In this document: piece by piece, positions 1-54,334 of the stretch
Layout of the letters: each line of letters starts with the position of its first letter
Numbering within the stretch: the first letter of the stretch is position 1
IMG/VR virus record: IMGVR_UViG_3300036855_000036
Coordinates: 1 to 54,334 of that record
Source: a virus
Taxonomy: Duplodnaviria > Caudoviricetes
Strand: one strand, 5' to 3'
DNA: 54,334 nt
The notes under the pieces: generated by a model
Told to the model about the DNA's origin: nothing
What the model saw: the letters and a program-made list of their open reading frames with translations, nothing else
The model's database searches: none
Made by a program: the position numbers and the translations under genes

Positions 1-127
1 GACGCCACGCTTGTCCCGGGACGGTGACCGCCCGTGACCACACGGAGGGGGCATGGGGAAATCCTGCGCCGACTGCGGCCGTTCGTTCGAGGCTAAGCGG
101 CTGTCGGCGAAATACTGCTCGGACCTG
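1..127. repeat. Terminal direct repeat (assembly overlap), copy 1
   Basis: Identical to 54208-54334; 127 nt is a typical assembler k-mer length. Confidence 0.95.
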
Positions 128-460
128 TGCCGGAAGCGGGCGCAGCGCCGGAAATCGCCGCCGCCCGCTGAGGTCCGCCCTCCCGCGGGCACCGGGCCGG
201 GGCCCGTGGAACGGCAGGTACGGGCTGACATTGCCGCGCTGGTGACCTCGCACCCGATGGGGGAGGCGCTGGCCGAGATGTCGTACGCGCTCGCGCGCAT
301 GCTCGACGCGGGCGCGGACGGGCCCGCGGCGGTGAACCGGGAGCTGCGGGCAAACCTTGTCGAGCTGAGCAGGCTGGCGGTTGATGACGGTGATGAGCTT
401 GCGGACGAGCTCTCCGTCCCTGAAATGCCTCCCGAGGTTCGCGACTCCCAGGAGCCCTGA
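53..460 (+). CDS. Terminase small subunit with N-terminal Zn-finger
   Basis: GGAGGGG SD; CxxC...YCSxxC; acidic C-terminus; directly upstream of terL. Confidence 0.7.
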   Translation: MGKSCADCGRSFEAKRLSAKYCSDLCRKRAQRRKSPPPAEVRPPAGTGPGPVERQVRADIAALVTSHPMGEALAEMSYALARMLDAGADGPAAVNRELRANLVELSRLAVDDGDELADELSVPEMPPEVRDSQEP

Positions 461-1340
461 GCGCCCGACGCTCGGCGGCCAGGTCGCCAGCGTCGCGGCG
501 AAGCTCGGCAAGCCGTTCATGCCGTGGCAGCGCGACGTGGCCGACGTCGTGATGGAGATCGACCCGGGGACGGGCCGGCTGGCTTACCAGGAGATGGGGC
601 TGACGGTCCCGCGCCAGTCCGGCAAGTCGACGTTCGTGCTGGCGAAGAGCACGCACCGGGCGTCGGCGACGAAGTTCTTCGGGGCGCGGCAGCACCTGGT
701 GTACACGGCGCAGACGCGGATGAAGGCCCGCGAGAAGTGGGAAGAGGACTTCCTCGTCGAGCTCCGGGCGTCGGCGGACTTCAAGCACCGGGTCACCCCG
801 CACATGATCTCCGGCGGCGAGTACATCCGGTTCGTGAACGGCTCGCGGTTCGGGATCGAGTCGGCGACGGAGAAGGCCGGGCACGGCGGGACGCTCGACG
901 AGGCTTACATCGACGAGGCGTTCGCCCAGACTGACTGGCGGCTTGAGCAGGCGTTCGGCCCTGCGATGATCACGCGGGCGAACAAGCTGCTCGCGTGGAT
1001 CTCCACGGCCGGGTGGCAGGACGGCTCGCCCTACCTCAAGGACAAGGTCGCGGTCGGCCGGGCCGCGGCCGCAGAGGGCAGGCGCCAGGGCCTGGCTTAC
1101 TTCGAGTGGTCGGCACCGGATGACGCGGACCCGGCCGACGAGGCGGTGTGGTGGCAGTGCATGCCGGCGCTCGGCTACACGATCACGGTCGAGGCGATCC
1201 GCGCCGAGTACGAGAAAGCGCGGGACGCGGGCAAGCTGAACGAGTTCCGCCGGGCGTACCTGAACCAGTGGGTGCCGAGGGACGTGGACGACGACTGGAT
1301 GGTCATCTCGCAAGATGCCTGGGGATCCTCCGGTGGCTGA
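393..1340 (+). CDS. terL: Terminase large subunit, ATPase part
   Basis: MPWQ adenine motif, Walker A VPRQSGKS, Walker B YIDEA, coupling motif ISTAG, FRRAYLNQW; start 381-393 uncertain. Confidence 0.92.
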   Translation: MSLRTSSPSLKCLPRFATPRSPERPTLGGQVASVAAKLGKPFMPWQRDVADVVMEIDPGTGRLAYQEMGLTVPRQSGKSTFVLAKSTHRASATKFFGARQHLVYTAQTRMKAREKWEEDFLVELRASADFKHRVTPHMISGGEYIRFVNGSRFGIESATEKAGHGGTLDEAYIDEAFAQTDWRLEQAFGPAMITRANKLLAWISTAGWQDGSPYLKDKVAVGRAAAAEGRRQGLAYFEWSAPDDADPADEAVWWQCMPALGYTITVEAIRAEYEKARDAGKLNEFRRAYLNQWVPRDVDDDWMVISQDAWGSSGG

Positions 1341-1857
1341 CGAAGAGAAGCCCTCGCCTCCGCCGCCGTGCGCGTTTGGCATCGAGATCAGCACCAGCAG
1401 GCACCGGTGCGCGGTGGGGAAGGCGTACCGCGCCGAGGGCCGGGTGACGGTCGAGGTCGCGTATTACGACGTCCCGGCGGGTGCGGCCGGGTTCGTCGCG
1501 GAGCGGTGGATGGCCGATGACCCGGTCGCGGTGGCGCTGGACCCGAAGTCGCAGACGGCGACGCTGTTCCGGCCGCTGGCCGAGGCGGGCGTGCTGGTGA
1601 CGCGGCTGTCGGCGGAGGACGTGGCGGTGGCGCACGGGGAGTTCACGGACCTCGTTGCCCGGGGCGGCCTGCGTCACCTGAACCAGGAGCCGCTGACGGC
1701 GGCGGTCCGCGGCGCTCAGCAGCGGGCACTGGCGGGCGCGCAGGCGTGGGAGCGGCGGGTGGCAGCTGACCAGTCACCGCTGAACGCGTGCACGTTCGCG
1801 GCGTTCGAGCTGCTGCGGTACGAGGAGCTGGCCGCGCCGGGCATCTGGCAGATCTGA
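1333..1857 (+). CDS. Terminase large subunit, C-terminal nuclease part (separate ORF)
   Basis: AFGIEISTSR, LRHLNQEPLTAAV, AWERR...SPL resemble actinophage TerL C-termini; GTG at 1333 with GGGGA upstream, overlapping the 1340 stop. Confidence 0.8.
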   Translation: MADEEKPSPPPPCAFGIEISTSRHRCAVGKAYRAEGRVTVEVAYYDVPAGAAGFVAERWMADDPVAVALDPKSQTATLFRPLAEAGVLVTRLSAEDVAVAHGEFTDLVARGGLRHLNQEPLTAAVRGAQQRALAGAQAWERRVAADQSPLNACTFAAFELLRYEELAAPGIWQI

Positions 1858-1872
1858 ACGAGAGGTAACTGC

Positions 1873-2145
1873 ATGCCGGTCCTGACGGTGACTCACACGC
1901 GCACGCATAGCGTTGTCGCCCCCGCGAATCCGTTTCTGGCCTGCGCCACGTGCGGCAAGCGCGTCGAGGCGTTCCACGATGACGAGTGCGGCTGCGACGA
2001 GAGCGGCGGTCCGTTGCTCCTGATGCCGTGCTTCCACCGCAGCGACTACGACGACCTGTGCCCGTCGTGGGGCCCGGTTGACGGCTGCCAGTGCCTGGCT
2101 CACCTGGGGCGCGTGCCGCATCCTGCCGTACTGCCGCTGGCCTAG
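1873..2145 (+). CDS. Cys/His-rich hypothetical protein
   Basis: GAGG SD, high GC3, CxxC motifs. Confidence 0.65.
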   Translation: MPVLTVTHTRTHSVVAPANPFLACATCGKRVEAFHDDECGCDESGGPLLLMPCFHRSDYDDLCPSWGPVDGCQCLAHLGRVPHPAVLPLA

Positions 2146-2310
2146 CCAAGGGAGAAAACCGAGCACCGCCCGGAACGTCACACGACCGGGCGGTGCGCTG
2201 GCGAGACTCCGATGCGCAATCGGACCTCTCTGGCCGCCGGAAAGTCATCCCCCCTGCGTCTGGATAGGGGGCCTGTACGGACAGCCGCAGTACTGCCCTG
2301 CCTTTCCGGC
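2145..2310 (+). ncRNA. Candidate structured RNA
   Basis: Intergenic with 6-7 nested stems, including perfect 11-bp (2163-73/2186-96) and 9-bp (2236-44/2302-10) helices. Confidence 0.45.
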
Positions 2311-2343
2311 AACTGCCGTCCACGTTAGCAAAGGGGAGATGAC

Positions 2344-2562
2344 ATGCGCCTGTCCGTTGTCCTGCTGCTCGTCTCCCTGGCCGGGGTGCTGGGCGGCGCT
2401 GCGCTGATCGGCTTGCCCGCGCTGGGCGGTGCGGTCATCTTCGACAGCCTCGCGACCGGCGTGTACGCGCTGCTGCGCGATGACGGGGACCGGGCGCGGC
2501 CGTCGGTGCACGAGGTCCCGACGCTGTCGAGCATCCTCGATCGGGCGCGGGGCGCGGCGTGA
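2344..2562 (+). CDS. Small membrane protein
   Basis: GGGGAG SD; two hydrophobic segments; typical gene upstream of portal. Confidence 0.7.
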   Translation: MRLSVVLLLVSLAGVLGGAALIGLPALGGAVIFDSLATGVYALLRDDGDRARPSVHEVPTLSSILDRARGAA

Positions 2563-2885
2563 CGGGCATGCCGCGGATCGGCGGGGAGAGCGAGTCGTGG
2601 CGAGTCGGCCTGTGCGCCTACGGGGACGCGCCCGGCGAGCCGCGCTGCACCCGCGACGCAGCCTGGCACGGCGTCAAGATGAGCGAGCCTGAGTGGGTCG
2701 CCTTGGCGTCCTGCGACGACCACCTGCCGGTCATGCTGACACTGGTCGACTGCGCGCACCCGCTTGTTCACCCGTGCGACATTCCCGGAGCGGAGTTCCG
2801 CTGGCCGGAGAACATGTGCTTCCTGGAGTGGGACGAGTCGGCCGAGTTCGCCGCTGCGGTCCCTGAGCGGGCGCGGGCATCATGA
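2559..2885 (+). CDS. Hypothetical protein
   Basis: GTGA/ATGA overlaps with neighbours. Confidence 0.6.
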   Translation: MTGMPRIGGESESWRVGLCAYGDAPGEPRCTRDAAWHGVKMSEPEWVALASCDDHLPVMLTLVDCAHPLVHPCDIPGAEFRWPENMCFLEWDESAEFAAAVPERARAS

Positions 2886-3124
2886 CTGACCTTTCAGCGG
2901 ACGCTGCCCTTCCCGAGATCACGGCCGTCGAGCGGCTGACGCTGCGTCCCGGCGACGCGCTGGTGATCCGGCTCGGCCAGATCAAGGTCAGCGAGCAGCA
3001 GGCTCAGCGCGTCATCGATCGCGTGCGCGCCACGCTGAGGCTGGACCTGTCCGTGCCGGTCCTGGTGCTCCCGGAAGGCGCCAGCGTTAAAGTCATCGAG
3101 GCGCCGGGGAAGATCACCCGGTGA
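2882..3124 (+). CDS. Hypothetical protein
   Basis: Coupled overlaps; LTLRPGDALVIR. Confidence 0.6.
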   Translation: MTDLSADAALPEITAVERLTLRPGDALVIRLGQIKVSEQQAQRVIDRVRATLRLDLSVPVLVLPEGASVKVIEAPGKITR

Positions 3125-4593
3125 GGCTGCTTGACCGGCTGATTCGCCGGGACGCGGGCTACTGGGAGGGCATGGCGTCGGGCGCGGCGGTCCTGACGAG
3201 CTCCTACGGCTCCCCGGACCGGGAGGCGGTGCTGCCGCAGCTGGCGGGCTGGGCGCAACAGGTCAACGGGTCAGACTCCCCGGTGTTCTCCGCGATCCTG
3301 GTGCGGATGATGCTGCTCGCCGAGGCGCAGTTCCAATTTCAAGCCTTGGCCGACAAGCACCTGTACGGCAACCAGTCGCTCGCGGTCCTTGAGCACCCGT
3401 TCGGCCCTGGGTCGACGTCGGGCGAGCTGATCGCCCGGATGGAGCAGGACGGCTCGCTGGCCGGCAACGCCTACATCTGGAACCCGCCGGAGGAGGACTA
3501 CCTGGTGCGGCTGCGGCCGGACTGGGTCACGATCATCTCCGAGCTGGTCCCGGTGGACGGCGGCGGCAGCTACCGGCGGAAGGTCGGCTACTGGCACCAG
3601 CCGCCGCAGGGCATCACGGGCCACGGGGCCCCGTTCATGGTCCCGGCGGCCGAGGTCGCCCACTGGCACCCGATCCCTGACCCGGCGGCGGACTTCCGGG
3701 GCATGAGCTGGCTGACCCCGGTGATGCGGGACGTCCAGGCCGACGACGCGATGACCCGCTACAAGGTCCGCTACCTGCAGAACAACGCGACCCCGAACAT
3801 CATCATCCGGTACGCGCAGAAGCTCCAGCCGGCGACGGTCGACGCGATCCGCGACCGGATGGCGGCCCGGTACGGCGGCGCGGACAACGCGGGCAAGACC
3901 CTCGTCCTCGACCAGGGCGCCGACCTGACCCTGGCCGGGAACAGCCTGTCGCAGATGGACTTCAGCAACGTCTCCGTCGACGGCGTGCAGCGGATCCTCG
4001 CCCCCTCCGGCGTCCCGGCGATGCTGCTCGGCCTGGAGTCGATCAAGGGCGCCGGCAAGAGCTACGAGGACGTGATCAGGCGATTTGCGGACCTGACGCT
4101 CCGCCCGCTGTGGAGGACGCTGTGCGCGGCGCTGGACGGCCCGGTCGTGACCTCCCCTGGCGGGTCGCAGCTGTGGTGGGACACCGGCGCTATCGCGGCG
4201 CTGCAGGAGGGCGAGCAGGTCCGGGCGCAGGTCTCCCTGATCCGCGCTCAGGCGCTGCTGGCGCTGAAGCAGGCGGGCTACGACGAGATGTCATCAGTGG
4301 CCGCGATCGGGGCCGGGGACATGTCGCAGCTGAAGCCCTCGGCCACCCCGCCGCCGGTGCCGGCCGGGAACGTGCAGCACATGCTGCCGCAGACGCCGCC
4401 GGGCGCGACAGCGACCCCGCTGCCGCCGTCTGTGCCGCGCCTGCCGACCGGGTCGACGTCGCCGGGTGACGGCGGGAACAGCACGCGGCCGGTGCCGGTG
4501 GCGTCGGCGGCGCGGCGGGCGGAGGACTTCGCGGGCGAGCTGTCGCTGCGCCTGGCGCTTGAGTCGTCGCGGAACGGAGACGGGCGTGGCTGA
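3121..4593 (+). CDS. Portal protein (HK97 family)
   Basis: LAGNAYI, LRPDWV, FRGMSWL, NNATPN, NAGKTLVL motifs; position after terminase. Confidence 0.92.
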   Translation: MRLLDRLIRRDAGYWEGMASGAAVLTSSYGSPDREAVLPQLAGWAQQVNGSDSPVFSAILVRMMLLAEAQFQFQALADKHLYGNQSLAVLEHPFGPGSTSGELIARMEQDGSLAGNAYIWNPPEEDYLVRLRPDWVTIISELVPVDGGGSYRRKVGYWHQPPQGITGHGAPFMVPAAEVAHWHPIPDPAADFRGMSWLTPVMRDVQADDAMTRYKVRYLQNNATPNIIIRYAQKLQPATVDAIRDRMAARYGGADNAGKTLVLDQGADLTLAGNSLSQMDFSNVSVDGVQRILAPSGVPAMLLGLESIKGAGKSYEDVIRRFADLTLRPLWRTLCAALDGPVVTSPGGSQLWWDTGAIAALQEGEQVRAQVSLIRAQALLALKQAGYDEMSSVAAIGAGDMSQLKPSATPPPVPAGNVQHMLPQTPPGATATPLPPSVPRLPTGSTSPGDGGNSTRPVPVASAARRAEDFAGELSLRLALESSRNGDGRG

Positions 4594-5152
4594 CGGATGG
4601 GCGGTCCGGTGGGCTGCCGCGTGGGCAAGCGGCGCGACGAGGTTCAACACGAACCACGCCCCGGCGGGAAGCGCCACCGGGGGCCAGTTCGCCCCGGCCG
4701 GCGGCGGCTCCGGGTCAGCGAAGGGCGGGACCGCGAAGGGCGCGACCGTGAAGCCGACGGCGCACCAGCAGCATGTCGCGCACGTGCGGGAAATGGCCTC
4801 CCACCCGAACTCGCCCGCGGCGAAGGCGGAGCGCAAGGCCGCGCTGCTGAAGCAGGCGAAAGCCGACCGGGCGAAGGCGGCGGTGCTCGGCAAGCAGCTG
4901 CACGGGCTGCGGCAGCAGCAGGCGAAGGCCGTGGCGGCAGCCAAGCACACGGCGGCGGCCGCGGCGAGCGCGAAAGCGGGCCCGAACGCGGCGAAGAGCC
5001 TGGCGCACGCCGCGGCGCCGAAAAAGGCGACGACGGCCAAGGCGGCACCTAAGAAGCTGACGCTGAAGCAGCAGGTCGCCGCCGTTCAAACGCAGATCGG
5101 CAACCTGCTGGCGCAGGCGAGGACGGCCGAAGCGCAGGCGGCGAAGCTGTGA
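4586..5152 (+). CDS. Basic Ala/Lys-rich head-associated protein
   Basis: GTG overlaps portal stop; FNTNHAPAGSATGGQF motif; H1-like PKKA/AAPKK stretches. Confidence 0.65.
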   Translation: MADGWAVRWAAAWASGATRFNTNHAPAGSATGGQFAPAGGGSGSAKGGTAKGATVKPTAHQQHVAHVREMASHPNSPAAKAERKAALLKQAKADRAKAAVLGKQLHGLRQQQAKAVAAAKHTAAAAASAKAGPNAAKSLAHAAAPKKATTAKAAPKKLTLKQQVAAVQTQIGNLLAQARTAEAQAAKL

Positions 5153-6450
5153 CCGGCGACGCGGCCCGCGCGGCCGGGGCGGTCACCAACCCCGGGGGCA
5201 CGGAGCGCCTGCACGCGTACTGGGTGCACGGCGAGGGCGCCGCGAAGATCCACTGGGGCCAGCCGAATGATTTTGACCGGTGCGTCGTCGAGCTCGGCAA
5301 GTACATCCGTGACCCGCAGGGCTACTGCAACCTGGCTCATCACGAGGCGACCGGGATGTGGCCCGCGCAGCACGCGGCAATGGAGAAGAAAGCGACCGGG
5401 AGGTCATCGGTGACGATTACGCAGCGGGCCGAGATGGCCACGTCTGACATCAACGACCTGCCCGACTCTGACTTCGCCTACATCGAAAGCGGCGGCGCGA
5501 AGGACAGCTCCGGCAAGACGGTGCCCCGCGACAAGCGGCACTTCCCACTCCACGACGCCGCGCACGTGCGGGACGCGCTCGGCCGCGCTCCCCAGTCCCC
5601 GTTCGGCGACAAGGCCATGCCCAAGATCAAGGCCGCAGCGAAGAAGTTCGGAGTCGATGTGAGCAGCGACAGCCAGCCCGCGTCCCGCGCGGAGTTCATG
5701 CGCATGTACCCGCTGGAGGACATGCACATCATCCGGTCGGAGAACGGCGGCGACGGCCGCACCGTCGAGGCGTTCGCGGCGGTCTTCGACCAGCAGGCGG
5801 AGATCTCCGACCACGAGGGCCACTACCTCGAGGAGATCGACCGGGGCGCGTTCAACCGGGCGATCGACCACGCCCGCGCGTCCCGCGGCGGCCTGCCCGG
5901 CGCGATCAAGGTCCTCTACAACCACGGCATGACCATCCAGGGCACCCCGTCGGAGCGGTTCTCCGTCCCGATCGGCGTCCCCGTCGAGGTCCGCGCCGAG
6001 GCCCGCGGCCTGCTGACCCGCACCCGCTACTCCGAGACCCCGCTGGCGGACGAGATCCTCGAGTCCGTCCGCGCCGGGTCGATCACCTCCCAGTCGTTCA
6101 CCGGGCGGATCATCCGCTCGACCCCGCAGCTCGCCCGCGGTGACAGGTACCGGCCCCGAAGCGGGGAACTGACGGTCGTGCGCCGCACCGAGCTGGGGTT
6201 CCGCGAGTACGGGCCCGTCCTGTGGCCCGCCTACACGGGCGCTGAGATCCTCGGCGTCCGCATGTCCACTCCCGGCTCCTGGAGCCCGGACCCGGACGAG
6301 GAGCAAGACCCCGGCACCGCGCCCGATGACGCGCCCGCCGCCGGCGACCCGCTGGACCAGCAGGACCAGCACTCGGCCCGGTATCACCAGCACGCGCTTT
6401 ACGAGCTCCGCAGCAAGGAGCAGCGAGAGGCGATCGGGCTGACCTGGTAA
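5149..6450 (+). CDS. HK97 prohead protease fused to two N-terminal accessory domains
   Basis: VEAFAAVFD, EEIDRGAF, VLYNHG, QSFTG, EYGPVLWPAY protease motifs; LPDSDFAY...FPLHDAAHVRDAL (DUF6582-like). Confidence 0.88.
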   Translation: MTGDAARAAGAVTNPGGTERLHAYWVHGEGAAKIHWGQPNDFDRCVVELGKYIRDPQGYCNLAHHEATGMWPAQHAAMEKKATGRSSVTITQRAEMATSDINDLPDSDFAYIESGGAKDSSGKTVPRDKRHFPLHDAAHVRDALGRAPQSPFGDKAMPKIKAAAKKFGVDVSSDSQPASRAEFMRMYPLEDMHIIRSENGGDGRTVEAFAAVFDQQAEISDHEGHYLEEIDRGAFNRAIDHARASRGGLPGAIKVLYNHGMTIQGTPSERFSVPIGVPVEVRAEARGLLTRTRYSETPLADEILESVRAGSITSQSFTGRIIRSTPQLARGDRYRPRSGELTVVRRTELGFREYGPVLWPAYTGAEILGVRMSTPGSWSPDPDEEQDPGTAPDDAPAAGDPLDQQDQHSARYHQHALYELRSKEQREAIGLTW

Positions 6451-6472
6451 CGCGCTGAACGGAGTACGCGTC

Positions 6473-7882
6473 ATGGCGACGCTGAAGGAAAAGACCGAGG
6501 AGATGGCCCGCATCAAGGGCGAGCTCCAGCGGATGGAAACCTCCGAGGAGACCACCGAGGAGAACGACGGCGACCTGCGGGACACCCTCGTCGAGCGGTG
6601 GAAGCAGCTGGACGAGGAAACCAAGCCGATCATCCGGCGGATGGAGGAGATCCGGGCCATCACCCGGACAGCCTCCGACCCGGCGAACCTCGAGCGGCCC
6701 GCCGGCTCCGACGGCGGGGACGACGCCTACCGCGGCGGCAACCCCGACTTCTGGCAGCAGGGCAACCGCAGCCCGTACGAGAACCTGGACGCGGTCCGCA
6801 GCCGGGTCGTCACCCGCGCTGACCTGCGCGCCCGGGCGCTGGACGCGATCGAGCTGGAGGCTAAGCGCGGGAACATGGCCCGCGACTACGCCGAGGCGGC
6901 GACGCTCAAGGCGCAGGACGACCCGGGGATCGCCCGGCACATGCTGCTGACCGGCTCCGAGGAGTACCAGGAGGCGTTCCGCCAGTACGTCGAGGACCCG
7001 CAGGGCATGGCCCAGCGCGCCGCGCTGAGCTTGACCCTCGCAAATGGTGGATATTTGTTGCCTTTTGTGCTAGATCCAACAATTATCCTCACGAACACCG
7101 GCTCCGCTAACCCCTGGCGGCGCATCTCCAACGTGAAGCAGACCACGTCCAACACGTGGAACGGCGTCACGTCGGCCGGCGTGAACGCGGCGTGGCTCGC
7201 TGAGGGCACGGCCGTCACCGACGGCTCCCCGACGGTCGGCAACATCGCGATCACGCCGCAGAAGGCCGCCGCGTGGGTGTTCGGTTCCTATGAAGTCCTC
7301 GAGGACACGGACTTCGGCCAGCAGCTCCCCCGCCTCCTCTCGGACGCGAAGGACCGCCTGGAGGAGAACGCGTTCGCGGTCGGCGCCGGGTCCGGCGGCG
7401 TGCCGCAGGGCGTCATCACCGGCGCGACCACCACGATCAGCACCGCGACGACCCTGGTCGTGGCGATCGGCGACATCTACGCGACGCAGGCCGCACTCCC
7501 GCCCCGGTTCCGCAACGCCCCCGGCACCTCGTGGGCCGCGAACGTCGCCCAGATCAACCGCACCCGCCAGCTCGACACCGCGGGCGGCGCGTCCTTCTGG
7601 ACGAATTTGGGGAAAGGCGCGCCCGAAACTTTGCTCGGTGCCCCGATCTACGAGTCCAGCTCCATGGACCCGGCCCTGGCCGCCTCGACCAAGCTCATGG
7701 TATTTGGCGATTTCGGCCAGTACTATGTGATTGACCGAGTCGGGGTTAGCCTTATTTATGAACCCCTAGTCAAGGACCAGACCACCGCGCTCCCGAGCGG
7801 AAGAGCAGGCTGGTTTATGTTCTGGCGCGTAGGTGCGCAGGTCGCGGTTCCGAACGCGTTCAGGGTTCTGATCGGCAGGTAA
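6473..7882 (+). CDS. Major capsid protein (HK97 fold)
   Basis: Coiled-coil delta domain, GGYLLP, AWLAEG, TLLGAPI, FGDFGQYYVIDR. Confidence 0.95.
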   Translation: MATLKEKTEEMARIKGELQRMETSEETTEENDGDLRDTLVERWKQLDEETKPIIRRMEEIRAITRTASDPANLERPAGSDGGDDAYRGGNPDFWQQGNRSPYENLDAVRSRVVTRADLRARALDAIELEAKRGNMARDYAEAATLKAQDDPGIARHMLLTGSEEYQEAFRQYVEDPQGMAQRAALSLTLANGGYLLPFVLDPTIILTNTGSANPWRRISNVKQTTSNTWNGVTSAGVNAAWLAEGTAVTDGSPTVGNIAITPQKAAAWVFGSYEVLEDTDFGQQLPRLLSDAKDRLEENAFAVGAGSGGVPQGVITGATTTISTATTLVVAIGDIYATQAALPPRFRNAPGTSWAANVAQINRTRQLDTAGGASFWTNLGKGAPETLLGAPIYESSSMDPALAASTKLMVFGDFGQYYVIDRVGVSLIYEPLVKDQTTALPSGRAGWFMFWRVGAQVAVPNAFRVLIGR

Positions 7883-7900
7883 TCCCAAAGCATTCGTGGC

Positions 7901-7945
7901 TTTCCCTAGTTGAGAATCGTATAAGCTGGTTCTCGACTAGGGAGG
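7901..7945 (+). promoter_or_regulatory. Hairpin sequestering the HNH ribosome-binding site, with -10-like TAAGCT in loop
   Basis: TCCCTAGTTGAGAA (7903-16) pairs with TTCTCGACTAGGGA (7930-43); SD GGGAGG at 7940-45. Confidence 0.6.
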
Positions 7946-7950
7946 CCAGG

Positions 7951-8718
7951 ATGAAAGAGTGCTCTCGCGACGGCTGCGGCCGGCCAGTGGCGGCGCGGAA
8001 CATGTGCGATGCGCATTACCGGGCGTGGCTGAAGGAACGGCCGCCCGGCCCCCGTCGGACCGGGGTTCCGGTAGCCGAGTGCTCGTACGAGGGCTGCACG
8101 CGCCCGGCGCGGGCCGGGACGGCGATCTGCAAGCGGCACTACACCGCCGAGTGGCATGCCCGTCAGGGGCCGTGCTCGGTCGAGGGCTGCGAGCGGCAGG
8201 CCAACGCGGCTCACCTGTGCGAGATGCATTACAAGCGGAAGCAGCGCGGCCTGGCGGACTGGGACAAGCTGATCGCCCCGCGCATGAAGCGGGACGGCGA
8301 CTGCGCCGTAGATGGATGCGAGCGGCCCGTGTACGCCAGGGGCCACTGCACGATGCACCACCAGCGCGTCGCAGTCCTGGGCCATGTGGACGCGGGGCCG
8401 GTCGGACGGCTCAAGGCCGCTTCAGGGCAGGGCAGCCTGGACCCTAGCGGCTACCGGGTTATCACGGTCGGCGGCCAGCGCTACCTGGAGCACCGATGGG
8501 TGATGGAGCAGCAGCTCGGCCGCCCGCTGTGGCCGGATGAGAGCGTGCACCACAAGAACGGCGCGCGCGCTGACAACCGGCCGGAGAACCTCGAGCTGTG
8601 GGCTAAAGCGCAGCCAGCCGGGCAGCGTGTGGCCGACATCATGGCGTTCTACGTGGAGCGTTACCCGGAACTGGCGGAGCAGGTATTGCGCAAGGTGAAG
8701 CGCAGGAAGGCAGGCTGA
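7951..8718 (+). CDS. Free-standing HNH endonuclease with four N-terminal C3H Zn-finger repeats
   Basis: EHRWVME, VHHKNGARADNRPENLELW; 4x CxxxGCxRxxxAxxxCxxH. Confidence 0.9.
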   Translation: MKECSRDGCGRPVAARNMCDAHYRAWLKERPPGPRRTGVPVAECSYEGCTRPARAGTAICKRHYTAEWHARQGPCSVEGCERQANAAHLCEMHYKRKQRGLADWDKLIAPRMKRDGDCAVDGCERPVYARGHCTMHHQRVAVLGHVDAGPVGRLKAASGQGSLDPSGYRVITVGGQRYLEHRWVMEQQLGRPLWPDESVHHKNGARADNRPENLELWAKAQPAGQRVADIMAFYVERYPELAEQVLRKVKRRKAG

Positions 8719-8721
8719 GTC

Positions 8722-8937
8722 ATGGCAGCCAGGTACGCACTGGTCTCATTCGTGTTCCACAACACGGTGACGGGCTCCGACGAGCACGTCGAGCAGGGCG
8801 CGCAGCGGGACAGCATCACCTCCCAGGCGTTCCTGGAGTCGCCGGCGTCGTACTGGTCGGCGGCGCCGCTGTCCGCGGCGTCCGGGCAGATCCACGGCCG
8901 CCTCGCCCAGTACCTCGCGGCGTACCCGAACACGTAG
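8722..8937 (+). CDS. Hypothetical protein
   Basis: In structural operon, high GC3. Confidence 0.6.
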   Translation: MAARYALVSFVFHNTVTGSDEHVEQGAQRDSITSQAFLESPASYWSAAPLSAASGQIHGRLAQYLAAYPNT

Positions 8938-8945
8938 GAGGACTA

Positions 8946-9200
8946 ATGGCGCAGCGGTGGATGAAGGCGGCGGACACGTTCGTCGCGATGCTGGATGACG
9001 GGACGCAGGCGTTCGTGACGAAGGGCGACACGCTGCCGGACTCCCATGAGCTGGTGAAGCGGGACCAGCAGGGCTCCGGGGCGCTGTTCCGGCCGCTGGA
9101 CGCCGGCGAGGAGGAGGCGCCTCCCAAAAGCGGTCCTGCGAAGGCTGAGGCGCAGGCGCCGGTGAAGGCTGCGCCGAGGACCTCAGGGAAGGCGAGCTGA
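8946..9200 (+). CDS. Small post-capsid protein
   Basis: AGGAGG SD; typical small gene after capsid. Confidence 0.7.
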   Translation: MAQRWMKAADTFVAMLDDGTQAFVTKGDTLPDSHELVKRDQQGSGALFRPLDAGEEEAPPKSGPAKAEAQAPVKAAPRTSGKAS

Positions 9201-9451
9201 TGGCCGACGTGTCTCCTATCCAGTTCACGGCGGACGACGACCCGGGCGGCCGTGACATCGTGGCCGGCGACCCGGCGGCGGCGGTTGCGGCCGCGGAGGC
9301 GCGGCTGGCTGAGATGCAGGCGGACACGTACGGGCAGGGCTCCACGATCGGGGACGTGCTGGACCTGCCGCACTCGCCTTTTAACCCGGCGGTGGGCACG
9401 CTGGACAACCCGCCGTTCGAAGGCCCGTACTTCCCTGAGACCAACCCGTAG
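9200..9451 (+). CDS. Small acidic hypothetical protein
   Basis: TGATG coupling. Confidence 0.65.
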   Translation: MADVSPIQFTADDDPGGRDIVAGDPAAAVAAAEARLAEMQADTYGQGSTIGDVLDLPHSPFNPAVGTLDNPPFEGPYFPETNP

Positions 9452-9460
9452 GAGGTCACC

Positions 9461-9721
9461 GTGGCTGACATTCACGGCATCCCGGACCCGTCGATGATGG
9501 TGCCGGAGCAGTCGCTGCCGCCCGCGCCGCTGGAGGACCTGGCGGCGGCCGCCGAGGCTGCCCAGCGGCTCGGGGACGCGCGGGCGGCGGAGGGCCGGGC
9601 GATCCTGGAGTCGCCGGAGGGTGCGGGCGCCCCGGACTTGCTGTCGGGATGGACAGGCGGATGGAGCGCGGGCGTCGTGCCGCCCGCCGAGCCCGGCAAC
9701 GGCGGCTACGGCGGCGCATGA
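9461..9721 (+). CDS. Small acidic hypothetical protein
   Basis: AGGAGG SD; ATGA overlap. Confidence 0.65.
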   Translation: MADIHGIPDPSMMVPEQSLPPAPLEDLAAAAEAAQRLGDARAAEGRAILESPEGAGAPDLLSGWTGGWSAGVVPPAEPGNGGYGGA

Positions 9722-10365
9722 CCGACCGGGCGGTCATCGGCTACGTGCACGGCGGCGCGGTCCGCGCTGAGTTCTGCGCGTCGCTGCTGGCGGTGTGCAT
9801 GGAGGGGAAGACGCCGGTCACGCAGGTGCTTGCGGTCGGCTCGGGCCCGAACATCTCCCACGCCCGGAACGTCGTGTGCCGCCAGTTCCTCGAGCAGGAC
9901 GCCGCGGACTGGCTGTTCATGTGCGACACCGACATGTGGTTCCCCGCGGACACGGTCACCCGGCTGATCGCCGCTGCCGACCCCGTAGAACGCCCCGTGC
10001 TCGGCGCGCTGTGCTTCAGCCAGAACACCGATAACGGCGGCGGCGAGCCGTACCCGACCATGTACGAGCTGACCGAGCGGGACGGGGACCTGGCGTTCAT
10101 CCGGTACAAGCACTGGCCGGAGGACGCGGTGATGCAGGTGTCCGGGACGGGCGCGGCGGCGCTGCTGATTCACCGCCGGGCGCTTGAGGCCGTGGAGAAG
10201 CGGGCTGGTGACGTGGCGGCGCCGTGGTTCCGCGAGTCGCAGACGAAGACGGCGCTGATGGGCGAGGACCTGACGTTCTGCCTGCGCTGCGCGGCGGCGG
10301 GAATCCCGGTGCACGTCCACACGGGCGTGCGGGTGGGCCACATGAAGACGACGATGCTGATCTGA
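9718..10365 (+). CDS. Glycosyltransferase (GT-A / GT2-like)
   Basis: ISHARN, WLFMCDTDM (DxD), GTGAAALLIHR, GEDLTFC, VGHMK. Confidence 0.85.
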   Translation: MTDRAVIGYVHGGAVRAEFCASLLAVCMEGKTPVTQVLAVGSGPNISHARNVVCRQFLEQDAADWLFMCDTDMWFPADTVTRLIAAADPVERPVLGALCFSQNTDNGGGEPYPTMYELTERDGDLAFIRYKHWPEDAVMQVSGTGAAALLIHRRALEAVEKRAGDVAAPWFRESQTKTALMGEDLTFCLRCAAAGIPVHVHTGVRVGHMKTTMLI

Positions 10366-10376
10366 GAGGCGGCCCG

Positions 10377-10538
10377 GTGCAGGACGTGAAGAAGGCATCG
10401 ATGGTGGTCCAGCTCGACCTGGACGACGACGGGACTCCGCTGTGCCACGGCGAGCGCCTGGTCGAGATAAAGCCGGGCACCTGGGCGCATCCGCTGGTCG
10501 TCGCGGTGACCGACTTCCTTGAGGGCAAAGGCGCCTGA
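10377..10538 (+). CDS. Hypothetical protein
   Basis: GAGG SD, fills gap, TGATG coupling. Confidence 0.5.
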   Translation: MQDVKKASMVVQLDLDDDGTPLCHGERLVEIKPGTWAHPLVVAVTDFLEGKGA

Positions 10539-11095
10539 TGCACCCTTCGGCGATGGCTTTCGCCTGCTCGGCGCTGACCGAGGCGGACGTGCGAGGCAGG
10601 ATCGTGATCGAGGCGGGGGCGCTCAACGTGAACGGCTCGGTCCGCGGTCACGTGGAGTCGCTCGGCCCGGCGTCGTACACCGCGACGGACATGCGGACGG
10701 GTCCCGGCGTGGACCTGGTGTGCGACGCGGCGGACCTGCTGGGGCTGCTCGGCCGCGGCGGCGTGGTCATCAGCACTGAGATGCTGGAGCACGCGGCGGA
10801 CTGGCAGGCCGCGGTTCGCGGCCTGGTCGACGCGGTCGCCGACGGCGGGGTGCTGGTGCTGACGACCAGGTCGGCCGGCTTCCCGGTCCACGGCTACCCG
10901 GAGGATCACTGGCGCTTCAGCGTTGAGGCGATGGGCGAGATCCTGAAGGCGGCCGGGCTGGTCGCCGAGCGCCTGGAGCCGGACCCGGACCCGCAGTCGC
11001 CGGGGGTGTTCGCGAGGGCCCGCAAGCCGGCGGGCTGGTCGTGGCCGGAGGGCACCCGGCAGGCGTGGGACGACGTTGAGGTCACCCGGCCGTAG
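10538..11095 (+). CDS. Class I SAM-dependent methyltransferase
   Basis: VIEAGA, GPGVDLVCDA, STEMLEH, GGVLVLT, HGYPEDHWRF. Confidence 0.85.
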   Translation: MHPSAMAFACSALTEADVRGRIVIEAGALNVNGSVRGHVESLGPASYTATDMRTGPGVDLVCDAADLLGLLGRGGVVISTEMLEHAADWQAAVRGLVDAVADGGVLVLTTRSAGFPVHGYPEDHWRFSVEAMGEILKAAGLVAERLEPDPDPQSPGVFARARKPAGWSWPEGTRQAWDDVEVTRP

Positions 11096-11121
11096 GGCCG
11101 CAAGCACGAGGGAAGGCGCTA

Positions 11122-11421
11122 GTGGCGATCACGAAGACGTACCTCAGGCAGAACGAGGACGGCACCCCGCACTTCCATTACGAGAGCGACGGTCACGTGG
11201 TGATCACGGGCCCGGCGTACGGCCCGGTGACGACGTCGGACGGCACCGTCTACGACGTCTCCGACCAGGTGATCGAGGTCGCGGGCCCGGTGCACGCGGG
11301 CGAGGTCGTGCACCTGATCGGTGTCATGCACGAGGAACGCGGCCACCCGGATCACGCGCCGGACAGCCCGTTCGTGCACACGTGCGAGGACTCGTGCGGC
11401 GCGCTGAAGCGGGAGGGCTGA
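11122..11421 (+). CDS. His-rich hypothetical protein
   Basis: SD, operon context. Confidence 0.65.
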   Translation: MAITKTYLRQNEDGTPHFHYESDGHVVITGPAYGPVTTSDGTVYDVSDQVIEVAGPVHAGEVVHLIGVMHEERGHPDHAPDSPFVHTCEDSCGALKREG

Positions 11422-11422
11422 G

Positions 11423-11797
11423 ATGACCGACCTCGGGGCCACGGCCAAGCTGCAGGTGCTGAACGCGCTGGACGCCACCGGCTCGCCCGTCAACCAGATC
11501 GCGTTCGTGGCGCTGCACGTCGGTGACCCGTCCACGACCGGGGCGAACGAGAACGCGAACGCCGGGTCGTACGCCCGGCAGGCGTGCACGTGGAACGCGG
11601 CGAGCGGCAGCACGAAGACGAACTCGACGGCGCTCACGTTCGCCACGCTGGGCACGATCGCGGTTACCTGGCTGGCCGGGTGGACGGTCGCGACCTACGC
11701 GGGCGGCAGCATGGGCATCGGCGCGCAGCTCGGCGCGTCGGTCACCGCAGCGGCCATCACCGTGGCGGGCGGCGCGATCTCCTTGGCGGCCTCATAG
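11423..11797 (+). CDS. Small virion structural (fibre-associated) protein
   Basis: LHVGDP..GANE...YARQA..W.AAS motif common in actinophage structural genes. Confidence 0.65.
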   Translation: MTDLGATAKLQVLNALDATGSPVNQIAFVALHVGDPSTTGANENANAGSYARQACTWNAASGSTKTNSTALTFATLGTIAVTWLAGWTVATYAGGSMGIGAQLGASVTAAAITVAGGAISLAAS

Positions 11798-11865
11798 GTT
11801 ATGCGGATCGCACAACGTCACCGCCGCTTTGCTCTGATGACGGCAAACTGACCAGGGAGAACTGA

Positions 11866-12183
11866 ATGAGCGTCGGCTTCCCGTCCACTAAGGGCGACTT
11901 CGACTCGCGGGCCGGGCAGCTGGCCACGGCCCTGAGGCAGGACCTGTTCCAGTGCTCCCAGTTCAGCGCGCTGCTGCAGGGCGCGCCGTGGAACACGGAC
12001 TCGAACCTGGTGGCGCTCGGCTACACGCAGGCGGAGGTGACGCTGCTGAAGGCGGCGTTCACCGACCTGGGCGGCACCGGGAGCTCGCTGTACCGGATCG
12101 CGAACGGACAGGCGTTCGTCGGCGCGGCCAATAACTTCCTGTTCAACTCCAATCAGCTGACTGGCGTGGTGGGCACCGGCTGA
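11866..12183 (+). CDS. Hypothetical (probably structural) protein
   Basis: GGGAG SD, high GC3. Confidence 0.65.
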   Translation: MSVGFPSTKGDFDSRAGQLATALRQDLFQCSQFSALLQGAPWNTDSNLVALGYTQAEVTLLKAAFTDLGGTGSSLYRIANGQAFVGAANNFLFNSNQLTGVVGTG

Positions 12184-12218
12184 CCTGGCTTTTCTCCCTC
12201 TGAGCTAGGCGGTGAGCG

Positions 12219-13688
12219 GTGCCAACGGCGCTAACCGTCACCGCCACGCAGGGCGGCGGCACTTCTGCGGGCATGCTGCTGCGGGTCAAGGTCCTGACCG
12301 GCGCGGCGCTCGCGCAGACCGAGGCAACAGTCGCGTCCTCGACCGCGCTGAACGGCACGATCACCACCACCGTGACGGGCAGCATCGTCTACGGCGCGCT
12401 CAGCGGCGACGCTGCTGCCGGCGCTTTCTCCGCTGAGCCGCTGTGCACCCTCACCGACAACTTTCACGACACGAGTAACGGCGAGTATTACGGCTCGTTC
12501 CGCACGACGTCCGCGACGGGCACGCCGGGTTCCACGCTGGTCGGCTCCACGACGGCGAACGCGAACCGGAACCTGGCCGCCGCCGAGATCCTGCCGAACG
12601 GGACGATTGCCGAGGACGCCAGTGCCCCGGCGGTAGCCACGACGATGACCGCGACCGCGGTAACCACGGCCAGCTTCACCCCGCCGGCGGGGTCGCTGCT
12701 AGTCGCCATAGTCCCCTCGGACGGCGCCGCCGGCGGGACGCTCACCACGATGACGGTCTCCGGCGGCGGCCTGACCTGGACTGAGCTGGTTCACGCCGCG
12801 TCGGCCAGCACCTGCTACGCGGGCGTGTGGGTCGCGCAGGTCCCGGCCGGCGGCGCGGCTACGGCATCCGGGGCGCTGAGTATCAGCGGGTCCGCCGCGG
12901 GGCAGGCCCCGGCGACGGCCGCGGCTGCGGTCACGCTGGCGGGGACGGCGGCAGGGAAGGCACCTGTCACTGCCGGCGGGGCAGTGTCTGTCTCCGGTTC
13001 TGCTGCCGCTGCGGCCCCGGTTTCCCCCGCGGGCACTGTCACCTTCGCGGGCGCGGCCTCGGCGACGGGCCCGGGTGTCACGGCAGCCGGCGCGCTGGCC
13101 GTCACCGGGACGGCCTCCGGCGCGGCTCCCGCGCCCGCCGCGGGCAGCGTCACCGTGGCCGGCACCGCTGCTGCCGCCGCGCCTGCGCCGGCGACCGGGT
13201 CCCTGGCGCTTACGGGGACCGCCTCGGCGACGGCACCGTCTGCGGCCACGGCAGCCGTGGTCCTGTCGGGGTCCGCCACCGCGAGGGCAACCGCAGCCGC
13301 GGCCGCGGCGCTGGCCCTGTCCGGGGCCGCGACGGCGTCAGCGCAGGCCGCAGCAGCGGGCACCGCCGTCTTCAGCGGCACGGCGGCAGCGAGCGGCCCC
13401 GGCGTCACCGCGTCCGCCGCGATGGCGCTGGCGGGAACAGCCGCCGCTAAGGCGCCCGCCGCCGCAATCGGCGCGCTCTCCGTGGCCGGCACTGCCGCGC
13501 CGAGGGCGGCGGCCGGGGCGGCGGGCACGGTCACCATCACCGGGACGGCGCTGTTCCTGCCGCCGTTCACGGTCGGCACGCTGACAGCCTCAGACCGCCC
13601 CGCCGGCGTCCTGGCGTCAGCCGCCGCCATCGCCCCGCAGGGCACCCTCACAGCAAGCGACACGCGGACAGGAGGCCCCGGTGGCTAG
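12219..13688 (+). CDS. Ala/Thr/Gly-rich fibre protein with ~13 x 18-aa repeats
   Basis: Beta-rich N-domain followed by repeats such as APATAAAAVTLAGTAAG. Confidence 0.75.
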   Translation: MPTALTVTATQGGGTSAGMLLRVKVLTGAALAQTEATVASSTALNGTITTTVTGSIVYGALSGDAAAGAFSAEPLCTLTDNFHDTSNGEYYGSFRTTSATGTPGSTLVGSTTANANRNLAAAEILPNGTIAEDASAPAVATTMTATAVTTASFTPPAGSLLVAIVPSDGAAGGTLTTMTVSGGGLTWTELVHAASASTCYAGVWVAQVPAGGAATASGALSISGSAAGQAPATAAAAVTLAGTAAGKAPVTAGGAVSVSGSAAAAAPVSPAGTVTFAGAASATGPGVTAAGALAVTGTASGAAPAPAAGSVTVAGTAAAAAPAPATGSLALTGTASATAPSAATAAVVLSGSATARATAAAAAALALSGAATASAQAAAAGTAVFSGTAAASGPGVTASAAMALAGTAAAKAPAAAIGALSVAGTAAPRAAAGAAGTVTITGTALFLPPFTVGTLTASDRPAGVLASAAAIAPQGTLTASDTRTGGPGG

Positions 13689-14565
13689 ATACCCGCTAGG
13701 CCAGCCTGTGCGCGTCTCCACCACCGTCCGGGACGTCACCGGCGCGCTGGTCAACCCGACCACCCTGACGCTGCTGGTGAAGCTCGCGCAGGCTGACGGC
13801 ACCTGGCTGACGACCGGCACCTACAGCTCGCCCGCGAACGACAGCGTCGGCGCCCTCCACCAGGACATCCCGGTCACTGACCTCACCGCGACGGGCCACT
13901 ACCAGTACACCTGGACCGCGACCGGCACCGGTGCGGGCGTCAGCTTCGGCGAGTTCGACGTGTTCGACCCGTTCGAGGTCAGCGTCCTGCCGCTGTCCGA
14001 CGCGAAGGACGCCCTGAACATCCCGCAGGCGACGACCACCAGCGACAGCGAGATCCAGGGGTACGTCGCGACGATCACCTCGTGCCTGGAGCGGATGACG
14101 GGCGGCCCGCTGGTCAACCGGATGGTCACCGAGCGATCGGAGATGCAGTCCTACCAGACGGTCATCCCGGTGCGGCAGCGGCCCCTGGTGTCCGTCACCT
14201 CGATCACGGGCGCGTCCGGCGGGGCGATCGACATCTCGGCCGGCCTAGACCTCGACACCAACGCGGGCCTGATCCGCCGCCAGCTGGGCTTGCCGTTCTA
14301 CGGCCCGTTCTTCCAGTGGCTGCCGCAGGTCACCGTCGTCTACGTGGCGGGCTGGGGCACGAGCGTCCCGGCGGCGTTCAACACCGCCGCGCGGATCATC
14401 CTGCAGAATCTCTGGAGCACTCAGCGGGGGCCGCTGGCGATGCCGATGGCGGGAGAGGCGCTGGTGACGGTCCCCGGCTTCGGCTTCGCGATCCCCAACC
14501 AGGCCGCCGAGCTGCTCAACGGCTCCCAGCACGGGATCCCGTTCATGAGCGAGGCGTACGTCTAG
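13681..14565 (+). CDS. Head-tail adaptor (gp6-like) with N-terminal Ig-like domain
   Basis: LSDAKDALNI, PLVSVTSI, YVAGWG, AARIILQNLW. Confidence 0.8.
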   Translation: MARYPLGQPVRVSTTVRDVTGALVNPTTLTLLVKLAQADGTWLTTGTYSSPANDSVGALHQDIPVTDLTATGHYQYTWTATGTGAGVSFGEFDVFDPFEVSVLPLSDAKDALNIPQATTTSDSEIQGYVATITSCLERMTGGPLVNRMVTERSEMQSYQTVIPVRQRPLVSVTSITGASGGAIDISAGLDLDTNAGLIRRQLGLPFYGPFFQWLPQVTVVYVAGWGTSVPAAFNTAARIILQNLWSTQRGPLAMPMAGEALVTVPGFGFAIPNQAAELLNGSQHGIPFMSEAYV

Positions 14566-14840
14566 TGCGCGCGGCTCACTTTGGGCCACCCGGTCCCGGA
14601 CTTGCGCACCGTCCGCTGGATGCCGTCATCGCCGGTGACCTTGATGCTCTTGTACCAGTGGAATCCGAGACAGGTCACGGCAAGGTCGTCATCGCCCTCA
14701 AGGGGGCACATTGAGCACGCCGACTCCCCGCAAACGGTGCACTGTATCCCCGGATTGTGCGGGTCAGGGAAGTCCCAGACCTGCTCAAGCTGGTGACTCG
14801 GGTGGATAGCGGCGCCGGTGACAGGAGTGCTCACGCTCAT
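14562..14840 (-). CDS. Antisense moron, Cys-rich hypothetical protein
   Basis: Lower GC, opposite strand, stop overlaps adaptor stop (CTAG). Confidence 0.55.
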   Translation of the reverse strand: MSVSTPVTGAAIHPSHQLEQVWDFPDPHNPGIQCTVCGESACSMCPLEGDDDLAVTCLGFHWYKSIKVTGDDGIQRTVRKSGTGWPKVSRAH

Positions 14841-14857
14841 AGCCGCAACGATAGGAA

Positions 14858-15349
14858 GTGCCGCGTGTGAGCGCTACCCGGTTCGGTGACGCGGTGACCG
14901 CCCTGATCGCCGCCTACACGGCAGCGCAGGCCATGTCGGGGATTCCCGTCTACGACGGGATCCAGCCGCAGGCCGCGTCTGACCCGGCGTGCGTCATCGT
15001 CGGCCATGACGGCACCCTCGAGGCGGACGGCACCCTGGCCCCCGACGTGGTCGCCGGGAACTTCGCCCAGCAGTGGATCGAGATGGGCACCCGGCAGGAG
15101 ACCGGGCTCGTCAGCTGCGTGCTGATCTGCCAGTCCGGTGACGCCGCCGCGCTCGGCGCCCTGCGCGCCCAGGCATCGGCGCTGCTGGCGGCGCTGGAGG
15201 ACGCGGCCGACGCTAACGGCGGGAAAGCGGGCGGCCTAACGGACATGACGTTCGACGCCACCGCTAACGGCCGGTGGATCTACCGGCAGGCTTCTGGCGG
15301 GGCGGCCGTCATGGTCGCCTACCGCGTCTCCTACTCCACGGAATGGTGA
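14858..15349 (+). CDS. Tail terminator / completion protein
   Basis: IPVYDG motif, size, position before tail tube. Confidence 0.65.
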   Translation: MPRVSATRFGDAVTALIAAYTAAQAMSGIPVYDGIQPQAASDPACVIVGHDGTLEADGTLAPDVVAGNFAQQWIEMGTRQETGLVSCVLICQSGDAAALGALRAQASALLAALEDAADANGGKAGGLTDMTFDATANGRWIYRQASGGAAVMVAYRVSYSTEW

Positions 15350-15353
15350 CCGC

Positions 15354-16397
15354 TTGCGCTGGCTGATCGTTCACCCCGGCCCGCAGTTCAGCGTTCACGA
15401 CATGTTCGTGGGCTGGGCGGAAGCGCTGCGCGCGCTCGGCGAGGACGTGCAGGAGTTCAACCTGGACAAGCGCATCCAGGTGTACGACGCGGCACTGCTG
15501 GAGACGGGCGGCGCCGACGGGGACGGGCACCCGGAGGTCCGCAAGGCGTTCAGCCGCGAGCAGGCGCTAGCCGCGGCGGTGCAGGGGATCACGAGTGCCT
15601 GCTACACCTGGTGGCCGCACGTGGTCCTCGGCGTCAGCGCGTTCTTCATCCCGCCGTGGTACCTCGACGTGATGCGCGACCGCGGCCACAAGGTGGTCCT
15701 GCTGTTCTCGGAGTCGCCTTACCAGGATGACCAGCAGCTCGCCCTGGCCGCGCACGCCGACATCAGCCTGCTCAACGACCCGGTCAACATAAGCGCCTAC
15801 CGGCAGCTCGGCCCGGCCTACTACATGCCGCACGCGTACCGCCCGCAGGTGCACCGTCCCGGGCCGGGCGTCCCTGAGCTCAAGTCGGACTTCGCGTTCG
15901 TCGGGACCGGGTTCAAGAGCCGCGTGGAGTTCTTCGAGCAGATGGACTTCGACGGCCTGGACGTGCTGCTAGCCGGGGCGTGGCCGGACCTGGCGGAGTC
16001 CTCGCCGCTGCGCAAGTACCTGCCCGGCGGTGACGTCGTCCAGTGCACCGGCAACGAGGAGACCGCCGCGATCTACCGCAGCACGCGGGCCGGAATTAAC
16101 TTCTACCGTCGTGAATCTGAAGACGCCCACGCGGGCGAGGGCTGGGCGGCCGGCCCGCGCGAGGTGGAACTGGCGGCGTGCGGCACGTTCTTCCTCCGCG
16201 ACCCGCGCGGCGAGGGCGACGAGCTGTTCCCCATGCTGCCGACCTTCGACGGACCCGGGGACGCGTCAGAGAAGCTCCGCTGGTGGCTGACCCGTGACGG
16301 CCAGCGGGAAAAGGCAGCCACGGGGGCCCGCGCCGCGATCGCGGGCAGGACGTTCGAATCGAACGCGAGGCGGCTACTTCAGCTGCTCGACAAGTAA
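15354..16397 (+). CDS. Glycosyltransferase (GT-B, CgeB-like)
   Basis: ESPYQDD, YYMPHAY, DFAFVGTGF..R, GINFYR, GPREVELAACG. Confidence 0.85.
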   Translation: MRWLIVHPGPQFSVHDMFVGWAEALRALGEDVQEFNLDKRIQVYDAALLETGGADGDGHPEVRKAFSREQALAAAVQGITSACYTWWPHVVLGVSAFFIPPWYLDVMRDRGHKVVLLFSESPYQDDQQLALAAHADISLLNDPVNISAYRQLGPAYYMPHAYRPQVHRPGPGVPELKSDFAFVGTGFKSRVEFFEQMDFDGLDVLLAGAWPDLAESSPLRKYLPGGDVVQCTGNEETAAIYRSTRAGINFYRRESEDAHAGEGWAAGPREVELAACGTFFLRDPRGEGDELFPMLPTFDGPGDASEKLRWWLTRDGQREKAATGARAAIAGRTFESNARRLLQLLDK

Positions 16398-16407
16398 GGG
16401 AGCGAAT

Positions 16408-16827
16408 ATGCCATCTCAGCGGGAGCACGGCCGCAACGGCGTCGTCTACATGGGCATCACACAGACCGCCGGTGTTTCGGCAACGGCTACGCCGGTCGCG
16501 TTCCTCACCGACTGGACCGTGAACAAGGTCACTGACAAGGTCGAGGTCACGGCGTTCGGGGACTCCAACAAGGTGTACGTCGCCGGGCTGCCCGACTCAA
16601 CTGGCGATTTTTCGGGCTGGTACGACTACTTCACCCCGCAGACGTACATCGCGGCGGGGGACGGCATCCCGCGGAACTTCTACCTGTACCCGAACGCACT
16701 CAACCCGACCGACTACTTTTACGGCTCCGTACTCCCCGACTTCTCCGCGGCGGGCGGCGTCGGCGCGGCTGTGTCCCTCAAGTCGACCTGGAACGCGGCG
16801 GGGCCGGTCAACCGCGCCACCTACTGA
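16408..16827 (+). CDS. Major tail tube protein
   Basis: HGRNG, VEVTAFGD..KVYVAGLPD; GGGAG SD. Confidence 0.8.
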   Translation: MPSQREHGRNGVVYMGITQTAGVSATATPVAFLTDWTVNKVTDKVEVTAFGDSNKVYVAGLPDSTGDFSGWYDYFTPQTYIAAGDGIPRNFYLYPNALNPTDYFYGSVLPDFSAAGGVGAAVSLKSTWNAAGPVNRATY

Positions 16828-17330
16828 TGCCGGGCGTCGACGAGCTGGCGTTCACCCTGTCCGCGGTCGCCGGGCGCCTGCGGGAAATCGGCGAGGGCGG
16901 CCTGGTCCGGGAGCTCACGCAGGAGATCAGCGACGCCGTGGCCCCGGTGCCGGACCGGATCCGCGCCGGCCTGGATGCGCACCTGCCGAACAGGTACGCC
17001 GAGGTGCTTGACGCCGGCCTGCGCATCAGCCGGTCGGTGTCCCCGGCGGTGGCGGGGGAAGAGACGCAGGTCAGCGTGATCGCGTCTGCGGGTTCCAGGC
17101 GGTCAGGGCAGCGGAAACTGGCCCAGCTGGACAACGGGATCCTGTGGCACCCGCTGTTCGGCCGGTTCCCGTACCGGGATCCGCGGAACCGCTGGTTCCA
17201 GAATGAGCCGCCGTCCGTGACGCCGGGCTGGTTCAGTGACCCGGTCGAGGAGTCGGTGCCTGAGGTCCGCGAGGCGGTCGAGAGGGCACTGGATAACGTG
17301 GTCGCGAAGGCCGTCGGGAAAGGGCTCTGA
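16827..17330 (+). CDS. Tail completion protein (HK97 gp10-like)
   Basis: WHPLFG, W..N.P.V.PGWF motifs. Confidence 0.6.
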   Translation: MPGVDELAFTLSAVAGRLREIGEGGLVRELTQEISDAVAPVPDRIRAGLDAHLPNRYAEVLDAGLRISRSVSPAVAGEETQVSVIASAGSRRSGQRKLAQLDNGILWHPLFGRFPYRDPRNRWFQNEPPSVTPGWFSDPVEESVPEVREAVERALDNVVAKAVGKGL

Positions 17331-17750
17331 GTGAAGATCATCATCGGCGGGGAAACGTTCGACTACGACCTGGACAGCCGCCCCCTGTCGGAGGCGATCG
17401 CCATTGAGAAGGCGTGGGGCAGGCGCTACGCCGAGTTCCAGCATGAGCTGGCGGCCGGGTCCGCCGAGGCATGGGCGGTGCTGGCGTGGGCGGTCTGGCG
17501 GCGTAACGGCCGTGAGGTTGAGCTGCAGGACATCCTCGACGGCCAGGTCGACTACGACCACACCGAGATGGTCGTTTCCGTCAACGTGGCGGCCGCCGAG
17601 GAGGCGCAGGCAGCTAAGGACGCTGCGGCGGACCCTACGTCCGGGGCCGCGCCCCTTACGGACCCGGATGGCACGGGTACGACGTCAGCCGCTACCTCGG
17701 GGCGTTCGCGTCCGTCTTCGGGATCCGCCCGTGGGAAGTCGGCCGGCTGA
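17331..17750 (+). CDS. Tail assembly chaperone
   Basis: EAIAIEK motif, DPT followed by low-complexity tail; precedes tape measure. Confidence 0.75.
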   Translation: MKIIIGGETFDYDLDSRPLSEAIAIEKAWGRRYAEFQHELAAGSAEAWAVLAWAVWRRNGREVELQDILDGQVDYDHTEMVVSVNVAAAEEAQAAKDAAADPTSGAAPLTDPDGTGTTSAATSGRSRPSSGSARGKSAG

Positions 17751-17806
17751 CGACGGACGAGTTCGACGCGCTGATCAGCTACCTGGAGTCGCGGAGCGGG
17801 GACTAG
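17618..17806 (+). CDS. -1 frameshift extension of tail assembly chaperone (gpGT-like)
   Basis: -1 frame reads YLGAFASVFGIRPWEVGRLTTDEFDALISYLE with high GC3 and has no own start. Confidence 0.7.
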   Translation, partial: GRCGGPYVRGRAPYGPGWHGYDVSRYLGAFASVFGIRPWEVGRLTTDEFDALISYLESRSGD

Positions 17807-18168
17807 CCGCATCCCTTGGCTGCCTGGTCGGTGGCGATGTACAGCACCCAGGTAGCGCCTTCCTGTGACGGCACTATCCCGAAGCTGGCTACGGTCTGCA
17901 GCCAGGTGTCCCGCTGCCCGGATGACGGGAACGTGGCGATGCCCATCCTCTTGCCGTCCATGTAGGCGGTGCCCGCGTCCGTGACGCCGCCCGCGGGGGC
18001 CGCGCCGCAGTCGGTGAACCCGGTTGCGCCGGCCTGCCTGGCGACCTGTGCGGCCGACTGCGGCGCCGGGAAGGACGGGGCGCTGCCCGACGGGGCGGCC
18101 GGCCCGGCTGAGCACGCCGCGAAGAGCGGGACGGCAAGCACTGCTGCTGCGGTGGTGATCTTCTTCAT
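17803..18168 (-). CDS. Lipoprotein (moron)
   Basis: MKK + hydrophobic stretch + FAAC lipobox, Pro/Ser linker. Confidence 0.8.
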   Translation of the reverse strand: MKKITTAAAVLAVPLFAACSAGPAAPSGSAPSFPAPQSAAQVARQAGATGFTDCGAAPAGGVTDAGTAYMDGKRMGIATFPSSGQRDTWLQTVASFGIVPSQEGATWVLYIATDQAAKGCG

Positions 18169-18344
18169 GCCTGTCTTTCCTCGCCGGTAAGCGCTGTGGC
18201 CTGGTCATGCCAGTCGGCGGGGACGACAACGGCGGCCGGCTTCCCCCACCGCAGGATCGTGACGTGCTCGCCGCCCTGCTCGACGGCGTTGAGCAGCTCG
18301 CGCCAGTTGCGCCGCGCGTCGTCGCTGCTGATCTCTCGCTTCAT
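18165..18344 (-). CDS. Phd/YefM-family antitoxin-like protein (59 aa, not in ORF track)
   Basis: MKREISSDDARRNWRELLNAVEQGGEHVTILRWGKPAAVVVP; ATGA overlap with lipoprotein. Confidence 0.85.
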   Translation of the reverse strand: MKREISSDDARRNWRELLNAVEQGGEHVTILRWGKPAAVVVPADWHDQATALTGEERQA

Positions 18345-18358
18345 GCCCGCAGGGTACC

Positions 18359-18388
18359 ACGAACCTTACGAACCTTACGAAACTCACG
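18359..18388. repeat. 3x 9-bp tandem repeat ACGAACCTT, probable operator
   Basis: Immediately upstream of the Phd-like start. Confidence 0.6.
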
Positions 18389-18398
18389 GGAGGGGCGC

Positions 18399-21300
18399 TT
18401 GGCCGGCTCGCAGACCCTCCGCTTCGACATCATCGGCGACGGCTCGTCCGCCTCCCGCGCCTTCAAGCAGACGGCCACCGACGCGGCGCTCGCCGCCAGG
18501 GGCGCGAAGCAGCTCAGCGACACACTCGGCATCCAGTCCAAGTCAGCGCAGGCGTCGGCGGCGGCGACGGTGTCGCTGGCGAAGTCTGATGCCATCCTCC
18601 GCGATGCCCAGCTGGCGCTGGCCGGCGCTACGGACGACGCTTCCGGCAGCCTCGGCGGCCTGAAGCTGCGGCTGGACGAGCTGAACGGCAAGGTCGCCGC
18701 CGCGAGGGTCAGCCTCGACGGCAACAAGGAGGCGCAGGCGCAGCTCGACGCGATCGACGCCCGCCTGGTTGACCTCGACCACAAGACGTCGACCCCGAAC
18801 CTTGACGTGCAGGGCACCGCGAAGGCGGTCGCGGAGCTGTCCGCCGTCGACGTGGCGCTCAGCAAGGTCGGCGGCTCGGGCGGGTCGGCCACAGGCGCCG
18901 CGTCGTCGCTCGGCCTGCTGGCCAGCCCGATGGGCGCGGCGGTGGCCGCGGGCGTGGCCCTGTCGCCGGTGCTCATCACGACGTCGGTCGGCCTCGCCGG
19001 GTTCGGGGCGGCCGCGGCCGGGGCGATCGCGCCGGTCCTGGCCGCGGGGACCGCGACGAAGGCGCAGCAGCAGGCCCTCGCCGGCCTCGACCCGGCGCAG
19101 AAGGCCGCCTACACCTCCCTTGGCCTGCTGAAGGGCCAGTTCAGCGGGTTCACCAAGGCGCTGGAACCGGAGGTCTTCAGCGTCTTCAACCAGGGACTGA
19201 AGCTCGCCGACGGGCTGCTGGGCGACGTCGAGCCGGTAGCGGCCGCGACCGGGAAGGCCCTGGGCGTGCTGGTCGGCGACATCAGCGCCGACCTGAAAAC
19301 GCAGCAGTGGCAGCAGTTCTTCGGGTTCATGGCGCAAAGTGCCGGGCCGGACATCCAGCTGGTCGGCAAGCTCTTCACCGACCTGCTGAACGACCTTCCC
19401 CAGCTGCTCGAGGAGCTCCAGCCGGTCGCCCAGGGGCTGCTGACCGTCGCCGACGACGCCACCCTGGCACTCAAGGCGCTGGACACCCTCAACCCGTCCC
19501 TGTCCGCCACGTCGGTGAACGCCGCCAAGGTGCAGACGAACAGCGGGAACATGTTCACCCGGTTCCTGGCCAGCAGCAAGCTGGCGATTTCCGAGGTCAC
19601 CGGGATCGGCAGGGCCACGGGCGACGCGGCCACCGGGACCCAGAGCCTGGCCACTGCCTCGACCTCCCTCGGCGACAGCCTGGTCACCCTGGAGGACAAG
19701 TACGGCCTGACGGCCGACCAGGCGGAAGCGCTGATCACCGCGGCCAAGCAGACCAACCAGGCACTGCAGGGCGGCGACGCGTCGGCGCGGGCTGCCATGA
19801 CGGCCATCGAGGCGTACGCGAACGCGAACCTGGCGGCGAAGACCCCGACCCAGCAGCTCGCGGGCGATATCTCCACCCTGGGCAACAACACGCTCGGCGC
19901 CACCGCGCAGCTGAACGCGTTCACCGACGCGTGGAACCTGCTGGTGGGCAACGCCGTGTCCGACCAGCAGGCCGTCGTGGCCACCTCCCAGGCATTCCAG
20001 GCGCTGGTCACCGAGGTGAAGAACAGCGGCGCGCAGAGCCTCACGTCGCAGTCGGACTTCCTGTCCTACGTCTCAAGCATCGGCCAGGGCGTGTCGACGC
20101 TGCAGAAGAACGGCGCGTCGGTCTCGCAGGTCAACGCCTACTACCAGACGAACATCGACCGGCTGAACAGCCTGCATAACCTCACCCCGGCGCAGCGGGC
20201 TGACGTCCAGGGGCTGACCAGGGACTACGACACGTGGGCGCACTCCACCGCCGGGCTGAACGCCCAGACGGCGGCCGCGGCGGGCACCATAAAGAACAAT
20301 TTCACCGCGAACCTGAAGGCCCTGGGTGAGTTCACGCCCGGCATCAACACGGACGTCAACAACCTGGCGAACGCGGTCCTGCGGACCGGCACCCAGTCCA
20401 GCGCCACCCAGGGCGACCGGGCGAAGCTGATCGCCGACCTGAACAAGGTGGGAATCTACGGGCAGGCCGCCACCACGCTGGTCGACGGGCTGGAGCGGAA
20501 GATCGCCGGGCTGCACGGCAAGACCGTGGCGGTGGACGTCACCATCGGCGGCGAGGGCGCGATCGTGGCGTCCGCCGTCGGGCTGCCCGCGCGGATCTTC
20601 AAGCTGAGCCACATGGCGGCCGGCGGGAAGGTCGCCGGGGGCACGCCCGGCAAGGACAGCGTGCTGGGCATGCTGATGCCCGGTGAGGTCGTGGTCCCGG
20701 CGGCCATGGTCGCGGGCGGCGCGGTCGACCACCTGCGCGGCCAGCTCCCCGGCTTCGCGGCCGGCGGCCTGGTTGACGCGCCGCCGTGGTCAGGCTCCCA
20801 GGGGAGCGGCGCGGCCGGCGGCTGGGCGGGGTCCTGGGTGCAGGGCGAGGTGGCCGCGTTCTTCACCGCGGCCCGGGCCGCCGCGGCGGCTGCGGCCGCG
20901 GCGGGCACCCCGGTGGCGTACAGCAAGGTCGCGGGGGTCACCCAGTGGGAGCCCGACGTGTCGAAGGTGCTCAGCTGGCTCGGGCTGCCGCAGGCTGACC
21001 TGCCCACGGTGATGTCCCAGATCCAGACTGAGTCGGGCGGGAATCCGAACGCGATCAACCTGACCGACATCAACGCGCAGCGCGGAGACCCGTCCAAAGG
21101 GCTGATGCAGGTGATCAGCGAGACCTTCGCCGCCTACCGCAACCCGTCGCTCAGCAGCAACATCTACGACCCGCTGGCCAACATCTTCGCCGGGGTCAAC
21201 TACGCGGTTCACCGCTACGGGAACCCCGGCTGGCTGAGCGTGCTCGGCCACGGCCACGGCTACGCGAACGGCACCAGCTCGGCGCAGCCGGGCCTGGCGG

Positions 21301-21536
21301 TGGTCGGCGAGCACGGCCCGGAGCTGGTCAACTTCCGCGGCGGCGAGCAGGTCATCCCCCACCAGTTCATCCCCCGCGGCGGCAGCGGCGGCCAGGTCCA
21401 CGTCCACCTGCACAACGAGGGAGTGATCGGGTCGCAGCCTGAGCTGATGCGCTGGCTGAACAACGGCATCGACGAGCTCGCCCGCAGCAGCAGGCTCACG
21501 TACGCGCTGCAGCGCTCCCCGTCGGCGCCCAGATGA
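18399..21536 (+). CDS. Tape measure protein with C-terminal lytic transglycosylase (SLT) domain
   Basis: TTG start after GGGAGGGG; long Ala-rich helical body; ESGGNPNAIN..D.NAQRGDPSKGLMQ; YANGT...AVVGEHGPELV. Confidence 0.93.
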   Translation: MAGSQTLRFDIIGDGSSASRAFKQTATDAALAARGAKQLSDTLGIQSKSAQASAAATVSLAKSDAILRDAQLALAGATDDASGSLGGLKLRLDELNGKVAAARVSLDGNKEAQAQLDAIDARLVDLDHKTSTPNLDVQGTAKAVAELSAVDVALSKVGGSGGSATGAASSLGLLASPMGAAVAAGVALSPVLITTSVGLAGFGAAAAGAIAPVLAAGTATKAQQQALAGLDPAQKAAYTSLGLLKGQFSGFTKALEPEVFSVFNQGLKLADGLLGDVEPVAAATGKALGVLVGDISADLKTQQWQQFFGFMAQSAGPDIQLVGKLFTDLLNDLPQLLEELQPVAQGLLTVADDATLALKALDTLNPSLSATSVNAAKVQTNSGNMFTRFLASSKLAISEVTGIGRATGDAATGTQSLATASTSLGDSLVTLEDKYGLTADQAEALITAAKQTNQALQGGDASARAAMTAIEAYANANLAAKTPTQQLAGDISTLGNNTLGATAQLNAFTDAWNLLVGNAVSDQQAVVATSQAFQALVTEVKNSGAQSLTSQSDFLSYVSSIGQGVSTLQKNGASVSQVNAYYQTNIDRLNSLHNLTPAQRADVQGLTRDYDTWAHSTAGLNAQTAAAAGTIKNNFTANLKALGEFTPGINTDVNNLANAVLRTGTQSSATQGDRAKLIADLNKVGIYGQAATTLVDGLERKIAGLHGKTVAVDVTIGGEGAIVASAVGLPARIFKLSHMAAGGKVAGGTPGKDSVLGMLMPGEVVVPAAMVAGGAVDHLRGQLPGFAAGGLVDAPPWSGSQGSGAAGGWAGSWVQGEVAAFFTAARAAAAAAAAAGTPVAYSKVAGVTQWEPDVSKVLSWLGLPQADLPTVMSQIQTESGGNPNAINLTDINAQRGDPSKGLMQVISETFAAYRNPSLSSNIYDPLANIFAGVNYAVHRYGNPGWLSVLGHGHGYANGTSSAQPGLAVVGEHGPELVNFRGGEQVIPHQFIPRGGSGGQVHVHLHNEGVIGSQPELMRWLNNGIDELARSSRLTYALQRSPSAPR

Positions 21537-24500
21537 CGGGCTTCCCGTACAAGAAGCTGGGCGTCAAGGTCGAGCTGCTGATCAACGCGACGTGGACCGA
21601 CATCACCGCGTTCGTCCAGCTCCGTAGTGACATCAGCATCTCGCCGTTCGGCCGGGCCAACGAGTCGTCGTCGATGACGGCGGCGCAGGTCACCCTCACG
21701 CTGAACAACCGCAGCGGCCGCTTCACCCCGGCTAACTCCAGCGGCGCCTACTACCCGTTCGTGCAGCTCAACACGCAGGTCCGCATCTCGGTCAATGATG
21801 CGTCCGTCAACGGGACGGCCTACTCCGGGTACCGGTTCTGGGGCGAGGTCACCGAGTGGCCGCCCGAGTGGGACGAGAGCGGCCGGGACGTCTACGCCCC
21901 GATCACCGCGTCGGGCATCTGGCGCAGGCTGTCGCAGTCGACGAAGCGGCTCGGCTCGCCTTACACCCGGTACAACAACATCAGCATCCGCAACGCCTGG
22001 ACGCTCGCCTCCTACTGGCCGATGGAGGACGGCAGCGGCTCGGTCACGTTCGCGAACCTGGTCACCACGCAGGCGGCGATGACGGTCACCGCGGGCACCC
22101 CGACGCTGTCGAGCGTCAGCGCGTTCCCCGGCAGCGACGCCATCCCTGCGCTGAACGGCTCGGCGCTGCAGGGCCTGGTCAGCACCACCGCGCACCCGAC
22201 CAACGTCATCTGGCGGTTCTTCATGTTCCTGCCGTCCGGCGGGGACACCGGCGCCTCCGGGGTCATCGCCCGGATGAACACCTCCGGCACCGTCGCCCGG
22301 GTTGAGGTCAGCCTTTCCGCGTCCGGCGGCGGCCCGCTGGTCATCACCGGCTTCAACTCCGGCGGCACCCAGATCTTCACCGGCAGCAGCACCCTGAGTA
22401 TCTGGGGCATCCCGCTGATGGTCCAGGTGGGGCTCACCCAGTCGGGCGGCAACGTCAGCTGGTCGCTGCGCACCATCCTGCCGAACGGGACCGTGGCGAA
22501 CACTTCGGTGACCGGCAGCGTCGCCGGCACCGTCAATGACGTCACCGGGGTCAACTTCAACATCGCCGCCGCCAAGTACCAGGGGACCGGCGTCGGGCAG
22601 TGCGTGGTCATCTACGGCAACCCGCTGATCACCGACGCCGCCGCGGCGATGAGCGGCTGGACCGGCGAGTTCGCCGGGGCACGCTTCCTGCGGGTGTGCG
22701 CTGAGGCGGGCGTCCCCGCCGTGCTGAACGGCTCGTCAACCTCCGGCACCACGATGGGCCCGCAGGTCGACGACACCCTCGCGAACGTGCTGCAGGTGAT
22801 CGAGGCGACCGACGGCGGCCAGCTGTACGAGACGCGCACCCAGTTCGGGCTCGGCTACCGGACCCTGGCGACGCTGCAGAACCAGACGTCATCACTCACC
22901 CTGAACTACGCAGCGCAGCAGCTGTCCGCGCCGCTGTCGCCGGTCGACAACGACGCGCTCACCCGCAACGACGTCACCCTCACCAACTACGACGGCTACG
23001 CGGTGCGGGCCTACCTGGCTACCGGGGCGCGCAGCATCCAGTCGCCGCCCAGCGGGGTGGGCAGCGGCTACGAGCGCACCGGGAACGTCTCCAGTACCAG
23101 CCACTCCCAGGTCAACGCGCTCGCCCAGCAGCTGCTGAACAGCGGCGTCGTCTCGGACCCCAGGTACCCGACTGTCACCGTCAACCTGGCCCGGGTGACG
23201 ACGGCCAGCCTGTTCAGCGCCGTCCCGTCCATGAACGCCGGCGACTACCTGACGCTGGCCAACCTGCCGGCTTACGGCGGGTCAGCGACGCAGAAGCAGC
23301 TTGTCTGGGGCTGGACCGAGGTACTCGGCGCCGTCACGTGGACGTTCACCTTCAACACGATCCCGGAGGCGCCGTTCGAGTCCGGGTTCGCGCCCGGCAC
23401 CGCGGTAACCGGGCAGGTGCCGGGGACGCCGACGACGGTCAGCCAGGCGGGGTCGGTGTCCGGCGCGCAGATCGCCGAGAGCGCCATCTCCCTGTTCAGC
23501 CTCGCGCAGGAAGTGCTCACCTTCCAGTTCGGCGGCATCACCAGCTCGATCAGCAGCAGCGCGCCGTCGAGTCCCGCCGACGGGAACCTGTGGTTCGACA
23601 GCTCCAACGGTTACCAGATCAAGCGCTGGGACGCGGGCTCGACGTCCTGGGTGCCGGTGGTGTTCAACGGCGCCAACATCCTCGGCGCGGGCACCATCAC
23701 CGCCGGGCTGGTCGCCGCGAACGCGATCATCGCCGGGAACATCGCCGCCGGGGTCGTCACCGCGACGCAGCTCGCCGCCGGGATCGTCAAGGCGGGCATC
23801 GTCGACGGGACGCTGATCAGCGGCGCCCAGTTCGTCGCCTACGGGACGACCGGCGAGATCCTCGTCTACTCGGGCACCCCGGCGAGCGGCAACCTGGTGC
23901 TGAGCGTGTCGGCCATGGCGGGAACCGACGGGTTCGGTAACGCCTACCCCGCTCAACTCGGCATCTTCAACAGCTCCAGCAAGTTCACCACCCTGTCTGC
24001 GAGCAGCGCGGGGAACCTGGCGCTGGGCACCGGGTCCAGCGGCGGCGGCGGCCTGGAGATGGTCACCCAGTCAACCACCCCGAACTCAGCCAACTCGATT
24101 TTCTACGCGGACGGCAACAGCAGCGCCGCCTACCGCAAGGGCTCGGGCGGGCTCAACGGCCAGCTGGTCGTGTCCGGGACCGACAACAGCTCGATCACCA
24201 ACTCGACGTCTACGTACGCCACGCTGACCGCGCTGTGGCCCATCCCGGCAGGCGACGCGGCGGACACCACCACGTACCGGCTGACCTGCTGGGGCATCGC
24301 CACGTACACCGGGACGGCCCAGAACGTCGGGTTCCACGGCATGATCAACGGGACGAACGAGGGAGCTGTCACCATTCCGGCCGCTTCCGTTGCCGCGCCC
24401 AGCAGCTGGCGCGCCGAGTACATCATCAACGTGATCCACGCCGGGTCCAGCGGAAGCGCGCAGTACACGCTGACGACGTGGCTCAACGGCGCGTCCGGGT

Positions 24501-24637
24501 GCGGCGCGTCCGGGAATCCCCAGGCGTTCAACTCGACCGTGGCTAACACGATGTCCCTTCAGGGCACGTTCGCGAGCGGGGCGACTACGGTCACCCTCAC
24601 GTGCTACGGGTCAATCTTCGAAAGGCTGGGCGCGTGA
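21533..24637 (+). CDS. Large minor tail / tail tip protein
   Basis: WTDIT, LTLNNRSGRF, YWPMED (LamG-like), GNLWFDS; follows tape measure. Confidence 0.85.
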   Translation: MTGFPYKKLGVKVELLINATWTDITAFVQLRSDISISPFGRANESSSMTAAQVTLTLNNRSGRFTPANSSGAYYPFVQLNTQVRISVNDASVNGTAYSGYRFWGEVTEWPPEWDESGRDVYAPITASGIWRRLSQSTKRLGSPYTRYNNISIRNAWTLASYWPMEDGSGSVTFANLVTTQAAMTVTAGTPTLSSVSAFPGSDAIPALNGSALQGLVSTTAHPTNVIWRFFMFLPSGGDTGASGVIARMNTSGTVARVEVSLSASGGGPLVITGFNSGGTQIFTGSSTLSIWGIPLMVQVGLTQSGGNVSWSLRTILPNGTVANTSVTGSVAGTVNDVTGVNFNIAAAKYQGTGVGQCVVIYGNPLITDAAAAMSGWTGEFAGARFLRVCAEAGVPAVLNGSSTSGTTMGPQVDDTLANVLQVIEATDGGQLYETRTQFGLGYRTLATLQNQTSSLTLNYAAQQLSAPLSPVDNDALTRNDVTLTNYDGYAVRAYLATGARSIQSPPSGVGSGYERTGNVSSTSHSQVNALAQQLLNSGVVSDPRYPTVTVNLARVTTASLFSAVPSMNAGDYLTLANLPAYGGSATQKQLVWGWTEVLGAVTWTFTFNTIPEAPFESGFAPGTAVTGQVPGTPTTVSQAGSVSGAQIAESAISLFSLAQEVLTFQFGGITSSISSSAPSSPADGNLWFDSSNGYQIKRWDAGSTSWVPVVFNGANILGAGTITAGLVAANAIIAGNIAAGVVTATQLAAGIVKAGIVDGTLISGAQFVAYGTTGEILVYSGTPASGNLVLSVSAMAGTDGFGNAYPAQLGIFNSSSKFTTLSASSAGNLALGTGSSGGGGLEMVTQSTTPNSANSIFYADGNSSAAYRKGSGGLNGQLVVSGTDNSSITNSTSTYATLTALWPIPAGDAADTTTYRLTCWGIATYTGTAQNVGFHGMINGTNEGAVTIPAASVAAPSSWRAEYIINVIHAGSSGSAQYTLTTWLNGASGCGASGNPQAFNSTVANTMSLQGTFASGATTVTLTCYGSIFERLGA

Positions 24638-25377
24638 GCATCCCCCAGGTCATCACCGCCGCCGCGGTCACCGCCGCCACGCTGGCCGCGTCCCCTGCCG
24701 CGAGCACTTCGCCAAGGAACGTCGTGGCCTTCGGCGACTCCCTGACCTGGGGCGCCGGGTCGGGATCGAGCAACGGCCCCGGCGTGAGCGGCCCGGCCGG
24801 GAACGGCTACCAGGGTGACAACTACCCCTCCCAGCTGGCGGCGCTGTCCGGCTGGCAGGTCACCAATCAGGGCATCAACGGCGACATGGTGACGAGCGGC
24901 AGCGTCAACGACCCGCTCAACGCGACCGTCCGGTTCGAGCAGCTCGTGCCCGCTTACCCAGCGGGGACCGTGTTCGTGGTGTGGATCGGCGTAAACGACG
25001 TCGAGCAGGCCAAGGGCGGCTCCCAGATCGTGACCGGGTACGCGCGGATGATCACCGCCGCGCACGACGCCGGGGACCTCATCTTCCTCGCCACGCTGCC
25101 GCCCATTGCCGGGCTCGCCGCCATCCGGGAGACCCAGCGGCGCAACGTGAACAACTGGGTACGCCAGGGCCACGGGCAGGACGGCACCGTTGACCTGGAG
25201 GCCGCGCTCGGCACGCCAACCGTGCTCAGCCCGCGCCTCGCCGCCAACGGGCAGACCGTCAACCCGGTCACCAGCGTCCCGCACCTCAACCCGGCCGGGT
25301 ACGCGGTCGTCGCGAACTTCGTCTACGCGAAGGTGACGCATCCGGTGACCGTCGTCCCTCCCGTGGCGTACCCGTAG
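24634..25377 (+). CDS. SGNH/GDSL esterase
   Basis: FGDSLT, NQGING, IGVND, HLNPAGY blocks. Confidence 0.85.
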   Translation: MSIPQVITAAAVTAATLAASPAASTSPRNVVAFGDSLTWGAGSGSSNGPGVSGPAGNGYQGDNYPSQLAALSGWQVTNQGINGDMVTSGSVNDPLNATVRFEQLVPAYPAGTVFVVWIGVNDVEQAKGGSQIVTGYARMITAAHDAGDLIFLATLPPIAGLAAIRETQRRNVNNWVRQGHGQDGTVDLEAALGTPTVLSPRLAANGQTVNPVTSVPHLNPAGYAVVANFVYAKVTHPVTVVPPVAYP

Positions 25378-25390
25378 TGCACGCGGTCCT

Positions 25391-25789
25391 GTGAGCAGGG
25401 TCAGGGCACTCGCGGGACGGCTGGCGCGCCGTGCCGGGCACCGCGGCGCGTTCCTGATGTTCCTCGCCGTGCTCGACTTCTGCTACGGGTACTCCCTGTG
25501 GGCCGCGCCCGCGCCGCAGCGGCAGCTTGACCTGTTCCTGCCGTGGCAGGGCTGGGCGGTTGCTTGGCTCGTCACGGGCGCCGTGTGCCTTGCCGGGGTG
25601 CCCGCCGTCCGCGACTGGTGGGCGTTCACCGCCGCGACGCTGCTGAAGGCCGCGTGGGCGGCGGTCATGGCCGACACGTGGCTGGAGCAGGGCATCCCGC
25701 GCGGCTGGGTCTCCGCCGTGATCTGGGGCGTGTTCGCGCTGACCGTCCTGGTCGTGTCCAGCTGGCCAGACGCGCCGCCCCGGCCGTGA
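25391..25789 (+). CDS. 4-TM membrane protein (lysis region)
   Basis: Four hydrophobic helices. Confidence 0.7.
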   Translation: MSRVRALAGRLARRAGHRGAFLMFLAVLDFCYGYSLWAAPAPQRQLDLFLPWQGWAVAWLVTGAVCLAGVPAVRDWWAFTAATLLKAAWAAVMADTWLEQGIPRGWVSAVIWGVFALTVLVVSSWPDAPPRP

Positions 25790-26139
25790 ACGCCTCCATC
25801 ATCGTCGAGGTACTCCTCGGCCTGCTGACCTTCGCGGTGGCGGCGGCGGCGTACTTCGCCGCGCAGCAGGCCAACCGGTCAACCGCGAAGGCCAGCACCG
25901 TCGCCGTCGACGCCGCCGCCTACGGCCGGGCGAAGCAGATCTACGAGGGAGCGCTCGACGCGCTGCAGTCCCAGACCGCCGACCTGCACGAGCAGGTCGA
26001 GGCGCTGTCCGACGAGGTGGGCCGCCTCCGCAGCGCCAACATTGAGCTGTCCGACGAGGTCGGCAGGCTCCGCAACGCGAACACCGACCTGAAGCGGAAG
26101 ATAACGGCGCTCGAGCGCCGGCCGAGAGGAACCTCCTGA
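25786..26139 (+). CDS. TM-anchored coiled-coil protein
   Basis: N-terminal TM; duplicated LSDEVGRLR.AN heptads. Confidence 0.7.
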   Translation: MNASIIVEVLLGLLTFAVAAAAYFAAQQANRSTAKASTVAVDAAAYGRAKQIYEGALDALQSQTADLHEQVEALSDEVGRLRSANIELSDEVGRLRNANTDLKRKITALERRPRGTS

Positions 26140-26417
26140 TGCCCGTCGAAACGAAGGTAAAAGCATCTACCGCCGCTGCCGCCCTGTCCGGGCTGGCGCT
26201 GTGGGCGCTGTCCCGCTACGTGTTCCGCGGTGACGTCCCCGACGTCGTGGTGTCCTGGGTGGACGCGATCATCCCGGCCGCGCTCGCGTTCGCCGCGGGC
26301 TACCTGGCTAAGCACACCGTGCGGCCCGCTGACCCGCCCGCGCCGCCCGAGATGCCGACGCCCGCCGTGCCCGTCGCGCCCGTAGTCCCGGCAGTGCCGC
26401 CCCCGGCGGCGCCCTGA
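26139..26417 (+). CDS. Holin
   Basis: VETKVKAST, two TMs, [11 protein letters not shown]. Confidence 0.75.
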
Positions 26418-26968
26418 TGGCGCTGCCCGACCTCGCGCCGCTGCACGCCCGGAAGGCCGCCCCGTTCCCGCCCGGCTACCCCTCCGGCGCTCTCACGTTC
26501 TTCAGCCCGGTCGATGACGTGCACGGCGTCCTGCTGGACCTCATCCAGTCCGCGTCAAAGTCGCTGGTTTGCGCGATGTACGGGTTCGACGATGACGAGC
26601 TCGCCGCGGCGCTGCTGGAGAAGCTCGACGACGGGCAGGTGTTCGTGCAGCTCACCCTCGACAGCTCGCAGGCCGCGGGGAAGCACGAGGCGGCGCTGCT
26701 GGCGAAGGACGCGTTCCCCTCCAACTCGGTCGCGGTCGGCCGGTCGGAGAAGGGGGCGATCATGCACATGAAGCTGCTCCTGGTAGATGGCCTGGACGTG
26801 GTGACCGGGTCGACGAACTGGTCTGGCGGCGGCGAGGGCGCGCAGGACAACCAGCTCACCGTGATCAGGGACCCGTACGTCGCCGCCGAGGCGCGCGCCC
26901 GGGTCGACATCATCCACCACCACATGCTCACCGCAGCAGCGAAAAGCCCGGGAAGGGACAGCGCTTGA
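26417..26968 (+). CDS. Phospholipase D / Nuc-family protein (single HKD)
   Basis: [32 protein letters not shown]. Confidence 0.88.
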
Positions 26969-27807
26969 GTATCCAGATCGCCTACGACTGCACCCGCGCC
27001 AACATCGGCAGCGCTCCCGCCGGGCTGCTCGCCGGGTACACCACCGGTAGCAGCGACATCCGGTGGACCGCCGCCGACTGGGCTGCCCACCCCGGCGCGG
27101 TGCGGATCGACCAGGACGCGGGTGCCTCCGACGGCACCGCCGACGTGCTCGACGTCGAGGCGGGCGCGGCCACAGTGTCCGACGTCCCCGGCTGGTCCAA
27201 GTTGGCCTTGGCGAACTTCAGGGCGAAGAAGCGCACCGGCCAGCGGACGCCACTCATCTACATGAGCCAGGTGAACGTCACCCCGGTCGCCAACGCGCTG
27301 ACCGGAGCAGGCATGGCGGACGGGTCAGTCGGCCTGTTCATCGCCAACTGGAACCTGGCCCAGGGGGAGGCGGTCGCCGAGGTGCTGGCGGCCAGCGGCC
27401 CGTTCCCGGTCTGCGGCCTCCAGTTCAAGAACGCAGGGCTGTTCGACATCGACGTGTTCTCGTCCGCGTGGCTGAACGCGCGCTCCGGGCCGCACCCGGC
27501 CCCTGCGGGACTCGGCGCGCCGCGTAACCTCGCCGTCCAGGCGGGCGACACGACGGTGCGGGTGACCCGCTGCGACCCGCCGGCGGGCATGACGCCGGAC
27601 CACTACGAGGTCAGCGTGTTCACCGGCTCCTACCCGTCCCCGGCGACGCTGGTCGCGTCCTACCCGCGCTACATGCGGGCCGCCCCGCAGCAGTTCGGCA
27701 GCCTTCAGGGCATCGCGTCCGGCACCCACATGACGCTGCGGGCCGTGGCCGTCGACGCGGCCGGGACCGCCGGGGCGTACGCCGACGTCCACTTCGAGAT
27801 GCCCTAG
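26965..27807 (+). CDS. Endolysin, GH25-like muramidase plus FN3-like domain
   Basis: AGYTTG, VLDVEAG, PLIYMS, FIANW, GLQF, DIDVF; APRNLAV FN3 start. Confidence 0.7.
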
Positions 27808-27989
27808 TGACGGCGTTCACTCACGCGGACGTCGCGGCGGCGTTCGTCGGCGGCGCGGTGGCCGGGGGGTTCCTCGGGGCGCTGTACGGGATGAGCGTCG
27901 TTCTCGCCCGGCGGGCACTGCCGGGCGCGCGGCGGCGAAGGCGGCCCGCGCTCGCGCGGACGATGCCGCTGCGAAGACACCCTGAATGA
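27807..27989 (+). CDS. Small membrane protein
   Basis: TM followed by Arg-rich tail; coupled to endolysin stop. Confidence 0.5.
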   Translation: MTAFTHADVAAAFVGGAVAGGFLGALYGMSVVLARRALPGARRRRRPALARTMPLRRHPE

Positions 27990-28047
27990 CGATGACCCCC
28001 GGAGGCTCGCTGCTCACGTAAGCTGAACCCGCACACGGGGAAAAGGG

Positions 28048-28078
28048 AAGAGGGACCGCTCAGGCGGTCCCTCTTTTT
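28048..28078. terminator. Intrinsic (likely bidirectional) terminator
   Basis: AAGAGGGACCGC-TCAG-GCGGTCCCTCTT plus T-run between convergent operons. Confidence 0.85.
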
Positions 28079-28090
28079 CGCGTTTCCGGG

Positions 28091-28501
28091 CTAGGGCTTC
28101 CACTCGGCGCGGTAGTCCGGGTGGTCGCTGTAGACGGCGGCGAGAACGCGGACGTCGGCGCATGGCCATAGGTAGCCGTTGCGGTCGTCAGTGCATTGCA
28201 CGCACCATGAAGTCTTCGGCAGCAGGTCTTTGATGGGCGAGTGTCGCTCTAGGATCGCCCGCTTGGCCTCGACCTCGCGCAGCACGCGGGCCGGGTCATG
28301 GCGGGCAAAGTGCCGCCCGGCCGACCGGTCCGGTTCAAGCCACGACCGGCCATCTTCCGATGCGTAGCGAACCCGGCCATGAGAGAACGCCTCATCGAGC
28401 CGAGCGCCACCCATGTCGTAAACGTGACCGAGCGGTGCGACCGCCTTCGCCGCCGCCTCGTCCTCATCCAGCCGCGCCTTTACGAACTCCCCGATTTCCA
28501 C
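28091..28501 (-). CDS. DUF6221-like actinophage protein
   Basis: FVKARLDEDE, RHDPARVLREVEAKRAIL, YSDHPDYRAEW. Confidence 0.8.
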   Translation of the reverse strand: MEIGEFVKARLDEDEAAAKAVAPLGHVYDMGGARLDEAFSHGRVRYASEDGRSWLEPDRSAGRHFARHDPARVLREVEAKRAILERHSPIKDLLPKTSWCVQCTDDRNGYLWPCADVRVLAAVYSDHPDYRAEWKP

Positions 28502-28670
28502 GGCCCACCTCCGTCATCCTCATGATCGCCGCGAGCACCTCCAGGTCGCCGCGCGCCACCGTCCGCTCCGCGTCGTCCAGCTCATCCCACCGCGCCAGCC
28601 GGGCGACCAGGCCGGGCGGCAGCGCGGGCCGCGCCACGTCCAGCAGCGCCGAGCAGCACGACGGGTCCAA
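28464..28670 (-). CDS. Hypothetical protein
   Basis: GGAGG SD before TTG at 28670. Confidence 0.45.
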   Translation of the reverse strand: MDPSCCSALLDVARPALPPGLVARLARWDELDDAERTVARGDLEVLAAIMRMTEVGRGNRGVRKGAAG

Positions 28671-28702
28671 CGGTCCTCCGGGGGGCGGGCGCGATTGCGC
28701 GG

Positions 28703-28921
28703 CTAAATCGTATCGCCCGGCCTCCGGTCCAGGTGCAGCCAGTCCGGGCACGCCGGGTCCAGCTTCTCCCGGCGCACCACGTACCCGCACATCACGCACA
28801 CCGCCTCAACCGGGTAATGCCACGGGAACCGCAGGTTCGCCGGCAGCCCCGTGTTCCGGCCCGTTACCGAGTACGCCGTGCCCGGCTCGATCAGCAGCTC
28901 ATGCGGGTCAGGACCCGGCAC
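28703..28921 (-). CDS. Hypothetical protein
   Basis: Operon context, CxxC. Confidence 0.55.
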   Translation of the reverse strand: MPGPDPHELLIEPGTAYSVTGRNTGLPANLRFPWHYPVEAVCVMCGYVVRREKLDPACPDWLHLDRRPGDTI

Positions 28922-29129
28922 CGGCCGCCTCGTCTCGCCGCTTTATCAGCTTGGCCAGCAGCCCGCGCATGCTCACCGACTCGACGACCGGCGTCCCCTT
29001 CGGGACCGCCCGGTAGCCGCCGAACACCCGGCTCCACTCCCACTCGGGGAACTTCTCCGCCATCGTCTCCCCGACAAGCCGCTCGTCCGCGGCGCGCTGC
29101 TCGCCTGCCTGGAATCCGGGTCCCATCAC
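28908..29129 (-). CDS. Hypothetical protein
   Basis: Operon context. Confidence 0.55.
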   Translation of the reverse strand: MMGPGFQAGEQRAADERLVGETMAEKFPEWEWSRVFGGYRAVPKGTPVVESVSMRGLLAKLIKRRDEAAGAGS

Positions 29130-29132
29130 CGC

Positions 29133-29345
29133 CTACCGCAGGCCGAGCCTGCTGAGGATGTCGCGGGACTCGTGACGGGCATCCTTCGCCGCGTCTTCGG
29201 CCGCCTTGTAGTCGCGCTCGCGGATCCGGCCGGCGCGGAGGTCCGCTGCCGCCTGCGTCATGCGCCTGTCCGCGTTCTCTATGTCGCGGATCGCCTCCAT
29301 GCCGCGCTCCGCTAGTTCCTCGTCGTTGTTGCTGAACCATGACAT
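29133..29345 (-). CDS. Hypothetical helical protein
   Basis: AAGGAG SD before ATG 29345. Confidence 0.6.
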   Translation of the reverse strand: MSWFSNNDEELAERGMEAIRDIENADRRMTQAAADLRAGRIRERDYKAAEDAAKDARHESRDILSRLGLR

Positions 29346-29346
29346 T

Positions 29347-29754
29347 TCAGTTCTCCTTGTGTTCGACGGTGCCCCTGACCAGGGGCACCCAGCTGGCATC
29401 TCCGGCGGGCTCGCCGGGGAGCGTGTGAACGTAGTGGTGGTGCTCGACGACCGACACCTTCGGCGCGAGCGCGGGACGCTCCGGGGCGGGCAGCTCATGC
29501 AGCGCCGGAGCCGGGACGATGCCCCGCGGCAGGGAACCCGGGTGCCGCGCCAGGTACACCAGGAACGCGGCGAGCGCGGCGACGACCAGAACGACGACGA
29601 CCACGGCGGCGATCAGCGCGTCGACCACAGCGGCAGCCACCGCCGCGACGGCACCCCCGGACCCGCACAGCAGCAGGAGGGCGATGACGAGCAGCGCCGG
29701 GCCGGGACTGCCGCCGACCGTCTCCCCGGTGCCCTGGAACCTGAATCTCGTCAC
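29347..29754 (-). CDS. Membrane protein (Spd-like)
   Basis: Long hydrophobic segments; GTGA overlap; downstream of traB-like gene. Confidence 0.55.
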   Translation of the reverse strand: MTRFRFQGTGETVGGSPGPALLVIALLLLCGSGGAVAAVAAAVVDALIAAVVVVVLVVAALAAFLVYLARHPGSLPRGIVPAPALHELPAPERPALAPKVSVVEHHHYVHTLPGEPAGDASWVPLVRGTVEHKEN

Positions 29755-29921
29755 CGGCTTCTCCATTCGCTGATCATCCGCATCACCAGCAGGTGCACGC
29801 GGGCCGCCCAGCCGGCGCCCAGGCGCCGCCTGCCGTCCTCGCGGAACGGGCGCCGCCACACGTACAGAAGCCGCCACGCCAGCGCGATCACGGCGAACTC
29901 GAACAGGTGCAGGATCATCAC
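29751..29921 (-). CDS. Small membrane protein (56 aa, not in ORF track)
   Basis: MILHLFEFAVIALAWRLLYVWRRPF; overlaps both neighbours by 4 nt. Confidence 0.55.
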   Translation of the reverse strand: MMILHLFEFAVIALAWRLLYVWRRPFREDGRRRLGAGWAARVHLLVMRMISEWRSR

Positions 29922-30382
29922 CCGTCACCACCTCCCTCGGAGCCCGCGGCGACCCCGTCGACGAACCCCTCCTGGTACTTGACGCACCCGTACCGGGTGC
30001 ACTCGGGGTCCGCGCAGGTGCGCGGGTTGTGCGGCGACGCGCGGGGCTTCCGTGCCTTCGCCGCGGCAGCCGCCCTGGCGCGGCGCTCGCGGTCCGCTGC
30101 CTTGCGGCGCCTGGCGGCCTCGGCCCGAATGCGCTTGCGGCGCTCCCGCCGCGCCGTCGCCTTGGCCGCGCGCTCGGCGGCCCTGCGCCGCCTCGCCCAG
30201 TCCGTCCGCACCGTGCAGGTATGCGTGAACGGGTTGCGGACCTCTTTCTGGCAGGTGCGGCACTGGAACCGGACGGCGGGTCGCAGCCGGTCCCGTTTGC
30301 CGCGCTTCCCTGGGCAGGCGTGGTAGCGCCCGCGCGGCTTCCCGCAGGAACCGCACGCCAGCACCGTAAGCCGGAGCTTCAT
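29918..30382 (-). CDS. Zn-binding Arg-rich protein
   Basis: CGSCG, CRTC, HxC motifs. Confidence 0.6.
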   Translation of the reverse strand: MKLRLTVLACGSCGKPRGRYHACPGKRGKRDRLRPAVRFQCRTCQKEVRNPFTHTCTVRTDWARRRRAAERAAKATARRERRKRIRAEAARRRKAADRERRARAAAAAKARKPRASPHNPRTCADPECTRYGCVKYQEGFVDGVAAGSEGGGDG

Positions 30383-30534
30383 CAACCCCCCATGGGGTGC
30401 CTTCAAGGGAGGGCCGGGCGTCACTTTCAGGGTGCACGTCACTGCTGGTCAGGGCGCCGGGCCAGTGACCGCGATGACGCTGCCTCGCATTTCCGCAGGT
30501 CACCGCAGTGACAGGACGGTCACTCTCCAGAGCG

Positions 30535-32655
30535 CTAGACAAGGGCACGGTCACCCTCCCTCGCCGCCGTGACAGCCTCCCGGTAACAGCCGCGTGCACT
30601 CTCACCGCCGCGGGTCACCGACCTTGACGGGACGCCGAGGTCGCGCAGCTGCGCCGTGATCGCGCCCGGAGTGATGTCCGCCCACCGCTCGCCCAGGTGG
30701 GCGTCGAGCCGGTCGGCCAGCTCGGTCCAGTGCAGCGCGCTGTCGTCGCCGAACACCTCGAGGACGTCGGCCAGGACGTCGCGGTGATCGTCGGCCCACT
30801 CCTCGCCGATCGCCTCGCCGGTGAGCGTGCCGGCCGCCTCGCGGTACTTCCGGGCCGCCTTGATGATCGCCTCGGCGTCCTCGGCGTCGGCCAGGTAGGC
30901 GCGGACAGTCGGGGTGTGCTCGAGGTCGGGGTGACCCCACAGGATCGAGATGCCCCGGTACTTCTTGCCGTCCGGCAGGGTGGAGGCGTCGAAGCCCTCC
31001 TCGGCGCCGCCGCCGAGCACCGCCTCGGACACGTGCCGGTTACCGCACTTCAGCGCGATCCGCACCTCGTGGTTATCGCGGTAGCGGGTGAACAGTTCCT
31101 TGATGGCCTGAGTCGACCCGACCCCCGCGGGCTTCTGCAGGGAGGTCGCCAGGATGACGCCGAGCGCCGGGCCGGCCGACCGGATGTTGGACAGGCTCTG
31201 CGCGATCTTCTTGCTGAGTTCCGTGTCGGCCAGCTCGTAGTAGAAGTACGCCTCCTCCATCACCAGCAGCCAGAGGAACAGCTTCTTCGGGTACTTGCGG
31301 CACAGCTCCTCGGTGAGCTTCCCCTCCGGGCACTCCGCGGTGCTCAGGGTCGACAGGAAGTTCCCGGTGTCCTCCATGTGGCGCTCGATCGCCTGGAGCT
31401 CGGCGAGCAGCTTCTCGCCCGGGTCGCCGTCGCGGGTCGGCCGCGTACCGAAGACGGTCCGGTGCGCGATCAGCTGGAACGGCCGCCAGTCCGGCTTCGA
31501 CGACCCGTCCGCGATGGTGATCCGGACGTGCGGGTCGAGCGCGGCGAACAGGGCCAGCGCCCGGGCGGTGAACGTCTTCCCCTTGCGGGGCTGGGAGCCG
31601 ATCAGGAACGACACCCACAGCAGGGAGATCCGCACCCGGTCGCCGAACTGGTCGAGGCCCATGGGCCACAGGTCGCGCCACAGGTTCCGCGACTTGAGGT
31701 CGAGCAGCGGGGTGCGGCCGGCGGACTTGGCCAGCGGGTCCTCGTCGGCGATCCACAGGGTGTGGCGCCGCTCCGACGTGTCGTCGGGAGTCAGGAAGAG
31801 CTGTGACACCTTGACGTCCAGGCCGGACGCGAGCGCGGCCAGCGAGCCCATGACCTTGGCGAACGTCCCGCCGTAGGGCAGGTACACGGGAACGAACGTG
31901 CCGGTGCCGCGCTTGTCGCGCGCCATGACGCCCAGCCCCAGCTCCTGCCCCTCGGTGCCGGGCTTGCACTGCCCGGCCGCGGCATAGGCGCGGACGACAG
32001 TGTCCTGGCTGACCACCCGGACCACCGGCTCCGTCATTGACGGGGTGATGATCGGCCGCCCCTCCGGACCCCCGGCACGCGCCGCGAGGACGGCCAGCAC
32101 GGGCACTATGCCGCACCACGCCCACGGCTCGATCCTGGTCACGAGCACGCCGGCGACCAGCGCGGCAAGCGCGCAGGCGCTGATGACGATGCCCCGCTCG
32201 CCGCGCACCGTCCGCTGGTGCCCGTGCTGCCTGCGGTACTCGCCGCCGTCGTTCTCGATCGCCGCGACGAGGCGCGCGCCGGTTCCCTCGGTGACCCACC
32301 ACCAGCGGCGCAGCCGCTCGGCCAGGACCAGCGTGCCCCACAGGGCCCACAGGACCGTCTTGAGCAGGTACCAGGGTGAGCGCAGCGCGTGGAACGACGC
32401 CTCGTACCGCAGCTGCTCGGCGTGCCGCCCTGTCTCCGTGCGGAGTGCCTCACGGGAGCGCAGCACGGGCGGCACGACCGGGCGCCGGTCATCGCGCGTC
32501 GCGGGCAGCCCGAAGCCGCCGGGCGGGTGAACCGGCTGCGGGTCGTCCTGATCGTCGTCGAGGACGTGCTCGAACCGCTCGCGCGGAGGTGCGTCCTGGC
32601 TGGCGTCCGCGGACGGGAACGGGATAACCCGGCCGTCGCCGCTGTCACTCACCAT
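30535..32655 (-). CDS. traB: FtsK/SpoIIIE-family TraB-like conjugative DNA translocase
   Basis: N-terminal TMs, LASGLDV, LWIADEDP, Walker A GSQPRKGKT, Walker B LLVMEE, GPALGVIL...QKP, C-terminal wHTH-like region. Confidence 0.85.
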   Translation of the reverse strand: MVSDSGDGRVIPFPSADASQDAPPRERFEHVLDDDQDDPQPVHPPGGFGLPATRDDRRPVVPPVLRSREALRTETGRHAEQLRYEASFHALRSPWYLLKTVLWALWGTLVLAERLRRWWWVTEGTGARLVAAIENDGGEYRRQHGHQRTVRGERGIVISACALAALVAGVLVTRIEPWAWCGIVPVLAVLAARAGGPEGRPIITPSMTEPVVRVVSQDTVVRAYAAAGQCKPGTEGQELGLGVMARDKRGTGTFVPVYLPYGGTFAKVMGSLAALASGLDVKVSQLFLTPDDTSERRHTLWIADEDPLAKSAGRTPLLDLKSRNLWRDLWPMGLDQFGDRVRISLLWVSFLIGSQPRKGKTFTARALALFAALDPHVRITIADGSSKPDWRPFQLIAHRTVFGTRPTRDGDPGEKLLAELQAIERHMEDTGNFLSTLSTAECPEGKLTEELCRKYPKKLFLWLLVMEEAYFYYELADTELSKKIAQSLSNIRSAGPALGVILATSLQKPAGVGSTQAIKELFTRYRDNHEVRIALKCGNRHVSEAVLGGGAEEGFDASTLPDGKKYRGISILWGHPDLEHTPTVRAYLADAEDAEAIIKAARKYREAAGTLTGEAIGEEWADDHRDVLADVLEVFGDDSALHWTELADRLDAHLGERWADITPGAITAQLRDLGVPSRSVTRGGESARGCYREAVTAAREGDRALV

Positions 32656-32855
32656 GCGAACCGCCTCCTGACGGGCTGGATGCCCCACCCGCACTCGGCC
32701 GCCAGGATCGCGATCCCGAGCAAGAGCGCGGCGAGCAGTACGACGATGACGACCGCGGCGACCGTGATCACGACCGCGGCGACCGCGAGCAGGACGTGAA
32801 TGCCAGCCACCGCCAGGACCGCGCCGAGGATGCCGAGGACGGCGTTGCCGGTCAT
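32649..32855 (-). CDS. Small membrane protein
   Basis: Almost entirely hydrophobic; overlaps neighbours. Confidence 0.6.
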   Translation of the reverse strand: MTGNAVLGILGAVLAVAGIHVLLAVAAVVITVAAVVIVVLLAALLLGIAILAAECGWGIQPVRRRFAW

Positions 32856-33571
32856 GACGCGCTCCCGTTCGGCGACGGGTCCGGCTCGGGCTCGCCGATG
32901 CGGTGCAGGCGCGGGACTGCCTCGAACGGCGCGGGCTCAGGGATCAGCTCGGCGCGCAGTTTCGACGCCACCGGGCGCGTCAGCCCAAACCGCGTCACAA
33001 GCTGGTTCTGCGACAGCGGGTTGCCCGCCGTGATCGTCGCGGCCAGCGCCGCCTTCGCCGCACTTTCGGCGTCGGTGGCAACTGCCGGTTTTGGCAGCTC
33101 AGGCGCCGTTTCCGGTTCCAGCTCCGGCTTGTCCTCCTGCTCGGCTTCGTCAGCTCGCAGCAGGTGCGTCAGCCCGGCGCCGAAACCGAGCACGATCACC
33201 GGCAGGCAGGACACCAGCACCGTGACCGGCCACGGCGCCCGGTGCGCATGCGCGGCGGCCAGCAGGTGAAAGATGACCTGCCCCGTCATGCCGAGCGCCA
33301 GCGCGCCGACAGCGGACCGGCGGGCGAACCTGCGGGCGACGTCCGGGATGGCCGACGGGCGCATCCACACGCCGAGCGCGTAGGCGCCGTAGGCTTCGAC
33401 GCCGACCGGCAGCGTGATCGCCGTGTTCAGGTGCCAGGGGACGATCCCGGGCAGCGGCTGGACGAGGCCGAAGCCGCACATGCCGCCGAGTCCGACCCAC
33501 CCTGACCAGATCGCGACGGCGGCCGGGGCGGCAATGAAGATCAGCGGCCAGCGCCGCACCGGGGCGCTCAT
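32852..33571 (-). CDS. Spd-like multi-pass membrane protein with C-terminal HTH-like tail
   Basis: 4 TMs, LPVGVEAY, VSCLPVIVLG, LSQNQLVTRFGLTR; upstream of traB. Confidence 0.7.
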   Translation of the reverse strand: MSAPVRRWPLIFIAAPAAVAIWSGWVGLGGMCGFGLVQPLPGIVPWHLNTAITLPVGVEAYGAYALGVWMRPSAIPDVARRFARRSAVGALALGMTGQVIFHLLAAAHAHRAPWPVTVLVSCLPVIVLGFGAGLTHLLRADEAEQEDKPELEPETAPELPKPAVATDAESAAKAALAATITAGNPLSQNQLVTRFGLTRPVASKLRAELIPEPAPFEAVPRLHRIGEPEPDPSPNGSAS

Positions 33572-33843
33572 TCCTGCCCCGTCCGGTGCCAGTAGTCGAG
33601 CTCGCCGATGATGTGCCAGCTGATGACCGCGGCCACCGGGCGCAGCCACCATGGCACCGCGGCGGCGGCCTCGTAAGACTCGCGGTGCATGCGCGACGGG
33701 GTTTCCCAGCCGTCGCCGCCGGCGACGTGGTCCGCGTAGCTGGCGATGGCGTCCTCGCACAGGGCGCGGCGGGCGCGGGCGAAGCGGCGCAGCGCGGCAA
33801 GCGGGCTAGCGGCTGGCGGGGAGGTGACTGTACGGTTCTTCAC
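33568..33843 (-). CDS. Hypothetical protein (first gene of transfer operon)
   Basis: SD before GTG 33843; ATGA overlap. Confidence 0.55.
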   Translation of the reverse strand: MKNRTVTSPPAASPLAALRRFARARRALCEDAIASYADHVAGGDGWETPSRMHRESYEAAAAVPWWLRPVAAVISWHIIGELDYWHRTGQE

Positions 33844-33952
33844 GGGCCTCTTCCTGGTGAGATCAGGTTGGGGTGAGGCTTCGGCCTCCGGGCCGTCGCA
33901 GGTGTTTGCGCACCGCGGCGGCCCGCCCCATTTCGGGCGGTTGTCAAGGGCT

Positions 33953-33998
33953 AATGTACGCGTGCTTTGCAAAGGCTTGCAAGGCATGCCAAGGCTTA
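33953..33998. promoter_or_regulatory. Leftward promoter and ~10-bp periodic operator repeats
   Basis: TTGCAAAGGC-TTGCAAGGCA-TGCCAAGGCT; minus-strand TTGCAA-18-TACATT. Confidence 0.5.
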
Positions 33999-34040
33999 CC
34001 GGATCTTTCCGCAGGTCAGGGAGGCTTTAACATGCCCTGC

Positions 34041-34295
34041 ATGGCACTATCCCGTCCTGACCTGCGCCGTTCATCGCCTGTCCCGCTCAAGCAGCAGATC
34101 GTGGACCACATCGCCGGCGCCGTGGAGCGCGGCGACCTCCGGCCGGGGGACAAGCTGCCAGCCGGCCGCGAGCTCGCCGAGGAGTGGGAGGTCGGCTACT
34201 CGACGATCAACGACGCCATGAAGCTGCTCGCCGCCCGCGGCGTGCTGGTCGCCGCGATGGGCAAGGGCACGTTCGTCGCCGAGCGTCGCGAGTAG
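34041..34295 (+). CDS. GntR-family wHTH regulator (KorA/KorSA-like)
   Basis: QQIVDHI, LRPGDKLP, RELAEEW, GKGTFV; divergent from transfer operon. Confidence 0.88.
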   Translation: MALSRPDLRRSSPVPLKQQIVDHIAGAVERGDLRPGDKLPAGRELAEEWEVGYSTINDAMKLLAARGVLVAAMGKGTFVAERRE

Positions 34296-34307
34296 GCGAG
34301 GGGAGGG

Positions 34308-34670
34308 CTACTCCGCCGCGCGCCGGGCGAGAGTCTCCTCAGACATGCGGCGGGCAAGCCGGACCATGTCCTCGTCCGTGTACCCGAACCTGGCCTTGAG
34401 GTCCGCTATGACCCCGCCCAGGAAATCGAACATGGACTGCGGCGGCCAGCCGAGCCCCTCTTCCTCGCGCCACGCTCGGTACTCCTCCGGCGTGAAGTCG
34501 GACTTCTCCATGTTGCAGACCTTGCATGCCGGCGCCAGGTTGCCCCGGTCGTCGGTGCCGCCGCGGCTGCGCGGCATGATGTGATCCACCTGCGTTGGAA
34601 TCGGGTCGCCGCAATAGGAGCACGGGCCAGAGGTCAGGACTTCGATGCGCGTAGCTTGAGAAATTGCCAA
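34308..34670 (-). CDS. HNH endonuclease (McrA-like)
   Basis: [26 protein letters not shown]; TTG 34670 after GAAAGGA. Confidence 0.85.
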
Positions 34671-34688
34671 CTGAATTCGATTCCTTTC

Positions 34689-34742
34689 ATATCTGTTAGA
34701 GGTAAAACATGGAGCCGCCCATGTTCGCACTCTAACAGGTAT
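34689..34742. other. Putative attP site
   Basis: 54-bp imperfect inverted repeat (CTGTTAGAG/CTCTAACAG and AACATGG/CCATGTT) centred on CC 34715-16, just upstream of the integrase. Confidence 0.75.
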
Positions 34743-34779
34743 CATCGGAGCGTGGTCACAGCAGGTAATGGTTGCGCTC

Positions 34780-36201
34780 ATGCGCCCCGCGAGTAACAGC
34801 GAGCCCGTCCAGGCGGCGATCTACTGCCGGATCAGCCTGGCGGTACTGAAAGACACGACGAAGGTCGACGAGCAGGAAGCGCAGTGCCGCGAGGTGGCCC
34901 GGCGCCTCGGCTGGGAGGTGACCGCCGTCTTCAAGGACAACTCCCGCTCGGCGTGGCAGCGCAACCGCAAGCGCGACGGGTGGGACGCGATGCTGGAAGG
35001 GCTGCGCGTCGGACGGTTCGGGGCCATCGTTTCCTACTGGGGCGACCGGATCGTCCGCCAGCCGCGCGACCTGGAGGACCTGCTCGACCTTCGTGAGGGC
35101 CGCAAGATCAGCGTGGCGTCGGTCATGGGCCGGTACGACTTCAACAACAAGGACCACCGGATGATGATGCGGTGGGAGGTGGGCCGGGCCTGCAACGAGT
35201 CGGACACCATCTCCGAGCGCGTCATCAACCATCATGAGCTGCGCCGCGCGAGGGGACTTGCGCGCCCCGGCGGCCGCGGCGGCCGGGCGTTCGGCTTCGA
35301 GACGGACGGCATGACGCACGTCGAGGCCGAGTGCGCGGTCATCCGCGAGATGGCCGTGCGCGTGCTGCGCGGCGAGACAGTGGGGTCTATCTCCCGCGAC
35401 GTGTCGGCCCGCGGGTGGCTGACCCCGGCCGGGAACGAGTTCGGGTACGGCACGGTGCGCAAGATGCTCGCCCGGCCGCGGTACGCGGGCCTGATGCCCG
35501 ACGGCGAGAGCAAGGCGGCCTGGGCGTCCGTCCTCGAGCGCGACACCTGGGAGCGCGTCCGCCTGCTGCTCGACGCCAAGGCCGAGCAGTTCGGGTACGC
35601 GACCAACGCGCGCCGCTGGCTGCTGTCGGGAATCGCCGTGTGCGGCGCGGTCTCCGGCGGGGAAGTCTGCTGCACGCCGCTGATCATCAAGCCGAGCAAG
35701 GGGCGCGGCCGCCAGGAGTACCAGCAGGGGTACGCCTGCCCGCGCAAGGGGTGCGGGAAGGTGTACCGCTCCGCACCGCACCTGGACGCCTACGTCGGTG
35801 CCCGCGTGGTCGGCCTGCTGAATAACCCGCTCAACCCCGCGGCGCAGGTCCCGAACGCCCCGGAGCCGGCCGCCGAGTGGGCGGACCTGTCGGCCGAGCG
35901 GGCGGAGACGGAGAGAATTGCCCGGGACTACCGCGCTTCGGCCGGCATGCTGAGCATCCTGGCGGCGCGGCTCGACAGCATCGACGCCCGCATGGCGCAG
36001 CTGCGCGAGCGGGAGACGAGTGATTCGCGGTCCCGCCTGCTTGAGCAGTACCGGGGCATCACCCGCGACCAGTGGGAGAACGAGCTCCCGCTTGACGTCC
36101 GCCGCGCCCTGGTCGCCGCGTGCTTCACCGTGACGGTGCTGCCCGCCTCCGGCCGCGGCCCCGGCTTCCGGGTGCAGGACGTCCGCCTGGACCCGGCGTA
36201 G
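34780..36201 (+). CDS. int: Large serine recombinase (integrase)
   Basis: IYCRIS catalytic Ser, DNSRSA, DRIVR, recombinase domain, Zn ribbon, coiled coil. Confidence 0.93.
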
Positions 36202-36353
36202 GCGGCCAATCCCCGCTTAGGCGGGAATTCGCCCGTTCCTCTGCGCTTGCGCTGCGTGAGCCGGTTGAGACACTGTGTTTGCTTCCGGGCGTTTCCGCAG
36301 GCCAGCTGCATTCGGTGTTGCGTGCCGTGAAATCGCATGTGCAATCAGCTTGC

Positions 36354-36371
36354 GTGCGGTGGCCACCGCAC
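36354..36371. promoter_or_regulatory. Perfect 18-bp palindrome, probable repressor operator
   Basis: GTGCGGTGGCCACCGCAC; core matches CGGTAGCCACCG at 37180-37191. Confidence 0.55.
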
Positions 36372-36491
36372 AGAAGATGACAGCAGTGAATGTTTCTGAA
36401 GGAAACCTTCACCCTGACCCCCTAAGGTCATGTTTCGCCGCAGCCCGCCTGGACCCCGCGGGCGTAACCATGCTCCGACTGGGAGGAACAC

Positions 36492-37085
36492 GTGCAGCGG
36501 GGACTGCTCCTGATGATTACGGCCGTGATAGCGGCCGCCGGCGTGGCCGCGGTGGCGGCCTGGCGGCACCAGAGACAGGCGGCGGCGCGTGCCGCCGCGG
36601 CGCGGGAGCGGGAGGAAGCGCTGATCCTCACCGTGGAGCAGCTCAGTGCCGCGGGCGACGAGCGGCACGGACTGCGCGCGGTCTTAGCCCGCGGCCCGGC
36701 TCTCGCGCGGCCCGTTGGGGCCGCGCGAGACGGGCGGTTCCCCGCGCAGCGCCGCCTCGATCGCCGCCTCGACCGCCGCCGCCCGCTCCGGGGGCAGGAT
36801 CTCGCGGACGTGCTCGCGCAGCCCCGCCGGCACGATGTCCGGCTCAGGCTCAGTCCCGTCGCTGAGACTGACGCCGAGGACCTCTTCGAGCTTGCCGAGC
36901 TTGCGGGACGGGTAGTGCGTCCCCGCTTCCCATTTCTGCACGCTGTTGACGTGAACGCCGACGCGCTCGGCCAGTTCCTGCTGCTCCCAGCCAAGGACCT
37001 GGCGCCGCTTGCGGATGACGGCGCCGACACGCTTGTTGCGGGCGCCGTCGTCTCCGGTGCTCATGCCTCCGATAGTCGTTGCTAG
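36492..37085 (+). CDS. Small membrane protein reading through antisense to the repressor
   Basis: GGGAGG SD and TM segment; only the first ~64 codons look protein-like. Confidence 0.35.
   Translation: MQRGLLLMITAVIAAAGVAAVAAWRHQRQAAARAAAAREREEALILTVEQLSAAGDERHGLRAVLARGPALARPVGAARDGRFPAQRRLDRRLDRRRPLRGQDLADVLAQPRRHDVRLRLSPVAETDAEDLFELAELAGRVVRPRFPFLHAVDVNADALGQFLLLPAKDLAPLADDGADTLVAGAVVSGAHASDSRC
36684..37064 (-). CDS. XRE-family immunity repressor (cI-like)
   Basis: IRKRRQVLGWEQQELAERVGVHVNSVQKWEAG. Confidence 0.88.
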   Translation of the reverse strand: MSTGDDGARNKRVGAVIRKRRQVLGWEQQELAERVGVHVNSVQKWEAGTHYPSRKLGKLEEVLGVSLSDGTEPEPDIVPAGLREHVREILPPERAAAVEAAIEAALRGEPPVSRGPNGPRESRAAG

Positions 37086-37173
37086 CTCCGCGTAAGTCAA
37101 GTTAAGTCTGCGCAGGTCAGTGCGGTGCGGTGCGGTAGGTAACGCTGTTTCCAGATGTATTTAGCGGTGGGTC

Positions 37174-37202
37174 TTGCACCGGTAGCCACCGTTAAGTAGA
37201 GT
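37174..37202 (+). promoter_or_regulatory. Early rightward promoter, leaderless cro mRNA
   Basis: TTGCAC-17-TAGAGT, ATG 6 nt downstream. Confidence 0.7.
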
Positions 37203-37208
37203 TCACGC

Positions 37209-37466
37209 ATGCAACGCAGAACCAACGGGGCTTCGGTCCGCGCCATCCGCGAGGCGCTCGGCATCACGATGACCTCGCTCGCGGCCCGCTGCAAGGTCAG
37301 CAAGCCGTTCATGTCGATGGTCGAAACCGGCACCAACCAGCCGTCGCCGAAGGTCGCCCGCGTCATCGCCGACGAGCTCGGCGTGCCGCTGGACGCCATC
37401 ACCTACCCGTGGGCAGGCGACGTGGAATCCGCTGACGACGAGCTCGCGGAAGCGAAGGCGTCCTGA
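37209..37466 (+). CDS. Cro-like HTH protein
   Basis: VRAIREALGIT, SMVETGTNQPS, IADELGVPLDAI; divergent from repressor. Confidence 0.85.
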   Translation: MQRRTNGASVRAIREALGITMTSLAARCKVSKPFMSMVETGTNQPSPKVARVIADELGVPLDAITYPWAGDVESADDELAEAKAS

Positions 37467-37621
37467 TGGCCGTCCTGCGCACCCTCGACGAGATCTGGGC
37501 GCAGGGTGCCGCGGACGGCGCGGGAGACCCGCCGCTCACCCAGGCGCAGGCCGACCTCGTCGCCGCGATCCTCGCGCCCGTCCGCCGCCAGCTCGCCGCA
37601 CGCGAGCCGCAGGCCGCCTAA
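37466..37621 (+). CDS. Hypothetical protein (51 aa)
   Basis: TGATG coupling; PPLTQAQADLVAAIL. Confidence 0.6.
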   Translation: MAVLRTLDEIWAQGAADGAGDPPLTQAQADLVAAILAPVRRQLAAREPQAA

Positions 37622-37719
37622 AAGCGCGTCAGCCCCCGCGTGCACCACGGGGGCCGACACCCCGGCGGGAGCGATCAGCTGGCGCCGGTTCAACGACAAG
37701 CATAACAAGGAGCGATCAA

Positions 37720-38130
37720 ATGAAAGACCCGACCAAGGCAGACCTGGCCACCGCAGTCGCGAGGCTTACCGAGGAGAACGCGGGCCTGCGCGAGCTGCTC
37801 GCCGCGGTCAGCGCCTACGCGGAACTGCCGCGTCCCGCCAGCTCCGACAACCGCAGCTACGGGTACGAGCTGGAGCGCCGCGCCGACGCGATCGCGATCT
37901 GGGCTAACGGCGACCGGGAGGACATGGCCCCCGACGTCTACGTGCTCGTCATCCAGGACCGGGCGAAGCACCTCCGCGAGGAGGCCGCCAGGCCGGTGCG
38001 GTACGAGGTGCGCGCCGAGCCGGAGCCGTGCCCCTGCGGCGCGGAGATCCCGGCCAGCGAATGGCGCGAAGGCCACCGTACCTGCGGCAGCGAGACCTGC
38101 GCCGAGACTGCCGCGAGCGTGACCGCATGA
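37720..38130 (+). CDS. Hypothetical protein
   Basis: AAGGAG SD. Confidence 0.7.
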   Translation: MKDPTKADLATAVARLTEENAGLRELLAAVSAYAELPRPASSDNRSYGYELERRADAIAIWANGDREDMAPDVYVLVIQDRAKHLREEAARPVRYEVRAEPEPCPCGAEIPASEWREGHRTCGSETCAETAASVTA

Positions 38131-38771
38131 ACGGCCGCCGCCCCGAGGCTGAGCCGCTGCTGACGCCGGCCGAGGTCGCCACGATGTTCAGAGTCGAGCG
38201 CACCTCGCCGACGTTCGTTGAGCGTGTGTTCGCCAAGGTCGACGCGTCGGGCGACTGCTGGGAATGGACTGCCGCGAATATCGATGGCTACGGCGCCGTC
38301 GGGCGCGGCAGCCGCGAGGCGGGCACCATGCAGGCGCACCGCGCCGTGTGGGAGCTGCTCGTCGGCCCGATAGAGGACGGCCTGCAGCTCGACCACCTGT
38401 GCCGCAACCACGCGTGCGTCAACCCTGATCACCTGGAGCCGGTCACGGACGAGGAGAACAAGCGGCGCGGCTACAGCATCGCGGTCTTGCACAGCCTGCG
38501 CGACACCTGCGGCTTCGGCCACCCCAAGGACGGCATCACCCGGCGCAAGGACGGCACGTCCCACCGCTACTGCAAGACCTGTGCTCGGCTGAAGGCCAGC
38601 GCGAGGTACGTCCCCAAGGGACCGCGCACGCACTGCAAGCACCGCCACGAGTTCACCCCCGAGAACACCTACACCGATGGCCGCGGGTGCCGGCAGTGCA
38701 AGGCATGCAAGATCGGCCGGCAGCGCGCGGCGCGCGCCGTGGCCCGCGCTGAGATGGGGAAGGCTGCCTGA
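38127..38771 (+). CDS. HNH homing endonuclease fused to the BldC N-terminus
   Basis: Begins EAEPLLTPAEVATMFRV, then CWEW, AHRAVW, DHLCRNHACVNPDHLEPVT..EN and C-terminal THCKHRHEFTPENT. Confidence 0.9.
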   Translation: MNGRRPEAEPLLTPAEVATMFRVERTSPTFVERVFAKVDASGDCWEWTAANIDGYGAVGRGSREAGTMQAHRAVWELLVGPIEDGLQLDHLCRNHACVNPDHLEPVTDEENKRRGYSIAVLHSLRDTCGFGHPKDGITRRKDGTSHRYCKTCARLKASARYVPKGPRTHCKHRHEFTPENTYTDGRGCRQCKACKIGRQRAARAVARAEMGKAA

Positions 38772-38974
38772 TGAACCGGGAACCAGAGTTCGAAAATCTG
38801 CTTACACCTGCTCAGGTAGCCGCCTGTTTCAAAGTTGATCCGAAGACTGTCACCCGCTGGGCGAAGGCCGGCAAGCTGACGTCGATTAAGACCCTTGGGG
38901 GCCACCGGCGTTACAGGGAGGCCGAGGTCCGCTCCCTGCTCGCGGGCATCCCCTGGACGGGCGGCGCGTCATGA
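38771..38974 (+). CDS. bldC: BldC-family MerR-like HTH regulator
   Basis: VDPKTVTRWAKAGKLTSIKTLGGHRRYREAEVRSLLAGIP, near-identical to Streptomyces BldC as recalled. Confidence 0.9.
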   Translation: MNREPEFENLLTPAQVAACFKVDPKTVTRWAKAGKLTSIKTLGGHRRYREAEVRSLLAGIPWTGGAS

Positions 38975-39276
38975 CCGCCTCCCAGATGCCCCCGAAGGTC
39001 GTCCTCGACGCCGAGACGGACCAGGCGCTCGCGTTCGCCCGCGACCACCGCCTCAGCCACGGCAGCCTCGCGACCATCCTGGCCGAGGGAATAGCCGACC
39101 AGGTCCGCGAGCAGTTCGGGCCCGGGAACGGCCGCATCGTCATGGCCGTGGCGCAGGCGATCAACGGCGTCGAGAAGGCCATGCGCGAGGAGTACGCCAT
39201 GCCCATGAGCCCCGGCCAGCTGATCGTCATCGCCGCGCTCGCCGCCGAGCAGCTTGAGCGGGAGGCACGGCCATGA
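38971..39276 (+). CDS. Hypothetical protein
   Basis: ATGA-coupled chain. Confidence 0.65.
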   Translation: MTASQMPPKVVLDAETDQALAFARDHRLSHGSLATILAEGIADQVREQFGPGNGRIVMAVAQAINGVEKAMREEYAMPMSPGQLIVIAALAAEQLEREARP

Positions 39277-39485
39277 CCGCCTGCTGGGCTGACCCGCTCA
39301 GCCGCAAAGAGCGCGCCGTCCTGGCCGCCAAGCTCACAAGAGCCGCCCTCCTGCTTTTCGCCGCCGGGAGCGTCGTGCGCCGACAGCACGAGGACCACCT
39401 TGCGCGTTCGCTGAACAACGCCGGAGCCGACCTCCAAGACCTGCACCTCGACGTGACCGAGCGGGCGGAGGTTGCGGCGTCATGA
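39273..39485 (+). CDS. Hypothetical protein
   Basis: ATGA-coupled chain. Confidence 0.6.
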   Translation: MTACWADPLSRKERAVLAAKLTRAALLLFAAGSVVRRQHEDHLARSLNNAGADLQDLHLDVTERAEVAAS

Positions 39486-39862
39486 CCGACCTGTACCCGC
39501 GCCACGCCCACAGCGTGGTCCCCGGCGAGCGCCAGCTGTCCGTCCGGGAACTGTTCTTCCGCTGGCTCATGCGGCGAGCCGGGCGGAAGGAGGCCGCCCC
39601 TGCTGCTGCACCCCGTACGGCAGGGGCGGTCAGCCCGCTGCTCTCCGACGCTGAGCCCGTGATGGGCAACGACATGATCGCCAGCGTCCGCGGCCAGTGG
39701 GACGCGTGGCACGCCGAGGACGTGGCCCTCACCGGTCACCCCGCGACCGCGCCAGCAGGCTTCCCCGCCCTCGGCCCGGAGCACGACGCGGCGGCCGTTA
39801 ACGGGCCGCTGCCCCGGCGGGTCCCCGGCGCCACCATCCGCGAGCACGGGAGCTGGACATGA
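39482..39862 (+). CDS. Hypothetical protein
   Basis: ATGA-coupled chain. Confidence 0.6.
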   Translation: MTDLYPRHAHSVVPGERQLSVRELFFRWLMRRAGRKEAAPAAAPRTAGAVSPLLSDAEPVMGNDMIASVRGQWDAWHAEDVALTGHPATAPAGFPALGPEHDAAAVNGPLPRRVPGATIREHGSWT

Positions 39863-40275
39863 GCGCGCCGGGTGTCACCACAGTCCGCCCGGTGCCGGAG
39901 TGGCACGACCGGGCGCTGTGCGCGCAGACAGACCCGGAGGCGTTCTTCCCGGAGAAGGGCGGCAGCATCCGGGCGGCCAAGCGAGTCTGCCAGGCATGCG
40001 AGCTTCGCACCGAGTGCCTTGAGCACGCGATCGAGAACGACGAGCAGCACGGCATCTGGGGCGGCTTGTCGGTCAATGAGCGGCTCCGCGTGACGGCCGT
40101 ACGGCCTGCCGTCTCGCGTCCGCGGCCAAGTCAGCCCCCTGCCGCCATCGTGCGCGAGGCGATGCTTTCGGCGCCCGCTGCCCCCAGCCCCGAGCCCGCC
40201 CGCCCGGAGCGGTGCGAGGACTGCGGCTACCTGAAGACATCGCCAGGCCACAAGGTCACCTGCGAGGAAGCGTGA
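39859..40275 (+). CDS. whiB: WhiB-family Fe-S transcription factor
   Basis: ALCAQTDPEAFFPEKGGS..AKRVC..C...ECLE.A....HGIWGGLS..ER. Confidence 0.93.
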   Translation: MSAPGVTTVRPVPEWHDRALCAQTDPEAFFPEKGGSIRAAKRVCQACELRTECLEHAIENDEQHGIWGGLSVNERLRVTAVRPAVSRPRPSQPPAAIVREAMLSAPAAPSPEPARPERCEDCGYLKTSPGHKVTCEEA

Positions 40276-40580
40276 GCACCCGGGAGATCAGGGTCCACTC
40301 CGACCGCGACGGCCGCGCCCGCTGCGGAGAGCCCAGGGCCCGCGAGGTCACCGCCGACCGCGAGCAGGTCACCTGCCTGGCGTGCGGCAGCCTGGCCGAC
40401 GGCACGCACCCGCTGCAGGTCATCCGGCCCAGCGGCTACCAGTGGGCCGACGTCAAGCCGTGCGGCACGACCGCTGCCTACCAGCGGCACCGGCGCCGCG
40501 AAGGGATCCCGGTCCGCTGCGGGACTTGCCTGCAAGCCGAGCGGCGCCGGGTGGCCGACGCGTACCGGAGGGCGGCGTGA
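40272..40580 (+). CDS. Cys-rich hypothetical protein
   Basis: PCGTTAAYQRH...C..C. Confidence 0.6.
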   Translation: MSTREIRVHSDRDGRARCGEPRAREVTADREQVTCLACGSLADGTHPLQVIRPSGYQWADVKPCGTTAAYQRHRRREGIPVRCGTCLQAERRRVADAYRRAA

Positions 40581-40810
40581 ACGGGGTCCTGGCGTGGCTC
40601 GGCGTGATCCTGCTCGCCTGGGTCGCCGCCTGCGCCGTCCTGTGGGCGCTGTGGCTGCGCGAGGAGTGCCGGGATCGCGGCGAGGCAGCCGGGCGCGCCC
40701 GGTGCCAGGCACGGGACGAGGCCGCTGAGGCCGCGGCCGCGCGGCTCGCCGCGCTCGTCGACGACGAGTACCGGGCGCTGTGCGAGAGGGAAGGCGGCGG
40801 CCGTGGCTGA
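40577..40810 (+). CDS. Small membrane protein
   Basis: N-terminal TM. Confidence 0.6.
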   Translation: MNGVLAWLGVILLAWVAACAVLWALWLREECRDRGEAAGRARCQARDEAAEAAAARLAALVDDEYRALCEREGGGRG

Positions 40811-41027
40811 CCCGGTGCCCAACCCGCTGACGACGCCCGGCACCTACTTCGCCGCCGTCGTCCACTACCCGATGGAAGCCGGCATCATCGGCGTCTACGG
40901 CCCGTGGCTGGGCCGGAAGCACGCCGAGAACGAGGCCGCTCGGCTCCGTGAGGCCGGCATCCACCCGAACGACGAGTGGGCCGTCGTCCCGCTCCGCCGG
41001 ATCGACCTGGGGCCGGCCAATGTCTAG
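40803..41027 (+). CDS. Hypothetical protein
   Basis: Coupled overlaps. Confidence 0.55.
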   Translation: MADPVPNPLTTPGTYFAAVVHYPMEAGIIGVYGPWLGRKHAENEAARLREAGIHPNDEWAVVPLRRIDLGPANV

Positions 41028-41889
41028 GCCCGTCATCACCGAACCGGGACTGTACCCCGATATTGACGAGGACTGGTACCACGCCGATCCCGTCACCGGA
41101 GGGAGCCTGTCGGTCAGCGGCGCGAAGCTGCTGCTGCCCCCGTCATGCCCGGCGATCTTCGACCACAACCGCAGGCACCCGCACAAGGCGACCAAGTCGA
41201 TGGAGCTGGGCACCGTCGTGCACGGCCTGGTCCTCGGCACCGGCCAGCCGGTTCGCGTCTGCGATGCCGACAGCTGGCGCACCAAGGCAGCCCAGTGCTT
41301 CCGCGACGACGCCATCGAGGCGGGCGAGGTCCCGATGCTCGCCGCCGAGCACGCCAAGGCTGAGGCCATCGCCCAGGCCGTCAGGGACCACGACGTCGCG
41401 GGCGGCCTGTTCGCCGAGGGTGACGCCGAGCAGTCCATGTTCTGGCCCGACGAGGAATTCGGCATCTGGTGCCGCGGCCGCATCGACTGGCTGACCTACT
41501 TCGAGGCCACGCCGACGATCGTCGACCTCAAGACCAGCGGAGACGCCAGCCCGCAGGAGTTCGCCAAGTCGGCCGCGAAGTACGCCTACTACATGCAGGA
41601 CCCGTACTACCGCGACGGGCTCGGCGCGCTCCTCAAGTGCGACCCCGACGAGATCGACTTCATCTTCACCGTCGTGCAGACCGAGGAACCGTACCTCGTC
41701 ATGACCTACCGGCTGCTGCCCGAGCACGCCGACCTCGGCCGCGAGCAGAACCGCATCGCCCGCGAGGTCTACCGCGACTGCGTCAAGTCGGACGTGTGGC
41801 CCGCGTGGTCCGAATCCATCGAAGACCTTCCCCTGCCCGGCTGGGCCGTGCGGGACATCGAAAGAGGAATCAATGAGTGGCACGACTGA
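41020..41889 (+). CDS. recE: RecE-like PD-(D/E)XK exonuclease (exonuclease VIII type)
   Basis: YHAD...SLSVSGAK, GTVVH, RGRIDWL, IVDLKT, YYMQ..YY. Confidence 0.85.
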   Translation: MSRPVITEPGLYPDIDEDWYHADPVTGGSLSVSGAKLLLPPSCPAIFDHNRRHPHKATKSMELGTVVHGLVLGTGQPVRVCDADSWRTKAAQCFRDDAIEAGEVPMLAAEHAKAEAIAQAVRDHDVAGGLFAEGDAEQSMFWPDEEFGIWCRGRIDWLTYFEATPTIVDLKTSGDASPQEFAKSAAKYAYYMQDPYYRDGLGALLKCDPDEIDFIFTVVQTEEPYLVMTYRLLPEHADLGREQNRIAREVYRDCVKSDVWPAWSESIEDLPLPGWAVRDIERGINEWHD

Positions 41890-42967
41890 CCTCGCCCTCC
41901 GCGAGGAGAACGCGCTCACCGCAACGCAGGCCGCCGCGCTGGCCATCCAGCCGGGACAGGTCGCATTCGACGAGATGCAGCGCGCCGCGCTGCGCCAGCT
42001 CGGCCTCGAGGACGCCCCCGACGGCGACCTGTCCGTCTTCCTGCACGTCTCCCAGCGCACCGGCCTGGACCCGTTCAGCCGGCAGATCTACATGATCGGC
42101 CGCAACGAGAAGGTGCCCGGCACCCGCGACCAGTGGCGCAAGAAGTACACCATCCAGACCGGCATCGACGGGCTGCGCGTCATGCGGGACCGCGCCGAGC
42201 GCGCGGCCGGCGTCCGCGGCATCCTGTCGCCGCCCGTCTTCTACGACGGGGAAGGGAACGCGAGCAAGGTCTGGGTCAAGGCGGGGCCGCCCGTCGCCTG
42301 CGAGATCACCTACACCGTCCGCGACCACCACGGCGACACGCCCTACACGTCCATCCTGCGGTTCACCGAGTACGCCCAGTACAAGGACGACAAGCTCACC
42401 GCGCAGTGGGCCGTCAAGCACGCGCACATGCTGGAGAAGTGCACCGAGGCCGACGTGTACCGCAAGGCGTTCCCGCAGGACTTCAGCGGCATCGCCCTCG
42501 CCGACGCCATGCCAGCCGACGGGAGCGACGGCGCCCCGGTCACGCGCCGCAAGCGCATCACCGCGGACGCCATCCGCGCCCGCAACCCCCAGACCGTGGC
42601 ATCCGCCGTGGTCGCCCCAGACCCCTCGCCCGCGGGCACGGAGATCAGCCCCCGCTCCGTTCCGTCCGCCGTCCCCAGTGCGGACGTGTCGCCGCCCGCG
42701 GGCGAGGGCCCTTCCCGTGACGACCTGCTGCTGCAGGTCAACGACCACCTCGAGCGGCTCGGCGTCGATCCGGATAACCGGCTCAGCATGGTCGCCCATG
42801 TCGCCAGCCGGCCGCTCGCCGGGACCAGGGACCTGACGGACGACGAGGTGCGCAAGGTCGCCGACACGCTCGAGGGCCTGGACGACGGCATCGCGCTCAA
42901 CGGGTGGCTCGCGGAGAAGGCCATGGACGCCGACCCGCGCGGGGACGGTGAGCCCGGTGAGAGCTGA
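41873..42967 (+). CDS. recT: RecT/Red-beta ssDNA annealing protein
   Basis: TGLDPFSRQIY, IQTGIDGLR, W...HMLEKCTEA...RKAFP. Confidence 0.9.
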   Translation: MSGTTDLALREENALTATQAAALAIQPGQVAFDEMQRAALRQLGLEDAPDGDLSVFLHVSQRTGLDPFSRQIYMIGRNEKVPGTRDQWRKKYTIQTGIDGLRVMRDRAERAAGVRGILSPPVFYDGEGNASKVWVKAGPPVACEITYTVRDHHGDTPYTSILRFTEYAQYKDDKLTAQWAVKHAHMLEKCTEADVYRKAFPQDFSGIALADAMPADGSDGAPVTRRKRITADAIRARNPQTVASAVVAPDPSPAGTEISPRSVPSAVPSADVSPPAGEGPSRDDLLLQVNDHLERLGVDPDNRLSMVAHVASRPLAGTRDLTDDEVRKVADTLEGLDDGIALNGWLAEKAMDADPRGDGEPGES

Positions 42968-43193
42968 CCCGGAGACCGGCTTCGTAGGCGGCATGCAGGA
43001 CGCGTTCGGCGGCGAGGTCAAGTTCTTCGCCGTCCAGGGCCGCGTGACCATCGACACGTCCGGGCTGGGGATCGTGCTCGACGCCCCGCAGCGCGATCAG
43101 TACGCGCAGCTGCTCGTCGCCTCCTCGCATGAGGCCGACGCGCAGGAGGCCGTCGACCGCGCCGCGATGCCGGGGCAGGTGAGCGGTGGCTGA
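42948..43193 (+). CDS. Hypothetical protein
   Basis: Operon context. Confidence 0.55.
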   Translation: MSPVRADPETGFVGGMQDAFGGEVKFFAVQGRVTIDTSGLGIVLDAPQRDQYAQLLVASSHEADAQEAVDRAAMPGQVSGG

Positions 43194-43407
43194 GCCGTGC
43201 ATCCACGACCTCGACCCCGCAACGTGCGGCGTGTGCAACGGGGCCGAGAAGCGGACGTCGGCAGCGGAACGGCCAGAGCGCGGACCGTGGTTCTTCGCGC
43301 GCTTCGACGGCACGTGCTCTGACTGCGGCGACGGGTTCGACGCCGGGCAGAAGATCCGCGCCGACGGCGAGGGCGGCTACCTCTGCGAGGACTGCGACGA
43401 TGCCTGA
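43186..43407 (+). CDS. Zn-finger hypothetical protein
   Basis: CIHDL..C..C; ARFDGTCSDC; LCEDC. Confidence 0.65.
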   Translation: MAEPCIHDLDPATCGVCNGAEKRTSAAERPERGPWFFARFDGTCSDCGDGFDAGQKIRADGEGGYLCEDCDDA

Positions 43408-43705
43408 CCCGCGCCCGATGACCGAAGCCCAGCTACAGGCTGCCGTCACGGACCTGTGCAAGCTGTACGGCCTCAGGTGGCACCACCAGCGGATCAGCCA
43501 GCTGTCCAAGCCCGGCTGGCCGGACCTGGTCATCGCTGGCCGCTCGCTGCTGTTCCGCGAGCTGAAGCGCCAGGCGGGCTACCCGACCGCCGCGCAGCTG
43601 GAGTGGATCCACGACCTGCGGCACGCGGGCGCGGACGCCGACGTGTGGCGGCCGGCCGACCTCGCCAGCGGGCGGATACAGCGGGAACTAGAGGCAGTCA
43701 GGTGA
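43400..43705 (+). CDS. VRR-NUC domain nuclease
   Basis: MTEAQLQ, GWPDLV, FRELK, QLEWI, VWRPAD. Confidence 0.85.
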   Translation: MPDPRPMTEAQLQAAVTDLCKLYGLRWHHQRISQLSKPGWPDLVIAGRSLLFRELKRQAGYPTAAQLEWIHDLRHAGADADVWRPADLASGRIQRELEAVR

Positions 43706-44067
43706 GCCCGGTCCGCCCGGAGAACCGCGACCGCTACCCGGCGAACTGGCCGGAGGTCAGCAAGGCCATCAAGGAGCGGGCCGGCTGGCGCTGCGAGTGC
43801 GAGGGCGAGTGCGGCAAGTCGCACCTGTCCGGCCGCTGCGCCAACTGGCACGGCATCGAGTCGGTCGACACGCAGAACAAGGTGGTGCTCACCACTGCGC
43901 ACCTCGACCACCAGCCGGAGAACTGCGACCCGGCCAACCTCAAGGCCATGTGCCAGGGCTGCCACCTCCGCTACGACGCGCCGCACCACGCGGAGACGCG
44001 CAGGGAGACCAGGGCGCGCGAGCTGGCGCAGGCGAACACGCCGCTGCCGCTGGAGGCCGGGCCTTGA
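43702..44067 (+). CDS. HNH-like protein
   Basis: YPANW, RAGWRCE, LTTAHLDH.PENC..NLKAMCQGCH..YD. Confidence 0.8.
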   Translation: MSPVRPENRDRYPANWPEVSKAIKERAGWRCECEGECGKSHLSGRCANWHGIESVDTQNKVVLTTAHLDHQPENCDPANLKAMCQGCHLRYDAPHHAETRRETRARELAQANTPLPLEAGP

Positions 44068-44129
44068 CCCTGCGGGCAGCGCGGAAAGCGCCGGGGGCAC
44101 TGCCTCCCGGCGCTTCCGCACGCGCGCGG

Positions 44130-44339
44130 CTAGCTGGTGGTGTCCGCGATCTCGCGGCCGTGGGCGACCGCCCACGCCACGACGTCGGCACGCTTCCAGA
44201 CCTTGCCCATGTCCAGCTCGGCTTCAGGCGCGGGGAAGTCGTCGCTGCTGATGAGCTGCTGGACGCGCTGACGGCTGATGCCGCCGAGCATGCGCCCGAT
44301 CTCTGCGGCCCCGGCAAGTTGTCCCATGTCAAGAACCAT
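44130..44339 (-). CDS. AlpA-like HTH regulator
   Basis: GAAEIGRMLGGISRQRVQQL...DFPAP...GKVW. Confidence 0.8.
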   Translation of the reverse strand: MVLDMGQLAGAAEIGRMLGGISRQRVQQLISSDDFPAPEAELDMGKVWKRADVVAWAVAHGREIADTTS

Positions 44340-44353
44340 AGGCACGATGCTAG

Positions 44354-44403
44354 TAGTCACTTGACTAGAGGGCAAGAGTACGGAAGGCTAGTCACTTGAC
44401 TAG
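44354..44403. promoter_or_regulatory. Two identical palindromic operators TAGTCACTTGACTAG
   Basis: Copies at 44354-68 and 44389-403 between divergent genes. Confidence 0.7.
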
Positions 44404-44444
44404 TGCAGTCACATCGACAACTTGAATCACGCGAAAGGTGCGGG

Positions 44445-45065
44445 ATGGAACGCCGCGGTTTGCCTGCCTCGTATGACGGGACTCTCTACAGGTCACACCT
44501 CGAGGCCCGTTGGGCAATCTTCTTTGCCAAGCTCGACGTCAAGGCGATCTACGAGCCGCAGGGATTCGACCTGGGCGACGGCACGGCCTACCTGCCGGAC
44601 TTCGCCGTCTACGGCGCACTGGGAACGCTCTGGATTGAAGTCAAACCCCAGTGGGACGCCGATTCTCAAGGCATCGAAAAGTGGCGCCGATTCGCAGGAA
44701 TGAGGCCGAAACCTTCGGAGTCGCGCGCCGCTCTGCTAGTAGGTCCCCCCTCCAGTGAAGCCCCCGGGCATATTGTCATCGGCGGCGACGAGACGCTTTT
44801 CGGCTGGCCCGATGGGACGCGCGGCGTAGCGAACGGTGATCCGCTTAAAGGTCCCTGGGAAGACGGCGAATACGCGTGGCGCCCCTGCGTGGGCGGTTAT
44901 CACTTCGACCTTGCCTATGCCTATGAGAGCAACTACATGACCCTTGGTGACGGCTGCCCGGCGCACGCGGGCGGCGATGGGCATCAGCGCATTTATGACG
45001 CCGCTTGCGCCGCGATGTCCCACCGATTTGGCAAGTTCGGCCCGCAGTCAGGCACGGCGGCATAG
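44445..45065 (+). CDS. PD-(D/E)XK nuclease
   Basis: YRSHLEARWA, YEPQGF, YLPDF, WIEVKP; lower GC. Confidence 0.8.
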   Translation: MERRGLPASYDGTLYRSHLEARWAIFFAKLDVKAIYEPQGFDLGDGTAYLPDFAVYGALGTLWIEVKPQWDADSQGIEKWRRFAGMRPKPSESRAALLVGPPSSEAPGHIVIGGDETLFGWPDGTRGVANGDPLKGPWEDGEYAWRPCVGGYHFDLAYAYESNYMTLGDGCPAHAGGDGHQRIYDAACAAMSHRFGKFGPQSGTAA

Positions 45066-46003
45066 TGGCCCGTATCCGCTCGATCAAGCCGGACTTCTTC
45101 ACGTCCGAGACAATCGCCGAGCTGCCGCTGTCGGCGCGGCTCACGTTCATCGGGCTGTGGACCTACGTCGACGACAACGGCGTCGGCCAGTACAACGAGA
45201 TGCTCATCAATGCGGCCGTCTGGCCGCTGGAGGAGAACGCTCTCGAAACCCTCGCCAGGACCCGGGAGGACATCGACGAGCTCGCGGACGCCGATCTTGT
45301 CGTCCTCTACCGCGACGACCGCAAGCGGTACGTGTTCATCGCGTCATGGGACGAGCACCAGAAAGTCGACCACCCGCGCAAGCCGCGCTACCCGCGGCCT
45401 GGTGCGGACGGGTGCGAGAAGCTTCCCGCCGTGCCTCGCGAGACCTTCGCGAGACCTTCGCGAGAGCCGCGCGAAATCCCCGCGAATCACCTCCCGGACG
45501 ATGCCGGCGGCAATCCTCGCGAGACCTTCGCGAATGACTCGCGAGACCTTCGCGAGGATAGTGGCGACCTAGGGCAAAATGAGGCATCTACCTGCGACGA
45601 CACCACCCTCGCGAGCGACTCGCGAGAACCTCGCGAAGACCTCGCGCCTGAGCAGGGAGCAGGGAGCAGGGAGCAGGGATCAAAATCTCTTGGCCGGCAA
45701 GCCGGCCGATCGCCCGTTCCCGGCTCGGATGACGACGCCGACTTCGCCGCATTCTGGTCCGCCTACCCGCGCAAGGTCGGCAAGGGGCAAGCCCGGAGCG
45801 CCTGGCGCAGCGCACTCGGCAAGGCCGACGCGAAGACGATCATCGACGCGACGGAGCGCTACCGGGACGACCCGCGGCGCACCGCCGACTTCACCGCCCA
45901 CCCGTCCACCTGGCTTAACGGCGAGCGCTGGGCCGACGTGCCGCGCCACCTCGAGCCCGTCCCGGACACGCCGCGCCCCCAGTCGTTCCCGTGGGAGAAC
46001 TGA
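45065..46003 (+). CDS. Phage replication initiator
   Basis: ARIRSIKPDFF, ARLTFIGLW..DDNG, WDEHQK, FWSAYPRKVGK, HPSTWLNGERW. Confidence 0.88.
   Translation: MARIRSIKPDFFTSETIAELPLSARLTFIGLWTYVDDNGVGQYNEMLINAAVWPLEENALETLARTREDIDELADADLVVLYRDDRKRYVFIASWDEHQKVDHPRKPRYPRPGADGCEKLPAVPRETFARPSREPREIPANHLPDDAGGNPRETFANDSRDLREDSGDLGQNEASTCDDTTLASDSREPREDLAPEQGAGSREQGSKSLGRQAGRSPVPGSDDDADFAAFWSAYPRKVGKGQARSAWRSALGKADAKTIIDATERYRDDPRRTADFTAHPSTWLNGERWADVPRHLEPVPDTPRPQSFPWEN
45435..45680. repeat. Iteron-like repeats (putative replication origin)
   Basis: Many TCGCGA cores in 11-bp units (TCGCGAGACCT) plus GAGCAGG tandem repeats within the initiator gene. Confidence 0.65.
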
Positions 46004-47592
46004 TGGACGCCCTCCGCGAGATCCTGCTGCCCCGCCTCGAGGGCATCCGCATGTCCGGCGGCTCGTACATGGCCCGCTGCCCCGCCCACGACGACGGCAA
46101 GGCCAGCCTGTCCGTAGCCGAGGGCAACGACCAGCCCGTCGTGCTCAACTGCCACGCCGGCTGCGACCCGGTGGACATCCTCGCCAAGCTCGGGCTCACC
46201 TGGGAAACCCTGTGCAGCCCCCGCGAGCAGGACCGGCCCGGCCGCGGTGAGTGGACGCCGCACGGCGAGGCCGTCGCCGTCTACGACTACACCGACGAGC
46301 AGGGCCAGATCCTGTTCCAGGTCTGCCGTACCGCCGACAAGCAGTTCCCGCAGCGCGTCCCCGACCGCACCCGCAAGAGCGGCTACCGCTGGAGCGTCGG
46401 CGACACCCGCCGCGTCCTGTACCGGCTGCCGAAGGTCATCGAGGCCGTGAAGGACGGCGAGCACGTCTGGGTGTGCGAGGGTGAGAAAGACGTGCACGCG
46501 CTCGAGCTGGCCGGCGTCACCGCCACGTGCAACCCCGGCGGCGCCGGCAAGTGGCGCCCCGAGTACGCCGAGTTCCTCCGCGACGTCATCGTGCACGTCG
46601 TCGCCGACAAGGACAAGCCCGGCCAGGCGCACGCCCGCCAGGTCGCCGCCAGCCTCGACGGCATCGCCGCCGGAGTCGAGATCCGCGAGGCCGCCGGAAC
46701 GCACAAGGACGCCGCCGCCCACCTCGCCGCGGGACTGACCCTCGCCGACCTCGAGGTGACGTGGGAATCCGGCGAGCCGCCCGCCGACCTCGCGCCCGAC
46801 CTGTACGAGTTCCTCGCCGTCGCGGACCCCGGCTACGACTGGGTCATACCCGGCCTGCTCGAGCGCGGCGACCGGCTCATCTGGACCGGCTTCGAGGGAC
46901 TCGGCAAATCCGTCATCACGCGGCAGCTCGCCATCTGCGCCGCGGCCGGCTGGCACCCGTTCGAGAACCACGGCATCCCGCAGAAGCGCGTCCTGTTCAT
47001 CGACTGCGAGAACCCCGACCGCAAGAACCGGCGCCACTTCCGCGACCTGGCGCGCATCGCCACTGAAAACGGGATCCCGGTCCCGCCCGGCGCGTTCCGC
47101 ATCATCCAGCGTCCCGAGGGCGTCGACCTCACCCGCGAGGAAGACGCCGCATGGCTGCTCGAGCGCGTCACCGCCCACATGCCCGACCTGCTCGTGATCG
47201 GCCCGTTCTACCGGCTGCACGCCGCGGACGCCAACGAAGAGCAGGCGGCGCGGACCGTCGTCGCCGCCCTCGACGCCGCCCGCCTCAAGGCCGACTGCGC
47301 CGTCATCACCGAAGCCCACGCCGGCCACGGCCAGGGCAACTTCGCCCGCAGCGTGCGCCCGATCGGGTCAAGCCTGCTCATGCGCTGGCCGGAGTTCGGC
47401 TACGGCATCGCGCCGCACCCGGACGCGGAGAGGGACGACAGCGGGCGCTGCCGCCACGTCGAGGTCAAGGCGTGGCGCGGTCCCCGCGAGGAACGCCAGT
47501 GGCCGCGCGAGCTGGTCTGGGGCACCCACGAAAGGGACTGGCCGTGGATACCCGCCACCGCCTTCAACAAGCCCGCCAGGAGGTCCGCGTGA
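46003..47592 (+). CDS. Primase-helicase (Zn finger, Toprim, RecA-like helicase)
   Basis: CPAHDD...CHAGC, CEGEKD, DKDKPG, GFEGLGKS, FIDCEN. Confidence 0.9.
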   Translation: MDALREILLPRLEGIRMSGGSYMARCPAHDDGKASLSVAEGNDQPVVLNCHAGCDPVDILAKLGLTWETLCSPREQDRPGRGEWTPHGEAVAVYDYTDEQGQILFQVCRTADKQFPQRVPDRTRKSGYRWSVGDTRRVLYRLPKVIEAVKDGEHVWVCEGEKDVHALELAGVTATCNPGGAGKWRPEYAEFLRDVIVHVVADKDKPGQAHARQVAASLDGIAAGVEIREAAGTHKDAAAHLAAGLTLADLEVTWESGEPPADLAPDLYEFLAVADPGYDWVIPGLLERGDRLIWTGFEGLGKSVITRQLAICAAAGWHPFENHGIPQKRVLFIDCENPDRKNRRHFRDLARIATENGIPVPPGAFRIIQRPEGVDLTREEDAAWLLERVTAHMPDLLVIGPFYRLHAADANEEQAARTVVAALDAARLKADCAVITEAHAGHGQGNFARSVRPIGSSLLMRWPEFGYGIAPHPDAERDDSGRCRHVEVKAWRGPREERQWPRELVWGTHERDWPWIPATAFNKPARRSA

Positions 47593-47852
47593 ACGCGCTC
47601 ACCGACGCGTGCATGGCCTGCTTTCCCGGCGAGGCCGACGCCGCCATTCCGTCAGGCGCGCAAGCGGGCACGGACGGCACGCTGACCGCGGACTACACGT
47701 GCCCGCTGTGCGGCCTGGCATGGCGGACCACGTGGACGGTCGCGGCCGCCTGGCCGTCAGTCCGCATGTACAGGTCCCCGATTCCGCTCATGGACGAGGT
47801 GATCCGCCTCCTGGCCGACCTGCTCGAGGGCGAAGAACTGGAGGCCGCGTGA
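47589..47852 (+). CDS. Zn-ribbon hypothetical protein
   Basis: DACMAC...YTCPLCG..W. Confidence 0.6.
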   Translation: MNALTDACMACFPGEADAAIPSGAQAGTDGTLTADYTCPLCGLAWRTTWTVAAAWPSVRMYRSPIPLMDEVIRLLADLLEGEELEAA

Positions 47853-47977
47853 ATGCGCCGGGCACATGCCACGTGCCGGACTGCGGAAAGCCCGCGGAGC
47901 TTTACCCCGCCGGATGGCTGTGCGAAGACCACAAGCCGCAACACGGAATGCAATCCGAGAAAGCGAGAGCGAAATGA
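47849..47977 (+). CDS. Small Zn-finger protein
   Basis: CGKPAELYPAGWLCEDH. Confidence 0.5.
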   Translation: MNAPGTCHVPDCGKPAELYPAGWLCEDHKPQHGMQSEKARAK

Positions 47978-48573
47978 GCGAGGTATTTCCCGAGTCACCG
48001 CCCGCGCCCGTCAGCCCGGACCTGGAGTGCACCGTCTGCGCGTCCGGCGTGACGTCGCCGCACGGGGTGCCCGCGACGCCAGGGCAGGCGGCGTACGAGG
48101 CGCGCATGGCCTCCCGGGCTGCTCTGCTCGGCCACGCCTACGGCATCGGCCAGTTCAACAAGCCGTGGGCCGGACTGGACGAGCACGACCAGGCGCACGA
48201 GGAGGCCGGCGGCCTGGCCGCCGTCGCCGCCTTCGCCTCTGTCGCGCCGCCGGCACTCGTTGACGCGCTCGACGCCGTGCGGGAGCCGCACGCGGCGCCC
48301 GGCCCCGCTGGCTGCGAGTGCGGCCACGCGCAGACCGGCCACGCCTTCAGCGACGACGTGTGCGCGGTCCCGGACTGCCCGTGCCCCGGCTACACCCACA
48401 CGCCGCAGCCCGCGCCCGAGCTGGCCGCCGCGACGGCCGTCCTGCGGCGCGTCCTGGAATGGTTCCCGGTCACCGGCACCCGCAACGAGGCCAGCGCCAC
48501 CCGCGCCCAGCTCGCCCACGCGTACCGCGACGGCGGGCTGACCGTGCCCGAAGAGTTGCGGAGGTTCCTGTGA
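47974..48573 (+). CDS. Hypothetical protein
   Basis: Coupled chain; TPGQAAYEAR domain. Confidence 0.6.
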   Translation: MSEVFPESPPAPVSPDLECTVCASGVTSPHGVPATPGQAAYEARMASRAALLGHAYGIGQFNKPWAGLDEHDQAHEEAGGLAAVAAFASVAPPALVDALDAVREPHAAPGPAGCECGHAQTGHAFSDDVCAVPDCPCPGYTHTPQPAPELAAATAVLRRVLEWFPVTGTRNEASATRAQLAHAYRDGGLTVPEELRRFL

Positions 48574-48899
48574 GCGGCGAGACGGCCGGGCAGCAGGCGT
48601 ACGAGGCGCGCTACGCCGCAATGGCCGCTCGTCTCGGACAGGACGAATTCAGCTGGGAATGGGACGAGGTCGACCCCGGCAACCGCGCCGACTGGGAAGC
48701 CGCCGCCGCGGCCGTCGAGACCGACCAGGTCCGCCTCGCCCGCGAGGACCGCGACCAGCTCCGCAAGCGCGTGCTCGACCTCGCCGCCGAGCTTGAGGAC
48801 GAGGCGGCGAGCCTCAGCGCCACGGGCGTCACCAGGGGCAACCGCCTTCGCCATGAGACCGCCGCGAAGCTCCGCCACGCAGCCGAGCCGCCGTCATGA
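48570..48899 (+). CDS. Hypothetical protein
   Basis: Coupled chain; TAGQQAYEAR domain. Confidence 0.6.
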   Translation: MSGETAGQQAYEARYAAMAARLGQDEFSWEWDEVDPGNRADWEAAAAAVETDQVRLAREDRDQLRKRVLDLAAELEDEAASLSATGVTRGNRLRHETAAKLRHAAEPPS

Positions 48900-49015
48900 C
48901 CTGCGAGAAGTGCGGCAACCAGTGCGAGAGCAGCCCGTGCGACCACTGCAAGCGGCTGCTCGAAGACCTGAAAGACAAGTAACCGCCGAACCGTCCCAGC
49001 CGAAGGAGAACCACT

Positions 49016-49360
49016 GTGACCATGACCCCCATCGCGGACGATGCCGACCGGGCCGCCCGTCACCGCAACGGCCGCCGTTCCCGTTCCCGCCTAGAGGCAG
49101 CCCAGGAGGCGGCGGCAGCGGCCGCGCGGGCAGCGGAGGCCGCCGCCGTCGCAGCCGAGACGGCCGCCGCCGAGATGCGGGAGGCGCGCGCTAACCCGCT
49201 GGTCGCCGCCCTCGACGCGGAGAGCCTCGGCGCGGGCCTGTCCGACGGCGACCGGGAGGCCATCCTGCACATGGTGCGGTCCCTGGAGTCCCGCCCCGTG
49301 CCGCCGCTGCCGCAGCGCCAGCCGAACGGGACCGGCGCGCAGCCCGCCGTGAGGTTGTGA
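49016..49360 (+). CDS. Hypothetical protein
   Basis: AAGGAG SD. Confidence 0.6.
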   Translation: MTMTPIADDADRAARHRNGRRSRSRLEAAQEAAAAAARAAEAAAVAAETAAAEMREARANPLVAALDAESLGAGLSDGDREAILHMVRSLESRPVPPLPQRQPNGTGAQPAVRL

Positions 49361-49908
49361 TGAGCCGGTACGGCGACGACTACGGCGGCGAGGATTTCCC
49401 GGGTCAGTACGCCCTGTGGCAGGCGAACTACGAACGGGCACTCAAGGGCAAGCGGGGCCGGCAAGCGCTCCGCGACCTGCGCGAGGCCCTGCTGGCACTC
49501 CCCGAGAAGAAGCTCATCGAGGGCGCGCTGTGCACCGTGAACCCGGCCACGCGGCTGCGGGACGTCCCCGAAGACTCCTGGCGTTACCGGGACCTTTCCG
49601 AGGCGCTCGGCGGCAAGGGCGAGGGCGTCTGCGCGATCGGCGCGCTGCTCTGGCACCGGAAGGTCAAGGCGGGCGCGGATCCGTCTGAGGCGTTCGACTC
49701 GCTGCCCACGCTTGAGGACAGCAATTACGGGCTCGACGACACCGCGAGCCTGGCGGTCAGTGACGCGGGGATCGCGTACTCGCTCGCCTGGGCGCTCGCG
49801 TGCAAGAACGACGAGACCTACCGGCGGATGACCCCGGAGGAGCGCTACACGGCGTTCATGGCGTGGATCGACGCCGAGCTTGGCGACCGCGCCGGACTGC
49901 CGTCATGA
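49357..49908 (+). CDS. Conserved phage hypothetical protein
   Basis: ALKGKRGRQALRDLREALLALPEKKLI, CAIGA, TPEERY. Confidence 0.7.
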   Translation: MMSRYGDDYGGEDFPGQYALWQANYERALKGKRGRQALRDLREALLALPEKKLIEGALCTVNPATRLRDVPEDSWRYRDLSEALGGKGEGVCAIGALLWHRKVKAGADPSEAFDSLPTLEDSNYGLDDTASLAVSDAGIAYSLAWALACKNDETYRRMTPEERYTAFMAWIDAELGDRAGLPS

Positions 49909-50537
49909 CCGGCTGCCTCGCGCCGCGCCACGACGAGCCGGAGCCCGCCGAGCCCGGCGCCCGCCTGTGCCGCCCGTGCACCGCCGGCATGACCCGCGAC
50001 CTGCGCCGCCTCCCGGCGCTCTACGCGGGCCTGGCCGAGCTGCTCGACCCGCGCGTCACCGGCGACGGCCACGGCCAGGGCGACGGGCTCCCGTACAACG
50101 ACGCCGCCGCCGAGGCCATGAGCCAGGTCCGCCACGACCTCCAGGTCTGGGCGCACCAGGTCATCAACGAACGCCAGCCCGCCGCGTGGCCGGTGCCGAC
50201 AGTGCCCGCGCTGGCCGGGTGGCTCGCCGGGCAGGCCCGCTGGGCGTCGTTCCGCCCGTGGGCCGGCGACATGGCCGGGGCCATCGCCGCTGACCGGGGC
50301 CGTGCCGTCGCGCTCCTCGACCCGCGCCCGGCGGTGCGGATCAGCGTCCCGGCGGCGCTGAACCGCTGCCCCAGGTGCGAGGCCGCCGGGGGCCTGGCCG
50401 CCGTCGTCTACACCGGCGTCGCCGACCCGCGCCCGAGCCTGGTCGGCTGCTCGGGCTGCGGTCACGAGTGGGACGCCACCCAGTGGCTGAAACTCGGCCG
50501 CGACATCCTCCGCAACTCCGAAGCAAAGGCGGCCTGA
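49905..50537 (+). CDS. Zn-binding protein, possible late transcription regulator
   Basis: LCRPC, CPRC...CSGCGHEW; position near end of early operon. Confidence 0.55.
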   Translation: MTGCLAPRHDEPEPAEPGARLCRPCTAGMTRDLRRLPALYAGLAELLDPRVTGDGHGQGDGLPYNDAAAEAMSQVRHDLQVWAHQVINERQPAAWPVPTVPALAGWLAGQARWASFRPWAGDMAGAIAADRGRAVALLDPRPAVRISVPAALNRCPRCEAAGGLAAVVYTGVADPRPSLVGCSGCGHEWDATQWLKLGRDILRNSEAKAA

Positions 50538-50539
50538 CC

Positions 50540-50758
50540 ATGACCAGACAGGAACACCTCGCGTGGGCCAAGGAACGCGCCATCGAGTACGCCGACCGGG
50601 GCGAGGTCGGCAACGCGGTCGCGTCACTCACGTCAGACCTCGGCAAGCACCCGGAGACGGCAGGCCACTCCGGCCTTGAGCTGATGGGGATGCTGGCCGT
50701 GACCGGCAACCTCAAGCAGCCGGGCGAGCTGCGCCGGTTCATTGAAGGGTTCAACTGA
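50540..50758 (+). CDS. Hypothetical protein
   Basis: MTRQEHLAWAKERAIEY...SDLGKHPET...FIEGFN. Confidence 0.7.
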   Translation: MTRQEHLAWAKERAIEYADRGEVGNAVASLTSDLGKHPETAGHSGLELMGMLAVTGNLKQPGELRRFIEGFN

Positions 50759-50759
50759 C

Positions 50760-51137
50760 ATGCTCGGCGCCTACACCGATGAGGAGGTCGCCCGCGTCGT
50801 CCACGAGGCGAACCGGGCCGTCCAGGACATCGACGGCGACGAGTGCCCGTCACCCCCGTGGGCGTCCGAGGACCCCGCCGTCCGCGCCCTCACGATCCGG
50901 GGCGTGCGCCTCGCCCGCGCCGGGCTGCCCGCGCAGGCGCTCCACGACGCGTGGTGCGACGGCAAGCGCGCCCAGGGCTGGGTTTACGGGCCCGTCAAGG
51001 ACCGAACCTTGAAGACCCATCCGTGCCTGCTCCCCTACGCGCAGCTACCTGAGCGGCAGCAGGCCAAGGACCGGATCCTCCGCGCCGTCACCGTGGCGCT
51101 GACCGCGCAGGCGCAGCGGATGCGGGCCGTCTCGTGA
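50760..51137 (+). CDS. RyR-domain protein
   Basis: HDAW....GWVYGPVKD...KTHPCLLPY..LP..Q.AKD. Confidence 0.8.
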   Translation: MLGAYTDEEVARVVHEANRAVQDIDGDECPSPPWASEDPAVRALTIRGVRLARAGLPAQALHDAWCDGKRAQGWVYGPVKDRTLKTHPCLLPYAQLPERQQAKDRILRAVTVALTAQAQRMRAVS

Positions 51138-51907
51138 ACCCGTACTACGCCGACGATGCGCTCGCGCTCTACCACGGCGACTGCCGGCAAGTGCTGCAAG
51201 AGATCGAGGTCCGCGCCGACTGCATCGTCACTGACCCGCCATATGGCGAGACGTCGCATGCGTGGGACCGCTGGCCTGACGGCTGGCTTGACGTCGCCGC
51301 GAAGGCTTCGCGGTCGCTGTGGTGCTTCGGGTCGCTGCGGATGTTCGGCGAGCACTGGCAGGAGTTCACGGCGGCCGGCTGGAAGCTCAGCCAGGACATC
51401 ATCTGGGAGAAGCACAACGGGTCCGGGTTCGCCGCCGACAGGTTCCGCCGCGTCCACGAGCATGCGACGCACTGGTACCGGGGGCCGTGGTCCGCCGTTC
51501 GTCATGAGGTGCCGCGCGTGTCCTACGACGGGCCGGACAACAACCGTGCCGGGAAGCGTCGCTCGCAGCCTGCGCACACCGGGACGATCGGGAACTCCGG
51601 GTACACCTCCAATGATCGGCTCATGCGGTCCGTCATCAAGGCGCCCAAGCCGCACCGGGGCATCGCCGTCCACCGGAGCGAGAAGCCGCCTGCGGTGCTG
51701 GCCGCGATGATCGCCTACGGGTGCGCGCCCGGCGGCCTGGTGGCCGACCTGTTCGCAGGCGGCGGCTCGTCGCTGGAAGCGGCCCGTAACCTCGGCTGCC
51801 GCGCCATAGGAATCGAGCTTGACGAGGAAGCCTGCGAGAAAGCCGCACGGCGGCTGTCGCAGGGCGCGATCGACCTGAACCCACCGCTACAGAAGGCAAC
51901 GCCATGA
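51134..51907 (+). CDS. DNA N6-adenine/N4-cytosine methyltransferase (beta class)
   Basis: LYHGDC, TDPPY, HRSEKP, DLFAGGGS, AIGIE. Confidence 0.92.
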   Translation: MNPYYADDALALYHGDCRQVLQEIEVRADCIVTDPPYGETSHAWDRWPDGWLDVAAKASRSLWCFGSLRMFGEHWQEFTAAGWKLSQDIIWEKHNGSGFAADRFRRVHEHATHWYRGPWSAVRHEVPRVSYDGPDNNRAGKRRSQPAHTGTIGNSGYTSNDRLMRSVIKAPKPHRGIAVHRSEKPPAVLAAMIAYGCAPGGLVADLFAGGGSSLEAARNLGCRAIGIELDEEACEKAARRLSQGAIDLNPPLQKATP

Positions 51908-52446
51908 CCTTGCAAGCGATCCTCAAGCCGGGCGACGTCCTCGCCGTCCGCGGCGACGGCCTGGCCGCCGAGCTCATCCGCGTCGGCGAGGAGCTGACCG
52001 GCAAGCCCGGCCTAGACAACCACATCGCAATTTTCCATCACTGGCAGGGCGACGTCCCGTGGGGGCTTGAGGGCAAGCCGGGCGGCGTCGGCTGGCAGGA
52101 TCTCCGCTCGTACATCGCCAGCCCCTACACGCTGGACAACTGCGCCCAGCCGGGCCGCACGGACGCGGTGCGGGCGCAGGTCGCCGCCGAGGCGCAGCAC
52201 ATGCTCGGCACCGCCTACGACTGGGAGGCGATCACCGACGACACGCTGCGCGCGTTCCGCATGGGCGACCTGTTCAGCTCGACGGTCAACGGCACGGTGC
52301 CCGGTCACGTGGTGTGCAGTAGCTTCGCCGCGTTCCTGTACAAGCTGTACGGCTGGGCATGCCCGCAGGTGCCGGACCGCGACTGCGAGCCGGCCGACTG
52401 GTGCGCGCTGATCATGGAGCGCGGCTGGAACGTGAAGCTGCGGTGA
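51904..52446 (+). CDS. Permuted papain-like NlpC/P60 (YiiX-like) enzyme
   Basis: LKPGDVL, NHIAI, LGTAYDW, VCSSFAA (His before Cys). Confidence 0.7.
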   Translation: MTLQAILKPGDVLAVRGDGLAAELIRVGEELTGKPGLDNHIAIFHHWQGDVPWGLEGKPGGVGWQDLRSYIASPYTLDNCAQPGRTDAVRAQVAAEAQHMLGTAYDWEAITDDTLRAFRMGDLFSSTVNGTVPGHVVCSSFAAFLYKLYGWACPQVPDRDCEPADWCALIMERGWNVKLR

Positions 52447-53105
52447 GCGTCGCCATCGACGACTGCACCCGCGTCTACGCGGTGCACGGCAAGATGGCGC
52501 ACCTGCTGGCGCCAGGGGAAAGCCCCAACCTCGGGTACGCGTTCACCTTGTGCCGCAGGCAGCCCCGCCTGTTCACGTCGTGGCTCGGGACTGGCAGCCA
52601 GGGCGAGTACGACCGGGCCGCCGAGCTGCCGCTGTGCAGCCGGTGCGCGGAGAAAGGCGGGGACGCGGTGACCGATGCCCGTCCCTTACCTGCCGCTCGC
52701 CGACCTCGCGAAGATCTACCGCGTCCACCCGCGCACCGCGCGCCGCTGGGCAGCGGAAGACCGCTGGCGGCGCACCGGCACCCGGCCAGTCCGCTACTCG
52801 CTGGCCGACGCGCAGCAGTCCTACGAGCAGCGCCACACCGGGCGCACGGCCGCGCACCTGGCAGGCAAGTACGGCGACGCCGATGGCGGGTGACGAGTGA
52901 AGCCGCGCCTCCTGATATCCGGCATACCAGGCACCGGGAAAACCATCATCGGGCTGGCCTGCTCAGTAGCGGCACTGTGCCTGATCTGAAGGCTGTTGCG
53001 CATGGTGCTTGCGCACGGCTTGACACGATGGCATCATCAGCCTCATACAGTAGCCGGACGTGTCCCCAGGACGCCGTTCGGCTTTTGCCTTGTCCGGGGA
53101 AGTGA
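52443..53105 (+). CDS. Hypothetical Zn-binding protein; only first ~75 codons credible
   Basis: GTGA-coupled start; AHLL..LC..W.GTG..LPLCSRC; tail overlaps the next gene out of frame. Confidence 0.4.
   Translation: MSVAIDDCTRVYAVHGKMAHLLAPGESPNLGYAFTLCRRQPRLFTSWLGTGSQGEYDRAAELPLCSRCAEKGGDAVTDARPLPAARRPREDLPRPPAHRAPLGSGRPLAAHRHPASPLLAGRRAAVLRAAPHRAHGRAPGRQVRRRRWRVTSEAAPPDIRHTRHRENHHRAGLLSSGTVPDLKAVAHGACARLDTMASSASYSSRTCPQDAVRLLPCPGK
52675..52893 (+). CDS. HTH DNA-binding protein (MerR/excisionase-like)
   Basis: LADLAKIYRVHPRTARRWA...RYSLADA. Confidence 0.7.
   Translation: MPVPYLPLADLAKIYRVHPRTARRWAAEDRWRRTGTRPVRYSLADAQQSYEQRHTGRTAAHLAGKYGDADGG
53020..53086 (+). promoter_or_regulatory. Putative late promoter followed by terminator-like hairpin
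   Basis: TTGACA-20-TACAGT; stem AGCCGGACG/CGTTCGGCT then TTT. Confidence 0.45.
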
Positions 53106-53107
53106 CC

Positions 53108-53420
53108 ATGGCTGAGCTGGCGCTCAGGGACGGCTACACGCCACCGGGTGACCTGCCTCGCGGCGAGTTCCCACAGCACGCTCCTGGACGACGGAAGCAT
53201 GCGCATCGACCATGCCGACCCGCGCATCCTGATCAGCGCCGAGCTCATCGACCAGGTAGCGTTCCGCACCTGCGTTGACGTCGAGCTTGACCTGAGTCAC
53301 GCCGCAGACGGCCATGTCGGCGCGCTGCTGAAGATCAGCGCCGTCAACCGCACGGTCATCTACCGCATCGCCGAGTACGTCCCGGCCATCCACGGCTACA
53401 TCGCCGAGTGGCCCGACTGA
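53108..53420 (+). pseudogene. Hypothetical gene with a 1-nt frameshift near 53170
   Basis: MAELALRDGYTPPGDLPRGEF joins HSTLLDDGSMRIDHADPRILIS if one C of TTCCC is removed. Confidence 0.5.
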
Positions 53421-53432
53421 CGGAGGCAAGCC

Positions 53433-53627
53433 ATGGCTGACACCGGGCTGCGCTGCGAGGCTGCACCTCGCCATCGCTGGCGCGTCGGCCGCTACCAGGT
53501 CGAGTACCACCATGGCCGCTGGGGAATCAACGACGGCTGCAAGGGCGTAGGCGGGCACAGGTCACCCGTCGGCGCATGGCTCGCTCTCAGGCGCTGGCAG
53601 CGCACGCCGTCGCTGCCCTGCGAGTAG
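53433..53627 (+). CDS. Hypothetical protein
   Basis: GGAGG SD. Confidence 0.5.
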   Translation: MADTGLRCEAAPRHRWRVGRYQVEYHHGRWGINDGCKGVGGHRSPVGAWLALRRWQRTPSLPCE

Positions 53628-53629
53628 TC

Positions 53630-53950
53630 GTGCCGCCCACCCGCCGCGACTACCAGCGGTACGCGCGCAAGGGCACGACCACCCAGCGCGGCTACGGCTC
53701 GCCACATCAGGCTGAGCGCGAGCGCAGGCTGCGCCTCTACCGGCCCGGCGACGCGTGCGCTCACTGCGGGCAGCCGATCCTGTGGCCGCCGTCAGTGGTG
53801 CGCCGCTTCGTGGACCTGCCGCACAATGCCGACCGCAGCGGCTACCTGCCCGGCCTCGCGCACAGGTCATGCAACCGCGCTGACGGGGCGCGCACGGCCA
53901 ACCGGATGCGCGGGCTGGCCAGGCAGTGGCAGCAGGCGCGGCGCTGGTAG
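53630..53950 (+). CDS. Packaging-associated HNH protein (HK97 gp74-like)
   Basis: RGYGSPHQ, CAHCGQPI, DLPH, AHRSCNR; last gene before terS. Confidence 0.75.
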   Translation: MPPTRRDYQRYARKGTTTQRGYGSPHQAERERRLRLYRPGDACAHCGQPILWPPSVVRRFVDLPHNADRSGYLPGLAHRSCNRADGARTANRMRGLARQWQQARRW

Positions 53951-54207
53951 CTGGCGCGCGCGCTGACCTGCCTGCGCTCGCAGCGGTACGCGCGACGGCA
54001 GGCGGGCAGGCACGGCAGGCGGTCACCGGCAGTGACCACGGTCAGCGGTGACCACCCGTCATGGTCATCAGTGACCACCCGCAGGCTGATCGACCACCCT
54101 TGGCGGAGCGCCGATCTAGCGCGCTGACCTGCGCAGATAGACCGTGGTCGAATCGCGGATCGCAAACCGGACATACTGCCGACTCCGCAGCCAATCTTTT
54201 TTTGCAC

Positions 54208-54334
54208 GACGCCACGCTTGTCCCGGGACGGTGACCGCCCGTGACCACACGGAGGGGGCATGGGGAAATCCTGCGCCGACTGCGGCCGTTCGTTCGAGGC
54301 TAAGCGGCTGTCGGCGAAATACTGCTCGGACCTG
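54208..54334. repeat. Terminal direct repeat (assembly overlap), copy 2
   Basis: Identical to 1-127. Confidence 0.95.

Follow-up and report, generated by a model that had tools for sequence, protein, structure and literature searches.

A synonymously recoded, intron-free stretch in the capsid gene of an actinobacterial siphovirus as a candidate contested homing site

Known homing systems and the capsid locus of the window

F-CphI, a nuclease with an Endonuclease VII motif (the 'DHHRN' family), is encoded by a free-standing gene next to psbA, an intron-bearing gene in cyanophage S-PM2; it cuts the intronless allele of psbA, and the intron protects the genome that carries it (PMC6083498). For the free-standing T4 endonucleases SegF, SegG, and MobE, intronless homing, marker exclusion, and trans homing have been described (PMC2988022, PMC2790892). 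For Cluster J mycobacteriophages, splicing of two group I introns, one in the capsid gene of LittleE and the other in a tail gene of BAKA, was demonstrated by RT-PCR (PMC3706429). Here we compare with these systems a capsid locus in a 54,334-nt stretch of viral DNA (the window; IMG/VR record IMGVR_UViG_3300036855_000036, a complete virus record with direct terminal repeats). The window has a G+C content of 70.6% and the genes of a temperate actinobacterial siphovirus: portal, prohead protease, HK97-type capsid, tape measure, serine integrase, WhiB, and RecE/RecT-like genes. All coordinates refer to the window, and each feature described below lies on its plus (+) strand.

The major capsid protein gene (6473..7882; 469 aa) matches Pfam Phage_capsid at residues 192-466 (E 1.5e-36) and the PHROG major head protein; it has a GC3 of 0.89 and contains no intron in the window. 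A variable slot follows (7883..8721), which extends from the capsid gene to the next conserved gene and measures 840 bp in the window versus 63 bp in the nearest relative, L001 (gap in relatives, 65-2102 nt). In the window, the slot holds a free-standing HNH_3 endonuclease gene (7951..8718; 255 aa; Pfam HNH_3, E 3.2e-10; PHROG HNH endonuclease), with four Cys-rich repeats before the nuclease motif. A PDB sequence search with this protein returned nothing meaningful. We also considered the ORF of the LittleE intron as possible kin of the window's HNH, and by comparison the two are unrelated; separately, that ORF and a second HNH of the window share just a 37-residue Cys-rich stretch.

Searched as DNA against named phages, the region of the capsid and HNH genes gave short HNH matches only. 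Because the closest named relatives of the capsid protein reach just 33% identity, our comparisons all rest on uncultured contigs. A capsid protein search yielded 63 viral contigs, one MAG contig, and 80 metagenome contigs (54-86% identity), which we collapsed to 116 non-redundant alleles, designated by L numbers. By allele, the slot contains HNH_3 in 30, Endonuclease_7 in nine, GIY-YIG in three, and none of these or other content in 53, with 21 left unassigned. The HNH gene is thus optional, being carried by 30 of the 95 alleles of known status as a clean insertion polymorphism between conserved genes, and gap lengths indicate that many HNH-less alleles still hold an insert in the slot.

Recoded codons and intron sites of the capsid gene

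An earlier reading made from the window sequence alone had described positions 7040-7084 as a sharply bounded, synonymously recoded AT-rich patch at a conserved capsid motif. The letters that it quoted are correct: 12 of the 15 codons end in A or T, compared with a genome average of 0.079 (47 ORFs, 12,457 codons). Among the 11,799 15-codon stretches of these 47 ORFs, the patch has the highest A/T-ending count; the runners-up, with 11/15 and 10/15, lie in less certain ORFs. The binomial P for 12/15 is 2.1e-11, or 2.5e-7 once multiplied by the number of stretches. Preservation of the protein motif, LANGGYLLPFVLDPTI, is likewise confirmed, with per-position sharing among relatives of 0.90-0.99. 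Relative to L001 (86% protein identity), synonymous differences fall in 13/15 patch codons versus 83/371 elsewhere (0.22; P 1.9e-7). The patch is not an assembly artefact, because identical contigs of 158 and 159 nt cross it with zero differences in two additional soil runs, each belonging to a different other study. We conclude that the patch observation is real and highly non-random.

Two parts of the earlier description need revision. Recoding at 7040-7084 stands, but the upstream edge does not: defining a rare codon as one used by <20% of relatives, we find that the tract begins at 7028 (recoded tract A, 7028..7084, codons 186-204, which includes the patch), with 15 of 19 codons rare. A small second run of rare codons lies at 7103..7114 (codons 211-214; 3/4 rare). 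The gene had also been said to be otherwise almost all G/C-ending, and we count 37 more A/T-ending codons in it, mostly clustered: 5/23 at codons 370-392, 12/25 at codons 410-434, and 8/27 at codons 440-466, versus 9/359 elsewhere.

Of the 116 alleles, 114 cover the whole 17-codon patch region (codons 190-206) used for comparison among relatives. For the motif LANGGYLLPFVLDPT, most relatives use one canonical G/C-rich coding sequence; A/T-ending codons number 0-1/17 in 57/114 alleles and at least five in 33, with a maximum of 10. The four relatives nearest to the window (L001, L066, L002, and L003; 83-86% identity) have the canonical patch, and 13-15 of 14-15 patch codons differ between them and the window, compared with 0.22-0.28 elsewhere. 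The window's version occurs in no sampled allele, the best match being L012 with 11/17 codons identical, and no exact match to a 24-base piece of the patch was present in the viral contigs searched.

Relatives' capsid genes are interrupted by frame-changing insertions of 265-298 nt, which form one family of ORF-less elements in alignment A1. In 15/15 first-found copies, T closes the upstream exon and G closes the intron, and excision brings the exons back into frame; our boundary search was restricted to T...G, so this result establishes that boundaries of this kind are present and yield the uninterrupted protein. The elements have a conserved predicted structure (94.6% of cells paired; compensatory changes in 26/57 pairs), which 0/500 shuffles matched and for which slid controls were 31-38% paired. 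When 15 copies in 10 loci were scanned with Rfam RF00028, the L061 copy alone reached the gathering score (72 bits). Our covariance model R1 found 15 copies in 10/64 loci and nine in 80 further loci, five of which duplicate earlier alleles, and every copy found with it sits inside the capsid gene. The family is ~74% identical to the BAKA and LittleE introns. On these alignment and structure comparisons, we assign the insertions as group I introns, homologous to the spliced introns of the Cluster J mycobacteriophages. No match to model R1 or Rfam was found anywhere in the window.

Eight insertion sites are used: after G193, after D201, in V269, after G271, in V275, after G380, in V423, and after G446. 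The places equivalent to the first two (GG|Y and D|P) fall within the window's patch. Site A1 (G193|Y194) corresponds to 7049..7054, with the junction at 7051|7052; L059 and L143 have introns there, and the LittleE capsid intron, at ...NGTGG|YAVP, occupies the same place. Site A2 (D201|P202) corresponds to 7073..7078 (junction 7075|7076) and is occupied in L053, L061, L062, and L144. Zone B (7277..7297, codons 269-275) comprises, in order, sites B1, B3, and B2, with introns in V269 (L059), after G271 (L063), and in V275 (L062); the window is weakly recoded there (GGT, TAT, and GAA are present). Recoded tract C (7604..7639, codons 378-389) straddles site C (G380|K381; 7612|7613), which holds an intron in L054; codons 378-381 are rare in 4/4, and nearly every codon of the tract differs from L001. 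Finally, the recoded 3' end (7700..7867, codons 410-465) holds site D1 (in V423), with an intron in L063, and site D2 (G446|W447; 7810|7811), with introns in eight non-redundant alleles and in L163, which was found later. In all, 38 of the 49 A/T-ending codons of the window gene lie within 12 codons of an intron site, a zone of 134/469 codons; because these codons are clustered, a P value for their proximity to intron sites overstates the case. Across the family, the A/T excess at intron sites comes mainly from the 3' sites (P 0.15 for sites A, B, and C alone).

Nuclease genes of the slot and readings of the patch

The nine non-redundant alleles with an Endonuclease_7 ORF in the slot (Pfam; 224-252 aa, with N-terminal zinc ribbons) are scattered over the capsid tree. 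In eight of them, 6-9/17 patch codons end in A or T; L059, the ninth, reaches 3/17, but an intron occupies its site A1, and its nuclease lacks two residues of the catalytic motif. The patch is thus recoded (at least 6/17) or intron-split in 9/9 Endonuclease VII carriers, compared with 14/84 of the remaining alleles whose slot content is known (Fisher P 8.5e-7). The carriers' mean is 6.8/17, and recoding was above that of the nearest non-carrier in 6/6 pairs, which were chosen by eye. A later nuclease search of viral contigs identified a tenth carrier, L163, with 10/17 in the patch versus 12/331 in the remaining gene. It also picked up four carriers whose nucleases are more distant and whose capsids belong to distant families: three have 1/17 (capsids 34-35% identical) and one has 6/17. 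The carriers have changed codons at V199 (7/7) and I205 (8/8) and a non-canonical codon at S211 (8/8); the window's patch retains the canonical codon at V199 and I205. We conclude that, in relatives, patch recoding follows the presence of an Endonuclease VII-type gene in the same slot. Such a gene is absent from the window, so the window's tie to this nuclease is by analogy with its relatives.

Recoded versions of the patch are shared between otherwise diverged genes. L058 and L105 have 15/17 patch codons in common versus a codon identity of 0.30 elsewhere, and L013 and L019 have 15/17 in common versus 0.52 elsewhere. Conversely, alleles with near-identical proteins can differ solely at the patch: L131 and L095 differ at 15/17 of codons 192-208, all synonymously and in some cases from one G/C-ending codon to another. 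L031, which carries HNH, and L032, which carries an intact Endonuclease VII ORF, have identical capsid proteins outside 24 masked patch codons. These allele comparisons fit double-strand-break repair at a homing site, as known from T-even phages (PMC2988022, PMC2790892), and likewise the case of F-CphI and psbA (PMC6083498). Our reading, to which we incline somewhat beyond an even chance, is that the patch would be a contested homing site of the capsid gene in a heavily recoded, intron-free form; in the window, it is probably a converted, cleavage-resistant allele.

Alternatively, the patch could be a passive scar: a former intron at A1 or A2 would have brought donor flanks by co-conversion and then been lost precisely, leaving recoded codons with neither a present role nor resistance. 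A1 and A2 both fall within the patch, homing is known to co-convert flanking exons (PMC2988022), every A2-intron allele shares the junction sequence GAT|CCA with the window, and intron-bearing alleles have 2-6/17 A/T-ending codons. These intron flanks are, however, less recoded than the window (12/17) or the intron-free L012, L103, and L117 (10/17 each). GAT and CCA occur together in 2/102 intron-free alleles (counted by eye), approximately as expected from independence, and thus give no signature of intron loss; intron-bearing alleles and their nearest intron-free relatives are too diverged for co-conversion tracts to be resolved. A scar would also leave the 9/9 association with Endonuclease VII unexplained, and we consider this origin unlikely.

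The sequence-only reading had instead named the adjacent HNH (7951-8718) as the enzyme, with the patch as its immunised target and the canonical sequence cut in relatives that lack the gene. The window does combine HNH with the strongest patch, and recoding is somewhat higher in carriers (mean 3.27 of 17) than where the slot is empty or holds something else (1.98; P 0.087), a comparison of relatives with and without HNH that does not bear out the proposed link. Two HNH carriers, L103 and L117, belong to the 14 recoded or intron-split non-carriers of Endonuclease VII, and the HNH homologues are just 35-66% identical, so their specificities may differ. Against this enzyme, 19/30 HNH carriers have <5/17 A/T-ending patch codons, nine of them 0/17. 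The nearest HNH homologues accompany patches of 3/17, 4/17, and 0/17, the first being that of L052, whose HNH is the window's nearest (66% identity). Patch state is scattered on the HNH tree, where L103 (10/17) is sister to L108 (2/17); this tree comprises 20/31 HNH proteins, the 11 carriers without an ORF of at least 170 aa having been left out. In sister pairs, chosen by eye from a capsid tree of 96/116 alleles plus the window, patch recoding was up with HNH in six and down in four. HNH-less relatives should lack the AT-rich patch if HNH were responsible, but L012, whose slot is empty (75 nt from the capsid gene to the next gene), has 10/17 A/T-ending codons and shares 11/17 codons with the window.

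The consistent footprint of HNH is instead the 3' end together with the D2 intron. A/T-ending fractions in HNH carriers versus HNH-less alleles, the latter here including Endonuclease VII and GIY-YIG carriers, are 0.229 versus 0.135 for codons 410-434 and 0.314 versus 0.172 for codons 440-466; the association held before and after these two groups of carriers were separated from the HNH-less alleles. In sister pairs, 3'-end recoding was up with HNH in 11 and down in one for codons 410-434, and up in 11 and down in none for codons 440-466. HNH is present in 6/8 D2-intron alleles versus 24/87 others (P 0.011). HNH thus goes with recoding of the last 60 codons of the gene and not with the patch, which makes an HNH target at the patch quite improbable. 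The kind of explanation that the sequence-only reading offered, a synonymously recoded target of a free-standing nuclease adjoining the capsid gene, survives; the enzyme that it named is not supported, since patch recoding does not follow HNH. Because the patch goes with Endonuclease VII and the 3' end with HNH, two nuclease families in one slot are associated with two different recoded stretches.

A role outside homing is very improbable, whether it be escape from CRISPR or restriction, a pause in translation where the mature capsid domain starts, or an internal promoter or RNA structure: the patch does lie at the start of the Pfam capsid domain (residue 192), where a run of rare codons could slow ribosomes, but the feature is not conserved (0-1/17 in half of the alleles, the 57/114 above), no promoter-like site was found in 6400-8000, the RNA fold of the patch is no better than that of shuffles (z -0.76), and under none of these roles would the patch be expected to fall at intron sites or to go with the Endonuclease VII gene. 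CRISPR escape, which had been raised earlier, gained nothing from a spacer search, as 401 Actinomycetota genomes (including the unpublished G049 and G337) gave no spacer-like match and no repeat arrays beside the short matches, a weak negative.

Proposed mechanism and comparison with known systems

Returning to the patch as an allele of a contested homing site, we propose the following sequence of events. An Endonuclease VII-type nuclease would cut the canonical sequence in co-infecting relatives, and repair would copy the carrier's version into the break. With the nuclease gene ~850 bp from the presumed target, many repair tracts would take just the resistant stretch and leave the nuclease gene behind. 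Recoded stretches could then spread as short conversion tracts and would persist because, being presumably resistant, they are no longer cut. The window, as a non-carrier, may have received its stretch through such a short tract or inherited it from an ancestor that had an Endonuclease VII gene, with HNH taking the place of that gene later. A broader proposal, which we hold only tentatively and at less than an even chance, is that each recoded stretch acts as a discrete immunity cassette against homing nucleases of the Endonuclease VII type. The cassettes would exist as a few synonymous spellings of one motif and pass from one phage to another, diverged one in short gene conversions, whether or not the nuclease gene goes with them. 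In this proposal, ORF-less introns and recoding would be interchangeable forms of protection, and the slot would be a battleground of three mutually replacing nuclease families, each marking its own stretch.

If the homing-site reading is right, the capsid genes of these uncultured soil phages offer a natural allele series of one short target (the canonical form, no fewer than four recoded spellings, and forms split by an intron at two positions), next to which three alternative nuclease genes share one slot. The choice of target by homing nucleases, the number of silent changes needed for escape, and the equivalence of introns and recoding as protection would then become testable. Sharp patches of odd codons in conserved phage genes could, moreover, mark homing sites even where the responsible nuclease is missing from the genome, and collaborative homing, known from a photosynthesis gene of a cyanophage, would extend to actinobacterial phages of high G+C and their capsid gene.

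The locus resembles collaborative homing by F-CphI at psbA in that the relatives' nuclease with an Endonuclease VII motif adjoins a conserved gene holding ORF-less group I introns, and in that the presumed target is altered or interrupted in every Endonuclease VII carrier, L059 having its A1 intron where recoding is weak. We liken F-CphI to the relatives' nucleases by common Pfam family alone. Unlike in the F-CphI system, protection in the capsid family would mostly take the form of dense synonymous recoding and not of an intron, the presumed capsid target is well removed from the nuclease gene, and the window itself carries neither an intron nor an Endonuclease VII nuclease. Compared with LittleE, the intron family is the same (model R1 scores 156 bits on LittleE) and its capsid intron shares the GG|Y position; the LittleE intron, however, has a LAGLIDADG-like ORF, whereas the relatives' copies are ORF-less, the capsid genes are distantly related, and the window is intron-free.

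As with SegF, SegG, and MobE of T4, an optional nuclease gene lies between conserved genes. The pattern described there, of localized gene conversion around a cut site that may be hundreds of bases from the nuclease gene, with an adjoining ORF-less or defunct intron carried along, fits the window's HNH, the recoded 3' end, and the D2 intron. The capsid locus differs from the T4 case in that three nuclease families alternate in one slot, two of them tied to different stretches, and in that the evidence is comparative only. Taken together, these sequence comparisons identify the locus as a new example of homing conflict of an already known kind, one in which the comparative signal is unusually clear.

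Introns in the capsid genes of relatives

A single family of group I introns that carry no ORF occupies eight sites within one capsid gene family, and the intron-bearing genes are those of the uncultured relatives that we designate L005, L022, L029, L033, L053, L054, L059, L061, L062, L063, L104, L137, L143, L144, and L163. The largest number of copies in one capsid gene was three (L062 and L063). The guide sequence varies by site, and copies at different sites have parts in common.

Recoding of the capsid gene 3′ end and the downstream HNH gene

Recoding of the 3′ end of the capsid gene in relatives accompanies a downstream HNH gene. The fraction of A/T-ending codons was 0.229 in HNH carriers versus 0.135 in alleles without HNH for codons 410 to 434, and 0.314 versus 0.172 for codons 440 to 466. 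When sister pairs were compared, recoding with HNH was up in 11 and down in 1 for codons 410 to 434, and up in 11 and down in none for codons 440 to 466. The intron after G446 is likewise tied to HNH, which was found in six of the eight alleles with this intron versus 24 of 87 others. In the window itself, the final 60 capsid codons (7700–7867) are recoded.

Nucleases of the intergenic slot and other unusual capsid codons

Three nuclease families, HNH_3, Endonuclease_7, and GIY-YIG, alternate among relatives in one intergenic slot 3′ of the capsid gene (equivalent to window 7883–8721). L031 and L032 carry different slot nucleases, yet their capsid proteins are identical apart from 24 masked patch codons. 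The DHDH motif is invariant in the Endonuclease VII genes except that of L059 (6100–6771 of that locus), where two of its residues are missing; this allele has the intron at G193|Y194, and its recoding is slight.

Codons N378 to K381 (window 7604–7615) have rare spellings at all four positions and span the intron site of L054; comparison of slot contents among relatives associated no nuclease type with this stretch. At codons 243 and 244 (window 7199–7204), relatives retain A/T-ending codons at fractions of 0.89 and 0.64, a conserved departure from the G/C-ending codons that prevail in the capsid gene. Codons 176 to 400 of L038 and L108 are a large mosaic block that leaves the protein unaltered: most synonymous sites differ inside the block, the DNA is almost the same outside it, and the two capsid proteins are near-identical.

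Other features of the window

A/T-ending codons are also frequent in 15-codon stretches at about 47917, 33637 (minus strand), 18324, and 45542–45647 (11/15, 10/15, 9/15, and 8/15, respectively), with ORF calls uncertain for some. The large terminase is apparently encoded by two overlapping ORFs in different frames (381–1340 and 1315–1857), and its nuclease-domain match stops short where the first ORF ends. A second HNH_3 gene (38028–38771) encodes a C-terminal Cys-rich stretch resembling the end of the intron ORF of mycobacteriophage LittleE (46% over 37 residues).

What the first reader, a model, noticed from the sequence alone, without database searches (positions are those of the whole stretch)
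28091..34295. A tailed phage carrying an actinomycete TraB/Spd/Kor conjugation module
Seen: an intact, tightly coupled leftward operon with an Spd-like membrane protein, small TM proteins and a ~700-aa membrane-anchored FtsK ATPase, divergent from a GntR regulator and next to attP/int, within a genome with full virion genes. No rolling-circle Rep is visible. Established: Streptomyces plasmids and AICEs (pSAM2, pIJ101, pSVH1) move dsDNA with one TraB translocase, spread via Spd proteins and are controlled by GntR-type Kor repressors. Inference: a phage-AICE hybrid with two transmission routes, virions and hypha-to-hypha transfer of the excised circle, bypassing receptor-based resistance.
Basis: partly seen in the sequence, partly recalled or inferred. 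Interest (0 to 1): 0.88.

Follow-up and report, generated by a model that had tools for sequence, protein, structure and literature searches.

The report
Temperate actinophage with conjugative DNA pump
A complete temperate tailed phage of a filamentous soil actinomycete carries the DNA pump, its docking repeats and the membrane partners that actinomycete integrative plasmids use to push double-stranded DNA between hyphae, so the phage genome can probably spread without virus particles; this has not been tested.

Summary
The window is a circularly assembled 54.2-kb temperate siphophage: split TerL, portal, protease, capsid, tape measure, lysis genes, serine integrase, cI/Cro, Xis, RecET and an iteron replicon. 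Between the lysis genes and the integrase lies a leftward, translationally coupled operon (28091-33843) with a divergent short GntR gene. Its 706/719-aa protein is 32% identical to pSVH1 TraB (E 7e-34) and unlike chromosomal FtsK. In bacterial genomes this family sits in classical AICEs: Prim-Pol in 58 of 80 loci, against 0 of 24 viral contigs. Of those 24 viral contigs, 16-18 carry a large terminase. New here: nine copies of a GTGAC-core motif straddle the traB stop, where pSVH1 has its clt. 94% of 97 related loci have such an array (6% of control windows). The motif changes with the TraB lineage and with one residue of its C-terminal segment. Phage copies keep the ATPase motifs and show dN/dS of 0.07-0.5. 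The cassette is therefore an old, selected, probably working TraB-clt transfer module on a phage that uses its own integrase and replicon. Virion-free spread is inferred, not shown. Precedents exist: plasmid-phage pZL12 and FtsK-like genes in cultured actinophages.

The parts
28048..28075 (.). Hairpin with a perfect 12-bp stem and 4-nt loop. It lies between the rightward holin-like ORF (ends 27989) and the leftward operon (last stop 28091). Likely a two-way terminator marking the distal end of the module.
   Evidence: inverted repeat I1; the simple terminator scan did not list it
28091..28501 (-). DUF6221 protein, 136 aa, last gene of the leftward block; separated by 201 nt from the gene before it.
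   Evidence: Pfam PF19730 7.5e-30; phrog_6326; homologues downstream of traB in L007 and L013
28703..29345 (-). Three small soluble ORFs: 72 aa (28703-28921), 73 aa (28908-29129) and 70 aa (29133-29345). No known family.
   Evidence: GC3 0.89-0.90 for the first two; spacings +3 and -14 nt; the 72-aa ORF is 84.5% identical in L020; no Pfam, PHROG or NCBIfam hit
29347..29921 (-). Two small membrane proteins: 139 aa (29347-29766, hydrophobic 16-77) and a doubtful 56 aa (29751-29921).
   Evidence: hydropathy and spacing; homologues after traB in L006, L015 and L020
29918..30442 (-). Cys-rich, Arg-rich protein of 174 aa (154 aa from the ATG at 30382), encoded directly after the clt-like array. Conserved partner of this TraB family.
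   Evidence: tblastn hits in 7 of 24 viral and 11 of 80 genome loci, always just downstream of traB; no family hit
30420..30618 (.). clt-like array: nine copies of a motif with core GTGAC (about cRGTGACsg). Six copies are in the traB sense and three inverted. The array spans the last ~85 nt of traB, the spacer and the first bases of the next ORF.
   Evidence: densest GTGAC cluster of the genome, 8 in 200 nt against a mean of 0.66; sites listed; the same method recovers the pSVH1 repeats after its traB stop; controls
30535..32694 (-). TraB-family membrane-anchored dsDNA translocase, 719 aa (706 aa from the ATG at 32655).
   Evidence: BLASTP to pSVH1 TraB 32%/427 aa, E 7e-34; phrog_1358 1.7e-15; Walker A Lys and Walker B Glu conserved 24/24 in viral copies; Atlas structure rows match PF01580; no Pfam hit
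32649..32855 (-). 68-aa protein that is almost entirely hydrophobic, overlapping traB by 7 nt.
   Evidence: 84% identical in L015 and present before traB in L006 and L020
32852..33571 (-). 239-aa polytopic membrane protein (three hydrophobic segments at the 1.6 cut-off) with a hydrophilic C-terminal part. It holds the position that a conserved membrane protein holds in AICEs. Possibly a distant DUF2637 relative.
   Evidence: start from the ATGA overlap with the upstream ORF; membrane domain 50-69% identical to the gene upstream of traB in 8 viral and 23 genome loci; DUF2637 only as an Atlas lead; no BLASTP similarity to SpdB2 or a DUF2637 protein
33568..33843 (-). First gene of the operon, 91 aa, no family.
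   Evidence: reading frame, GTG start and GGAAGAGG upstream read; GC3 frame switch; no Pfam hit
33953..33995 (.). AT-richer divergent promoter region with adjacent palindromes (CTTTGCAAAG, CTTGCAAG, GCATGC). Candidate GntR operator.
   Evidence: I2, I4, I6; function inferred
34032..34295 (+). Short GntR-family regulator, 87 aa, winged helix only, divergent from the operon.
   Evidence: Pfam GntR 5.9e-16; RBS and ATG at 34032; 86% identical in L015; homologues in 5 viral and 26 genome loci
34308..34781 (-). HNH endonuclease between the GntR gene and the integrase gene.
   Evidence: Pfam HNH 6.5e-13
34768..36201 (+). Large serine integrase of the phage.
   Evidence: Resolvase 1.4e-18 and Recombinase 1e-8; phrog_95 4.6e-64
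381..27989 (+). Virion and lysis block: split TerL, portal, S78 protease, HK97-type capsid, adaptor, major tail, tape measure with SLT domain, minor tail proteins, GDSL lipase, PLD-like protein, holin-like ORF.
   Evidence: PHROGs; Pfam Phage_portal 5.5e-31 and Phage_capsid 1.5e-36; capsid 33% identical to Gordonia phage capsids
36684..54334 (+). Immunity, recombination and replication block: cI-like (36684-37100, minus strand), Cro-like, Xis, WhiB, exonuclease, RecT, initiator with 11-bp iterons, primase/helicase, DNA methylase, HNH genes.

Best explanation
The window is a complete temperate siphophage of a mycelial actinomycete, probably Trebonia (Streptosporangiales). [quoted passage not shown]

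Proposed mechanism:
1. The short GntR protein represses the divergent operon at the palindromes in the shared promoter region.
2. When the operon is on, the membrane-anchored TraB ATPase assembles as a ring on the nine GTGAC-core repeats that straddle its own stop codon. These repeats mark the phage DNA in cis.
3. TraB pumps the double-stranded, excised or replicating phage circle through the hyphal wall or septal cross-walls, helped by the co-transcribed membrane proteins.
4. In the new compartment or mycelium the phage's own iteron replicon and serine integrase establish it.

Shown here:
- the identity and integrity of the parts;
- their AICE origin;
- the cis array and its co-variation with the TraB C-terminal segment;
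- purifying selection;
- recurrence in many phage genomes.

Inferred:
- ring formation and clt binding;
- GntR control;
- actual transfer;
- whether transfer goes between mycelia (conjugation) or mainly within one mycelium after infection or lysogenisation.
For: 1. A real phage, in one piece. The contig ends repeat over 127 nt and IMG/VR classes the record as having direct terminal repeats. All virion modules are present.

2. TraB identity. The protein is 32% identical over 427 aa to the studied pSVH1 TraB, E 7e-34, with Walker A and B aligned. Against a chromosomal FtsK the best BLASTP E-value is 1.8. 43 plasmid records match, 40 of them Streptomyces.

3. AICE origin.
- 6 of 6 sampled genome loci have Prim-Pol plus a helicase-like Rep partner. 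2 of the 6 also have NUDIX and 2 a tyrosine integrase at the Pfam cut-off used. No phage genes were found in any of them.
- By tblastn, Prim-Pol is present in 58 of 80 genome loci and 0 of 24 viral loci.

4. Recurrence in phages.
- 24 IMG/VR contigs carry the family.
- 14 of 24 have a phrog_9 TerL. Of the other 10, two more pass Pfam Terminase_6N and two match weakly.
- The order tail/lysis, cassette, GntR, integrase/immunity is repeated in L011, L012, L013, L015 and L020.

5. Few, old captures. The TraB tree needs only 4 changes between the AICE and phage contexts. That count rests on 24 phage rows and 62 AICE rows; 16 rows were unlabelled.

6. The cis site.
- The GTGAC array is described.
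- The method recovers the pSVH1 repeats 16-114 nt after its traB stop.
- 94% of 97 loci reach p<1e-5 at the traB 3' end, against 6% of 4976 control windows.
- Array geometry is identical in AICE L083 and phage L009, and the motif differs by lineage.
- In one search's table, all 24 rows with the CGAC-type motif have Ala or Lys at the second residue after a conserved C-terminal Gly. 50 of 55 rows with the CTAC-type motif have Val, Thr, Asn or Arg there. The switch occurs within sister groups, including the phage pair L011/L016 (counted by hand).

7. Selection. dN/dS is 0.07-0.33 for the six closest phage pairs and 0.30-0.53 for four more distant pairs. The Walker A Lys, Walker B Glu, Gln520, Arg539 and Asp540 are conserved in 24 of 24 viral copies.

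8. Established knowledge.
- TraB alone drives dsDNA transfer by binding 8-bp repeats in clt through its C-terminal winged helix (passages in PMC4170104 and PMC3583192).
- In pWTY27, clt covers 16 bp inside traA plus 159 bp after it, with 7-bp repeats (PMC3583192, abstract and passages).
- Spd membrane proteins and TraB direct intramycelial spreading, under the GntR-type regulator TraR (PMC4447253, abstract).
Against: - No experiment and no expression data are available.
- Pfam FtsK_SpoIIIE does not match the protein or any of 26 family members at E<=1. A family profile finds no solved FtsK. hhalign against three chromosomal FtsK proteins gives only E 0.055. The ATPase fold therefore rests on the PHROG hit, the pSVH1 alignment and an Atlas lead.
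- The C-terminal winged helix could not be modelled.
- The membrane partners have no detectable similarity to any studied Spd protein.
- The GntR protein lacks an effector domain, so the signal that would switch the operon on is unknown.
- There is no Pif-type NUDIX gene, so donor-donor control as in pSAM2 is absent.
- In the window's own genome the traB 3' window ranks third of 145 windows in the 6-mer test, behind the ori iterons and a window at 11458.
- Excision of a prophage normally goes with lytic growth, so a non-lytic excised state is an extra assumption.
- CheckV rates the record 77% complete.
Confidence: 0.6

Rival explanations
1. The cassette serves only inside one mycelium. After a single compartment is infected or lysogenised, TraB and the membrane proteins distribute phage genomes across cross-walls and into spores, as a spreading or segregational-stability function. 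There is no transfer between separate mycelia.
For: - Spd/TraB complexes direct intramycelial spreading (PMC4447253, abstract).
- Spreading also acts as a stability function (PMC4170104, discussion passages).
- The phage already has virions for transfer between cells.
- Phage WhiB and FtsK-like genes are discussed in the literature as tools to handle host development (PMC10117723 and PMC13587820, passages).
- The sequence evidence fits this reading as well as it fits conjugation.
Against: In plasmids and AICEs the same TraB performs both steps, and nothing in the sequence separates them. This is a narrower version of the best explanation rather than a contradiction of it.
Confidence: 0.2
2. 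The cassette acts on other DNA, not on the phage. It would be a lysogenic-conversion or competition function: mobilising host chromosome through clt-like sites, hijacking or blocking resident AICEs that use a related TraB-clt pair, or excluding incoming DNA.
For: - The cassette lies in the accessory region between the lysis and integrase genes and is transcribed leftward under its own regulator.
- TraB mobilises chromosomal markers through clt-like sequences (passages in PMC4170104 and PMC3218068).
- Closely related phages carry different TraB-clt specificities, as expected under conflict.
Against: The recognition array is kept in cis next to traB in nearly every phage copy and co-varies with the protein. 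That is what a self-transfer system needs, and an exclusion device would not need it.
Confidence: 0.1
3. The cassette is a decaying remnant of an AICE that once inserted into the phage and has no function for it.
For: - AICE replication, integrase and NUDIX genes are missing, as they would be after decay.
- There is no Pfam match to the ATPase domain.
Against: - All reading frames are intact and translationally coupled.
- dN/dS is well below 1 and the catalytic residues are conserved 24/24.
- No flanking att-like repeats were found.
- The phage clades are deep, with only 4 context changes on the tree.
- 0 of 24 viral loci keep Prim-Pol, so the trimmed form is the stable state.
Confidence: 0.06
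4. The element is an extrachromosomal plasmid-prophage of the pZL12 type, and the TraB cassette is simply its plasmid transfer system.
For: - The assembly is circular.
- pZL12 combines phage-particle genes, ParAB and a tra locus (passages in PMC4487206 and PMC3583192).
Against: - No ParA/ParB or plasmid Rep was found among the 88 ORFs scanned.
- A large serine integrase, Xis and a cI/Cro switch are present.
- Relatives are called proviruses inside chromosomes (L008 is identical to the genome locus L076).
- The portal has no actinomycete plasmid relatives among 9 plasmid records matched.
Confidence: 0.04

Closest known systems
TraB-clt-Spd system of Streptomyces conjugative plasmids (pSVH1; also pWTY27 TraA-clt)
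   Same: - Membrane-anchored FtsK-like ATPase, 32% identical to pSVH1 TraB.
- An array of short repeats starts inside or just after the 3' end of the gene (PMC3583192).
- Co-transcribed small and polytopic membrane proteins.
- A divergent GntR-family regulator (PMC4447253, abstract).
   Different: - The carrier is a tailed phage, not a plasmid.
- The motif is GTGAC-core rather than GACCCGGA.
- The membrane proteins are unrelated in sequence to SpdB2.
- The GntR protein has 87 aa against 252 aa for TraR.
- The family escapes Pfam PF01580.
AICEs with Prim-Pol/RepAM-type replication in Micromonosporaceae, Streptosporangiales and Kribbella (the modules defined in PMC3218068 and PMC2440964)
   Same: - Same TraB family, 43-52% identity by tblastn.
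- Same upstream membrane-protein domain.
- Same downstream Cys/Arg-rich protein.
- Short GntR and the same clt geometry.
   Different: The window lacks Prim-Pol, the DUF3631/DUF3987/AAA_25 Rep partner, NUDIX and a tyrosine integrase. It has a full virion, lysis and immunity gene set.
Streptomyces plasmid-phage pZL12/phiZL12 (Zhong et al. 2010, J Bacteriol 192:3747). The paper itself is not held. I saw only passages citing it in PMC4487206 and PMC3583192; the rest is recalled.
   Same: One element has both phage-particle genes and a conjugal tra locus that needs a major tra gene plus two adjacent genes.
   Different: - pZL12 is a roughly 90-kb autonomous plasmid-prophage with ParAB.
- The window is a 54-kb integrating phage with a serine integrase and no partition genes.
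- Whether pZL12's tra gene belongs to this family was not tested here.
FtsK-like DNA translocases annotated in cultured actinophages (Mycobacterium phages such as Baka, Wanda and Courthouse; Thermobifida phage P1312 ORF63; Streptomyces phages Jaresh and AndoPrime)
   Same: - Phage-borne FtsK/TraB-like ATPases. pSVH1 TraB matches 87 phage records at E<=1e-3.
- In P1312 the gene is leftward and lies near a serine integrase.
   Different: - They belong to a different family. The window protein finds no record among 50,697 phage records even at E<=1, and its comparison with P1312 ORF63 gives E 0.11.
- Their authors propose DNA segregation or manipulation of host development, not transfer (PMC4569894, PMC10117723, PMC13587820, passages).
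- No clt was reported in the passages I saw.
Phage-plasmids (P1, N15, VP882 and others; review PMC12282955, passages)
   Same: Mosaics of phage and plasmid functions that exchange genes with both worlds.
   Different: Phage-plasmids move as virions and borrow plasmid replication and partition. This element integrates like a normal prophage and borrows the plasmid transfer function instead.

Membership tests
TraB/Tra dsDNA translocase of actinomycete plasmids and AICEs | Sequence homology to an experimentally studied TraB | tested here: met
   32% identity over 427 aa to pSVH1 TraB, E 7e-34; tblastn 2e-19 in the plasmid collection
TraB/Tra dsDNA translocase of actinomycete plasmids and AICEs | FtsK/SpoIIIE-type ATPase domain with Walker A and B | tested here: inconclusive
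   - Pfam PF01580 is absent in 0 of 26 members at E<=1 and does not find the family member in genome G025.
- hhalign against FtsK gives E 0.055.
- In favour: phrog_1358 1.7e-15, motifs aligned and conserved, and Atlas structure rows that name PF01580 (a lead).
TraB/Tra dsDNA translocase of actinomycete plasmids and AICEs | N-terminal membrane anchor | tested here: met
   Kyte-Doolittle segment at residues 152-176 scores 2.44. This is a hydropathy scan only, not a topology predictor.
TraB/Tra dsDNA translocase of actinomycete plasmids and AICEs | C-terminal winged helix that reads the repeats | tested here: inconclusive
- One 53%-identical homologue carries Pfam FtsK_gamma (P0059).
- An Atlas cluster has FtsK_gamma in 26% of members.
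- A C-terminal residue co-varies with the repeat motif.
TraB/Tra dsDNA translocase of actinomycete plasmids and AICEs | Cognate clt: clustered short repeats in cis at or next to the gene | tested here: met
TraB/Tra dsDNA translocase of actinomycete plasmids and AICEs | Hexameric pore, ATP-driven DNA transfer | not testable with these tools
   Needs biochemistry and mating assays.
AICE (Int + Rep + Tra as defined in PMC3218068) | AICE-type replication protein (RepSA, RepAM/DUF3631 or Prim-Pol) | tested here: not met
   None among the 88 ORFs scanned with Pfam. Replication is by a phage-type iteron initiator and a primase/helicase.
AICE (Int + Rep + Tra as defined in PMC3218068) | Integrase and Tra present | tested here: met
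   Serine integrase and TraB. The integrase sits in the phage immunity region.
AICE (Int + Rep + Tra as defined in PMC3218068) | NUDIX (Pif) immunity gene, found in most AICEs | tested here: not met
   No NUDIX hit. By tblastn, NUDIX is present in 15 of 80 genome loci and 1 of 24 viral loci.
Temperate tailed phage (Caudoviricetes) | Terminase, portal, protease, capsid, tail and tape measure, lysis genes, integrase, repressor switch | tested here: met
Spd spreading proteins | Similarity to a studied Spd protein (SpdB2 of pSVH1) | tested here: not met
   Best BLASTP E-value 0.81. Spd proteins of different plasmids are themselves unrelated (PMC4170104, passage), so only position and membrane topology can be compared.
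DUF2637 membrane proteins | Pfam PF10935 match | tested here: not met
   No Pfam hit. Best BLASTP E-value against a DUF2637 protein is 0.18. Atlas feature score 0.89 and structure TM 0.41 are leads only.
Kor/TraR-type GntR repressor | GntR winged helix, encoded divergently from the tra/spd operon | tested here: met
Kor/TraR-type GntR repressor | Full-length protein with a C-terminal effector domain | tested here: not met
   87 aa, against 252 aa for the pSVH1 regulator.
Phage-plasmid | Plasmid replication and partition genes, no integrase | tested here: not met
   No ParA/ParB or plasmid Rep was found, and an integrase and Xis are present.

The most novel reading that the evidence does not exclude
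A whole class of temperate actinophages has two routes of transmission: virions, and TraB-driven passage of the double-stranded phage circle through hyphal walls and cross-walls. The TraB-clt pair would behave as an exchangeable specificity cassette, because phages with 77-84% identical capsids carry three different TraB lineages with three different repeat motifs. This specificity would work like a mating or incompatibility type that decides which co-resident elements can use which pump. If so, receptor loss would not stop these phages. The boundary between prophage and integrative conjugative element would then be a matter of which modules are switched on.
Probability: 0.4. Interest if true: 0.85.

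Novelty: new variant of a known kind. Interest (0 to 1): 0.72.

Why it matters
- Escape from receptor-based resistance. If the cassette works, a tailed phage can colonise a mycelium, and perhaps neighbouring mycelia, without an extracellular stage. That would change how phage spread, lysogenisation and resistance are understood in filamentous, antibiotic-producing actinomycetes.
- A natural series for protein-DNA recognition. About 100 TraB-clt pairs have a conserved array geometry and lineage-specific motifs, and one C-terminal residue tracks one base pair of the motif. This makes recognition by FtsK-like pumps directly testable.
- Undetected AICE translocases. A large family of AICE translocases is invisible to the Pfam model used to find AICEs.
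- Direction of module exchange. Exchange between AICEs and phages also runs from AICE to phage, not only from phage to AICE.

Tried and rejected
No model, fold search or hexamer test was made.
I stopped that step. The counts given are read by hand.
- Close DNA relatives among cultured phages: none.
- The TraB family among 50,697 phage records: none with the window protein at E<=1e-5 or E<=1, and none with L019's copy at E<=1e-3.
- A single-protein scan of viral contigs found nothing. The alignment-based scan was needed.
- NCBIfam gave nothing for the module proteins.
- A PDB sequence search with the family profile gave only chance-level hits.
- P1312 ORF63 is not the same family.
- The sigma-70 promoter scan found 0 sites, and its one terminator-like site is below the shuffle expectation.
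- No tRNA genes.
- No att-like direct repeats bracket the cassette.
- attP was not located.
- Sequencing runs: no RNA holder is listed.
- Laid contigs of four soil metagenomes are short.
  - None spans the whole stretch.
  - X2 and X3 hold identical pieces of 176-588 nt.
  - X4 and X8 hold about 95% similar 2.7-3.0-kb contigs over traB.
  - One X4 contig joins 27807 to 28027, skipping 219 nt.
  - I draw no conclusion on habitat, expression or junctions from this.
- The first control script crashed on an overflow and was corrected.
- The papers PMC3117642 (Vogelmann 2011) and PMC2897331 (pZL12) are not held. What I say about them comes from passages in papers that cite them, or from recall.
- Literature searches for a phage-borne TraB with clt found none. 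pZL12 was found only after an earlier finding of this scan named it.
- Complex prediction, the search of protein representatives and the metagenome contig scan were not used.

Full report
**What the window is.** The window is an IMG/VR virus record of 54,334 bp. Its first and last 127 nt are identical, so the sequence closes into a 54,207-bp circle. CheckV rates it 77% complete. G+C is about 70%, so I chose reading frames by third-position GC.

PHROGs and Pfam give a full siphophage gene set:
- large terminase in two ORFs (381-1340 and 1315-1857);
- portal (Phage_portal 5.5e-31);
- S78 protease;
- HK97-type capsid (Phage_capsid 1.5e-36, 33% identical to Gordonia phage capsids);
- adaptor, major tail protein, tape measure with an SLT domain, and minor tail proteins;
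- a lysis region;
- on the far side of the cassette: a large serine integrase, cI- and Cro-like repressors, Xis, WhiB, exonuclease and RecT;
- an initiator gene that contains 11-bp iterons, a primase/helicase and a DNA methylase.

Pfam found no rolling-circle Rep, Prim-Pol, RepAM, ParA/ParB or NUDIX among the 88 ORFs scanned. The best protein match to the big cassette protein is a 98%-identical protein of a Trebonia sp. MAG. A 4.1-kb Trebonia MAG contig carries a 95%-identical copy (L026). The host is therefore probably Trebonia, order Streptosporangiales. That Trebonia grows as a mycelium is recalled, not checked.

**The cassette.** The leftward genes run from 33843 to 28091 in this order:
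1. a 91-aa ORF;
2. a 239-aa polytopic membrane protein;
3. a 68-aa hydrophobic protein;
4. the 706/719-aa ATPase;
5. a spacer;
6. a Cys- and Arg-rich 154/174-aa protein;
7. two small membrane proteins;
8. three small soluble proteins;
9. after 201 nt, a DUF6221 protein.

Overlaps of 4, 4 and 7 nt link the genes before the ATPase gene. Spacings of -4, -16, +1, +3 and -14 nt link those after it. A hairpin with a perfect 12-bp stem at 28048-28075 closes the block against the rightward lysis genes.

Divergent from the operon, across an AT-richer region with adjacent palindromes (33953-33995), lies an 87-aa GntR-family protein that is a winged helix only. An HNH gene and then the integrase gene follow.

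**What the big protein is.**
- Pfam and NCBIfam do not recognise it. Pfam FtsK_SpoIIIE matches none of 26 family members even at E<=1.
- A PHROG FtsK/SpoIIIE-like family matches at 1.7e-15.
- tblastn finds 43 plasmid records, 40 of them Streptomyces. One is pSVH1, where the match lies on the gene of the studied TraB.
- Direct BLASTP gives 32% identity over 427 aa, E 7e-34, with the Walker A and B motifs in register.
- Against a chromosomal FtsK of an actinomycete that also carries a family member, the best E-value is 1.8. Profile-profile comparison with three FtsK proteins gives E 0.055. A family profile finds no solved FtsK.
- The ESM Atlas holds a model of this protein whose neighbours include clusters named by PF01580. 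I treat this as a lead only.

The protein therefore belongs with the plasmid/AICE TraB proteins, not with cell-division FtsK. Its family is too divergent for the Pfam model.

**Where the family lives.** The protein database holds at least 568 relatives among the 8,000 candidates scored. They come from Actinomadura, Nonomuraea, Dactylosporangium, Actinoplanes, Micromonospora, Kribbella and others.

A scan of one genome per species found 148 loci, of which 80 were kept. I annotated six full-length loci by Pfam. All six have Prim-Pol and a helicase-like Rep partner a few kb after the gene. At the cut-off used, two also show NUDIX and two a tyrosine integrase. Host genes flank them and no phage genes are present. 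This is the classical AICE layout (PMC3218068 and PMC2440964, passages).

By tblastn with these markers, the 80 genome loci and the 24 viral loci compare as follows:

| Marker | Genome loci (of 80) | Viral loci (of 24) |
|---|---|---|
| Prim-Pol | 58 | 0 |
| Rep partner | 63 | 0 |
| Tyrosine integrase | 49 | 2 |

Of the 16 genome loci without either Rep marker, 10 are cut less than 2 kb after the gene.

**The family in phages.** The same scan of IMG/VR found 24 contigs, at 41-59% identity.
- 14 of 24 records carry a phrog_9 large terminase. All three records with terminal repeats are among them.
- Of the other 10, two pass Pfam Terminase_6N and two match weakly. The remaining six are mostly fragments rated 15-60% complete. 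The exception is G009 (96% complete), which has a capsid-like match.
- Homologues of the window's tail, lysis, integrase, repressor, Xis, exonuclease and RecT genes flank the cassette, in the same order as in the window, in L011, L012, L013, L015 and L020. L020, from a terminally repeated 53-kb record, has a GH25 lysin 2.5 kb after the gene.

This excludes a chimeric assembly and a one-off insertion.

Two records have capsids 84% (G004) and 77% (G001) identical to the window's. Their TraB proteins are only 45% and 44% identical and fall in other clades. In G004 the GntR and the 68-aa protein next to TraB are 86% and 84% identical. The traB-clt core is therefore exchanged as a cassette within one phage lineage.

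**Phylogeny.** I built a maximum-likelihood tree of 103 rows: the window, 100 loci and two Streptomyces plasmid outgroups. Four loci with only a partial best match were left out. It was a quick search with SH-aLRT support only.

The viral rows fall into a few clades interleaved with AICE clades. The window groups with L026 and L002, inside a set of 9 rows (7 viral) with support 98. That set is sister to Thermomonosporaceae AICEs.

I then labelled rows by context: 24 phage rows, 62 AICE rows with a Rep marker, and 16 rows unlabelled. Only 4 changes of context are needed on the tree. The genome rows that sit inside viral clades lack Rep markers (L052, L055, L066, L076). One of them, L076, is identical to a provirus, L008. 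Long branches meet in places (the tool's own warning), so the exact number of captures is uncertain.

**The cis site.** This is the main addition to the finding.
- On the traB strand, nine copies of a motif with core GTGAC lie between 30420 and 30618. Six are direct and three inverted. They run from about 85 nt before the traB stop, through the spacer, into the next ORF.
- This is the densest GTGAC cluster in the genome: 8 in 200 nt against a mean of 0.66.
- Positive control: the same 6-mer enrichment test on pSVH1 returns CCCGGA, with 8 copies. Five exact copies of the 8-bp repeat that I recalled as the TraB recognition sequence lie 16-114 nt after the traB stop.
- Applied to all loci, 94% of 97 traB 3' windows reach p<1e-5, against 6% of 4,976 other windows in the same loci. 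The median -log10 p is 8.2 against 3.15.
- The traB window is the single best window of its locus in only 35 of 97 loci. In the window's own genome it ranks third of 145, behind the ori iterons.
- The motif depends on the lineage: CCGCTACC, CCGTTACC, CCGCGACC, GCGGCAC, CGGTAAC or RGTGACC. Offsets and orientations of the copies are the same in AICE L083, AICE L057 and phage L009.

In the alignment, a C-terminal segment of TraB tracks the motif (counts by hand):
- All 24 rows with the CGAC-type motif have Ala or Lys at the second residue after a conserved Gly.
- 50 of 55 rows with the CTAC-type motif have Val, Thr, Asn or Arg there. The five exceptions all belong to one divergent phage subclade, where the alignment register is doubtful.
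- The three rows with the TTAC-type motif share a third pattern.
- The switch occurs between close relatives: the phage sisters L011/L016, the AICE sisters L027/L046, and L035 against its clade.

A formal contrast test was not run (see Tried and rejected). This matches what is established. TraB reads 8-bp repeats in clt through a helix of its C-terminal winged helix (PMC3583192 and PMC4170104, passages citing Vogelmann 2011, which I could not read). The clt of pWTY27 spans 16 bp inside traA plus the next 159 bp (PMC3583192, abstract and passages).

**Selection.** Nei-Gojobori dN/dS for ten pairs of phage-borne genes is 0.07-0.53. For the six closest pairs it is 0.07-0.33. Strong GC3 bias makes these values, if anything, overestimates. 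The Walker A Lys, Walker B Glu and three further invariant residues are kept in 24 of 24 viral copies, the same as in 77 of 77 genome copies.

**The partners.**
- The membrane domain of the 239-aa protein is 50-69% identical to the gene just upstream of traB in 8 viral and 23 genome loci, out of 85 upstream neighbours examined.
- It has no BLASTP similarity to SpdB2 of pSVH1 or to a DUF2637 protein of a Streptomyces AICE-like plasmid. DUF2637 appears only as an Atlas lead.
- The Cys/Arg-rich protein recurs just downstream of traB in 3 viral and 11 genome neighbours of 80 by BLASTP. By tblastn it recurs in 7 viral and 11 genome loci.

'Spd-like' is thus a statement about position and topology. 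Spd proteins of different plasmids are themselves unrelated (PMC4170104, passage).

**Mechanism and rivals.** The best-supported reading is a working TraB-clt system that acts on the phage's own DNA. The phage supplies replication and integration, and the short GntR protein acts as repressor. I cannot tell transfer between mycelia from spreading within one mycelium.

A role against other elements or in chromosome mobilisation is possible. It is less likely because the array is kept in cis and co-evolves with the protein. The decaying-remnant reading and the plasmid-prophage reading are contradicted by the results listed under rival explanations.

**Comparison with what is known.**
- FtsK-like genes in actinophages are known as annotations, with proposed roles in segregation or development (PMC4569894, PMC10117723 and PMC13587820, passages).
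- pSVH1 TraB weakly matches 87 cultured-phage records, 51 of them Mycobacterium phages annotated 'FtsK-like DNA translocase'.
- The window's family matches none of the cultured phages. P1312 ORF63 belongs to another family.
- The plasmid-phage pZL12 combines phage-particle genes with a conjugal tra locus (PMC4487206 and PMC3583192, passages; the original paper is not held).
- Earlier notes of this scan describe similar modules in other actinophages and in cyanophages. One of them pointed me to pZL12.
- My searches found no paper that describes a clt array or TraB-clt co-variation in phages, or cassette exchange among related phages. The library lacks most subscription journals.

**Verdict.** I class the finding as a new variant of a known kind. 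It is backed by unusually strong comparative evidence and offers a tractable experimental system.

Noticed in passing
window 381-1340 and 1315-1857: The large terminase is split into two ORFs in different frames with a 26-nt overlap. They match PHROG profile positions 65-466 and 478-667. The same split is seen in the two closest relatives, G001 and G004, as two separate matches. It looks like a conserved split or programmed frameshift rather than a sequencing error.
   Followed up: partly
window 45423-45677: At least six 11-bp iterons (core CTTCGCGAGAC) lie inside the replication-initiator gene (45005-46003), followed by four tandem 7-mers GAGCAGG at 45650-45677. This is probably the phage origin.
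   Followed up: no
window 54032-54092: The second-densest GTGACC cluster of the genome lies here: 4 copies in 200 nt, including GTGACCAC three times. It sits between the last HNH gene (53576-53950) and the contig junction, upstream of the terminase. It has the same core as the clt motif. It could be a packaging site or a second TraB site.
   Followed up: no
window 7951-8718, 34308-34781, 38028-38771, 43400-43705, 53576-53950: Five HNH or endonuclease genes are scattered through the genome. One interrupts the head gene block and one lies between the GntR and integrase genes.
   Followed up: no
window 9649-10365, 10538-11095, 15354-16397: Glycosyltransferase-like and methyltransferase-like genes lie inside the virion gene block. 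This may indicate virion glycosylation.
   Followed up: no
loci L083, L057, L009, L033 (first ~170 nt after the traB stop): AICEs of non-Streptomyces actinomycetes carry clt-like arrays of 7-12 copies with a fixed geometry and lineage-specific 8-mers. [quoted passage not shown] This large AICE Tra family is also missed by Pfam PF01580, the model used to find AICEs.
   Followed up: partly
window 29572-29635 and 32724-32787: The two small hydrophobic proteins flanking traB share a 37-nt similar stretch (78%) that encodes a Val/Ala-rich helix. They may be paralogues (D1).
   Followed up: no
window 24601-25377, 26417-26968, 50742-51137: A GDSL lipase, a PLD-like protein and a RyR-domain protein are encoded in the phage. 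The first two lie between the tail and lysis genes.
   Followed up: no
window 27807-28027: In one soil metagenome a contig of a related phage joins 27807 to 28027, skipping the 219 nt that hold the holin-like ORF (run X4, depth 76).
   Followed up: no
L114 (Thermobifida phage P1312) 6485-8527: A cultured phage has a different FtsK/TraB-like gene, leftward and about 2.5 kb from its serine integrase gene. It is weakly similar to pSVH1 TraB (E 0.006). Its last ~70 residues align with the window protein's C-terminus (31%, E 0.11). I did not look for a repeat array there.
   Followed up: partly

What the first reader, a model, noticed from the sequence alone, without database searches (positions are those of the whole stretch)
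38127..38974. HNH element inserted into bldC: captures its N-terminus and supplies a recoded replacement 5' end
Seen: the HNH ORF starts with 23 GC-rich codons of a canonical BldC N-terminus (MNGRRPEAEPLLTPAEVATMFRV) and switches to HNH sequence at about 38197. Directly after its stop, a full bldC restarts with a divergent AT-rich 5' part (MNREPEFENLLTPAQVAACFKVD; GAA AAT CTG CTT ACA CCT GCT..TGT TTC AAA GTT GAT) and then returns toward GC-rich codons. Inference: a non-splicing homing element that borrows the host gene's translation start and repairs the gene with a cleavage-resistant duplicate fragment, achieving intron-like neutrality without splicing.
Basis: partly seen in the sequence, partly recalled or inferred. 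Interest (0 to 1): 0.82.

Follow-up and report, generated by a model that had tools for sequence, protein, structure and literature searches.

The report
Nuclease gene rebuilt into phage bldC
A selfish DNA-cutting (HNH) gene sits inside a soil phage's copy of the regulator gene bldC, is read from the old bldC start, and brings a differently spelled new front end that keeps bldC whole without any splicing.

Summary
The HNH ORF (38127-38771, 214 aa) begins with 24 codons of a canonical, GC-rich bldC 5' end. A complete 67-aa bldC (38771-38974) follows, and its first 23 codons are a divergent copy with GC3 0.43 against 0.90 for the genome.

The same layout occurs in two other phage contigs, L005 and L070. 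At least 16 of the 120 listed HNH relatives start with a BldC N-terminus that ends at the same bldC position. A syntenic relative, L109, has an uninterrupted bldC and no HNH. Uninterrupted bldC contigs from the same soils bridge exactly across the 641-645 nt insert. No intron or intein signal was found.

My best reading (0.7) is a non-splicing homing cassette made of an endonuclease plus a replacement 5' end. It mirrors the yeast WHO elements and the fungal mitochondrial mORF "gene hybrids", which replace 3' ends. Cleavage, resistance of the replacement and mobility are all inferred, not shown. No isogenic empty site was found, and window versus L005 looks like vertical descent.

I rate it a new variant of a known kind. 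My literature searches found no phage description. Earlier unchecked notes of this scan report the same design in other phages with other target genes.

The parts
37720..38130 (+). Upstream early gene (136 aa, no Pfam family). Its stop overlaps the HNH/old bldC start as ATGA.
   Evidence: The homologue in L005 is 75% identical in amino acids and ends with a GTGA overlap. In the HNH-less relative L109, the upstream gene's stop overlaps the start of an uninterrupted bldC in the same way.
38127..38198 (+). Captured native bldC 5' end (codons 1-24, GC3 0.91). It is now the in-frame N-terminus of the HNH protein.
   Evidence: It is 79-83% identical in amino acids to uninterrupted phage and chromosomal BldC N-termini. 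Nucleotide identity to 80 chromosomal alleles is 0.69-0.81. Soil bldC contigs align up to 38195/38197 and then jump to 38837-38843.
38199..38771 (+). HNH endonuclease proper, with its stop codon. It comprises an N-terminal helix, an HNH_3 His-Me finger (protein residues 70-113) and two C-terminal zinc-ribbon-like repeats.
   Evidence: Pfam HNH_3, E 4e-13. In 76 relatives D89, H90 and N111 are invariant, and N99 and H102 are nearly invariant. The AlphaFold2 model has pLDDT 91.6. The best solved-structure match is I-HmuI (1u3e, probability 0.99, E 2e-3).
38756..38763 (+). Shine-Dalgarno-like GGGGAAGG inside the last HNH codons, 7 nt before the bldC ATG.
   Evidence: Read from the sequence. L005 has GAGGAAGG at the same place.
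38771..38839 (+). Replacement bldC 5' end (codons 1-23), divergent and low in GC3 (10/23).
   Evidence: It shares a 20-nt exact run with the replacement piece of L005. It is the fastest-diverging segment between the window and L005 (0.68 nucleotide identity, against 0.81-0.95 for the other segments). It reads Q where 117 of 120 listed BldC homologues read E.
38840..38974 (+). Native-like bldC 3' part (codons 24-67, GC3 0.89) with its stop, which overlaps the next gene's start as ATGA.
   Evidence: The 35 residues after the D codon are 89-94% identical to chromosomal BldC.
38971..39276 (+). Downstream early gene (101 aa). It serves as the synteny anchor.
   Evidence: It is 90% identical in amino acids in L005 and L109.

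Best explanation
This is a non-splicing homing-endonuclease cassette lodged in a temperate actinophage's bldC. The cassette (about 38199-38839) is an HNH (His-Me finger) endonuclease gene followed by a replacement copy of bldC codons 1-23.

It sits directly after codon 24 of the original bldC. As a result, the original start and first 24 codons now initiate the nuclease, and the cassette's own SD, ATG and divergent 5' piece restart a complete 67-aa BldC.

Shown here: the anatomy, its recurrence, the sharp compositional boundary, and the absence of splicing signals.

Inferred:
- The enzyme recognises the conserved bldC sequence across codon 24 in uninterrupted alleles.
- Both copies in the carrier are protected because each keeps only half of that sequence.
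- Break repair copies the cassette into naive bldC, using the captured 5' fragment and the 3' part as homology arms.
For: (1) Anatomy and composition: see the observation check.

(2) The low-GC3 tract ends within a codon of the point where the captured fragment ends (D codon). This is what a cassette inserted at one site predicts.

(3) All 3 DNA-level cases have the same order. In the window, L005 (HNH 83% identical) and L070 (54-57%), a bldC-like start is followed by HNH and then a full bldC with unusual 5' codons. The GC3 of the 14-codon core is 0.43, 0.43 and 0.57, against a mean of 0.83 in 75 uninterrupted phage alleles.

(4) At least 16 of the 120 listed HNH relatives (of 1718 with E<=1e-10) begin with a BldC-like N-terminus that stops at FRV(D/E). 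The HNH side of the joint differs among them: directly RTS.., or FLPVPGTS.., or a zinc-finger extension. These types are scattered on a quick HNH-core tree. The 11-row type needs 7 changes, of which at least 3 are forced by well-supported branches.

(5) In P0081 and P0090 the HNH runs straight into a full BldC.

(6) None of 158 loci holding distant HNH relatives has bldC immediately downstream.

(7) The syntenic, HNH-less L109 has an uninterrupted bldC whose ATG overlaps the upstream stop, exactly as the HNH start does in the window and L005.

(8) Conserved HNH residues F30 and R33 lie upstream of any non-bldC start codon. The only in-frame starts before them are codons 1 and 20, both in the captured fragment. 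The L070 start has a GGGAGG SD.

(9) The joint lies in the most conserved 24-nt windows of 154 uninterrupted alleles (0.874 against 0.78-0.85 elsewhere).

(10) There is no Rfam match at E<=1 in 37000-40000 and no intein domain.
Against: No cleavage, resistance or transfer was observed.

No isogenic empty site was found. L109's bldC is only 49% identical. The bridging soil contigs are other organisms' bldC, with loose ends that read a chromosomal-type N-terminus.

The window and L005 differ by similar amounts in the flanks and in the cassette (0.81-0.86). This fits vertical descent rather than recent transfer.

The replacement piece changes 5 of 14 core residues, so it could be a foreign allele rather than a selected recoding. 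No donor was found: best nucleotide identity is 0.74.

The tree is a quick one, and the careful search did not finish. N-terminal types rest on database gene calls and on my own reading of them.

For 13 of the 16 BldC-type proteins I could not see the DNA downstream.

The zinc-finger N-terminus found in 26 of 76 relatives has no short stand-alone homologue. Not every N-terminal extension in this clade is therefore a captured gene start.
Confidence: 0.7

Rival explanations
1. An ordinary free-standing homing endonuclease lies upstream of bldC. On this view the captured fragment is only a scar of one imprecise gene-conversion event. The nuclease starts at the internal Met (codon 20) or is poorly expressed. 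The odd 5' end is simply a co-converted foreign allele, not selected for resistance.
For: Codon 20 is an ATG with GAGG 8 nt upstream. One relative (P0005) is called from that position. The replacement piece changes 5 of 14 core residues. Free-standing phage endonucleases are known to cut a neighbouring gene and to co-convert flanking sequence (PMC2988022, passages).
Against: The frame from the bldC start into the HNH stays open in 3 of 3 loci and in at least 16 database proteins spanning 50-84% HNH identity. Even the internal start is bldC-derived. The joint on the bldC side is constant while the HNH side varies. The GC3 drop ends at the same codon as the captured fragment.
Confidence: 0.18
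2. bldC first duplicated in tandem. An HNH gene later replaced most of the upstream copy. No cassette ever carried a replacement 5' end.
For: The end product would look alike. Odd internal duplications at this spot do exist in database BldC proteins (P0122, P0123).
Against: A whole-gene duplicate should be uniformly diverged. Here the divergence and the low GC3 stop sharply at codon 23/24, and the 3' part is native-like (GC3 0.89). The window and L005 share the replacement piece but have different bldC 3' ends. L005's C-terminal extension resembles L109's.
Confidence: 0.05
3. The BldC-like N-terminus is a functional module of the nuclease rather than an insertion by-product. It might, for example, contact BldC multimers or help target the enzyme.
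For: It is retained in frame across diverged relatives. One relative (P0032) carries a whole HTH_17 domain in front of the HNH. The model gives residues 14-18 a short helix at pLDDT 71-81.
Against: The 24 residues cover only the tail and first helix of the HTH_17 match, which spans residues 10-58 of BldC. Close HNH relatives carry quite different N-termini or none. Zinc-ribbon-like repeats that could bind DNA lie at the C-terminus.
Confidence: 0.05
4. The arrangement is an assembly chimera joining a host or phage bldC fragment to an unrelated HNH gene.
For: bldC-like reads are abundant in these soils (depth peaks at 38154-38267 and 38838-38951).
Against: Error-free contigs cross the left joint in three runs, and one 1224-nt contig spans the whole cassette. 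The same layout is present in L005 and L070.
Confidence: 0.01

Closest known systems
WHO elements at the yeast aldolase gene FBA1. Sources: Coughlan et al. 2020, PMC7282813, abstract seen; Rusche 2020, PMC7282806, whole text; Osborne et al. 2026 preprint 10.64898/2026.08.13.744650, abstract, significance statement and passages.
   Same: Both are homing elements that use neither an intron nor an intein. Both consist of an endonuclease gene plus an alternative version of part of the host gene. In both, the displaced native fragment is left beside the element. In both, the part of the host gene at the target site diverges fast.
   Different: WHO enzymes are LAGLIDADG/intein-like proteins with a zinc finger and sit in a eukaryotic nucleus, whereas this is an HNH enzyme in a phage. 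WHO replaces the 3' half and the endonuclease is a separate gene. Here the 5' end is replaced, and the displaced 5' fragment supplies the nuclease's start and N-terminus. WHO cleavage and gene conversion were demonstrated; nothing was demonstrated here.
Mobile endonuclease ORFs (mORFs) that make "gene hybrids" in fungal mitochondria: Allomyces macrogynus atp6, and Glomus atp6, atp9, cox2 and nad3. Source: Beaudet et al. 2013, PMC3630166, passages seen. The Allomyces paper itself was not seen.
   Same: In both, an endonuclease ORF inserted in a coding gene brings a diverged duplicate of the displaced gene end. The native end stays next to it. [quoted passage not shown]
   Different: The mORF enzymes are LAGLIDADG or GIY-YIG, the setting is organellar, and the carboxy-terminal end is the part replaced. 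Here the enzyme is HNH, the setting is a phage, and the amino-terminal end is replaced with capture of the translational start.
Free-standing HNH and GIY-YIG homing endonucleases of T4-like phages (Mob and Seg; "intronless homing"). Source: Edgell et al. 2010 review, PMC2988022, passages seen.
   Same: Both are phage-borne endonuclease genes without an intron or intein. Both are expected to cut endonuclease-less alleles of a nearby gene and to spread by break repair with co-conversion.
   Different: The T4-type genes are intergenic with their own starts. Where they sit inside genes, they split the gene into two polypeptides (Aeh1 nrdA, T4 gene 60/39). The word stem "duplicat" does not occur in that review.
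I-HmuI, the intron-encoded HNH homing endonuclease of Bacillus phage SPO1 (PDB 1u3e).
   Same: It is the best solved-structure match to the model. Both belong to the HNH / His-Me finger class.
   Different: The global fit is weak (TM 0.27-0.32, 24% identity). I-HmuI lives in a self-splicing intron. That it nicks one strand is taken from the review (PMC2988022).

Membership tests
HNH (His-Me finger) homing endonucleases, Pfam HNH_3 | HNH_3 domain above Pfam's gathering score | tested here: met
   49.1 bits against a cut-off of 24.8, residues 70-113.
HNH (His-Me finger) homing endonucleases, Pfam HNH_3 | Conserved catalytic and metal-binding residues of the beta-beta-alpha-metal finger | tested here: met
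   In 76 relatives D89, H90 and N111 are invariant, and N99 and H102 are nearly invariant. Which residue plays which role is recalled, not tested.
HNH (His-Me finger) homing endonucleases, Pfam HNH_3 | Fold like a solved homing endonuclease | tested here: inconclusive
   The top Foldseek hit is I-HmuI 1u3e (probability 0.99), but E is only 2e-3 and TM 0.27-0.32. I-PpoI comes next.
HNH (His-Me finger) homing endonucleases, Pfam HNH_3 | Site-specific cleavage of the element-free allele and super-Mendelian inheritance | not testable with these tools
   This needs an enzyme assay and mixed infections.
BldC (small MerR-like / HTH_17 developmental regulator) | Single HTH_17/MerR-type domain in a protein of about 67 aa, with close similarity to chromosomal BldC | tested here: met
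   HTH_17 scores 46.7 bits against 27. The protein is 67 aa, as in 80 of 80 chromosomal loci, and the 35 residues after the D codon are 89-94% identical. Database hits at 80-83% identity are named BldC by NCBI (P0206, P0225).
Non-splicing homing elements with replacement of part of the host gene (WHO / mORF kind) | An endonuclease gene travels with a replacement copy of the displaced host-gene part, so the host gene stays whole | tested here: met
   A full 67-aa bldC follows the HNH. The replacement piece is shared, with a 20-nt exact run, by the window and L005.
Non-splicing homing elements with replacement of part of the host gene (WHO / mORF kind) | The displaced native fragment is left beside the element | tested here: met
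   The captured 24 codons are canonical in sequence and codon usage.
Non-splicing homing elements with replacement of part of the host gene (WHO / mORF kind) | Polymorphism: alleles exist both with and without the element | tested here: inconclusive
   Uninterrupted bldC is present in 75 phage loci, 80 chromosomal loci, soil contigs and the syntenic L109. None is an otherwise near-identical phage.
Non-splicing homing elements with replacement of part of the host gene (WHO / mORF kind) | The endonuclease cuts the element-free allele and the replacement allele resists | not testable with these tools
   Only the sequence divergence at the site is seen.
WHO family proper | LAGLIDADG/intein-like endonuclease related to HO | tested here: not met
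   The enzyme is HNH_3. It works like a WHO element but is not a member of that family.
Group I/II intron or intein-borne endonuclease | A ribozyme or protein-splicing domain around the endonuclease | tested here: not met
   No Rfam match at E<=1 in 37000-40000. Pfam finds only HNH_3 and zf-His_Me_endon.
T4-type free-standing homing endonuclease | Intergenic gene with its own start | tested here: not met
   It lies in frame within bldC-derived sequence, and its start overlaps the upstream gene's stop.

The most novel reading that the evidence does not exclude
The window shows one member of a whole clade of actinophage HNH endonucleases that routinely insert in frame inside coding sequences. 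On this reading they take over the target's start codon and carry a spare 5' end. bldC codon 24 would be a hot spot that architecturally different HNH variants hit independently (direct-RTS, FLPVPGTS and zinc-finger types). The fast-diverging replacement piece would reflect an arms race at the target site, like that between WHO elements and FBA1. The captured fragment and the 3' part are 69-85% identical to chromosomal bldC. The same cassette might therefore also cut, or even enter, the host's master developmental regulator.
Probability: 0.3. Interest if true: 0.8.

Novelty: new variant of a known kind. Interest (0 to 1): 0.62.

Why it matters
Homing endonucleases are thought to survive inside genes by riding in introns or inteins, or, in phages, by staying between genes or splitting the gene. 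A third route is to replace the displaced part of the gene. That route was recently named a separate category in yeast (WHO elements) and is known from fungal mitochondria.

This locus and its relatives suggest the same solution exists in phages of actinomycetes. It is the mirror image, acting at the 5' end, and the nuclease is additionally expressed from the host gene's own start.

It gives a compact, testable system: a 214-aa enzyme, a target of about 70 nt, and natural resistant and sensitive alleles. It also warns annotators that short "N-terminal domains" on HNH proteins, and odd 5' ends of neighbouring genes, can be insertion footprints. Finally, the target is a phage copy of a key developmental regulator of the host.

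Tried and rejected
GenBank phages. Megablast of 37400-39600 found nothing. Blastn found only 94-147-nt matches in the HNH core of unrelated phages.

Scan with the upstream gene in viral contigs. It found no relative.

Alignment-based scans for the HNH clade. Their one use was as a negative control.

Genome-contig scan. It was dominated by the bldC-derived pattern and returned chromosomal bldC, not prophage HNH genes. I used it as the chromosomal reference set.

Search with P0081. It added no new HNH-bldC locus beyond L005.

Zinc-finger N-terminus of relatives (P0015 residues 1-62). No protein of 30-145 aa shares it, so I dropped the idea that every N-terminal extension is a captured gene start.

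Matching contig lengths between the BldC and HNH database hits to pair neighbours. This found no pair among the 120 listed BldC hits.

Same-phage empty site in the runs. None was seen. One 943-nt skip (38021 to 38965; X4; side 25) is too short-sided to interpret.

Papers. The SegH/Hef paper (PMC1275590) is not held.

Second HNH gene at 7951-8715. It shows no captured gene start.
Full report
WHAT IS THERE

The window is a 54,334-bp IMG/VR virus record with direct terminal repeats. Pfam hits show it is a temperate tailed phage of a high-GC host: portal, prohead protease, capsid, tape-measure-like protein, serine integrase (34768-36198), a divergent pair of HTH_3 regulators, WhiB, a PD-(D/E)XK exonuclease, RecT and a DNA methylase.

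The finding lies in the rightward early operon, just after the Cro-like gene. The ORF order is:
- an unknown 136-aa gene (37720-38130);
- the HNH ORF (38127-38771, 214 aa);
- bldC (38771-38974, 67 aa);
- an unknown 101-aa gene (38971-39276).

Each gene overlaps the next by ATGA or TGATG. Pfam gives HNH_3 (49.1 bits, cut-off 24.8) for the first protein and HTH_17/MerR for the second.

The HNH protein's first 24 residues are a BldC N-terminus. They are 79-83% identical to the starts of uninterrupted phage bldC genes in L003, L004 and L011. They are 83% identical to chromosomal BldC in 80 of 80 genome loci, mostly Streptosporangiales and all 67 aa long. The window's own bldC also finds 38133-38210 in a six-frame search of the record (E 5e-4).

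The functional bldC has a first part unlike anything else in the phage. Codons 1-23 have GC3 10/23. By comparison, GC3 is 0.904 in 94 putative genes, 0.91 in the captured fragment and 0.89 in bldC codons 24-67. Only 0.09% of 18,957 sliding 23-codon windows are as low (that gene set was pre-filtered for GC3 >= 0.8).

In the gap-free 14-codon core, 9 residues are the same in the two copies. Six of those nine use a different codon, and every change is from G/C to A/T at the third position. The other five residues differ, so "divergent" describes the piece better than "recoded". The low-GC3 tract ends at the D codon (38837-38839). That is the same bldC position at which the captured fragment ends (window E24, which is D in relatives).

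NOT AN ARTEFACT AND NOT SPLICED

Logan contigs without a single difference cross the left joint in three runs: X1 37729-38952, which spans the whole cassette; X2 37918-38326; and X3 38154-38315. X1 may be the source sample. Rfam finds nothing at E <= 1 in 37000-40000 on either strand. Pfam finds no intein-type domain.

WHAT UNINTERRUPTED bldC LOOKS LIKE

Of the 80 viral loci fetched with bldC, 77 could be aligned, and 75 of those are uninterrupted. In these 75 the core reads LLTPAEVA.MFRVD with GC-rich codons. Mean GC3 is 0.83 in the 5' core and 0.86 in the 3' part, so there is no systematic 5' drop. The core is on average 0.74 identical in nucleotides to the captured fragment but only 0.60 identical to the replacement piece.

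The 80 chromosomal alleles give the same picture. Nucleotide identity is 0.69-0.81 to the captured fragment and 0.51-0.60 to the replacement piece.

Among the 120 listed BldC homologues (of at least 7991 with E <= 1e-8), 117 read E at the PAEV position and only the window's protein reads Q. The remaining two, missed by my pattern, also read E.

In the soil runs, bldC contigs of other organisms lie on the captured fragment up to 38195/38197. They then continue at 38837, 38840 or 38843, skipping 641-645 nt. Their loose ends read a chromosomal-type N-terminus on one side and the ..PKTVTRW.. continuation on the other. Relative to canonical bldC, the window therefore carries an insert of about 641 nt, consisting of the HNH core plus the second 5' end.

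The joint lies within the most conserved 24-nt windows of 154 uninterrupted alleles. Mean major-allele frequency there is 0.874, against 0.78-0.85 elsewhere.

THE LAYOUT RECURS

L005 is a syntenic relative: upstream gene 75% identical in amino acids, HNH 83%, bldC 81%, downstream gene 90%. It has the same construction:
- a GTG start overlapping the upstream stop;
- a BldC-like N-terminus ending in FRVD;
- the HNH;
- a 1-nt spacer;
- a bldC whose 5' core has GC3 0.43.

Its replacement piece shares a 20-nt exact run with the window's.

L070 is not otherwise syntenic (HNH 54-57% identical) but has the same order. It has a GGGAGG SD in front of the BldC-like start, and its bldC 5' core has GC3 0.57.

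In the protein database the HNH has 1718 relatives at E <= 1e-10. Among the 120 listed, I read 16 as starting with a BldC-like N-terminus. BLASTP against the window's BldC supports 8 of these at E < 0.01, and the rest more weakly. Two more are partial (P0005, P0019). In two others, P0081 and P0090, the HNH runs into a complete BldC.

The bldC side of the joint is always at FR[VC](D/E/G). The HNH side varies: directly RTS..F, or (D)FLPVPGTS, or a zinc-finger extension (P0033, P0079). On a quick maximum-likelihood tree of the HNH core, these N-terminal types are interleaved with others. The 11-row direct type needs 7 changes, at least 3 of them forced by branches with SH-aLRT >= 95. The careful search did not finish.

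As a control, none of 158 loci holding more distant HNH relatives has bldC immediately downstream. Three of them have a bldC-like hit elsewhere in the locus. Among the 26 loci of the first HNH scan, only L005's contig has the arrangement.

AN HNH-LESS RELATIVE

L109 shares the flanking genes: 94% for the small gene upstream, 90% for the downstream gene and 76% for the next one. It has no HNH, and it has an uninterrupted bldC-like gene whose ATG overlaps the preceding stop as ATGA. This is the configuration that the HNH start now occupies in the window and L005.

That bldC is only 49% identical to the window's, so L109 shows the ancestral layout but is not a true empty site. It also shares a Cys-rich C-terminal extension with L005's bldC, which the window lacks. 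The bldC genes are therefore mosaic downstream of the shared replacement piece.

WHERE TRANSLATION STARTS

Relatives without extensions start 5-15 residues before the conserved ..RFW.KVD helix. In the window that helix (model H30-36, pLDDT about 96; F30 and R33 invariant in 76 relatives) lies upstream of the first non-bldC start codon, a GTG at codon 34. The only in-frame starts that include the helix are codon 1, which is coupled to the upstream stop, and codon 20, which has GAGG 8 nt upstream. Both are bldC-derived. The nuclease therefore depends on bldC sequence for initiation. Which of the two codons is used is open.

MECHANISM

Shown: a catalytically intact-looking His-Me finger nuclease. 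D89, H90 and N111 are invariant. The AlphaFold2 model has pLDDT 91.6. The best solved match is the homing endonuclease I-HmuI, followed by I-PpoI, though the match is weak. The gene is embedded in frame in bldC, with a spare 5' end.

Inferred:
- The enzyme recognises the conserved sequence spanning codon 24 of intact bldC.
- In the carrier, each copy keeps only one half of that sequence: canonical left half plus HNH sequence in one copy, and diverged left half plus canonical right half in the other.
- After a break in a naive allele, repair uses the captured 72 nt and the 135-nt 3' part as arms and copies the cassette in.

The replacement piece is the fastest-diverging segment between the window and L005. 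Its nucleotide identity is 0.68, against 0.81-0.86 for the upstream gene, captured fragment, HNH and bldC core, and 0.95 for the downstream gene. This fits either relaxed constraint or selection to differ at the target. The similar divergence of flanks and cassette argues that these two phages inherited the arrangement vertically.

COMPARISON WITH WHAT IS KNOWN

The design (endonuclease gene, replacement of the displaced gene part, native remnant left behind) is that of two known systems. The first is the yeast WHO elements at FBA1 (PMC7282813 abstract; PMC7282806 whole text; preprint 10.64898/2026.08.13.744650 abstract and passages). The second is the mitochondrial mORF "gene hybrids" in Allomyces and Glomus (PMC3630166 passages). 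Those replace 3' ends and use LAGLIDADG or GIY-YIG enzymes.

For phages, the T4 review describes intergenic free-standing endonucleases, and describes in-gene insertions as splitting the gene. The stem "duplicat" does not occur in it (PMC2988022).

My searches turned up no phage description of a replacement-carrying endonuclease and nothing on bldC as a target. The only paper with BldC, phage and HNH endonuclease together is unrelated, judging by its title and abstract. Subscription papers and the SegH/Hef paper (not held) were not seen, and supplements were not consulted.

Earlier unchecked notes of this scan describe the same design in other phages with other targets: VRR-NUC, nrdG, a portal gene, nrdB and adaptor tails. 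One of them says the layout is also known from T4-like phages. I could not confirm that.

VERDICT

Homing, target preference and resistance remain inferences. I rate it a new variant of a known kind, with interest 0.62.

Noticed in passing
window 7951-8715 (+): A second HNH_3 gene (255 aa) lies directly after the major capsid gene. It has four Cys-rich zinc-ribbon-like repeats in front of the HNH and its own GGGAGG SD. It shows no captured gene start and no similarity to its neighbours.
   Followed up: partly
database proteins P0122 (79 aa) and P0123 (110 aa): Two BldC homologues carry internal duplications at the same spot as the insertion site. P0122 repeats 12 residues starting at VDPKTV. 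P0123 has a second, decayed copy of the N-terminal helix region before the 3' part. These may be repair scars or remnants of lost cassettes.
   Followed up: no
L109 3723-4004 and L005 1618-1887: The bldC genes of these two relatives share a Cys-rich C-terminal extension of about 28 aa that the window's bldC and chromosomal BldC lack.
   Followed up: no
database proteins P0032 and P0117: Some close HNH relatives carry a whole HTH_17 domain (P0032) or an XRE-type HTH (P0117) at the N-terminus. These may be insertions near the 3' end of other small regulator genes, or they may be true domain fusions.
   Followed up: no
database proteins P0003, P0006, P0022: The nearest HNH relatives of the window's enzyme include proteins whose N-terminus is not BldC-like but shares another motif (..GRRS..REFDVE..PEWLLPVP). 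On the quick tree P0006 is sister to the window plus L005, and P0022 groups with BldC-type P0010 and P0013. This may mark a second target gene.
   Followed up: no
L239 2202-2309: A partial BldC-like match (residues 5-40, 42% identity) lies about 190 nt upstream of a distant HNH relative.
   Followed up: no
window 34768-37463: This is the lysogeny module: a serine integrase (Resolvase plus Recombinase domains) and a divergently transcribed pair of HTH_3 regulators. The HNH-bldC cassette is therefore in the first rightward early operon, together with WhiB at 39859-40275.
   Followed up: partly
window 39864-40091: The conserved WhiB region shows very high summed contig depth in the soil runs, up to 605. 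This comes from other organisms' whiB genes, not from this phage.
   Followed up: no
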